Made by a program: the position numbers and the translations under genes. Below are positions 1 to 49,508 of a stretch of DNA of 49,508 bases, piece after piece. Origin of the DNA: Octopus bimaculoides (Eukaryota); NCBI RefSeq assembly GCF_001194135.2, contig NC_068981.1, positions 191,830,818-191,880,325 on the forward strand. Direction: 5' to 3'. Position 1 is the first letter of the stretch. Each line of letters begins with the position of its first letter. The notes under the pieces are model-generated. The model was given only the letters and a program-made list of their open reading frames with translations, was not told where the DNA came from and did no database searches.

Positions 1-47
<47 letters not shown>
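1..47. repeat. (TA)n microsatellite
   Basis: Direct reading. Confidence 0.95.
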
Positions 48-51
<4 letters not shown>

Positions 52-2721
52 TTATATATGTATATATATCATCATTATTTAACACCTGCCTTCCATGTGT
101 ATGTAAATGAATGATAAAAATAAAAACTGTGGTAATAGCTAATTTAAAGTATCATTTTCATAATGAATTACACCAACAAACTTTTCAGTATGAAGCTTTT
201 AGTCATTTGTATCATTTATTTTACTTATCTATCTATATTATACATATACTTTAATACTATGTTAACACTCAGAATATCAATATCACACGCATAACTTGTA
301 AAATAAAAGCTTAATCATTGTGATTTACTTAGTTTTATACATTGATATTCTTAGCCACTTCTTGCTAAGCTGCTAATTCCTCAGTGATGCTATTTAATTG
401 AAATCAATTAGTACAGGGCTGCTATTGTTTTAATTTCTTTTTTTAATTTCAATGTATCTTTTATTCTATGATTTAAAGGTCTACAAATATTGTCCTTTTC
501 AAATTATTTCAGAAGCAAACTTTAAAATATTCCATACTGTTAGAAGAAATTGTTGTTCAGCAGTGAACTTAAATTTAATTTACCATCATTTTGACTCATT
601 TGCATTTTTATTTTGGGGAAAACTGTGTAGAATGTGAACAGAGGTTATAGACTTTATTTTTATCTCCTATATCATTATCATCATCACCATCATCTTCATA
701 TGTCACAAGTTCTATGCTGGAGTGGGTTAGCTGGTTTAACAGCTATTGTATTCCTTGCTTGTTCAGTTCATCTTTTACTGTTCCTATTACATTGTGTTGG
801 TCATGTATGGTATCAAGATATTTAAAGGTTTGTGTTTTGTAGATTGTTTTTATGTTGATAGAAGAGAGATTGAAGATGCATATTGGGAAAAGTATAGTTG
901 GTAATGGATCTTGTGTATTGCTTGCATTCTTCACAAGTAATACAGAATATTCTTAAATGTTTTTCCAGCCATAGAATAAGATTAATGATCTCTTAAAATT
1001 AGTTCTACATTATAGCTTTGATTTTCTCATCAGTTCCAAATAAGTTTAATCTATACTAGCTGCTAATTCTACATCACATGTTCATGGGACAATGTAAGTT
1101 ACTAAAATTATTGAAGGCAATATAGTGGTTGCATGGATAACATATTGAATTACTGACTCACAGGGCATGGGTTCAAGATCCACTTCTAATGTTACATAAT
1201 GCTTTTGTTCATAGCACATTTGTTTTGGTCTGTTTACCTGGAAAAACTACCTATCACTCCCATTTCATGAGATGCTTATAAATTAGATGTTCTCAGCCAA
1301 AATGTTCATATTTGCAGAAACAACCAAAACATGATAGCATGAAAAACAGGATGTAAATGAGGTAATATTTCTAAAAATCTCCATTTGCTCCACTGCCAAA
1401 TTTTTCCCTTTCCAAGAATTAGTATCTAGCCTTCCTTTGTGCTATACCTTTTCTTCATTTCTTCTATTTCAACTAATTCCATCCCAGTTCTACAAAGAAT
1501 GATGTGCTGAACTACATAATTTCTGTTCAACACTATATGAAGCAATACCTAAATGCTTGAGATGATCTGTTAAACAAAATTATAATTTTTCCATATTATT
1601 AGCCACAACTTTACACATGAAATACTTTTTCGATGTTTACAGTACACTTTGTTTCAGTCAGCTTGATTTCTGATTGTTATCATTTGTCCTGTTCCTGGTT
1701 ATGTACATAGTACCAGACTAGGTTCCAACTAGAAACTCTTATTTAGGAACTAATGTTAACAATGCTCTTATCCCCCAATCCATTGACACACTTATTCACC
1801 TTGTCCCTTGTGGACAAGAGCATTATTAATATTAGTCTCAAAGGTGTCTAATTCAAATGTAGCCTGTGATTGTACACATTCAGAAATAAGACATTTAATT
1901 ATAGAGATTAAACCAATTAAAACTGTAGATTTAAATGATACAAAAATATTTCATGTGAAACATTGTAATTCTTATATGAAGCAATTTGTAGAAAACTTGC
2001 TAAAAATTAAAAAAAAACAACTTATAATTAATTTATTCAGATGAATTTTTTTCCCATTATTTCCTGTTTTATTCTTCAAAATTTACCATTAGACTTCATA
2101 TTACAATTAGGAATTTTTATTTTATAGGCTCAATGAAATCATTTTACTTTAGTTTATTCATGAAATAATGGGTTCCTACACAGTACTTCTTGTAGTGATT
2201 TCTTAGACTTACTTCATAAATATAATCAAAGCTAAGTTTTACACTGTGTCTATTGTCTCCAACTTATCTAGCTGTCTTAACAACGTGATATAATGGTTGA
2301 TGTAAAGTAGTAGTGGTAATGGGGTATCTCTCTTTAAAATAAATGAAAACAAATCTACAGACTGAAAAATTCTGTCTGCAACTAGATATTATTCTGATTT
2401 TCTTTACTTTTTCTTTTTTAAAATTCACTTTACATATTCCAAATTATCTGTACCATAATGTCCTCAAAACTGGAAATCTCTTTAATTTTCTGATTGAAAG
2501 TCTCATAGTTTCTGTCGAGGAAATATTTTTTTCTTTTATTGAAAAAGACAGTGTCTAGCACAATCAGCTACTTCATTTTCCATGTTTCTGTCCTCCCCAC
2601 TGTCTTTCTCTTCAACAAGGATTTCTCTAAGCATTATTTAAAATAATGTTGTATTTGTCATGCAGATCACTTTACACACTCCTGTTCAACCGTTGTCTTC
2701 ATATCTTTATTTTATTTCTCA

Positions 2722-2724
<3 letters not shown>

Positions 2725-2764
<40 letters not shown>

Positions 2765-2774
2765 NNNNNNNNNN
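2725..2774. repeat. (TC)n microsatellite running into a 10-N assembly gap (2765-2774)
   Basis: Direct reading. Confidence 0.95.
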
Positions 2775-4209
2775 TTTCTGGTGTCGTTAAAAAAAAAAAA
2801 ATCAATTTAAATGATTATTGAAATTAATTAGAGAGTTGAATCCTGCAAACAGTACAAATGAGAATTTACTAAGAAGGTAAGTGATAGAGCATCATTAATT
2901 CCAGTAAATTATTTTACTATATGTTTTTATTTTGTAAAAATATATAATTTAAAGTAATTTGCTCAGTGAAAGAACTTTTCTATTTTCTTATTTATGATGG
3001 ATAATACACATTAGCTTTTAATTGTGACGAACTTGTATTTCATTTATTATCAACAGAAACAAGACAATGAAAATATCTAGTTTTTATATAAGAGAAAAGA
3101 AAGGAATTATTCTAAAATTATGGTGTTCTCAATAAAAAATATCTTTTGCATGAATTTGAAAATTGTTTTTGGGATTCTGTAATTGTGCCATTCCTATAAA
3201 ATTACGTGGCATTGATATTTTTGACACCATTCATGTACAATTGTTTGTTTATTCTTATATATTAAAAAAAAAAAAAAAAAGAAATTCTGTGTTGCAAAGA
3301 ACCATAGATTGATTTCATTGATAAAAGTAATGTAGATAATTGTCTGCTCATCATCTTATGTAAATTGATACATCAATTTATTTGTTTTTATATTGGACAA
3401 CTCAAGCATCACAAAATGTATTTTTGTTAACCTATAATACAGCCAATTCTGTCTTCCAGTTTCTATTAATATATATTGTTATTCTCAGCAATAATAATAA
3501 CTAGGACGAAGTTGAGTATTTCAGGATTGTATTTTAGTGAAAGCTATAACAAAATCAGCAGCTTCATATTAAAGGTTACAGACACTCAGATATGGCCTGA
3601 AATAGGTACATTCTGCTATTTTGATGACATTATTGGCACTGTAGTATAAATCTTAACATTAGCAGCCTCATACTAAAGCTTATGAACAATCAAATGTCTG
3701 CTGGAAGTAGGTACATTCTGTTATATAGATGACATAATTGATACTAGACCTGAAGTAATTAGTAATATATTGCCTAAAGTTAAAGGGAAGATGAGAAGAT
3801 TTTAGAAACCAAGGGGTTATCAGACAATATGAGAAATATGTTAAAAATGTATTCAGTATAGCAGTAAAGTGTGTTTAATGAGGACACTGCAGTGGTTTGA
3901 AAGGACTGAAATGTTTAATCCCAAGTTGAGCCTTATTTGTTTTTAATGACTCCATCAAAGGGGGAAAAAGGCAATAAATATGACTGTTTTAAGGGCCTCC
4001 AAAGATGATAGAAGGAAGGTGGGAAATTGTCTTTAAGCTGGTGACCTGACTAGATTACTTGCAGCAGAGTAACCTCCACTAAAAGTATCCAAAGGCCCAG
4101 GTGGTAGTGAACAGGACCATAATCAAAGGCATTCCATTTGAGACCATCCTACCTTTTGCTGTATCTAGAACTACATTGCTTGATCTAATTTGAGGGGAAT
4201 TTGCTATTT

Positions 4210-4600
4210 CTTGATTTGTCTAATGATTGTGTCCATTGTTATTGAAGGAGAGATGGACATGACCCCACTGGAGAAAGTTTTTGAGGTCTCTGTTCATAAA
4301 GTCAGTGCAAGTTTGGTGTGAAGTGTCTTGGCTGCATGTGGATGGTACTTTGGTGTGAAAAGGGAGGAAGAGTGAGTGTTGATGGAGTTGATAGGAAGTA
4401 GGTCAGTGATGTGAGGGACAGAACTGAGCCTTGGGGCACATCAGATTTGATAGGGTATGGATCAAAGAGAGAGAGAGCTCCATTAGTAGTGGTGTGATTG
4501 ACAGGTAGCTGTCAATCCAAGAGATGATAGAACTAATATTTTACATGTTGCTAGGAGATTTGCATGCCAGACATGGCAAAATGCTTTGCTAATACTTTAA
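4210..4600 (-). mobile_element. CR1/Jockey-group LINE reverse transcriptase fragment
   Basis: ISKAFCHVWHANLL, WIDSYLS, DVPQGSVLS and NRDLKNFLQWG in the expected order. Confidence 0.75.
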
Positions 4601-4859
4601 TCTCAGGTACCTTTCTGACTATTTGCTGCCCTTTCATATGGTATCGGGTCTCCACTTACATGATATACCCAAAATACTTTACCAATCTACTGCCACTCAG
4701 CCTTTTTAAAAAATTAATATTGCACATTTACTTCCAGTTCATTTCTTGAAATCAATGAGAATCTAGGGGATTTGCTTGATCTGCTAGAAGTAACTGTTTT
4801 CAGCATTGAATCACACCATACCATCTTTACAAAGGAAAGACACTGCTCTGAGCATTTTA

Positions 4860-5030
4860 CTTTGAGGACATGATAGCAGTACTCCATTGTAGGTTTCACC
4901 TAATGAGGGGTAAGGGTAGTGAAGTATTTACTGCCCTGGAAGGTGCAGGCTAGATTTTATGAAGTTTTGGCAATGTTACTGGTATGTGTCTGTTGAAAGA
5001 AATCCTCAGCCATGGTAAGACCCAAGACTG
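4860..5030 (-). mobile_element. CR1-group LINE fragment, post-RT region
   Basis: VLGLT...NIAKTS...KYFT...VKPTMEYCYHV resembles the LG...IAK...RP.LEYCS.VW motif. Confidence 0.6.
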
Positions 5031-6229
5031 TTACTTATAATGACATTAAACGTTCTAGTTGTGCACTGTTTATGTTTAGAGTTGGTAAGCTGTAAAATTA
5101 GTATAATTTAGCATTGTCCACTCTAGTACCTCCTAATAGCCACATATATGTGGACAGAACTCTGGTTATGCAGACAATAGTCTTAGGATATTGCATTTGA
5201 TGCAGTGTATGGTTGGGTTGAGTAAATTGGTTTGAAGTTAGGCCAAAGGATGACATACCCAAGCTGTGTATAGTGAAATGTTTGTTTTGTTCCTCTTTAG
5301 ATCTGCTTAGTCAAAATTCATATTGACTATTCAACAATAGTAACAACAACAACAGCAGCAGCAGCACAAGTTAAAGTAGGTGCATTTGTATCAGATGAAG
5401 TACAGAAGAAAATGGATGGAATAATCTGTTGTCTGGAGTAATTACAAAGAATAGATTGAAAACAACATTTTGAAATAAATAGCATTAAATCTTATTTGAA
5501 AGAGACAATTATTGAGGCTGCTTAGAGGACTGATGAATAATTATTTTAGAAATAAATTTAATTAGTTGACAAATGATTGTCATTAGATGAAAACTTGTTG
5601 AAGGAGAGAGAGAGAAGATAGATGATACTGTAAATTTATTACATTAGTCCTACCAGTGAAAATACTCTGTTCATTTGTTTCTTTTGCATAGTGTTAGTTT
5701 TTCCATGCTAGCATTGCTTAGATGAGAGATAAATGCAGGAAGATTTTTATAGCTCAATGCTCTTCCTATCACCAACTCTTTCCTATTTTACAAGTAAGGG
5801 ATTTTAAAAATTTTATTCTAGAGGAATTTAAAAGCACAGAGCTCACAGATGATTTATTGACAAGAAATGTTAACAGATGTCGCTGGTTGCAGCCTAGTCA
5901 CAAATGGTGATGTTGCCATCTGTGACTGCAGCTCAGCACAGACGTTAGACAGACACACACACACTCATGGATGCTCAAGTACATTTATGCATATTCATTA
6001 CTTTCAGTTTCACTCTACTAAATTTCCTGACAAAGCATTCGTCAACTTCGAGCTTTGGTAGAAGATATTTTCCCAAAGAGCTGTGCAGTGACAAATAAAC
6101 CTCTTAGCCACGCTGTGTTTATGTAATGCGTAATAATTGACCTCTTCCCTTATATTTTTGGTTTGTGCTTAATATACTTGCCAGTAAATTTAGTTATTTG
6201 CATGTGTATTCTTAAAAAAAAAAAAAATT

Positions 6230-6376
6230 AAGGTCTGGCTGTGTGTTTACGAAACTTGCTTCTCAGCCATGTGGTCTTTTGTTCAGTTACACTATGTAGC
6301 ATCTTGAACAAGTGTCTTTTACTATAGGCCCTGGTTGACCCTGTGAGTGGATTTGGTAGATGGAAACTGAAAGAAT

Positions 6377-6412
<36 letters not shown>

Positions 6413-6638
6413 TGTCTTGATATCACATGATGATTGTAAACAAGCATCACTGTCATACAAGTGATGTTCATTTCTAGTCTTCTATGAAAACATGTCTGGC
6501 TATGGAAAAATATTACCTTGCTTGAAAATGGGTAAGGATTGGTGACAGGAAGAGCATCTGAACATAAACTCTGCCTCAATAAATTCTATGTAACTCATGC
6601 AAGTATGGAAAAGTGGGCATTAGGACTATGACGATAAT
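6230..6638 (+). mobile_element. tRNA-derived SINE family A with tail type 2
   Basis: A/B-box-like head, GTGGATTTGGTAGATGGAAACTGAAAGAA core, (TG)15, RTE-like 3' end. Confidence 0.75.
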
Positions 6639-7881
6639 GGTCTATTTGTACACTTCCTTCTTTATGACAATATACATAGTTTGCTTCCAGGTCAGTCTTT
6701 CTGGAAAATACTATCTTTTACTAACGTCTATATCTTGCAACCTCTTTCTCTCTCCCCATCTAACTAATCTCTGTTATTCAGATTACATCCTCTATTTTAA
6801 TATGGAATCAACTCCATTTGTTTTTCCCTTTGATACACATATAATAATGACTTCCATTTAAAATTATTTTTATTTATGTGTTGTAGATGGCAGGATCAGT
6901 AGACAAAATAAGTACTTGTTAAACATTGGGGGTTGATTTTAAATACCAATATACTTAAAAGCAGTAGCCTAGCATGGCCACAGCTTCTTTGACTAAAGCC
7001 AGTAAAAGAATAAGATTCACTAAATAACATTGCTTCACACTGTAAATTGATATGTCAGCCACATAACAATAGTTACTGTATGGGGCTATTATGGGCATGT
7101 ATGTTTTTCATTTTTATGAATAATTTAAATAGCGTAATAAAATATAATCTTCACATTTATAAATTGAATATAGTCCAGTATTTTCTCCTTTTTGTTTGTC
7201 ATATTTTTTAAACCAAAACAAGAATTTAGTTGCAATATAGATTCACTTCTTTTAACCACATTCTTCTCAGCTAGTGCCATCCTTTACAATGGCTTGCCAT
7301 AAGTATGTTGATGTGAATTATATGCAGCAGACTATCCTATTGCAATTTTACTTTTCACTGTTAGTCTGGTTGGCAAGCTAAGGGTGGTGGTATTCTGTCA
7401 CTTGCCCTAAATAATGGGATGGTGGAAAGAAGTATTTTCTTACATGTCGGGATTGATTAGTAATTTCCAGTTCTGATTCAGCAAGGAGGAAAACTTACAT
7501 TGTTATTCTTTCCTTTTTTTCTTTTATCTTAGAATTAATTTGAATTATATAATTATCTAAAAAATAATTACATTATGTTTAGAAAAACTATTCTTGAATG
7601 AAGGTTATTTATATTTCAGTGTTACATGTTTGGTTTTTTCTATATTCTGTAATTCAAATATAGAAAAGTTCAGACTTTCCCATCCAGTTTTTAAGTGTTG
7701 AAGATATTTATAGAAACAAATTTTATTCCACTTAGTGGAAGAAAGCTTATAATAGTTTCTGAAGCATTGATATTATTCTATAATTTCTAATAATTTTAGT
7801 TACAAGATATCTAAGAATTTATCTGTATATTTGCTCACCATAATCTTAATGCTACTAATTTCATTTTTTTTTTCTTTTCAG

Positions 7882-8056
7882 AGTGACAGTTGTCCCAGTT
7901 CAATTGGTTGTAGCTCCACCACTCACTACTGGTCTTCATCTTCCCAGAACGTGCCACTACTCAATGGGGATCATTCCAAAAATGACATTTGCTCTGAGCG
8001 AAAAGAAGCAACTTTGCCTCGATTATCAGCCTATCCTGTTGTCCCAAGAACCACAG
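7882..8056 (+). CDS. CDK14: CDK14 N-terminal exon (SDSCPSS...VVPRTT), phase 0 to 1
   Basis: Strong acceptor (TTTTTTTTTTCTTTTCAG) and donor (CAG|GTATGT); open frame; phase 1 end matches the next exon. No recognisable homology. Confidence 0.7.
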
Positions 8057-11000
8057 GTATGTAGTTTGAATTTTCTTTCTTTTGCTTTTCAGGTGCAGGC
8101 ATGGCTGTGTGCTGACGAAGCTCACTTTGCAACCTTGTGGTTATGGGTTCATTCCTTGGGCAAGTGTCTTCTACTACAGCCACAAGCCAACCAATGCTTT
8201 GTGAGTAAATTTGGTAAACAGAAACTGTGCAGAAGCTTATTGCGTGTGTGTGAGAGATTGTTTGTCCCCACTACTGCATCACAACCTGTGTTGTTTGTTT
8301 ACACTCCCATAACTTAGTGGTTCAGGAAAAGATATTGATAGAATACATAAATAGCACTATTTGAGCGTGATCGTTACCAGCGTCGTCCTACTGGCACTTG
8401 TGCCGGTGGCACGTGAAAAAACATTCGAGTGAGATCATTGCCAGTGCCGCTGGACTGGCTCCTGTGCAGGTGGCACGTAAAATACACCATTTTGAGCGTG
8501 GCCGTTGCCAGTACCGCCTGACTGGCCTTCGTCTTGGTGGCACGTAAAAGCACCCACTACACTCTCGGGGTGGTTGGCATTAGGAAGGGCATCCAACTGT
8601 AGAAACTCTGCCAGATCAGATTGGAGCCTGGTGCAGCCATCTGGTTCGCCAGTCCTCAGTCAAATCATCCAACCCATGCTAGCATGGAAAGCGGACGTTA
8701 AACGATGATGATGATGGTATAAAGTTTAGTATTATTCCAACATTATCTCTCTAATGATAGCAATGTAAGGTGTGTAAACATGGCTGTGTAGTTGAGAACC
8801 TTGCTTTCCAGTTATGTGGTCTTGGGTTCAGTTACACAGCATGGCACCTTGGGCAAATCTCTTCTACTGTAACCCCAGGCCCACCAAAGTCCTATGAGTA
8901 GATTTGGTAGATGGAAACTAAAAGGAAGTTTATTGTTTGTGTGTACTCTTGTCTACAAGATATCATATAATGGTTATTAATGAGCATTACCATCAAGCAA
9001 GCAAGGTTGGTCATTTTTCAGTCTGCCAGGAAAAACATGTCTCGCTCTGGGAAAATATTATCTTGCTTGAAAACAGGTGGTGGTTGGCAGCAGGAAGGGC
9101 ATCCAACTGCAGAAAATATGCCTCAACAAATTTCATCTGACTCATGCAAGCATAAAAAAGTGTATGTTAAAAGGTGATGATAACAATGATGATGTAACTG
9201 AAGTAAAAACATTGGTGAATTAATTTAGTTCCCCAAGCACTTGTCACCAATCATGCAATCTTTAAATTTTGATGATTTGAAACTAATTTTGCAATTAATA
9301 GGTAATGTTTGTCAGGTATATATTATTTAGCCAAATGTTGTTTAGAAGTGATTTGATTAAGAACTAAAATAATATTAAAAAAAAACAAACTTGGATTGAT
9401 AATATATTGTAAATTCCATCAAATAGGAAAAAAATATTGTCATGTTATTTTGTCTTTTGCACAATTTTTGGTGTGAGGTATTGTATTGAAACAGATATTG
9501 TTGTATCTTGGGTGGCTCCTTATTCCAATAATAAACACACACTGGTTCTATATTACTTTTATCATTATTTGTCAACCAAACCATTTAATTAAGTGATTAA
9601 TCATTTGGTCAGTCCATCAATCGGCTTCATCAGAGTCCTTTCTTTGCTGTTCATGACTTCATCATTGACATGCCCTCTCTAACCATTCACACAAATATGC
9701 ATATGCATGGACTTCTTTCAGTTTCCATTTACCAAATTCCCTCACAAGGCATTTGTTGGCCTAGGGCTATAGTATAAGATATTTGCATATTGAACTATGG
9801 AGTGGGATTGACTCCAAATCTATATGGTTAAGAAGCAAATGTAGGATGAGGTTGTGAATGACAATGAAAGGACTGTGATGAACCTGACTGAATGATTAAT
9901 TAAATCACCAGTTAATCAATTGGTTAACTAGTTGACTAATAATAAAAGAAATGAAATAGAGCCAGAGTATGTTTATTATTGGCATAATGACCCTCCCAGA
10001 GTACAACACAAAAAAGTCTTGTTAATTTGTCTGTAAAATCCATGTGGCATTATTGACAAAAATCACTTGCAAAATTTCATTTTCCAATATATTTTAATGG
10101 TGTAGGCATGGCTGTGCGGTGAAGAGGTTCACTTCTCAATCATGTGAATTTGGATTCAGTCCCACAGCATAACCCTGGGCCTTGTGAGAAAATGTGATAG
10201 ATGGAAACTGAAAGAAGCCTGTTAAATATATTATGTGTGTGTGTGTGTGCAAGTACACATGTATGAGCATGCCTAGATGCATGTTTGTGTGAATGCTTAC
10301 AAAACTACACGGAGCTACAGCTATGGATGGTGACTTTTGTTTCAGCTATAATTTGTGACATCATCCTTTGTAATTGCACTGCAACTGATGATGTTTGTTG
10401 ACATCATTTCCTGTTAACAAATCATCTGCTAGCTCTGTTTCATTTTTTTTATTTTCTCAAACAAAATACCCCTTATTTTGTGTGAGGGTTGGCAACAGGA
10501 AGTGCATCCAGCTGTAAAAATCCTGCCTCAAATTTACTTCTATATAAGTCATGCTAGCATGGAAAAACAGATGTTAAATGGATGATTTTAAAGTAGTAAA
10601 TCATTTTACTTTTTAAGATTTTGCCATTTGCACAGCATAGAACAGAAATTCCTACTGCTTTAAAAGAATTCCTGAAGCTTTAATTGTAGAAGATGGTTAG
10701 GATATTAGAGACAGCACTGAATAAAGTTGAATGCAGAATGAAACCAATCTGGTGTGTGATCTCTATTGACATTACAGTCATAATGTAAAAGATTTGGATT
10801 AGATTAGCAGATTATTAGGTAAATTTAGAGAAGTGAATATATAGGAGAAAAACATAGAAAGAAACTTAAAGTGATATGAAAAGTTTAGCATGATTAGGAA
10901 GTGAATGTCTTTCTGAATATTGAACAGAATTTTCTGTAAGTTGAGAGGGTATCTAATGTTTAAAAAGTATTGATCTAAATTTGGATTTGTGTAGCATTAT

Positions 11001-14000
11001 GATCCGTCTAGCTATTGAAGTGTTTGGCGGAAAGAGAAACCTGACTTCACAATGCTAATGTGTTTGTGACAGGATATATTACTTAATGCTAATGCCTTTC
11101 AAACAAAGGCTATTGGAATAATAGAGCTTTTTTTTTTCTTGTTCCTAATGGAAGATGATATATAATATTTGTTGAATATATAGTAGTAGATTAAATCTTA
11201 GAATATGAGTAAGTCTGCTTATGAGACTCAAATGAGAACTGATCGCTAGCTTTCTTGACAGCAATTAGGGCTATTACAAATGTAAAGTATTTTGAGGAAT
11301 TCTGCAGAGAATAGATTATATTTAAGGACAAAATGTAATCAGATATTAAAAAAGAAAATCTTTGTTGGAAATGTTAAATAATAAAAGGTTTAAAATTTCA
11401 GAAGCAAAGAGAATAGCTGATAAATTAAATTAAATATGAAATATTCAAATATACTTTAATCTTGTTTTGGAAGAGTTTCTGAGCTCTAGCTGAAGGCTAC
11501 AATGCACTTCATTTGGCACCATCACTATGGTATTGATACTGAGGCCAATACATTTAAACATATCAAATGCAATTTGTTTATATGCATACAGACAATAGTA
11601 GATTGCAAACAGAATTTTGTAATTAGAAATTTACATGTTTTTTCACCAGACATTGTGATGTATATGTAAATTGTAGCAGAGCAGGTAGCCATATTAAGGC
11701 ATGAAGCACTGTATTTGCAAATAGTTATTTAATGTAGTACATGGAAAACATGAAATGAAATGAAGCCACTGATGGTGCCTTTATTATAAACTTTTGATCT
11801 GCCAGAAATAGCAACAAAATCCCTTTCATATTACTACTTTCTTTAAAAAAAATGACATGATGTAGATACACTTTCTGAATAAGAAATAGGATAATGTGGC
11901 CTTACCTACATAAGGCTGAGAAAGCAAAAAAGACAAAACGGTTATGAATGGAATGATGATGAAGCAGAGCAGGAGATAATTAATGAGCTGCAACAGTTAA
12001 AATGTTGTAAAGATCAACATCCTTTCACCAGATTTAACATATCCCTGCAATATGGGGATAAATAACTGGTAAAAGAAATATTTTTTGAATGAGTAGTTGC
12101 AGCTAACTGAATTTACAATTAACTGCATTTGTGAAAACACAAAAAGTCTGCTGTCTTGTGTTATGACAAACTAGACTATACTAATAAAGAAANNNNNNNN
12201 NNATTGTATTTCTTATTTCTAAATGTTTGGCAATTACTGAGCTGAATGTTTTGCTTCAATAACAGCAGACCAGGATTATCCATCAAAGACATTGTGCTAA
12301 TTTTACTTGTTAAAACATTTTAGCTCACAAAAACCTTCTGTATTAAATAGAGGAAAAGTTGTGATAGTGTTTATACACAATGAAATGCCAACTTTTCCTT
12401 GCTCACATGGAATTTGTTGAGGCAGATTTTCTATGGCCAGATGCCCTTCATGTTGTTAACCCTGTTTTCTAAGTAAATTAATATTTACCCATGGCCGGAT
12501 ATGTTTTCACAGAGGATTGAAAACAAAAGGTACTGCGAGTATGGCAAGGTGTCAGGTACCTCATTCCTTTGTCATTTCATCTGAAAGGTTCAGCTTTTTG
12601 AGGTCATTCTTCAGTACTTCATTCCAAATATAACAGGCTTCTTTGAGTTTCCATCTAACAAATCCATTTACAAGGCTTTGTTGGCTCAGGGCTACAACAG
12701 ACATTTACCCAAGTTGCCATGCAATGGAACTGAACCCAAAACCATGTGGCTTCTCAACCACACAGCCAAGCCTGCACTTTCATAATTAATTAATGAAATT
12801 CAAGTTACTAATTAATATTTTGTGCTTTCCATATTTCAAATTATTACAAAATTTCATTTTTTTTTTTAAATTAAACTTATTTCTTTTCTAATGCAGGAGG
12901 ATAACTACAATTTTTAATTGTAAATTGCATATAATACTAATATATTTATAAAGTGTTACTTGTGGCATTAACATTAGCTGTATGTAATAGCTAATATGAT
13001 CTGTATATTTTCCACACATTAAAATTTAAGCCTTCTTTTTGTTAATAATATATAGCTGTTTATTAGCAGATTTTTGTTTATCAATTTGTATTCATGTATT
13101 ACTAATTTTATATTTTTTCTATTTTTCTTTTAACCTTAAAGTAAAAAAGTGGACCCCTGTCAAAAGACACCATTCTGCAGGTGACATGTTGGTCACTGAA
13201 ATAGAGCCAGGTAATGACCTGGATAAAGTAGAACGTCCAAAATCAGAAGGACATGCTTACACCAGGCAATTTTCACCAAAGAGAACATCTAGTTATGGGG
13301 TATGTTTATTTTATTGAAATGTATGAAATATATCAAGTATCTCCTGATGAAAAGCTTCGTTATAGGTTGAAGCATCCATGGGGACTAATCATTATGCCAC
13401 TTTTATTTTTGTTTGTTGGAAGAGGTTTAACCTTTTTGCTATCACATATTTCTGCTGAAATACTCAACTTTTGTTTCAATTAATTTTGCAACAGACGAAG
13501 AATTTAGTAAAATAACTTCACCATTCTTAAGCTTGTGTTTCAAGCATAAATTAACTGAATTTTTTATGGAAAATTTTAATTAAAATCACCTTAAAACAGG
13601 AAGTTTGTATCACTGAACTGAGGGCAGTTTCAAGCAGGTTGGTATCAAAAGGGTTAAAAATGTCATCTGAGTGGAGCTGAAGAAATAAATATTAGTCATA
13701 TATGTTCAGTATTCAAACTGATTACAGAGAGAAAGAGAATTCAGGACTGTTGCATGTTACATCTGGCTTCTTTGGTGTTGTAATATAAACAGTTTTGTTA
13801 GCATGAAATATATTAAAAAAAACAAAACAAAAAACAGATCTTGAGTTCTTTAGAATTCCACTTCTTCAAAAATAGTGTTTGCTAGTAGCCATGTCATGGT
13901 ACTTGTCTGTCTTCAAATATTTGAGCAAATTTTTTTTCTATACTTTGCTTTATCAAAAACTTTAATATATTTCTTTCATGCTTTCCTTTCTGATCTTGAT

Positions 14001-16274
14001 TTTACAAAGACCTGTTTTGAAGCAGTGCTGTTATATAAACTTTCAGAGTCAAATTTTTTATAAATTTTCATATAACCTATTGTGGTATGTGTTGTAATTG
14101 TTACAATTTGTTTTCCAGATAAGAATTTAAGGAAATAACTGCTCTCTTTCTATCCTCCCCCCCTCTCTCTCTGTGGTGTTTCAGTCCAGACTAGCCCTGA
14201 TCAAAGGAGCAATTACTGTTACTGGGGTTATCTAGGACTACATTAACTACATTGTCCTTGCTGTTTTTAAAGAATAGCTGGGCTCAAAAAGAGATTTGGC
14301 TGCCATTTCTTGCAGATCAAGTGGCCACATAGTGGCTCCATCATTGTTATTTAACGATGATGATCTTTTTATGTTAGTTTTATGAGGCTTATGAAGATAA
14401 TGAAATTGTTGAATTCCAAACATAATTGTTACAAAGTAACTTCTGTTTGAAACATTACATCATATTATTTCAGTAATAAAATATATTAGACAATAAAGCT
14501 GATATAAAAATTAAATTAGCCTGTACACATTAATTCACTAAAATTTTTTTTGAAATATAATTAATTCATTAATAACCTATTTCATTGACTAACAACTTTA
14601 CCAAACTAACCACTGGTTTATAATAAAAATAAGTAATGAGCATTGATGAGTATATGAGTGAACCAGCCTTAAGTACTGTAAATCATCATCCTCATCATTT
14701 AAAGTCTTTTTTCCATGCTGGCATGGGTTGGGCAGCTTAAGAAGATCTGAAGGACTGCATTGAAGTTATGGCTGGGATGCTCTTTCTAACTTGGTGCTTA
14801 CTTTCATACTTGCAGCACAAGTAAGACAAGAGAGCATAACGAATCACCAGTCTTCTCAGTCCTTTGACATTTCCTCCATGTGGCTCAAGATCTGGAGCTC
14901 AGCCTCCACTAATCTGTCTCGTGTCTTCCTGAGTCTTCCTCTTCTCCAAGTTTCATCTACTTTAAGTGACCTTTAAACAACTGTTCTCATCCTTATGCAC
15001 CATGTGGCCAAACCAGCACAGTCTTCTCTCTTGCAAGCTATATCTGATTCTTCTTATGTCTAACTTTTCTCTCATCACATTTGCATTTTGTTATACATGC
15101 ACACTAACCATTGCACATCCAATAGAGCATGCTAGTTTCATTCCTCTCTAGTTTTTGCATATCCTCAGCATTCAGGGCCCATCTCTCCCATTTAGCATTG
15201 CTGTTCATACACAAGCATCATACAGTTTGCCTTTCATTCTGGGAGAGAGGCTTTTTGATGTCTACAAAAGTAATAGCTCTGAACTTTCTCCAATGAAAAA
15301 TTTGTAGCATGAAAGAAATATTATTTGCTCATTATTTGTATATGTTTTAAGGGATCTTAATCAATTTTGTATCTGGATATATTCAGTGTCATAGAATATA
15401 GTCATTTCAGCTATTTGGTCAGTGAGTTAACTGTTCAGAGCATTGTACTAGAGTATATACTTCAGTTATGTTCCATGTCTTGTTTCCTGTTGCCTTCAGA
15501 GTTATCTCAATGTCCCAGGTGAATAACAGCTTATTTAGATAAGCAGTTCTAGTTATGATGCCATTAACCTTTTCCTCATAGTACACTACAAGAGATTTTA
15601 TAAATGATCATGTACAAGATTTAAAAAATATCAGTCGTTTGTCAGGCTTTCCAACTAAAAATGTTTTGCAGTAAAACATACCTTTTTAGTTTTAAGTAAA
15701 AATATTTTTACTCTCTACCAGGCACCTGTTCTATATCGTTAGTTACCTTACTCTTGAGAAGTCTGACAAAAACGTCATTGGCTGTGTCTGACTCAATAAA
15801 CTGAGCCGACTGCCTCTGGACTTCAGCCTGTCTCTCCTCTCTAGGATTGAAAGTATCCTATTAGATCATACATTACAGTGTGTGGTGATGGTGTGCTCTC
15901 CATCAATTAAAGTTCAGATGCATCCATCATACGATTCCTTATTAACAACCTGCTTGCTGTCACGTCTAAGGATGCTCAGTCTTTTGCTGATGATATTACT
16001 ATTCACTTTTCTCTATCCTTTTGAACAGTCATCTTCTGTATGCAACCCCAACAGCTCGCACTAAACTTTCTCTATTTCCACAAACAAAGACCTCCCAAAT
16101 ATTCTCCAATGGTGAAAGTACAAAGATGCAATGACTGCTTATGTCAAGAAACAATCTTGTATCTCACCCTCTCCACTCTTGAACAATACACAATTGAAGT
16201 CAATAAATGCTAGACTTCACAGTCATTGATGGTTTCTCTACATCTCCAAAACTAACCTGCTTCTGAACAGTGAT

Positions 16275-16312
<38 letters not shown>

Positions 16313-17370
16313 GCTCATCAACCCAACTCTATCTCATCCTTCAACTGTCACACTAACCATTAAACCCAATTCTGCCTCTGCACAATCTTAACTCTCTAGA
16401 ATTGCTTCCCTGTTTCTTGTTTTTGTTTTCATCTTTGATGTTGATTTACTGTTCAAACATCAACCATATCAATTTTCGCTGTCTGGGTCATGGGCACTGT
16501 TCCTTCTCAGTTGAAGGGGTTGGGGACCTCACCAGAACATTTTGCTTAACAAAAATTGTTTTGCTACTATTAAATTTTGGAGAATGATCATTTTAAAACG
16601 AAACTAGACAAAGATAATGTTAAGAGGACTCTTGGTTCTAATGCAGTGTAATGTTATTATAGATGCAATGGCAGAGATTAAGACGCTATTAATTATTCAG
16701 TTATTTTGCTTCACACATGAGACTGAAGTCAGATCAGATCAGATCAGCCTTATTTATTTTATATATTACATTTTGTGAACAATGACACCATTAGTTTTAA
16801 AGGGTAGCCACTAGTTTCCTGAGCTTGCAATAAGTGTTGGTGCAATTGAAAACAGAACGAATACTACAGAGTATTTTAGTTTGATAGCACCAGATTATTG
16901 GTTTTTCTCAGTGATATTTATATCTTTCATTGATTTACATTAGCAAAAGATGCACACACATACTCATTCAATAGATTTCCACAATGTGTCTGTCTACCAC
17001 ATTTTACTCAAGGCATTGGTCAACTCGAGGCTATGTTGAAATACATAAATGATGACTTAACATCAATATCTTAGAAAGCAGTTAAAAAGGAAGGCCAGCA
17101 TACTAGTAGGATAGAAGCGATCATCATCATCATCATCATCATCATTTAACATCTGTACTCCATGTTGGTATGGGTTAGATGGCTCAACAGGAATCAGTAA
17201 GTCTAAGGACTGTGTCACGCTCCAATGTCTGTTTTGACATAGTTTCTATGGCTGAATGCCCTTCCCAATACCAGCTAGTTTAAGAGTGTACTGGGTCCTT
17301 TTTTGTGTGGCACTGGCACTTGTGTGGTTACCATGTAACTCACAAGACCCCTCAACTGAGTAGAACTACA

Positions 17371-17414
<44 letters not shown>

Positions 17415-20400
17415 TTTATGCTAGGTGTTGAGAGAATTAAGTGTGAAAGAAGGATCAGGAACAGGTTTCTTGATGTAGAGGTGATACATGCCTGCCTCAT
17501 TATTTAAAAATGGATGGGAGGATTTGGAATGGAGCTGGACAGAGAGATAAAGATGGTGGTGGTGGTGGTGACAAAAAAATACAATTATCAAATCAATCAA
17601 TCTTATTTATATGCTTTCACTGATATACTGATTTGATTAGTTTCAAGGCTAAGATTGTGTGTCAAAGGAGAGGTTTTGATGAGTTAAAATGATGAAAGCA
17701 TGTTAAGAAGAACAATATAACAAGGATTGGTGTACAGATGCATGTATATGTTTGTTGTCACTTATTTTATTGTAATATTTGTTTACATCTTAAATAGATA
17801 TGTCATTTCTGTTTTGTTTATTTTGACTTATTTTGTATTTCTTCTTCTCTAGGGCCAATCTCCTTTTGGAAAAGCAATCTCATATAAGAAACAAGAAAGA
17901 TTAGGTGAAGGTTCATATGCAACAGTTTATAAAGGAGTCAGCTGGTAAGTCAGAGTTGTTCGCTATATGTTATAGAATGTCCTTATATGGCCAATACATT
18001 GCCCTACATATAAGTGAAGCAGTAATCCAGTCATAGAAACCAGGCCAAATTCAGACTGGGACCTGGTGTAGCTCTCCGGCTTACCAGTTCCAGTCAAACC
18101 ATCTAACCCATGCCAGCATAGAAAGCAGATGTTAAATCATGATGACGATAATGTAGGTGTGTTGCACTGACTTTAATCGAAGAACATCAAAAACTAAAGT
18201 AATTTTTTTTTTTTAATTAGTAAAAGCAAATGTTATTAAATTTATAATATAATAATGTTAGTCAATAAGGAGAAAAGTTTTTCAATTTCTCTTTCAAGAC
18301 ACAACAGGATGTATTGAAACTTCCAGTATCTATTGGCAGAAGAGTCCACTTCCTCATACCATTGTTTTATATCTATATCATTTCCTATAGTTATTTACTA
18401 CTTTTATACTGGTTAAAGACTGAAATGGCTATTAGAAAGTAATTGAAGGATGTTTGTGAAGAAAAGAGAATGTATTTGTGACAGTTTTGTCGAGCCAGTT
18501 GGATATTGTTCCAGCTGTGATCATGCTGTCTTGTTTTCATATATAATGTATCTAGGATTATATTATTTTATTAGTTTAAGCAGCTGCAAAGGGGCTCCTT
18601 TATTTTAATAATATATACATTCCTTTGTTGGTAGCTACTCTACATTATGTTATTGCACATATACTTCTAAAAGGATTCTTAGAAATAACTTAAGTAGAAT
18701 TTTGTTATTTTTGAACATGTGTGTGGATGAAGGTTGTGGTTAGGAGTTTAATTAGTTTTGCGTGTGCCTGTTTCTTAACCCTTTTATTTTCATTTTTCTG
18801 TTGAAATAAACTTAATCTGTTTTGATTAATTTTGAAAACAAGGAAGTTATTAAAATAACTTTGTCATTATTAAGCTGGTGTTTGGATCACAGATCAACAT
18901 GAAATTTTAATGGAAGATTTTAATTTAAATGACTTTAAAATAGAGTTTGTATCACAGAACCAGGAACCTAGGTGGGTTAGTATCAAAAGTATTGAACCCA
19001 AGAAATTCTAAAGTTAATAAAACTAATTTTGCCTTTTATACAAACAACTATGTTAGTGGAGAGAAAGCGAAGAAGCCAGTAATTTAAAAATTTAGCATTT
19101 TTTCTTCACCTTGTGATTGCTAATGGAAACATTATTAGAGAATTTGATACCATAGTGGCGTTTTTATTTCACAATAAGCACAGGCAGGACTCTGTGGTTG
19201 AGAAGCTTGCTTTCCAACCATGTCATCTTTAGTTCAGTTCCACTGCATGGCACCTTGGGCAAGTGTCTTCTGCTATAGTTGTGGGCTGATCAAAGGCTTG
19301 TGAGTGGATTTGGTAGGCAGAAACTGAAAGCAGCCTATCATATCTGTGCATGTATATGTGTGTGTGTTAGTTAGTTAGAAAGAGAGAGAGATAGTGAATC
19401 ATAAGCTTCTGCAGGATTTCCATTTACTGAAGTTCACTCTCAAGGCATTGGTCACCATAAGGTTAAGTATGATAGCAGGCAATATACTCAAGGTGTCACA
19501 AAGTAAAATCAAGCTGAGACCCATTTGGTCGCATGGTTTTTATCGTTGGATGCCCTTCCTGCTGTCCAGTAAGGAATCTTTTTATGCCACAGGTCTTCAA
19601 AAGTTTAAGTCATAATGACAAAAAGAAATACCAGCATCAAATCAGTTTTTCTCCAGTGAAACTGTGGAATTCATCAACATTCACGCACATTTACATATGT
19701 GATCTCATGCACACACAACAGGCTAAAAATTTCCGTCTACCAAATTCACTGACAAGGTTTTGGTAGGCCCAGGACTACAGAAGACACTTGTTCAGGGTGT
19801 CACACAAAGGGATTGAACCCAAAGCCATTTCCTTGTGAAGTGAAATTCTTAACTACATAGCCATTGCTGTGTTTATATTTGTTAGTATTAGGACAATGTT
19901 AATGAAGTGTTTGTTCTATTAGTAATCTGTAATACTCTAAATAGATTATCATGAATGCCATTTTAATTAGATATTTGTCACTAATTATAACAGTATATAT
20001 ATCTTTGTTATAATACTGAGTTATTCATTCATTGCAAGTCTTTTATTTGATGTTGCTCTTATTTGTGTAGATTCCAATCGATGTTTGGATTTATGTCTTA
20101 TCTATTTGTTGCAGAATATTTCTTATAAAATGTTGTTTAGGAAAAAACACCAGCCACAAAACCTGTTCCCCACCCCCAGCCATGTTCTGTATTGAATCCA
20201 ACTGTACAGCACTTTGGGCAGGCCCAAACCTTATGATTGGGTTGACAGAAACTGCATGGAAACTTGTTGGTTGTCCTTTATATTGCTTTTGGTTGGTAAA
20301 TTTAGTCATTACCCAGTTTAATGGTTCTTGCTATACAAATCAAATTTCTTGATATCTAAGACCCTTCTGTTAATTCCAGAAGTTCTGCAAAAATGTCAAA

Positions 20401-20600
20401 TCCACTTCCATTCTGATCTAAATATACCATATATTAAAAAAAAAGTTTAATAGGTGCAGGCATGGCTGTATGGAACCACATAGTTTCTGGTTCAGTCCCA
20501 CTGCACAGCACCTTAGGCAAGTGCCTTCTACTAAAGTTCCAGGCCAACCAATGCCTTGAGAGTCAATTTGGTAGATGGAAACTGTGGAGAAATTCAGCGT

Positions 20601-20639
<39 letters not shown>

Positions 20640-23600
20640 CACATACTCATACACATGTGTGTGTTTTTGTGCTTGCATTGCATTTGTCTCCCACCACTGC
20701 TGAACAACTGGTGTTTATGTTCCTGTAACTTAGCAGTTTGGCAAAGGAGACCAATAGAACAAGTACCAGACTAAAAAATAAGTCTTGGAGTCAATTTATT
20801 TGACCAAACTCTTAAAGGCAATGCCCCAGCATGGCTGCAATCCAATGACTGAAGCAAACTATAAAAGAAAACGGTGATTGTTATGAAATCTTCAGAAGAA
20901 CTTCTTTACTCATGAGAAATAGGTTTGTGTGCAGAGTCTAGGAATATGTGGTCAAGAATAGCTGATCAGTGTGGAGATGAGTGATGCTACCTGTTTGTGA
21001 ATAAAATATTGTAATATGAATAAGCAGCTAGTATCACCTTTCAAGCAGTAAATACTACTATTCATCCTACTGCTTTATTTCACTATGAAACATAGTTTTT
21101 AATGTTAATGAATTGTTTTTGTAACAAATATAAACAATTAGTAAAGTTCATTGCTTTGTCTTATATTTATTACTGTTCTTGTAGATTTTTCAGTTTCTGT
21201 AATTAATCCAAATGAATTTAAAATTGCTTAAAAATTATGATTAAAGAAAACATGTTGATTGATAGCTAATCCCCAAGAGAATATGGTTGTGTTGTTATAT
21301 TTAGCATGTCCTTTGTGAAATCCATATTATGCAAGTAAAGAGGATCAACAGTCATTTATAATTCAAAACAACACAACTGCTGACTATCAATGTTAATCCT
21401 CTAAACACGTTATGTGTAGTTCAATACAAGGCTTTTTTTTTTTGTTTTAAAATGTCAATCTTGCCGATAAAGTGAATGTTAAAATTGTGTATTTGTAGGT
21501 TTCCTTGTTTTTGGGGGGAGTGGGGTGGGGGTTCTGGTTTCTCATTAATGGAAAAAAAAAAAATTTGGTTTTTTAGACTAGAAGCAGTGCTCTTTCATTG
21601 GAATTTAGACATCAGCAGGGTAGTCATGTAGATATCTATGTATGTGTGTATTTATGTATGCATGCACATGTATACATACATTACATACATATACATGTAT
21701 GTGTGTGTGTATACACGCTCATGTAGGTATAGGCATGGATGTTATTGCAAATATGAATTTTATTTCATCTTAAACTTCTGAATGTTTTAATCCTTTAGCA
21801 TTCAAATTGGCCATATCAATCCCAAGTATTTTACCTGTTTTGTGTTCAAACTGGCTTGATAAGGTGTCATACACCTACCCTGCATTGCCATTCTAAAACT
21901 AAACAAACACATCATCGAGATATCGAAGTTACAAGATAATGTATGATTAATTCAAAATATTGTGAATAAATAAGCATTACATTTGACACATAATTCAAAT
22001 GCTAAATGGTTAAATATCTTAACTGTGCCTCTGATAGCATGTAACAGTTATCTTTTAGAAATGTTCTTCCTGATTTTGTGAAGCCCAGATTCTCAACATG
22101 GGTACTGAGGTTGTTAGTTACATAACCAAGTGCTCTAATAATTATTAGTAAAAATCTAAAACTATATCCTGGATGAGGGTAACTATAGAGATCTCGTTGT
22201 CTGTCTGTCAATCTTTCTTTAGCCATCTCCTTTTTCAGTAATTGTACTCATATTGCTCGTGTTCTATTTTTTCTATTTTAGTTTATCTAAATATTATTCT
22301 TCTGGATTCTTCTCTTCAGTACTTTTTGACTTTGATAGTTATTAACTTTCATGTGATTTCAGTTTAACAAATCAAGTGGTAGCTCTTAAAGAAATCCGGT
22401 TGCAACAAGAAGAAGGAACTCCTTTTACAGCCATTCGAGAAGGTAAGTTAGATATTGATGATTTAGTGTTACTCATGTCTATATAAAGAATATGACACCA
22501 AGGTAGAAATATATAGACTTTGTGTGTGAATACTAAATTTTTCTTCTCAGCTGATATTGTGAATGTGAAATAATTTGATACATTTAAAGGTTGGAGAAAT
22601 TTTTTTATATATTTGATTATTCTATCTAAAAGTTATTTGTTTTTTTTTTTAAGCTAACAATACATTGTGAAATTTATTCAGTATCTAAGCTGGTCTAAGC
22701 TATGTTGTTAAAATTTAGTTTAAAGAGTATTCTTCTCTGTTGTTAAACAATGTAGTTTTTCATATTTGTGATGAAGTGTCAACTTGATTAAACCTTAATT
22801 TATTTGTTTTATATTTTTCACTCTCCAGCTTCATTATTAAAGGTCCTTAAACATGCAAACATTGTCACATTGCATGATATAATCCGTACAGATGAAACAT
22901 TAACATTTGTTTTTGAATATGTTGTGAGTATTTAGTCAAAATTTGTTCACTCTTTTTTGTTTTTAGAATTACTTCACTTTTTGGTGAGAGGGATTATTTC
23001 TTGCTACTGTAATAAACTAAATATCATCTTTTTGTTATTTTCCCCCTCAATTTTTCAATTTCTTACTATTTAGCAATACCCTCAAAACAGTGAGCATTAT
23101 TTCTAGGCTATTTCTCTTAACAGTTTGATACCAACCTGGCTGAGACTGCTCCTCGGTCTATGAAACAAACTTCTTGTTTCAAAGAGATCTAAATTAAAAC
23201 CTTCCATCCAAATGTTTTTTAATCTATGATCCAAATATCAGCTTAACAAGGACTTTACTTCTTCAATATTTTCAAAATTAACTGAAATAAAAGTAGTTTA
23301 TTTCACAAGAAATATGACAAAAGGGTTAAATCCACAATATAAACGTGTGTATGTATTAGTCCAGTTGGTTACTGGACTAATACATACACACATACAAGTG
23401 TGCATACATTTAAACATGCATTCATATGTTCATATTTATGTTGGCAGCAGCAGAATTTTAATGGCTGTTTTTTGATAGTGGCCTTTATTGGACAGTTCTA
23501 CTGGCAAGAATAACCCCTTGTGTAATTTGGAGTGCTTAACTTTTGAGTTAAAGTGCTGGTGTTAAGAATTACTACCAAGTTTTAGATAATCAAAAATTAT

Positions 23601-24155
23601 AAAGAAAACACTTTTAAATGACTCTTCCGATTGATATGTAAAACTCTATGGCAACCATTTATAACAACATAAAATCTTTCAAAATGTCATCTAATTTTTA
23701 TGACCTACATTAAAAATGTCATGTATTTGACAATCATATTTTTGTGTTTTGGTTTCTCTAAGAAAGTTTCCATTTTATGAAAGCTGTTATCCATTTTTTT
23801 CATCCCAATTTCAGCATACAGATTTGAGTCAGTATTTAGAAAAACACACCGGTGGATTAAATGCATTTAATGTTAAGGTAAAACTCTTTCTTCTAATTTA
23901 TCCATAATGTTTTTTTTTTTGTTTTTGACTTTGTATTTCTGAATTTGACATATTCTGAATGCTTAAATATCTAATAGAAATATTTTCAGAGCTTCATAAA
24001 TGTGTAGGTACAGAGTTCAGTTTTTAATTAAATGATTTTGAGTTCTGTCTCACTAAATGACATTTTTGAGCAAGCACCTTCTACTGTAGCCTCAAGCTGA
24101 TCAATACCATGTGAATAGAATTATTGGGTGGAAAATGTATAACACATCATTTATG

Positions 24156-24199
<44 letters not shown>

Positions 24200-24579
24200 C
24201 AAACGTGGCCAATGACAGTACCCACTGACTGGCTTCCATGCCAGTGGCACATAAAATGCACCTTCGGAATGTGGCCGATGCCAGTACCCCCTGACTGGGC
24301 CCTGTGCCGGTGGCACATAAAAAGCACCCACTACTCTCTCAGAGTGGTTGGTGTTAGGAAGGGCATCCAGCTGTAGAAACTCTGCCAGATCAGATTGGAG
24401 CCTGGTGCAGCCTTCTGGCTTGCCAGACCTCAGTCAAGCCGTCCAACCCATGCCAGCATGGAAAACGGATGTTAAACGATGATGAGGATGATATATAGCA
24501 AATAAGTAACAAGGAAGTGTATATTTGTCTCCTCATGACATCACATGATAGTTGATGGAAACTCTGTGTACACACTCAT

Positions 24580-24615
<36 letters not shown>

Positions 24616-27600
24616 CCTCTCTCTTCCTCTCTCTCCCTCTCTCTCCATGCAACCATAGGAAAAGACATAAAATGATTGCAAGAATACATCAGTGAAGGCT
24701 TTAGTTCAATCCCTCTATATTCCTATCATCTCTGACTTTTCTCCTTTGAGTCAAAGAACTGGGTTCAATGTATTCAACAGAAAGATGATGTCCCAGCATG
24801 GTTGTAGTCCAATGATTGAAACCATAAAAGGATTTTTATCTTTTTAACCTATATCTAATTCTTTTTTATTTTATTTTAATGAACTATAAACTATAAGTAT
24901 ACAAATAAGTTTTGTTATCCATTTAGCAATGACCTTTAAAGGAAGAAACATAAAGAAATTTCACAAGAAGCTTCTCAAGCTTCTAGTAAATATGTAAGGT
25001 TTCACTAAATATCTGAGAGTTGGCGGGGATAGCAATTATGCTGATCCAGTCAGATTTTATTTAAAAACAAAATCAATGCATTTCTATTAGTTTCCTTCAT
25101 CAGACACAGTATCTCAGTTCCACTACCATCCTCTGTAATTCTAGTCAATAGAGAATTCATAGTGTTTATCTTCCATTAGATCTGATCACATAATTTTGAC
25201 CTCATTATTTCAGATTTTAGTTACAATTCTAAAGTTTCACCTATTAACTTATTTTCTAAGATTGCATTAAACTGGTTTTCTGTTTCCATTGGAAATTGTG
25301 GTGCTTAATGCTGAGTAGTCTGGTGATCAATTTAAGACATCTCCTATTTCACAGGATATTTGGTGCAAGATATACTAGTCAGTCATAGAAATACTTCTTC
25401 TAAAACCTTAGTTTTCCAAACTGTTGATAGTTTGTTGACTTCCTTAACATTAATGTGAATAACAGTGAAAATATCAGTAGAAGGTTTCTTTTCAAAATTT
25501 TGGATTTTTTAAATGTCTTGATCTGAGACTGTGTTGAAACTGAAGCAACTACATCAGAAAAGAGCCATTTAATAGCACACAACTGTGACCAAGTCACTGA
25601 CACAGTTCAATATAGAACTATGAAATAAAGTTAGATTTCAAATTAATTTAACAGTTTTGTGTGTTATTAAATGGTTCTTCCATGACGTATTTGCTTTTAA
25701 AAATAAGATATTGTTATATCCTCATCACCATCACTATCATGTTTGCTTTCCATGCTGGTATGAGTTTAATGGGTTGCTGTAGTCCAAGTCTGTTCATTAT
25801 TTAGGATTACTACCCTCATAACAGGTTGTCTCATTTGTGCTTTTTTAAAATTCTTATCATGGTTTCTATGGTAGGATGCCCTTCTTTACACCAACCAATT
25901 TACAGAATATATTTGGATACATTATCATTATTAGTGTCAGCATTAGTGAGGTTGCCTTGTATCCTGCAAAACAAACAAGGTCACCACTACATTACATTGT
26001 TTTTCTTTGTTCAGGATAATGTCGCCAGTAAAATGAGGTATGAATTTAACAAGTTTCAGTTATACTCCTGTAATTATATTTTGGTCAGAAATCTATTCCA
26101 AACAAAGGTTTCCCATGAAATTTCTTTCTGAAGAAAATATCAGATTAAACATGATATCGTTGAATATATTTTGTTATCTACAGTCTTGTGAAACAGAAAT
26201 TCCTAAACATATGGACTCTTTAGTTTTCTAAGATAATGGTTAAACTTCTACACATTCAAATCACCATTATTAAAGTTATTTAAAAGACAAGACAAGACAC
26301 TTTCTTCTTATCAGACACAATTTTATGTATCAAATCAAATGTAATGTGGTATAGGTACAGGCATAGTTGTGTAGGTGAGAAGTTTGCTTTCCAACCACAT
26401 GGTTTCAGGTTCAGTCCTACTGTGTGGCTCCTTGGACCAACCAAAGCCATGTGAGTAGATCTGGTAGATGGAAACTGAAAGAAGCACATTATGTGTGTGT
26501 GTTTGTGTGTACCCTTGTCTTGACTTTTTGCGATAGTCGTAAATAAGTGTCACTGTCATACAAACACTGTTGGTCATTTTTGATATTCTGTGAAAACGTG
26601 GAGCCATGGGTAAAAGTTACCTTGCTTGGAAACAGATAAGGATTAGTAATAGGATGGGCATCCAGCCATAAGATAATCTATCTCATAAACTCTGTCCTTC
26701 CCTGCAAGAAGGAAAAATGGATATTAACTTGATAATGAATGTATGCCACCAAGTCTCTAAAGATGCTCAACAATTCAGAAATAATGTAAAATACAGGAAA
26801 CAAATATTTTTTTTATAGCAGTTTAAATGTATTTATTTCCTTATATATCATTTATTGTGTTTCTTCTTTTGATCTAAGAGTACTATTTGTTTTATAGTTA
26901 ATAGTTAAAATCCTCCAGTAATCATGCTGGAATGACTAAATTTGATTCTCCAAGGTGATCTTTAGACAAAATTAACAGGTGTCCAATAGAAATCCATATG
27001 TTGCAATGCTAACCTCTACAAATTGAGCTATTAGTTAATCCTAATTGAATACACCAGCATATAGATATCTGATCAATGACTCCTTTAATGACATATCATC
27101 ATGTCTGTTTCATTCTATCCCTGCATGGATTGGCAACATCTTCACCAGCCTAGTATCTCATTACTTGTCATAGATCAGCTTTCACCATCTTTTACCATAT
27201 CTTTCTTGGTTTTCCTCTTCCCATTTGGATTGTTTGGCACTTCTTTACCCATCTGTCATCCCCACATATATGACCTGTTCTATATCTATGCAATCTTCTC
27301 TCCTGTATACACCTGGCTCCTTTTATACCTTGTTTTTCTCTCAGCTCACCTGGCCGTGTTATTCATACACATTAACATCATATATCTGCTGGAACAGACT
27401 TGCTTAATTTCTTTCCTACCTTCACACATTCAATGCCCATATTTAGCTCCTGTGCAACACTGCACAACACACACCACACCATACCATACTATATAATGTG
27501 CTCTGCATTTTGGAAAACAGTTCCTTTATTGTCAATAGAAGTGATAGTTTCCAAAACATTTTTCATCCATCTTACTCTGGTTGCTATGCTTTCAGAACAC

Positions 27601-28686
27601 CCTCTTCCGTTGCTAATTAAGTCCCTTAGGTAACAGAAATATCAGCTTCTTCTAAAGAGCCTTCTGAGTACTTGAAAGAATTTATGTAATCGATGCTGTT
27701 AATATAATTATTGCAATGGACCTGCAGCATACATAATCTTCCTCCACCTTGTCTGTGATCCCACTACACCAAACATACCCTGTACATTATTTCCACAGTT
27801 CTTGAGGTTTAGAAGAGCTCTGTATAATGCGTTGATTTTAAAGCTCTTCCACTTCTTCTCTAACTGAAAACATCTGGCGAGTGAAACAGATTTCACTTAG
27901 AGAACTCTAGGTTTGTGTTTAGCAGATTTTCAGAGCAGTGTTTTATTTCTTTGTATGTTGTTTTGATCACTCAGATCTATGACTATGGTGTCTAGCTATG
28001 ACCATTTTTATGTCATGCTTATTGTTGGACAGTATCCAGGACAATATTATCCAATGTGTCCTTCACTTCTTGATAAGATGAGATGAGAGGAATTTTGCTG
28101 CTATTTCTAGCATGTTGATCAAACATGTAATGACTCCTTCATTGGCTAGTATATTGTTGCTGTTGTTTAGAGCCAGGTGAACCTTGTTTAGACAGACATG
28201 TTAAAGATATTCCAGCCTTGACCATCTCTCTTTTTTTTTTTCTTTGGCATATCAATATCTGTGTCTTTTCCTTTTTTAAGGCAGTGTGATTTGAGGGACA
28301 TTTGATCAGTGTTTTTTAGCAGGTTGATTAAGCGTGTGGAAGCACCATGTGTAATGTGTGGTGGTGAAATTCCAAAAGAAAAAACTGTATATCATGAGGT
28401 ATGTTTGTTAGGTGGAGGTATAGATAACACGTAGAGAAAAACAGAATTTTTGTTATGGTAACAGTATAAATTAGCTGTCACAGCGTTTATAGAGACACAG
28501 GTAATTAAGATTCATTTTCTTTTGCAGCAAGCTTACATACATTATTATTTTTTTTTATATCTTAAGATTGTATTTCAATGTAAATAATTATTTTTTCAGT
28601 TATTTGCATTCCAGTTGTTAAGAGGATTGGCATATTGTCACAAGAGGCAGATTTTACACAGGTATGGTGATACATTTTTGTTAGCC

Positions 28687-28727
<41 letters not shown>

Positions 28728-31700
28728 GTTAGTGTGCTTTTTACATGGCACGTAAAAAGCACCATTTGAGTGTGGCCAATGCTAGTGCTGCCTGAGGGGC
28801 TCCCATTCCAGTGATACGTAAAAAGCACCCGCTAAACTCTCAGAATGGTTGGAGATCTTTTCACTTTCATCGGCAGATCAAGAAATTAAGTTTTTGTAAC
28901 TAAACACTTTCAAACTTTGGACGCTGGTAGAATGTGTCATATAAAACATCTTTTATTCTTAGCGTTGTTGAGAAAAATTTCTATTTACGAAGTTATTTCG
29001 TGTTAAAGTTGTTGTATTTTGGTAATTTCATCCAATCAATGACGTGTATTCAGGTGAATAAAATTACTGCTGTTGTTTGTCAACAACTATCGGCAGTGTA
29101 TATTTCGTTTGACACTGTTATTTATGACATTGTTTGTGCGTTTGTACTGGTTTTAGCTTTAGGGTTTTAGGGTTAGGGGAAAAAGTGAAAAATGAAGAAA
29201 TTGGAGGGGGGAGGAATAAAGGGGCCAAAAAATTTCAAAATTCCGATTTTTGGCAAATTTCCATCTCCGTATCCAAAAAAGCTGGGTTTTTGGCAAAAAA
29301 AAAAATTGCGAGAAAATAGGGGTGGGGATGAGAGGAAGTATTTTCCGAAAAACAGGAAAAAAAACCTAAGATGCAGTAGAAATGCACGAACGATTATGGT
29401 GGTGTCATGAAGTAAACGTGCTTCAGATACACTCGTTTATTCATACGAACATAACTGAGATGAAATATGTCCTGACTAAAAGAACTTCTGAGTTGCCTTG
29501 CATTATGGATAAATTGAATTGTATCAGTAACTTTGAAGACTTACATTTAGTGTTTGACTAATCAATTGTAAACCAAAAGCTTCTTCATTAATAATTCCCA
29601 CTTGTTTTAATTTTAGAGACTTAAAGCCTCAGAATCTCTTGATTAGTGATGAAGGGGAACTTAAGCTTGCAGATTTTGGTAAGTATTCGAGTTGAAAATA
29701 ATTTTGATATTCTATCTATTTAGTTGTATGATTTTGAGGTAAATGTTATACTGATGTCAGTTATTGCTAAATGTTACATAATTATGCTGCAGCTTCCTTC
29801 CTCCATCTTTCCCAGTCTTCGACTGACCTCATATTTCCATTATTTTCTTCTTTGTCCATTCCTTGTTGTTATTCAACTGTCAACCACAACTAACAACACG
29901 ATTAGATGAGATTTGTTTCATATACTATATAGGAAAGCAGTGCAAAACATACACTGGTATTGCAAATAGCCACCCAACTGAATAAAAGTCCATTATCTGT
30001 GTGTGTGTGTGTGTTCTACCCTACTGCTTGGTAACTGGTGTTGGATTGTTTATGTCGTTGTATCTTAGCAGTTCATCAAACGAGACCAATAGAATTAGTA
30101 CGCGGCTTGAAAAAAAAAAAAGTACTAGGGTTGATTTGTTTGACTAAAAAATCTTCAAGATGGTGCCCCAGCATGGTCACAGTTCAATGACTGAGACAAG
30201 TGAAAGATATATGTGACAGAAGCAGTATCAAATTAAAATAGCCATCTTAAATACCCTTCTTAAATACATTGTTGAAAAGCAGATTTGCTGTGGTAGTCTT
30301 CCAGAGATAACATCTATTATGGATGGACTGTGTTTAAAAATAATATATTATCATGGGGAGACAATACATATGAGACATTTTGACAAATGAGAGAACTGAA
30401 CTATAATTTCTTTATTTGTATTAAATTTCAGCCCATCTTGTTTAAACGTTACAATATGGCTTGGGTGCTAATTAAGAGACTTGACCAAAATAATTTTTAT
30501 TTCCAAACAAATCTCTTTTCCTACCTCAAACAATGTACACTCTTGTACTTAGTGTTTCTTTCATCATTGTACTTTGGTATGTTTGGTGAGAGTCTTTGGG
30601 TGAGGAAATCATTTTGAAACTTAAATATGTTTGTTTTTTGTTTTGTTTTTTGCATTTGCTGAAAGTGAGGAAGGGGTAGACCCCATGAGACAGGTGAGCT
30701 TGATGTTTCATTTAGATTATTGCAAGTCACTGTTTAAAGGAAAGACATGAGCAGGGAAAAGATTCCAGTGGGTCAGTGTTCTGGGGAGGAAGGACTGGGA
30801 TTGTGGTTAGTGCAGGGTGAGGGTTAGAGGTGAATGGAACAAGGGTGACTAGAAGTGAGAAGATGAGTGAATTATGGTACCCAAGTGATGGAGGTACAAG
30901 AGGAACCGGCTCCAAGGAATTGTATCTTGTATTTGCTGAGAATATAAAAATGATATCAATCATTGACTAATACTATTTTCTCCCTCTCTGTAATTTTTTT
31001 TTTTTTTTTATGGACCCTGCTTTAAATATGTTAACACTAACTGTTGCTTTTCAAGTTAATGGCATTTCTGAATTTGTAAATTTCTTATTAGAATTTGACC
31101 CAAGTTATTTTCAATTTGACCCTGGTTCTAGTCAAGAGGTTGGCTCACATTAAGTTATTACATAACAAATACCAATAAACTGAAAAACAGAATTTATGAT
31201 TGGTAGATTGAACAGAGACAATGCTGGAAGTTGAGAGGATCATTTAGTGTTGCTAAGGTCCTGACAATGTCTCTAGTGTTGACACCATGATAAAACTCAC
31301 CCCATACACTATGTAAAGTTGTTGGTGTTAGGATGGGCGTTTAACCATAAAGACTATATCTAAGTATGTGAGTGAGACGTGGTCTTCTAACCTGTCTAGG
31401 TGAGCAGTAATTCTGAATAAGAACCACCTCCAACCTAGGTCCACATAGAAAATGGGCATAAAAGAAATGATCTTATTACCTACACCTTTGTTAAGGCTGA
31501 GGTATTGTTTTCAGTCGTGTTTGTTTGTTTGTTTGTTGGGATCGATCCAGTTCCGGACAAGGATTCTGGGTTATTTGTTATGTTTACTTTACATGATTAC
31601 GATCTTGTGTTGACTTTCAAGTCTTTCTCAATTATCTCCCTTTAGGCTGTTTCCAAAGTTTTATTTTGGTTTCTCTATTATTAATTTTACTCGCGTCTCT

Positions 31701-34700
31701 ATCTTAGTAGAAACTGATGGATAAAGAAATCAAACTTAATTAAATAATGCTAACATATTTTTATAATATATATATTACATATTATACATACATAATCTAT
31801 ACATCGATCTAAAACAACAGGAGTACTAAAGGAAGGCCGGAATTTAAGAGAAGAGAAAACCAAAAGGTCTCATGCTATTCATTTAAAAATTCCTGAGTAC
31901 AACTTACTACTATTACCTCCGCCTTTGATACTATTTTGAATGGTGAATTTGTTAACTTTGGCTTGTATTAGATAAGGATAAACTATTATTGTTACCAAAT
32001 TTTCTACAGTTACCTTCACATTCCATGACTACCGTTGGGATTGATCAGATACCAGACAAGGATTCTGGATTATTTTTCCGATTTTTTAACTTAGTTTTTG
32101 AGAGCAGTTGGGTTTATTTTTAGTATTGTTGTTTGTGAGAGCAGTCTAGTTTATTTCAAATATTCTCATTTAAAAAATTATTTCTGGCTAATCGTTGAGA
32201 TGCTCTTGTTCCTATTATATTTAGTTTCAGATCTTTATCAACTTAACACATTATTTTCATCACATTCTTTCAGTTTATGCCTGTGACTTTTTAAAAAACT
32301 CCCTTGGAGTATAGAACAGTACAAAGAAAGAAAATATATTGGTTCTTTTGTTTTGTCTTACTCTTAGGTTTAGCCCGGGCCAAGTCTGTTCCTAGTCGAA
32401 CATATTCCCATGAGGTTGTCACTCTTTGGTATCGGCCGCCGGATGTACTGCTTGGATCAACAGAATATTCCACATCCTTGGACATGTGGTAAGTATAAGG
32501 TTAAAGCCATCAATAACCATAGCATATATTAGAAAATATCACTTTATTTTACCATCATTTCTTTGGTTAACTGCAATGTTGTTATTGCACATATCACATT
32601 TAATCTATATCTTAACTCAATTTAAGCAACCATATGTGGATTAGCTAATAATAATGATATTAGATGCTTTCCATTACATTTATTAATTTATGTTGCTCAT
32701 CAATAATGAGAGTGATTGGAACATGAAATGGTAAACACTATGGAGCTTGAATGTCAGAAACATGTAACTTGTTTAACTTTTTGTTACTTGCTTTTTTTTT
32801 TTCCATTTTATCAAAATAAACGAATTTGGAACCACAGCATTCTCTGCTTCAAGATCACTGAGATTGAATACTTCTGTCTTTTCAGGGGAGTCGGTTGTAT
32901 ATTTACAGAGATGATATCTGGTGTTGCCACATTTCCAGGGATGAAAGATACATACGACCAATTGGATAAGATCTTTAGAGTAAGACATTGCATTGCATCG
33001 GTTTTCTTTGTTCATATAGGAAGCAGCAGTAAACATCAGGCCCATTTAAGTACTTTGTAGCATTCAGTTTATATATTGAGTTCAAAATATGTGTGAAACC
33101 CTGTTTTTCTTACCCCTGCCAGCATGGACAACAGATGTTAAATGATGATGCCGATAACTTGTGGATTACATAAAGTAAAATACCAATCAAGTATTGAACA
33201 GTACTTCTTTTCTGAAAGTTAGCTGACATATGTCAAATTCAGAAACAACTCTTTGCTTCAAATATCAAACAGTGGTGTGGTGTGGTAGGCCCTTAAATCA
33301 TGTTGGAGTTGTAGGGTACCATCAAAACAAATCTGGTGGCACTCCTGCTTTCCAGGTTTGAACAAAGCTGATCTCTTCCAGACTGAGAGAGAAGACTTAA
33401 CACTAAGTTGATATGGGTGACATTTGATTTCAGAGTGGCAGAGAGCTGAAACAAATACTGCAGGAAATTCTGTCCTTATATCCTAACGACTAAACCAGAT
33501 CACTGATTGACTACATGAATTCTAGTTTAAGTTCATTGTTCTAAAATTTCAACTATTTGGTCGAAATAAATTCGTAAAACTTTATTTGAAATTCTGACCT
33601 CCCAAATCCTCTAAGTGTGAGGGCATGTAGTCTAGTGGTTAGTGTGTTGCACTCAGGATCACAAGATTGCGGTTTCAATTCCCAGACTGAGTGGTGCATT
33701 GTGTTCTTGAGCAAAACACTTCATTTCATGTTGTTGCTGTTCACTCAACTGTAAATGAGTAACCCTGCAATAATCTGTAATCGTATTCATGGGAAATGTG
33801 ATCCCAGCCACTCATACACCAATGGAAACAGAGTAACTGGCCTCAGTTATACCAAAACTTTTTTTCCAATCTCCACCCGAACTGGTAAGATACTATAATA
33901 GGGGAACTAATCCATGGTAGACAACTCTACTGTAATTAATAAAACTAAGAAACCAATTTGACTCATTTTCTCTTCATTTCAATCTCACTTTAAAAAGCAT
34001 AACTCCTAAACACACCACAGAGCAAATGTTTTGATTCTGTACAAGAATAGGTTTTTATCATAAATTAACTATAGCCAAAACTCAGTCCTGGTAGAGTAAA
34101 CTTATGATCAACGGCATACCAACCATGCATGAGTGGCTGTGTGGTAAGTAGCTTGCTTACCAGTCACATAGTTCCCGGTTCAGTCCCACTGCGTGGCACC
34201 TTGGGCAAGTGTCTTCTACTATAGCTTCAGATCAACCAAAGCCTTGTGAGTGGATTTGGTAGACGGAAACTGAAAGAAGCCCGTTGTACATATATATGTG
34301 TTTGTCCCCCACCATCGCTTGACAACCGATGGTGGCGTCTGTACGTCCCTGTAACTTAGCGGTTCAGCAAAAGAGTCAGATAAAATAAGTATTAGGCTTA
34401 CAAAAAATAAGTTCTCGGGTCGATTTGTTCAAGTAAAGGTGGTGCTCCAGCATGGCCGCAGTCAAATGACTGAAACATAAAAGAATACCTATTTGTAGGT
34501 CAGGGTCAACAGTGTATCCCTCTAATCATATTAATGGGGATACTTAAAACGTTGATAGGTTGCTGTCTTTCACAGGTTGAATGACCATGAAGTTATGCAT
34601 TGCATCAGCATGAAGAGATAAATAACAGACAATGGTCACTTTTACTGTTTGTGGAAGTTTCATTGGGAAATTATTATTAATAATAATAATGGTTTCAAAT

Positions 34701-37700
34701 TTTGGCACAAGGCTAGCAATTTCAGGAGGGTGAAGAAGTTGATTAGATCAAACTCCAGTACTCAAGTGGTACTTATTCTATTGACCCCAAAAGGATGACC
34801 TTGGCAGAATTTGAACTCGGAATGTAAAGACAGATGAAATGTCGCCAGGCATTTTTGCCTGGTGTGCTGACACTTTTGCCAGCTTACTGCCTTAATACAC
34901 TATCACTATTAATAATAATAGTGACAATTCGCATTAATGGATTAGTGTTGTCTGTCAGAGCAAGAACAACAATTATTTGGTGTTTGAGGTTTACAACAAC
35001 TGAGTCACAGTCTGCTACTCTGGGTACAGCTTGTTCTTTAGTGTTTTTGTTTGTTTCATTGCTTTGTATTATCAGCATGAATTTTGTGTGTCTTTATAAA
35101 CTATAACACATTTATCTAATTCTAATTTCACATCTTATGTGTTTTTAGGGAATATAGGAAATTTCATTTCTTTTAATTTCAGCTCTTAGGTACCCCAAAT
35201 GAGGAATCCTGGGAATCAGTAACGAGTTTACCTAATTATGATATAAGTATGTTGATTATTAATTACCAAAATTTTGGATGTTACTTTTGATTTTGTTGAT
35301 GACTACTTTTTAACCCTTTAGTGTTCATATTACTCTCTCAAATGTAATGCTTATTTATTCACATTATGAACTTATCTTGAGACTTCAATATTTTGATGAT
35401 GTGAGAATTTATTTTTAGAATGACGTTGTAGGGTTGGTGTGAGAGGCTTGATCAGGCCAGTTTGAACATAAAACAAGTAGAATATATTGGCTGGATATGA
35501 CCGGTTTAAATGCTAAAGCATTAATAACTTGTTAATATTTTTCATCTCATAAATTAGAAAAATGAAGAATGCAATATTTTCCATATTGTTTATAGTTCAT
35601 TCTGATGATAGTTTTGCTCTGTCTCTATTACTGTTAAACAATAGTTGATGTGTGCCATCTTACTACCCAATTAGGACTTGAAAGCATTTATATATTTAAT
35701 TCCCTAAACATTTTCCATCTGACAATAGCTATTTGCCTTTATCCTTCTCTTCCCAATACAATATTCAACATGGTTCTAAATCTGTGTAAGGATCTTTTAG
35801 CCCTCCTATGTTCACCTGTATCATATAAAACAGACATCCAATCTATACTATTCTCATTTCTTCTCTTGTATTTTTTCACCTTCGTATATGTTATGCCTGT
35901 TGTTACTTTATAAATCATATATTCATTTTGTTTGATATAGTTTCCTTCTTAAATTTTTGACTTCATTTTCTTTTTGTCTTCAACAGCTAAATTCAATATG
36001 TACAGCCCCCAGCCACTTATTCCTTGTATCTCCAAACTTGGTTGTATACCAAATGCAGCTGAATTGTCAACAAGCCTTCTACAAGTAAAATCATTATTTT
36101 TTTATTTTATATTTTAATGTTTGAAACATATTTCAAAATCTAATGATGTTATCCCAAATAAAATAGCAGAGCAAACTTTATAATCCTTTGAGATTATGCA
36201 GTCTGCTTTGCTGTCACATGGTTATAAATTTGATCCCCATTGCACAGCACCTTGGTCTTCTACTATACCTGCTGGTTGACCAATGCCAGTCATGAGGTCA
36301 AACATCCCTGAAAGTTTCATCCGAATCCATCCAGCGGTTCTTGAGATATCTTGTCCACGGATAAACAAACAAACACAACTGAAAACAATACCTCAGCCTT
36401 AACAAAGGTGTAGGTAATAAGATCATTTCTTTTATGCCCATTTTCTATGTGGACCTAGGTTGGAGGTGGTTCTTATTTAGAATTGCTGCTCACCTAGACA
36501 GGTTAGAAGACCATGTCTCACTCACATACTTAGTGGAATGTATCAATGAAATCCCTGCAGCAACCTGTCTGTCTAAATGTGGAGAGTTGTGCCCCTTTAT
36601 ATATATATATGTGTGTGTATATATATTTATATATATATATATATACATATATAAAACATAACCTAGTAATTTGATGAATAGGTGTCGAAGTATCAAACTG
36701 AAATTAAGTACCGGGTTGACATGATTGACTGAAACTCTTGAAGGTGGTGCCCCAGTATGGCCACCACCCAAAAGTAACTGAAGCTATTAAAAACATAGGA
36801 TAAGTTTTAGAAGCAGTAGTTTATTTTGTTGTATTAACAATAACTTAGACTATATTGAAATATTTTCACCAGTTTATTTCTTTTCCAGATGGAACCTTCC
36901 AAACGAATAAGCGCCTCCAACGCAATGAAACACGAATATTTTTGGGATCTCCCACCAAAGATTCATCAATTACCAGATGGTAAAGTATTATCTCTTTTGT
37001 TGAAATCATTGGAAGGATGATAATATTATGCTAAGGCTGCAAGCTGGCAGAACCATTAGCATGCTGGGTAAAATGTTTAGTGGCATTTCTGCCATGGTTA
37101 ACTTTGCCGTTCATCCTCTTGGAGTCGATAAAATAAGGAGTACTGGGGTCGATGGGATCAATTTAACCCCTTCCCAAAATCGCTAGTTTTATGCCAAAAT
37201 TTGAAATTAATATTATTATTATTAATATTGAGTTCCAATTCCGCTAAGGTTGACTTTCATTCTTTTTGTGTCAATGAGATAAGTACCAGTTGTATGCTGG
37301 GATCAATGTAATTGATTTACCCCCATTCCAGAACCCCTGCTGGCCATGGGCCAAAATTTGAAACTAATATTATTATTGTCAGTTGAGCTGGCAGAATTAG
37401 CCAATGTGTCAAACAAAATGCTTAGCGGCATTTCTTTCAGTTCTTAACAATTTTAATGTACAAATAATACTGCCAAGGTAAACTTTGTGTTTCCTCCTTT
37501 CCAGCTCAATAAAGATAAAGTACCAGTCTAGTACTGGGGTCATTGAAATCAACTTCCCCCACCTCAAAATTGTTGGTTTTGCACTAAAATTTGAAGCAAT
37601 TATTATTACTAAGGCAACAAATTGGCAGAACTGTTAAGGCATTGGACAAACTATTTATTGGCATTTCTTCTGGCTCATTATGTTTGCCTTTCATCTCTAT

Positions 37701-39220
37701 GGGACTGATAAAAGAGAGTACTAGTTGAAAACTGGGGTCAATGTAATTGACTTACTCCCTCCCCCTAAAATTGCTGGCTTTGTGCCAAAATTTGAAACTA
37801 TTATTCTTATAATTAATATTATAGGCGCAGGAATGGCTGTGTGGTAAGTAGCTTGCTTACCAACCACATGGTTCCGGGTTCATTCCCACTGCGTGGCATC
37901 TTGGGCAAACCAAATCCTTGTGAGTGAATTTGGTAGACGGAAACTGAAAGAAGCCCGTCGTATATATATATGTATGTGTACGTTTGTGTGTCTGTTTGTC
38001 CCCCCAACATCACTTGACAACCGATGCTGGTGTGTTTACATCCCCATAACGCTAGCGGTTCAGCAAAAGAGACTGATAGAATAAGTACTAGGCTAAGAAA
38101 GAATATGTCCTGGGATCAATTTGCTCGACTAAAGGCGGTGCTCCAGCATGGCCGCAGTGAAATGACTGAAACAAGTAAAAGAGAAAAGGCGCCGGCAAGC
38201 TGGCAGAAATGTTAGCATGGTGGACGAAATGCTTAGCGGGATTTCATCTGTCCAATGTGAGTTCAAATTCCGCCGAGGTCAACTTTGCCTTTCATCCTTT
38301 TGGGGTCAATAAATTAAGTACCAGTTACGCACTGGGGTCGATGTAATCGACTTAATCCCTTGTTTGTCCCCTCTATGTTTAGTCCCTTGTGGGCAGTAAA
38401 GAAATAAGAAGACCAAGGAAAACATAGGTAGAAGTGATGAAGGCTGATTGCAGGAAGTGACAAAGGAATGCAACAAATGGCAGGATTTTGTGTTGGAGCA
38501 TCCAACACATGAAAGTATGGAAAAATTAATGTTAAAAATGAACAAACAGGTGTAGGAGTGGCTGTGTGGTAAGTAGCTTGCTTACGAACCACATGGATCC
38601 AGGTTCAGTCCCACTGCGGGGCAAGTGTCTTGTACCATAGCCTTGGGACGACCAAAGCTTTGTGAGTGGATTTGGTAGACGGAAACTGAAAGAAGCCCAT
38701 CGTATATATATGTGTGTGTGTATGTTTGTGTTTGTCCCCCCAACATCGCTTGACAACCGATGTTGGTGTGTTTAGGTTCCCGCAACTTAGCAGTTTGGCA
38801 AAAGAGGCCCATAGAATAAGTCCTGGGGTCGATTTGCTCGACTAAAGGCGGTGCTCCAGCATGGCCACAGTCAAATGACTGAAACAAGTAAAAGAGCAAA
38901 CACTGAAAAGCATTTTATGTGTTTGACTTCAAAGCTTTCCAAAGTTAATTTTGCCTCTCATCCTTCATAAGTCAATTAAAATAAAGTAATAAGGTATATA
39001 TGATTGATTGATTCCTCCCTCAAAATTGCTTTGTGTCTATGTTTGAAACCATTATTAGTTAAAAGTTGCAGTAGTATTTCACACTTGTTTTATTTCCACA
39101 GTGGCTTCCATATTTGACATTCCTGGTTTGAAACTTCTGCCCGAAATGAATGAACCAGTCAATGCTGCTCAAAAAAAGCCCACTTGTCGCAGTGGCATAC
39201 GAACCACATTAAAGGCATGA
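7882..39220 (+). CDS. CDK14: Cyclin-dependent kinase 14 (PFTAIRE kinase), 14 coding exons, 5' incomplete: join(7882-8056,13142-13299,17853-17944,22363-22442,22829-22923,23815-23877,28600-28661,29617-29678,32368-32488,32886-32979,35183-35246,35987-36084,36889-36979,39102-39220)
   Basis: Manual splicing gives 1374 nt in one open frame with GT-AG introns and matching phases. Kinase motifs: [86 protein letters not shown] plus AKSVP and FPGMKD are diagnostic of CDK14/15 rather than CDK16-18. Confidence 0.96.
8092..8345 (+). mobile_element. SINE family A, truncated, 35 nt downstream of a donor site
   Basis: GGTGCAGGCATGGCTGTGTG head, TTGGGCAAGTGTCTTCTACTA core; followed directly by a family C element. 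Confidence 0.75.
8354..8715 (+). mobile_element. SINE-like family C: three 64-67 bp tandem units plus RTE-like (GAT)n tail
   Basis: GGTGGCACGT at 8405, 8469 and 8536; tail CCATGCTAGCATGGAAAGCGGACGTTAAACGATGATGATGAT. Confidence 0.85.
8765..9195 (+). mobile_element. SINE family A, tail type 2
   Basis: Head, GGCACCTTGGGCAA core and tail homologous to other copies. Confidence 0.75.
10100..10590 (+). mobile_element. SINE family A, diverged
   Basis: GGTGTAGGCATGGCTGTG head, core, (TG)n, CATGCTAGCATGGAAAAACAGATGTTAAATG tail. Confidence 0.65.
12193..12202. other. 10-N assembly gap
   Basis: Direct reading. Confidence 0.99.
12390..12780 (-). mobile_element. SINE family A, reverse, diverged
   Basis: Reverse complement of head (CCACACAGCC at about 12760), core and tail 2. 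Confidence 0.6.
13142..13299 (+). CDS. CDK14: CDK14 exon (V)[15 protein letters not shown]...KRTSSYG
   Basis: Polypyrimidine tract plus AAG acceptor and GGG|GTATGT donor; VKRHHS resembles VKRVHS of vertebrate CDK14 (from memory); phases 1 to 0 fit both neighbours. Confidence 0.85.
13427..13657 (-). mobile_element. piggyBac-like MITE family 2
   Basis: TTAACCTTTT...GGTATCAAAAGGGTTAA; homologous to 18775, 23117 and 39579. Confidence 0.72.
14683..15295 (-). mobile_element. RTE-clade LINE 3' fragment with (GAT)n tail
   Basis: Decayed translation WRKF...[15 protein letters not shown]...[10 protein letters not shown]...RRGRLRKT, typical of the RTE ORF C-terminus; ends CCATGCCAGCATGGAAAAAAGACTTTAAATGATGAGGATGATGA. 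Confidence 0.85.
15770..16130 (+). mobile_element. CR1/Jockey-group LINE RT fragment
   Basis: [24 protein letters not shown] (FADD at 15983-15994) and [10 protein letters not shown]; homologous to the 4210-4600 fragment. Confidence 0.7.
17120..17340 (-). mobile_element. SINE family C-like 3' portion
   Basis: (CAT)n tail followed by reverse complement of the CCAACCCAT and GGAAGGGCA motifs. Confidence 0.6.
17373..17412. repeat. (AG)n microsatellite
   Basis: Direct reading. Confidence 0.95.
17853..17944 (+). CDS. CDK14: CDK14 exon [30 protein letters not shown] (Gly-rich loop)
   Basis: CTCTAG acceptor, GTAAGT donor, kinase subdomain I. Confidence 0.97.
18775..18994 (-). mobile_element. piggyBac-like MITE family 2
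   Basis: TTAACCCTTT start, degenerate right end; internal match to 13427-13657. Confidence 0.62.
19185..19870. mobile_element. Cluster of three family A SINE heads (+ at 19185-19350; - at about 19410-19520 and 19730-19870)
   Basis: Homology to the family A head/core in both orientations. Confidence 0.65.
20452..20870 (+). mobile_element. SINE family A, tail type 1
   Basis: Full head, (TG)n and ...CCCAGCATGGCTGCAATCCAATGACTGAAGCAA tail. Confidence 0.78.
21787..22013 (+). mobile_element. piggyBac-like MITE family 1
   Basis: TTAA at both ends; imperfect TIR (T/C)CCTTTAGCATT; no ORF; second copy at 35310-35524. Confidence 0.75.
22363..22442 (+). CDS. CDK14: CDK14 exon [26 protein letters not shown]
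   Basis: TTTCAG / GTAAGT; catalytic Lys and PFTAIRE helix. Confidence 0.98.
22829..22923 (+). CDS. CDK14: CDK14 exon (A)[31 protein letters not shown]
   Basis: CTCCAG / GTGAGT; subdomains III-V. Confidence 0.98.
23117..23329 (+). mobile_element. piggyBac-like MITE family 2
   Basis: TTAACAGTTTGATACCAAC...AAAAGGGTTAA. Confidence 0.7.
23815..23877 (+). CDS. CDK14: CDK14 exon [21 protein letters not shown]
   Basis: TTTCAG / GTAAAA; phase 0-0. Confidence 0.96.
24200..24492 (+). mobile_element. SINE-like family C: two tandem units plus (GAT)n tail
   Basis: Homologous to 8354-8715. Confidence 0.85.
24581..24646. repeat. Imperfect (CT)n microsatellite
   Basis: Direct reading. Confidence 0.9.
26352..26735 (+). 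mobile_element. SINE family A, tail type 2
   Basis: Head, core and tail homology. Confidence 0.72.
27090..27920 (-). mobile_element. Diverged RTE-clade LINE fragment (post-RT region with Cys cluster)
   Basis: [16 protein letters not shown] followed by [23 protein letters not shown] (FxYLG motif), a degenerate RRL..GH motif and a GATGAT tail. Confidence 0.7.
27965..28345 (+). repeat. Two tandem copies of a dispersed repeat (ATTATCCAATGTGTCC...GATTTGAGGG...CTATTTCTAGCA); related copies near 4090-4215 and 14185-14345
   Basis: Recurring motifs at several positions in the window. Confidence 0.5.
28600..28661 (+). CDS. CDK14: CDK14 exon [20 protein letters not shown](R)
   Basis: TTTCAG / GTATGG; subdomain VIa. 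Confidence 0.97.
28689..28725. repeat. (AC)n microsatellite 27 nt downstream of a donor site
   Basis: Direct reading. Confidence 0.95.
28862..29463. repeat. CpG-rich unclassified insertion with TTAGGG-like units
   Basis: Abrupt CpG enrichment; TTTAGGGTTTTAGGGTTAGGGG at about 29158-29179; abuts a truncated family C element (28735-28855). Confidence 0.45.
29617..29678 (+). CDS. CDK14: CDK14 exon [20 protein letters not shown](G)
   Basis: TTTTAG / GTAAGT; catalytic loop and DFG. Confidence 0.98.
31474..31570 (+). repeat. Non-autonomous repeat beginning TTATTACCT.C.CC...GGTATTGTTTTCAGTCG(TGTT)n; related pieces at about 31910, 32035 and 36290-36420
   Basis: Shared TATTACCT start and GGGAT(C/T)GATC...GACAAGGATTCTGG motif recurring in the window. 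Confidence 0.55.
32368..32488 (+). CDS. CDK14: CDK14 exon [39 protein letters not shown](W)
   Basis: TCTTAG / GTAAGT; activation segment. Confidence 0.98.
32886..32979 (+). CDS. CDK14: CDK14 exon [31 protein letters not shown]
   Basis: TTTCAG / GTAAGA; subdomain IX. Confidence 0.98.
33616..33830 (+). mobile_element. Distinct tRNA-derived SINE
   Basis: A-box-like TAGTCTAGTGG, B-box-like GGTTTCAATTCC, then TTGAGCAAAACACT...CACTCAACTGTAAATGAGTA core. Confidence 0.55.
34127..34484 (+). mobile_element. Young SINE family A, tail type 1
   Basis: TGGCTGTGTGG (A-box-like), GGTTCAGTCCC (B-box-like), GGCACCTTGGGCAAGT (CORE-like); close to the copies at 37823, 38548 and 43652. Confidence 0.9.
34680..34893 (-). 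mobile_element. SINE family B with (ATT)n tail
   Basis: Reverse complement of GCTGGCAAAAGTGTCAGCAC...GAGTTCAAATTCTGCC...GTACCACTTGAGTACTGG...ATTATT. Confidence 0.78.
35183..35246 (+). CDS. CDK14: CDK14 exon [21 protein letters not shown]
   Basis: TTTCAG / GTATGT; LGTP motif. Confidence 0.96.
35310..35524 (-). mobile_element. piggyBac-like MITE family 1, reverse copy
   Basis: TTAACCCTTTAG...TGCTAAAGCATTAA; internally homologous to 21787-22013. Confidence 0.75.
35987..36084 (+). CDS. CDK14: CDK14 exon (T)[32 protein letters not shown]
   Basis: CAACAG / GTAAAA; phases 1 to 0 fit; aligns to the CDK C-lobe insert. Confidence 0.92.
36205..36800 (+). mobile_element. Diverged family A SINE interrupted by an insertion of about 245 bp (36288-36533)
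   Basis: Head/core to CCAATGCC, resumes AGTGGAA..., microsatellite, tail type 1. Confidence 0.65.
36889..36979 (+). CDS. CDK14: CDK14 exon [30 protein letters not shown]
   Basis: TTCCAG / GTAAAG; subdomain XI (P..RISA...H.YF). Confidence 0.97.
37033..37822 (+). mobile_element. Head-to-tail array of four family B SINEs
   Basis: Repeated CTGGCAGAA...AAGTACCAG...CTGGGGTC...CCAAAATTTGAAA(TTA)n units starting at about 37033, 37230, 37381 and 37611. Confidence 0.82.
37823..38183 (+). mobile_element. Young SINE family A, tail type 1
   Basis: Near-complete copy ending ACAAGTAAAAGAG. Confidence 0.9.
38184..38410 (+). mobile_element. Young SINE family B
   Basis: GCTGGCAGAAATGTTAGCA...GAGTTCAAATTCCGCCGAGGTCAACTTTGCCTTTCATCC...AAGTACCAG. 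Confidence 0.85.
38548..38896 (+). mobile_element. Young SINE family A, tail type 1
   Basis: Near-complete copy with small internal deletions. Confidence 0.9.
39102..39220 (+). CDS. CDK14: CDK14 last coding exon (V)[38 protein letters not shown]
   Basis: CCACAG acceptor; SIF.IP...L.PE matches the CDK14 C-terminal motif; TGA at 39218-39220. Confidence 0.95.
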
Positions 39221-39578
39221 GAATGGGATTGGTTCATAGAGACTATAGGTAAGTTTCAGCAACTAACTTAAATTACTCTCCACCCTCATTATAATTATAT
39301 TTGATTAAAGAGATAGCAGTTCTCTAGGAGGAAATGTAAAAATATAAAAAAAATTTTTTAAACCCTTTACAGCACATCAATAATCAGTAAAAAGAAAAAT
39401 CTTTTGGTTATACTGGAGTGTATATTTTTAAAGCTTTCGTGATAGTATTTTGAATAAAATTCACTTTTAAAAATAATCAAGAATTTGGTAGGATTTAGGG
39501 AGAGAACTCTATGTGGAACATAACTTGAGACAAAGTTCTTAAATTGAATTATGACCAACAGCTTTTATGCTAATATGT

Positions 39579-39727
39579 TTAACTCTTTCAATACTAAACT
39601 GAGTGTCCCCGACTCTATCATGTAACCTCCTTGTATCAAGATTGAAATCCTCCAAAATTTCTTAATTTGTTCCAAACAGCAGCTTAGCAACAGCAAAGTT
39701 ATTTTCAAATTAAACTGAAAGGGTTCG
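39579..39727 (+). mobile_element. Shortened MITE family 2 remnant inside the 3'UTR intron
   Basis: TTAACTCTTTCAATAC...GAAAGGGTT with partial internal similarity to 23117-23329. Confidence 0.5.
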
Positions 39728-39807
39728 AATTTATATTTAAAAATTGATTTTAAACATTAAATAGTTATCATTGTTAACTAAACTGTTTGACTTTTTGAAT
39801 ATTACAG

Positions 39808-42330
39808 ATATGAAAGTTTCTACTCAAGATGGCAACTCATTTGGATTGTTCAACATTAGAGACCACTAGCAGTAGTGATGGTCACTAATGATCCTCTCAA
39901 CAGATTTCATTTGTTCCTTTGGTCTCATTATTCCATATTAATCATCCATAATGATCAAGCTAAGTTTCAAGGTCATCTGCTGCATATCCCTGTTAATATG
40001 CACCACAATATTTGCTGTCCATTCTCAACAGATTCTATTGAAATGGTCAATTAGAAAGAAAATGTTAGTTTGTGTTGTTGAAAGACTAAACAAGCTGGCG
40101 TACACCAAAGAGGAATACCATCTTGAATTTAAAAAATAACAACCAAAACAAACTTGATTTATATCTGAAACTAGTCCATTGCTTAGAGCCTCAATTTTGT
40201 GCCTGCAAATCTCCCCCCACATCCAACATTACTACTATAATAGTGATTGAAAGAACTTTTCCAAGACACAGACAAGACTTTTTTTCCTATTGCAATATAT
40301 TTAAAACTGGCTCAACATATGGAGAAAGAGAGAGAAGAAAAAAAAAACTATGCCTACATTGGGCCTGTATTTCATAAAGTCCAGAAAAATGGTGAAAAAG
40401 GAAATTTTATTTTCGATACTGAACTCCTAAGTATAAAACTAAACCCTTAATCATGTGAAGCATTGAGTTGGGACTAAATTCTTCGTGTAACCTTCCACTC
40501 CTCCAGGTATTTTCTTTAAAATGTCTACTTCCCCCATATTATGACAATCCAATTGCTAATTCCTCTGAATTGATTATGACTGGCTGATTGTTAAAGAAAG
40601 CCAGTGCTGTTTGTGCTCTTCTCTGTCTAAACCCATTAGATTGTTATATTAAACAATTATAGTTATGACTGCTAATTCATGAATGCTTTTTTTTTTTTAT
40701 AAAAAATGAGAAAAAAAATCCTACTCCCTATTTAGCAGTTAATAAAAGCCATTTGGCTGTGTTATTTTCCAAGTTTTGGATAGATGAATGAGTAAATTAC
40801 ACTTTGTGACATTTTATAAACTTTGATAAATTAGTTTGTTACACGAAGGTTTACAAAGAAACAAAACTTATCAAGTAGAACTGGTTCATCTGCTCTATAA
40901 ATAAATACTCAAAAGTGTTTTTTTTAACGAAAAAGAATATTTGTTTAAAAAATATTGAAAAGCTGTGAAAGAGATAATTCTTTACATTTATACAAAATAA
41001 AACATTTTGTTCTTGCACGCAATACACGGTGCTGACATTATGAAGTTATGAAGATTTTATTACAATCTTTTCTTATAAATCGAATCTGTGAGAAAAATAT
41101 TTTTTCAGAACAATGAATGACCAAACTTGCTATCTTAAAGGGATCACCAATTTCGATTCTATGAAAGCTTGAGTGCTGATGTCATAAAGGATTTCTGTGA
41201 TCAAATATCAGTGCTAGAAGAAACAAACAGCACTAAGTAATGAATCTTCTTTAACCAGCTAATAACTTCCTGGTTTTGGGGGTCTAAAAATAATTCCTGA
41301 AAATCTTGTCAAACATCAAGAAACTACACACAATTAGTAAATGTGTCTCTTGTGTTAGGCTGTTTAGTTGCAGAAAGAAAAATTTATATTCCAAACTAGA
41401 ATGATACAATGGGTCTAATTATTTTGAAATATTTAGACTAGACAAGAAAAGCAATAATAATTTACTTTTACTGAAAATCTTAAAGAAAAACTAAAAGATC
41501 TAATGAAAAATTTCTCACACTGCCGTAAAAATTCATGTTTTCTCAAGTTTTGCTTTCAAATTAACCTTATTCCTTGATAATTTTAATCTGGTTGGCAGTT
41601 GATGCTTATAGCAATTTAGAGCTACTAATCCTTTAGAATTTCCTCTGTCTGACCCCCTACCTTTATTAAAAACCCAAGTCATTTCCAGTAGAAATACCCG
41701 TTCCCAAAACATACCAAATCCTGATTCCTTTTTCTTTATTCACAAAGCTTTAAAAGATGGCACCAGCCCATCCTTATGCCTCAGTACTCACCATAATCCC
41801 AGAGTGAGTGAGACCCCAATATACTTTTCTGATAATAGCTCGTTTGGAAACTAATATTATGATAATCAAAAGGTTTGCTCAAATTGTTTAAGCATACTTA
41901 TGCTGATTGCTTTAGCATGATATTTATGGAAAAAAAAATATAAAACAAACAAAAAAATAAACATAGAAAGTATTCAATGGATCATCTCCCAACTCTCATG
42001 GCTATAAATTGCCCCCTCCCCACTTCTTTTTTTTTTTTATGAACATCCCATCATTCTGCCATTGATATTTTTCTTTTTTGCAGAGATCTGTTCATCATGA
42101 AGATATTTCTAAATCTATTTTATTTGGTCCACTTACTTGAAGTCTGTGGCATTGCTTCACTCCATAAATATATAAAATTTCCTATCATCATTTGGTTTCC
42201 AATTCATCATACTCACAAAATGTGCATCGTCATGCACGCTGACTGTTAAAATAATGCAAATTGTACATTCCTGCATTTTTTTTTTATTCTGTAAGAACTT
42301 GGAATAAATACTTTCTGTAAAGATTGTTTA
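39808..42330 (+). other. CDK14: Putative terminal 3'UTR exon of CDK14
   Basis: Acceptor TTTTTGAATATTACAG at 39806-07 pairs with donor TAG|GTAAGT at 39249; no recognisable repeats to about 42750; AATAAA at 40741 and 42303. The 3' end is a guess. Confidence 0.55.
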
Positions 42331-42759
42331 AAAAAAAAAAAAAGCCATTTTAGTTTGTTTACTGATCTTGTGTCACTGTAGACATTTGTGTCCAGTTTTC
42401 CCTACTTTGATGACTTGTTGGACAAACTTGATCCAGAGGATTGGTTAGTGGTCAAAGATTATGGAAATTAGTACGGAATGGATGGATTTAGTGAAACAGA
42501 GGTCAAAGTATGTCGTGTATTTCAGTGTGTTATATATAGATTAATTAAAACTGCAATTAACAAAGTGCACATCAAATCTGATGACAGTAAAAATAAGTGG
42601 TGTATTATTTTGTTATATAATGTAATAATTAATGAGGAATATATAGCTGTACTAGATAAGTTCTTCCAATCACTATTGTAGTTGTAATGGAACTGTATAT
42701 TATATTAGTTGGGCTATATCTTGTGGTATGTTTACATAATTTACATCAATTTAATATCC

Positions 42760-43025
42760 ACTTATTCATGGATGGAATTTGTTGAGTCAGCTCTGCCTTC
42801 CAGGGTCAATAAAAATAAGCACCAGAAAAGTACTTGGTGCAATGAACTCCCTGCAACCTAAAATTGCTGGTCTTTTGCCAACATTTGAGAGAATTCTTAC
42901 ATGTTAGGAGGATGGATTAGCAGAATTGACAAAGTGCTTTATAGTAAGTTAGTTATGGCTCTTTACATTCTGAGTTCAAATCCTACTGAGGTCAATTCTG
43001 CCTTTTATCCTTCTAGGGATCACTG
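42760..43025 (+). mobile_element. Two tandem diverged family B SINEs
   Basis: GCCTTCCAGGGTCAATAAAAATAAGCACCAG and TTCTGAGTTCAAATCC...GCCTTTTATCC motifs. Confidence 0.55.
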
Positions 43026-43651
43026 TTATCAGCTAATACCCTCTACACAAAATTTCAGGCCTTATGATTATTTTACAATATCCTTTGTTTTTTTTGTTTT
43101 TTTTTTCATGTTAAGTTTTCAAAGTAACTAGAGGTTATCATTCACTGGTTTCAGTCATTGAATAGCAGCCCTACTAAGGCCGACCCCAATACTTATTTTT
43201 TAAGTCAGATACTTACTCTATCAGCATCTTTCGCTGAACCCCTATATTATGGGGATATAAGCAAACCAAAACTAGTGGCGATAGGGACAGACAAAATCTT
43301 CACATTCAACAGATTTGCACCAAATCCACTCAGTGGAACTGAATCGAAAACCAGAGGGTTGTTAAGCAAGTTTCTTTACCACACACCCATGCCTAATGCT
43401 AGTTTCCTTTGTTGCATGTCTTTGCATGAAAGAAAACTAACATTTTCTTCAAGTTTGGTCATAGAAAAGGAAATATTTAGGTCACGCATGATAGATTATT
43501 CAAGTTTAATTAGATAACCTACCCACATATCCAGCACAGATTAATCGGTCACTATGGTTATGTAGGTGGTTACATTGCTATTAAACTGAAAGCATATACT
43601 TGGTAGGTGTTGTTCCTTTACCAATACTTAAGTAGTTGGATGTCTTACATA

Positions 43652-44014
43652 TACTCTTTTACTTGTTTCAGTCATTTGACTGCGGCCAGGCTGGAGCACT
43701 GCCTTTAGTCGAGCAAATCGACCCCAGGACTTATTCTTTGTAAGCCTAGTATTTATTCTATCGGTCTCTTTTACCAAACTGCTAAGTTACGGGATGTAAA
43801 CACACCAGCATCGGTTGTCAAGCGATGTTGGTGTATATATATATATATACACACACACAACGGGCTTCTTTCAGTTTCCGTCTACCAAATCCACTCACAA
43901 GGCTTTGGTTGGCCCGAGGCTATAGTAGAAGACACTTACCCAAGGTGCCACGCAGTGGAACTGAACCTGGAACCATGTGGTTGGTAAGCAAGCTACTTAC
44001 CACACAGCCACTCC
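43652..44014 (-). mobile_element. Young SINE family A, tail type 1, reverse
   Basis: Complete reverse-complement copy. Confidence 0.9.
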
Positions 44015-44853
44015 ATTAATTTTCTACAATGAAAAAATATCCGAAACCGTTAAGTAAAATGGGCAAATATCTTAATCTTCTCAATATTCTGTATGTATTA
44101 AAAGTAACAGCATGAAATTTTCTGGGAGGAGGAATGTTTCAAATTGTTGTCATTCTTATCCTATCATGGCTATCTCTTATAACAAAGAATCAGTCCCAGA
44201 AACCCTATAAATATCTTTTATAATAGCTACTGAAGAGACCAGACAGAATACAGCACGAGATATACGAGCTTTGTCTCTTGTTTTTGAGATCAAACCCACC
44301 CAACATTGAATTTGTTGTGTATTTTTATCAACAATAAAAATAACAGCAATTTAGAGAAAGAAATTTAATTCACTGCATTCTATCCGACAAAACTTGGCCC
44401 TGGGCTGCCTCTTTGGATCCCCTGATGTGAATTTTATTTTTTTTAAATGATTTTGGTATGCTAAGGGTAATGGGGGGGGAGGGGGCATCTCAACCTGGAG
44501 ACTTGGCTTGCAACTGAGCAGACTCTACTAAAGGCAATTGACAACAGTCAGAAGGTATTAAACCAGGTATTAGATAAAATCTACTACATTTAGTTTGCGA
44601 CTACCAACCTTCACATACAAAACTTTGCTGTGGAGCTATGCCAAAAGAGACTGCGCAGTGGGGTTGAACTCATGTAACTACAAAATGAATCTTCTTAGCA
44701 CACGGGTCCTGCTAGAATCACATTCACTAACAGTGATGTGCTTCATGCTATTGTATTACACTTTCTTTACTGAAAATTTTGGCCTTGCAGCAGCCAGTTA
44801 TATCATCTTTTAATGTCCATTTGCCATGCTGGCATGGGTTTTATATAGATATA

Positions 44854-45723
44854 TTGGGTCATGCCATAAATAATACGGTTTTTTTATACTCATTTTTCAA
44901 AATTAAAATAAAGTTCTTTTTAAATTTAAAATAAGCTCTCCATTCCCTACAATTCTCTTCCATCTATCTCATCGACTTGCAAGGCCCTTCTTCCAAAATT
45001 CACTTGTCTGTGAGGAAAAATACTCCTCCAGTACTGTTCTGACCTTGTCTACAGAATTCATGTTTTTTCTGTCTAAATGATTTTGAAGACTGTGGAATAA
45101 ATGATAATCAGATGGGGGGGCAATATCCAGCAAATATGGTGGGTGTAACATCATTTCCCATTCAAACTGCTCCAGACTTTGGAATGACATCCTTGCTGTA
45201 TGTGGCTGTGCAATTAGACTTGGAAAGTTTGTGAGGAACCCATTGACCCAATTTGCTAACTTTTCTGATGGCATGTAAGTGTTGATGAATGGTTGAATGA
45301 CCAAATCCAACCTTGTCTGCTGGTTCCTCAACAGTTGTTACAAGGGAATTTTGTCCCAATAGGGTTTGCAAGACGTCCTCGTCAAGCTCTACAGATCATC
45401 CAGGACAAGGCTCATCTTCTAGGCTGTACTTTCCGGCTCAGAATTTCTGGAACCACCATTAACACCGGCTTATGCTTATTGTCTGATCCCCATATACTGC
45501 ATTAATATTCCTCGCACTTTCCATTATGTTGTTGCCTTTATTGAACTCATAAAGCAAAATATGCTCCTTTGTTACTTCCATTATAGCTTGGAAAAAAATA
45601 AGGACAAGATAAAAAATAATACCTGCTTTCATAGCAAGTTGATGCAGGTAGTTTATCTTCTTCCCCTCCGACTTTTAGTTTATGCAAATGAAAAAAAAAC
45701 GCATTATTTATGAGATGACCCAA
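44854..45723 (-). mobile_element. Internally deleted mariner (Tc1/mariner) DNA transposon, 870 bp
   Basis: TIRs TTGGGTCATGCCATAAATAATACG and TTGGGTCATCTCATAAATAATGCG (3 mismatches in 24); TA at 44852-53 and 45724-25; decayed transposase inside. Confidence 0.93.
44925..45581 (-). pseudogene. Mariner transposase pseudogene
   Basis: MEVTKEHILLYEFNKG..., WVPHKL, PHTAR, HPPYLLDIAPPSDYHLFHSLQNHL; in-frame stops, frameshifts, and no central catalytic segment. Confidence 0.9.
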
Positions 45724-45868
45724 TACATTCTGAAAAGGAATATATAAACTTAGATATTATTGTTTCATACCAAAAACAAGACATTAAAAATCCATACCTT
45801 TCATCTGTGACCTGATGTTAAAGAAATTATGTTCCGATGAAATATCAACATTCATTAGCTGAGAAAAT

Positions 45869-45974
45869 TTTATTGAAGATTTTTTTCTTTTTTTTTTGAC
45901 AATTATCTGTTTAACAGCAGCAAATCGTTCTACGTTTGTTGCCCTATAACAAACAATAGATTACGCATTTTATT
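45869..45974 (-). promoter_or_regulatory. Candidate polyadenylation signals of the - strand gene
   Basis: AATAAA on the - strand at 45969-45974 and 45869-45874, at the end of a stretch about 2.2 kb long with no recognisable interspersed repeats. Confidence 0.35.
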
Positions 45975-48129
45975 GGAAGTTGACAGCGACTCATGTATTC
46001 ATGTTGAAACAGTCACAAATAAGTATTACAACTCATATCTAAAATGAATTGCAGGAGACAGCATTCCAAAACAAATTGTGCAAGACAGACTGGATATTTA
46101 AAAAAAAAAAAAATTTCTACTCCTTAAAAAGGATCGATAAAAATAATTACTTTTTTTTTTTAAACTTATCTTTAAGTGTTAAGGTTGATTTCTTTACAAG
46201 ATTGCTCAGGTTGACATTAAATTTCTCTCTCTCTCTTTCAAGTGTGATATAATAATATTTCAAATAAAAATAATCCAAATATCATCACAGGAGTGCCGTG
46301 GGCAGAATTTGTCATTTATAGAGATGGTGGGCTAGCAGAAGACAAAGTGCCATAATGCATACATACAGTATTAATCAGGAGATAATAATGTGCTAGTAAA
46401 ATAGATTCACACAGAAAAAGCCATTGATATAAATAGCAATACAGTTTTAGAAAATGTACATGCAGATTGGATTGCATCAAATGATTTGCAGCAGTTTTAT
46501 GAAGGAGCCCTGTTGTCCATGTAATAATATATATATATACATACATATAGAGCTGTTTACATGACAGACTTGAAGCCTGAGAGTTTTACAATTGGATAAA
46601 TAGGAAGCTGTGACATTTATGTCTTTCCCAGGCTAAAATGAAGTGAAATGGTTACAACTTGTATCCAATGCCAGGTTGTACTAAGAATTTCTAATATTCA
46701 GCATATGCCACAATTAATTAGAATCCCACTCACTCCATTAGTTTTCTTTCTCATTATTATTCCATCTTATTTTTCAAGATGTTCACTGCCCCCACCTCCA
46801 AGAAGAAATATTTGTGATTACTGGAATCATTTAAACATAGAAAAGGAATTGCCAAATATTTCTATTCAGTATTTTTTCTTATTTTTCATAAATTTGTTGT
46901 TAGTTGGAATAATAAAGACAAAATAATGCGTAAATGACTTGAAAAGCAAAAACGATAACTTAATATAATTAGCAAGGAAAAAAATTGAATTAACATTTAG
47001 AAAATAAAGTTTAATAAACTAGAAAAGAGAACCAGATGATGTAGAGTTTGATTGAAGGAAGGGGACTTCTGCAATCTGTTCACATTATATATATATATAT
47101 ATATGTGTGTGTATATATAAGATGGAAATAACCTGTGTGTATTGGATGGAGCGATAATACAGAAGCTAGGGAAAATTGCTAATATGTAATTGAAATGTTG
47201 CCTGTAAAACTCATTAAAAGCTGAATCTGAATGTAACGACTATTAATAAATGTCTCCTGTATTAGACATTGAGATTAATACTTTGTCAATGAAAAAAAGT
47301 TTACTGTACATACATTACAAAAAGGTATACTTTACACCCATACACATGTATCTCTGGTGCATGCTGTGTCCTGTGTTAGCTGCTCTTGGCTGTGGAAATC
47401 CTAACCTTTGATATGTACTGCATAGATTAAATTTTTACTGTAACACAAACATCAAACCCTTACATCAGTAAAGGAATAGAAATATTTTTGTCAATGTACC
47501 AAATCAGAATTTCAATTAAAAAAAATAAAATAAAATAATTATTTTGTCAGAGCTGCTGTTGGTAAAAGTAAGATCTTTTGTGCCATTTGAGGAAATTTTT
47601 AAGAGTTTTCTTGTCAAGGGGGGACAATATGAAGACACTAGTAAAAACACTACATCACAGAGACATAATTACAAACAAGCAGGGATGGGCGGGGGAAGAA
47701 GGAAAAAAAAAGAATCAATCATTTTGATTGAGAGAGGAAAGCTAATGACAGACCTATTGAATATTTCACACTGGTATATCTTTCTGGTCAGAGGAAGCAT
47801 ATCACTGACAAGAGTGAATGGATTAGAAGAGACACGAGAGATGACTGGGAAGCTGAGAATTTAGAAGCCATACACAGAAGGAATACACGCACTTCTGGAA
47901 ACTAAAATTTCAATATCACAGAATAATTACTAGATTTCTTTTTTTTGTTTGTTTGTTTGTTTTTGTTGTTTTGTAAATCTTTAATGTCTATTTTCATTGA
48001 TCAATCTCTCACCAGTTTCTGTTGTTGTCACCTAAGTGATGATATACTCTCTTCTCTATTTAAACACTTTGGTTGATGCTGACACTGCAGTAGTTTTAAT
48101 GAAAATTGCCCATCCTCACAAAGCCAGTC

Positions 48130-48357
48130 TCAGGAGTCCAGAAGTCCAATGGTAGATAAAGGCTTATTAAGCGATGAGCTGCGGTAAAGACCTTCTATGT
48201 AGGAGTTCTGTAAAGAAGGTGGCGCAGTGGTGGTAGTACTGCTGCCACCCGACTCACTTCCTGCATCAGTGCCACCATTTGCTTGATTATCAAGGCGTTG
48301 GGAGCTTCCACGCCACTTGTAAGACTGGACAGACGTTGACCGGCAGTCTATGTTGTA
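48130..48357 (-). CDS. Terminal coding exon of an unidentified convergent gene (YNIDCRSTSVQSYKWRGSSQRLDNQANGGTDAGSESGGSSTTTTAPPSLQNSYIEGLYRSSSLNKPLSTIGLLDS*)
   Basis: Strong - strand acceptor (CCTTTTCCTTTTTTCTTTTCCAG ending 48358), GC-rich island in AT-rich DNA, 75 open codons to TGA. Frame assumes phase 0; phase 2 gives a 21-aa alternative. Confidence 0.7.
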   Translation of the reverse strand, partial: YNIDCRSTSVQSYKWRGSSQRLDNQANGGTDAGSESGGSSTTTTAPPSLQNSYIEGLYRSSSLNKPLSTIGLLDS

Positions 48358-49430
48358 CTGGAAAAGAAAAAAGGAAAAGGTAAATATATTGACTTCTAGC
48401 CATGTCGTGTTATAACGATAATTCTATTAAAGCATATGATGGAAACTACAGAATTGGGTTAAACAGTAACTGGACACTCATGCTTAATAAATATTTTTAA
48501 AAAATGGTTGAGTTTTGTTTCATTTTCCTGTTGATAAATCTTGATCAATGACTATTCAAAAATATTTTCTGATTCAGTGATGCTGTGAAATAATGTGCCA
48601 CATATATTTTCATAAAACAACAATTTATATCCTTTTAATTAGTTTTTAATTTCTTTGACTTTTGAGAGATAACTCTAAGTGAGTCAATAAGCAGAATAAA
48701 TTGAATGTTTAGAATGAACAAAAAAAAAAAAAAAATTAAGTATTTAGTATTTGAAAGTTTGAGTGAAATCAGAGCCAATTGCTTTAATTATAATTAATCA
48801 AATAATGTGCTATCATTGGGATTTGTTATGAAGGTAAGCCATATACATTTATATGTGCTCTCAGATAATATATTAGACAGAAAAAGAAAAATGAGATTAG
48901 TGATTAATTAATTAATTAATATACTAAGTGTCACGAGTGCTGTACTGTTCCTTGTGATTAATTTACAGAGTGTCATAGGTGCTGCATTGTTCCTAAGTGA
49001 ATAAAAACATCTTTCTCAAATTGCTTTCCTTGGGAAGTTAATCCATGTGTTTGTAGGTGAGAGATGGACATGAGAAAGACATGCCAATCAGCAGATGGTG
49101 AATGAAGTTAGTAATAAGCTGAAATGAAGATCAAGAGTGATTTTTTTAATACTGCAAATAGCTAGTAAACAATGTGATGTGCTCTAGAGAGAAGTAAATC
49201 TAGCTGGTGAATTAGGATTAGAAACTTCTGTTGTTGACTAAAATACTTGCTGTTGCATAAATCAGTTGTGCAGTCAGCGATGGCCATCTTTAAGAGGTCT
49301 TTTGGATTTCAGCTGGAATCAAAAAAACACCAAATTCTGGTTCAGAGCAAACAATTCATAGTTAATCCTGGTTCCACACTTTTGTTTTAGTATAACAATT
49401 ATGGAAGATTGTGACTTTGGAGTAATAAAG

Positions 49431-49476
49431 ATATATATATATATATATATATATAGATATATAGATATATATATAG

Positions 49477-49507
<31 letters not shown>

Positions 49508-49508
49508 A
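49431..49508. repeat. Compound (TA)n/(TAGATA)n/(AG)n microsatellite
   Basis: Direct reading. Confidence 0.95.

Follow-up and report, generated by a model that had tools for sequence, protein, structure and literature searches.

The 49,508-nucleotide stretch of Octopus bimaculoides DNA analysed in this study (hereafter the window) carries on its plus strand an orthologue of CDK14, with best matches in Lottia (78%) and Pomacea (80%) and with relatives named CDK14 in many animals, as a first-pass annotation of this DNA had proposed. No octopus CDK14 orthologue was found in the protein database searched, where Lottia gave the top match. Table 1 lists the features of the locus, in which four internal exons (C to F), 377 nt in total and with AG/GT at every boundary, are bracketed by two copies of a 171-nt sequence in opposite orientation, arm 1 in the B-C intron and arm 2 in the F-G intron. 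Exon C starts just past the DFG motif, so exons C to F cover the activation segment and the C-lobe. Arm 1 ends 837 nt before the exon C acceptor and arm 2 begins 278 nt after the exon F donor, spacings that had earlier been given as about 840 and 280 nt; the coordinates of the earlier exon map (121 + 94 + 64 + 98 = 377 nt, assigned to the activation segment and C-lobe) were also right. Exon G has the donor GTAAAG at 36980, and the normal reading frame continues from it into the last coding exon, from 39102.

Table 1. Features of the CDK14 locus and of its repeats (positions are those of the window)
Feature	Position	Strand	Basis
Arm 1, inferred source copy	31360..31530	+	repeat search and direct arm comparison
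Arm 2, inferred derived copy, inverted	36363..36533	-	repeat search and direct arm comparison
CDK14 exon B, ends ...KLADFG, upstream partner of predicted skip junction	29617..29678	+	
CDK14 exon C, 121 nt, encodes activation segment	32368..32488	+	
CDK14 exon D, 94 nt	32886..32979	+	
CDK14 exon E, 64 nt	35183..35246	+	
CDK14 exon F, 98 nt, its donor the would-be back-splice donor	35987..36084	+	
CDK14 exon G, 91 nt, downstream partner of predicted skip junction	36889..36979	+	
Old decayed family-A copy, 5' boundary of arm 1 in its interior	31264..31474	+	nhmmer and shuffle test
Canonical family-A copy	24314-24497		
Canonical family-A copy	8540-8723		
Closer family-A variant	25720-25926	-	
Old decayed tRNA-like octopus SINE copy (~430 bp), split by arm 2	36197..36793	+	nhmmer

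Arm 1 is the reverse complement of arm 2 over 171 nt with four mismatches (97.7% identity) and no indels, a match far above chance expectation. Two comparisons, including an alignment of the arms, confirmed the earlier description of an inverted match with four mismatches that are all transitions. In arm orientation, the differences (arm 1/arm 2) are G/A at 31379/36514, T/C at 31408/36485, G/A at 31415/36478 and C/T at 31516/36377, two of them being CpG in arm 1 and CpA/TpG in arm 2; three of the four differences, including both CpG losses, lie in arm 2. The direction of substitution was considered as a possible trace of A-to-I editing in an RNA-mediated copy and was set aside: the pattern is mixed and two changes are CpG decay, so direction is uninformative about RNA-mediated copying. 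A self-BLAST of the whole window returned 39 inverted and 60 direct repeat pairs, of which 98 of the 99 had 65-89.7% identity and the arm pair was the only one above 90%. No third copy of the 171-nt unit was found in the window (BLAST, word size 7).

The two arms differ in their surroundings. Approximately the first 112 nt of arm 1 are the 3' part of an old, decayed copy of a dispersed repeat (family A), collinear with the flank upstream of the arm, and the nhmmer match to this family at 31293-31382 (E 1.3e-6) spans the arm boundary at 31360. Family-A homology is strong in the upstream flank (z = 8.5), and an alignment prolonged from there into the arm outscored shuffled arms for four of five family copies (3-8 of 1000 shuffles reached the score); taken alone, the arm interior resembles family A weakly (z about 2.2-2.4), and its homology leans on collinearity with the flank. 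The last ~56-58 nt of arm 1 lie beyond the (GAT)n tail of family A and end in a (GTTT)n run, which extends to 31537 at arm 1 only and whose length differs between the arms. Since the canonical family-A copies terminate in (GAT)n and the last ~56-58 nt of the arm have no family similarity, the duplicated unit does not have the shape of the element: its 5' end is internal to a family-A copy, its 3' end lies 58 nt past the (GAT)n tail, and both boundaries differ from the ends of the family.

Arm 2 begins abruptly within an unrelated SINE. Using a SINE model built for nhmmer from four copies in the window, model positions 43-139 were matched at 36197-36287 and positions 306-388 at 36700-36793, in collinear order on one strand; the two matches lie 246 nt further apart than in the model, and arm 2 accounts for 171 of these. 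No family-A similarity was found in the flanks of arm 2 on either side. Beyond the arms, the flanks of the two copies showed no homology with or without gaps (65 of 500 shuffles reached the score), and an apparent TCCGGACAAGGAT / TCCGTGGACAAGAT likeness in the 3' flanks was not significant. Target-site duplications were sought at both arms against a chance level drawn from 2000 random flank pairs, and both arms were at or below that level: arm 2 has no target-site duplication, with no shared flank word of at least 5 nt (below chance expectation), and arm 1 has none, with one shared 5-mer ~30 nt from either junction and not abutting it. Junction microhomology was 0 nt just outside either end, one junction being blurred by the length change of (GTTT)n. 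Sub-threshold matches to mir-297 and mir-1277 at 36588-36662 correspond to a (TA)n/(TG)n microsatellite.

Searches outside the window support an octopus origin of this DNA. The SINE of the window matched Octopus proteins only among 5.8 billion proteins searched, and both background repeat families are present in an O. vulgaris chromosome, as seen at one 20-kb locus that was chosen through an annotated protein derived from the SINE. No copy of the arm unit was found in these 20 kb, a sample too small to bound its copy number. The translated arm also had no match among the 5.8 billion proteins, a weak result given that non-coding eukaryotic DNA is rarely gene-called. An exact 25-mer of the arm was absent from metagenome, prokaryote-genome and viral collections, as was a control 25-mer taken from the abundant family A, which makes these negatives uninformative.

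On internal sequence evidence, the two arms are best read as the product of one local inverted copy-and-insert event and not of two insertions of an active element. A ~171-178-bp segment of the B-C intron, consisting of the 3' part of one decayed family-A copy with ~58 nt of private flank ending in (GTTT)n, would have been copied and inserted in inverted orientation ~4.8 kb downstream, in the F-G intron. The insertion site would have been inside the unrelated old SINE, with blunt junctions and no target-site duplication, and each arm would since have drifted to the four transitions (2.3% divergence) observed. As in a local templated insertion, the source is in its undisturbed native context and the second copy interrupts unrelated sequence. 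Transposition appears to explain these junctions less well than either a template switch during replication or the repair of a break with a captured, templated piece of DNA (or cDNA). The earlier proposal of a recent local duplication of decayed, copy-specific sequence is thus supported by the native setting of arm 1, the placement of arm 2 in a SINE and the lack of target-site duplications at either arm. Overall, we consider it probable that the locus holds a young local inverted segmental duplication in CDK14 that is likely edited by ADAR, may cause minor back-splicing or skipping, and is neutral or slightly deleterious.

There are several other potential explanations for the inverted pair. 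The arms could have been inserted independently, as two members of a young retroposon subfamily spread across the genome, a family-A derivative that gained a new 3' module with a (GTTT)n tail, with arm 1 full-length, arm 2 5'-truncated and their proximity coincidental. SINEs are extremely abundant in this genome, the interior of the arm is akin to a dispersed family that has a closer variant in the window, and the unit ends in a simple-repeat run of unequal length in the two copies, a (GTTT)n microsatellite such as some retroposon tails carry. However, neither arm has a target-site duplication, neither the 49.5-kb window nor the 20 kb of O. vulgaris holds a third copy, and the 58-nt 3' module is missing from all other family-A copies seen, which end in (GAT)n. 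In addition, all other repeat pairs in the window are less than 90% identical and show no sign of a current burst of activity, and for two copies ~2% apart to land within 5 kb of each other by chance would be unlikely if the subfamily were not very abundant; this origin is therefore considered rather unlikely. Transposable elements of other kinds were also considered. The arms contain no tRNA-like gene (ARAGORN) and no Rfam match, which speaks against a pair of transposable elements; inspection of the unit ends revealed no Helitron-like or other diagnostic termini; and a DNA transposon with 171-bp terminal inverted repeats was rejected because what lies between the arms is host sequence, namely four CDK14 exons that keep the order and reading frame of the exons outside.

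Two further explanations were considered. Inverted artefacts do arise in long-read assemblies, and arm 2 could derive from, for example, a chimeric or foldback read, but four transitions, two of them CpG decay, and no indels are the signature of evolutionary divergence and not of read error. Furthermore, the window has two 10-N gaps (2765-2774 and 12193-12202), both distant from the arms, and no gap within 19 kb; arm 2 is cleanly set between collinear halves of a SINE; and the flanking exons are all intact and in order, which together make an artefact very improbable. Gene conversion between two old inverted copies of one repeat might instead have homogenised a 171-nt tract, since conversion is known between inverted repeats separated by a few kb and the high identity is limited to a sharply bounded tract. 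Conversion requires pre-existing homology, however, and the flanks of arm 2 are without family-A similarity on either side. The tract holds 58 nt of non-family sequence, arm 2 sits in a different element, and the non-homologous flanks beyond the arms argue against conversion between old copies, so that this explanation is extremely improbable.

A sense transcript of CDK14 carries both arms in its introns, so that the pre-mRNA can fold a 171-bp duplex that loops out exons C to F. The predicted arm-arm duplex has a free energy of -313 kcal/mol and pairs 170 of 171 positions on the sense strand (167 Watson-Crick pairs and three G-U pairs, with one C-A mismatch), and no competing partner for either arm was found in the window. 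A single arm folds at about -37 to -40 kcal/mol, which is an ordinary sense-strand structure (z = -0.3); this ordinary fold, together with the Rfam and ARAGORN results above, led to the rejection of a structured RNA gene in the arm. The arms contain 48 and 56 adenosines, or 38 and 47 when those with a 5' G are left out. The duplex is thus near-perfect intramolecular dsRNA over more than ~100 bp, as in known hyper-editing substrates, and the arms have the structural attributes of circRNA-promoting repeats, being complementary, located in both flanking introns, stable and not out-competed within the intron.

According to these predictions, the most likely consequence is ADAR hyper-editing of the arms with, at most, low-level back-splicing or skipping. 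ADAR would make promiscuous A-to-I hyper-edits in both arms, and the editing would then weaken the duplex. A minor fraction of transcripts might back-splice to a 377-nt circle of four exons, or skip exons C to F and encode a truncated, inactive kinase. The first-pass annotation had expected the skipped mRNA to be frameshifted; the predicted frameshift stands and can be refined, as the resulting stop would lie in the last coding exon, 14 nt from its start. With the stop in this position, the skipped mRNA would probably evade exon-junction-dependent decay and be translated into the truncated protein. The modelled geometry, a near-perfect duplex of 171 bp without a competing partner, fits the known mechanism of back-splicing. 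However, octopus circRNAs occur at overall low levels, with 296 high-confidence circles across 18 tissues, and these low levels have been attributed to the melting of intronic duplexes by ADAR, with most octopus editing found in introns and 3'UTRs (PMC9699675). Editing is thus more to be expected here than an abundant circRNA.

It is possible that the inverted pair is instead a selected regulatory device for an abundant, possibly neural, 377-nt CDK14 circRNA or for a regulated skip of the activation-segment exons, with the ratio tuned by ADAR editing of the stem. The geometry is near-ideal in this respect (a long, near-perfect stem close to the splice sites on both sides, with no competitor), three of the four substitutions still pair as G-U on the sense strand, and CDK14 circRNAs are well documented in mammals. 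Nevertheless, three G-U pairs among four transitions would arise by chance with a probability of about 5/16 and are not significant, the pair is young and looks accidental in origin, the circle of exons C to F has stop codons in every frame, and the mammalian circles need not use homologous exons. In addition, octopus circRNAs are few and weakly expressed, ADAR antagonises such stems, and the accessible supplementary files of the same study contain no CDK14 term, which is a weak negative (PMC9699675). A selected device is quite improbable in light of these points, and the duplication is most likely a structural variant that is neutral or slightly deleterious under selection, and not an evolved regulatory device.

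The local duplication favoured here shares features with several known systems. Intronic complementary matches, such as inverted pairs of human Alu elements, reportedly promote back-splicing (Jeck 2013, Zhang 2014, Liang and Wilusz 2014 and Ivanov 2015 are said to have described this, the last being also cited in PMC9699675). Like those pairs, the octopus arms are complementary and located in the introns flanking an internal block of exons, far exceed the 30-40 nt said to suffice, lie less than 1 kb from the splice sites and are free of competing pairing within the intron; unlike them, the arms are a one-off local copy and not members of a dispersed family, the circle is a prediction, and few circRNAs are reported from the host lineage. 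Templated sequence insertions (reportedly described by Onozawa 2014) and the local inverted duplications produced in double-strand break repair or by replication template switching (MMBIR) resemble the octopus locus in that a short fragment appears to have been copied from nearby without a target-site duplication, with the source left intact and the copy interrupting unrelated sequence. In contrast, the octopus unit has 0 nt of visible junctional microhomology and, at 171 nt, is longer than typical polymerase-theta filler, and its mechanism is deduced from the end product alone. Low divergence between inverted repeats has been linked to ADAR editing, and like the hyper-editing substrates formed by nearby young inverted repeats, the octopus arms would form a long, near-perfect intronic intramolecular duplex of low divergence, here in a gene of a heavily editing lineage (PMC9989829). 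Many hyper-edited hairpins are short-looped, in contrast to the 4.8-kb, exon-containing loop of the octopus locus, where editing is predicted. Mammalian circCDK14 has been detected experimentally (e.g. PMC7415803, PMC8741855), and the circle proposed in octopus shares with it the host gene family and the use of internal coding exons; however, it would have arisen independently through a lineage-specific duplication.

The inverted duplication is real but fairly ordinary in kind, adding to the intronic inverted repeats of a genome rich in repeats. Inversion of the 4.8-kb segment between the copies, which the arms could also mediate, would disrupt the kinase. Cephalopod editing activity varies with tissue and temperature, and it is conceivable that a single accidental copying step created in one octopus lineage an ADAR-tunable CDK14 switch, in which an intact stem would favour circularisation or skipping of the activation-segment exons and yield less kinase and an edited stem would restore linear splicing; such a switch is distinctly improbable, but if real it would couple editing activity to the dose of a neuronal cyclin-dependent kinase. 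If the RNA predictions hold, the locus would amount to a clean natural experiment, in which one datable duplication of non-transposon origin forms a perfect intronic stem around four exons, free of competing repeats, in an animal whose ADAR is very active. It could then show how much circularisation, skipping and hyper-editing a single new stem yields in vivo, and test the proposal that editing holds back-splicing down in cephalopods; should arm 2 prove polymorphic, animals carrying it could be compared with animals lacking it as matched controls.

Whole-window self-comparison yielded 99 repeat pairs (39 inverted, 60 direct), whose identities range from 65% to 89.7% with the sole exception of one inverted pair at 97.7%. 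The two arms of this pair, recovered by a repeat search, are 171 nt long, 98% complementary and separated by 4832 nt, and base-by-base comparison found four mismatches between them, all transitions, and no indels, exactly as the first-pass annotation had described. At two of the four mismatched positions, arm 1 (the upstream arm) carries a CpG where arm 2 carries CpA/TpG. A BLAST search with a word size of 7 found no third copy of the 171-nt unit in the 49.5-kb window. The arm pair is real and stands apart from the other repeats around it. The nearest assembly gap is 19 kb from the arms; two runs of exactly 10 N (2765-2774 and 12193-12202), presumably scaffold gaps, both lie distant from them.

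The surrounding gene is a protein kinase on the plus strand, with 12 exons located within the window by tblastn using the best homologue as query. Its spliced translation matches CDK14 orthologues (78% for Lottia; 80% over 70% of the query for Pomacea) and many proteins named CDK14; no cephalopod CDK14 was present in the protein database searched with this translation. The final kinase coding exon (39102-39217) closes with a stop inside the window, which therefore holds the entire kinase domain and the C-terminus, without the N-terminal exons. Both arms are intronic and lie on the sense strand of this one gene, arm 1 ending 837 nt before the acceptor of exon C and arm 2 starting 278 nt after the donor of exon F. 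The enclosed exons C-F sum to 377 nt and, because exon C starts directly after the DFG motif, span the activation segment and a large part of the C-lobe.

Features of the inverted pair, its repeat relatives and the enclosed CDK14 exons, with predicted junction sequences
Feature	Position	Strand	Description
Arm 1	31360-31530	+	intron between exons B and C
Arm 2	36363-36533	-	intron between exons F and G
CDK14 exon C	32368-32488	+	121 nt, AG/GT boundaries
CDK14 exon D	32886-32979	+	94 nt, AG/GT boundaries
CDK14 exon E	35183-35246	+	64 nt, AG/GT boundaries
CDK14 exon F	35987-36084	+	98 nt, AG/GT boundaries
Family A, good copies	24314-24497, 8540-8723		
Family A, variant closer to arm 1	25720-25926	-	
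Predicted uninterrupted (arm 2-empty) sequence at the SINE site			AGCGGTTCTTGAGATATCTTGTCCACGGAT / TGGAATGTATCAATGAAATCCCTGCAGCAA
Predicted back-splice junction			exon F donor / exon C acceptor: TGAATTGTCAACAAGCCTTCTACAA / GTTTAGCCCGGGCCAAGTCTGTTCC
Predicted skip junction			exon B / exon G: GGGGAACTTAAGCTTGCAGATTTTG / ATGGAACCTTCCAAACGAATAAGCG

The sequence directly upstream of arm 1 (approximately 31264-31359) is part of an old, dispersed repeat, family A, and a family-A profile match (31293-31382, E = 1.3e-6) crosses the arm boundary at 31360. Pairwise alignment with the minus-strand variant copy is collinear from 31264 to 31472 and contains a 36-nt segment specific to the variant, with an identity of about 78% as counted from the alignment. 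Taken alone, the upstream flank is strongly similar to the variant copy (z = 8.5) and the arm interior is marginally similar to family A (z of about 2.2-2.4). In alignments constrained to extend the flank collinearly, the real arm outscored shuffled arms against four of five family-A copies, the observed score being reached by 8, 3, 3, 6 and 122 per 1000 shuffles for the five copies. Canonical family-A copies terminate in a (GAT)n tail at the position equivalent to about 31470 in arm 1, and the arm's final 56-58 nt show no family-A similarity. Because family-A homology crosses 31360 and stops at about 31470, the 171-nt unit is an internal piece of one decayed repeat copy together with part of its private flank, ending in (GTTT)n, which bears out the earlier description of the arms as copy-specific sequence. 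The unit lacks the shape of a mobile element, and arm 1 is in its native context.

Several smaller features were noted in and around arm 1. Right after the (GTTT)n run begins a directly repeated segment of about 95 nt (31535-31630), which recurs 499 nt further on within this intron (32034-32130); its 42-nt core is 83% identical, its score was reached by 0 of 500 shuffles, and it has no counterpart adjoining arm 2. On the minus strand of arm 1, 31390-31440 forms an internal imperfect hairpin (CCTAGGT...ACCTAGG), owing to which the antisense strand folds better than shuffles (z = -2.4; 3 of 200 shuffles). This segment is the variant-specific insert shared with the variant family-A copy, and the hairpin may represent a small palindrome inserted long ago into that repeat subfamily. 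The 5' region of family A also carries, internally, a tandem duplication (about 66 nt, units 82% identical) at 24202-24328 and 8369-8554, which is a feature of the family rather than of any one locus, as it is present in both good copies.

Arm 2 lies in a different setting. Its 5' flank has no family-A similarity, and the profile of a tRNA-like SINE of about 430 bp matches on either side of it (model 43-139 at 36197-36287 and model 306-388 at 36700-36793). The two matches are collinear on one strand, and the stretch between them exceeds that of the model by 246 nt, of which arm 2 accounts for 171; arm 2 is therefore an insertion into an unrelated old SINE. No target-site duplication was found at either arm, the flanks beyond the two arms share no homology, and reading of the junctions revealed no shared bases just outside either end, one of these ends falling in the (GTTT)n run, the length of which differs between the copies. 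Beside arm 2, sub-threshold Rfam matches to mir-297 and mir-1277 at 36588-36662 (31 and 27 bits versus gathering scores of 90 and 81) were rejected as low-complexity artefacts on a (TA)n/(TG)n microsatellite.

This SINE is the most abundant one in the window, and among 5.8 billion proteins an antisense reading frame of it matches only those of Octopus (66% identity over 95% of the query for an O. vulgaris protein; O. bimaculoides was also matched). Both main repeat families of the window are present at 77-90% identity in a 20-kb chromosomal locus of O. vulgaris, and these matches place the window in Octopus or a close relative. In that locus the 66%-identical protein, a 128-aa "Hypothetical predicted protein [Octopus vulgaris]" (OX597836.1, locus positions 10001-10387), overlaps a SINE copy and looks like a repeat-derived false gene call. 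SINE pieces are densely clustered at 37024-38930, in the intron after exon G: four partial units spaced 157-237 nt apart (37104-37820) and, beyond them, two almost complete copies (37806-38217, 38531-38927). Several of these pieces have inverted partners at 34672-34885 and 43624-44035.

The native context of arm 1, the embedding of arm 2 in a SINE, the lack of target-site duplications and the non-homologous flanks all agree with the first-pass proposal of a recent local duplication, and on this internal evidence such a duplication is the probable origin of the pair. A fragment of approximately 171-178 bp from the intron between exons B and C would have been copied and inserted, inverted, into the intron between exons F and G in a single event, after which the arms would have diverged by about 2.3%. 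The variant family-A copy polarises two of the four arm differences, one derived in each arm, and both CpG losses lie on the arm 2 side. Judging from the end product alone, the candidate mechanisms are break repair that captured a templated fragment, template switching during replication, or reverse transcription of an intron fragment.

An unlikely alternative is that the arms belong to a retroposon subfamily, young and composite, whose tail is (GTTT)n, the second copy being 5'-truncated; this would require a new 3' module that none of the other copies shows, the absence of target-site duplications, the chance proximity of two copies within 5 kb, and activity where no other pair in the window exceeds 90% identity. 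Both a 25-mer from the arm and a control 25-mer from family A were absent from metagenome, prokaryote-genome and viral collections, and since the control was equally absent, these three collections contain no host DNA. Gene conversion between old repeat copies is less probable still, given flanks without homology, as is an assembly artefact, against which stand differences that are all transitions, CpG decay among them, without any indel, the clean embedding of arm 2 and the remoteness of the closest gap. The missing target-site duplications and boundaries that are not element-shaped speak against a transposon pair, and an interior of host exons against a transposon with long terminal repeats.

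The arm duplex computed as RNA pairs 170 of 171 positions (167 Watson-Crick and 3 G-U pairs, with one C-A mismatch) at -313 kcal/mol, compared with about -38 to -40 kcal/mol for a single arm folded alone. The sense-strand arm by itself is not unusually structured (z = -0.3), and no Rfam or tRNA match was found in the arm. Other inverted pairs in the gene (e.g., 34131-34487 with 43652-44013, 86%) use other sequences, leaving the arms without a competing partner. Long perfect duplexes undergo promiscuous ADAR editing, and stems bracketing exons promote back-splicing and skipping. The primary editing targets in metazoans, octopus included, are dsRNAs of evolutionarily young repeats and nearby inverted repeats (PMC9989829), and octopus editing is mostly intronic or in 3'UTRs (PMC9699675). 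Octopus circRNAs occur at low overall levels (18 tissues gave 296 high-confidence circles, most in a single tissue), which has been attributed to ADAR melting intronic stems (PMC9699675). For this reason, the arms, which contain 48 and 56 adenosines, are likely to be hyper-edited, with a 377-nt circle or a skipped mRNA as a possible minor product. The circle would have stop codons in every frame. Skipping of exons C-F shifts the frame to a new stop 14 nt into the last coding exon (from 39102), and the predicted product probably escapes junction-dependent decay and encodes a kinase truncated after DFG. The circle, skipping and editing proposed in the first-pass annotation are plausible, tempered by the published octopus data.

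The arm pair is a fresh instance of a well-known kind of feature. It resembles in function the inverted Alu pairs flanking human circRNA exons as well as the inverted-repeat hairpins accounting for most ADAR targets, and in origin the templated insertions and local inverted duplications of break repair. CDK14 circles are already known in mammals, from which any octopus circle would be independent in origin. What distinguishes the pair is that it forms a clean, one-off, non-transposon stem without competitors, in an animal that edits its RNA heavily; should RNA data reveal an effect, it would serve well as a natural test case.
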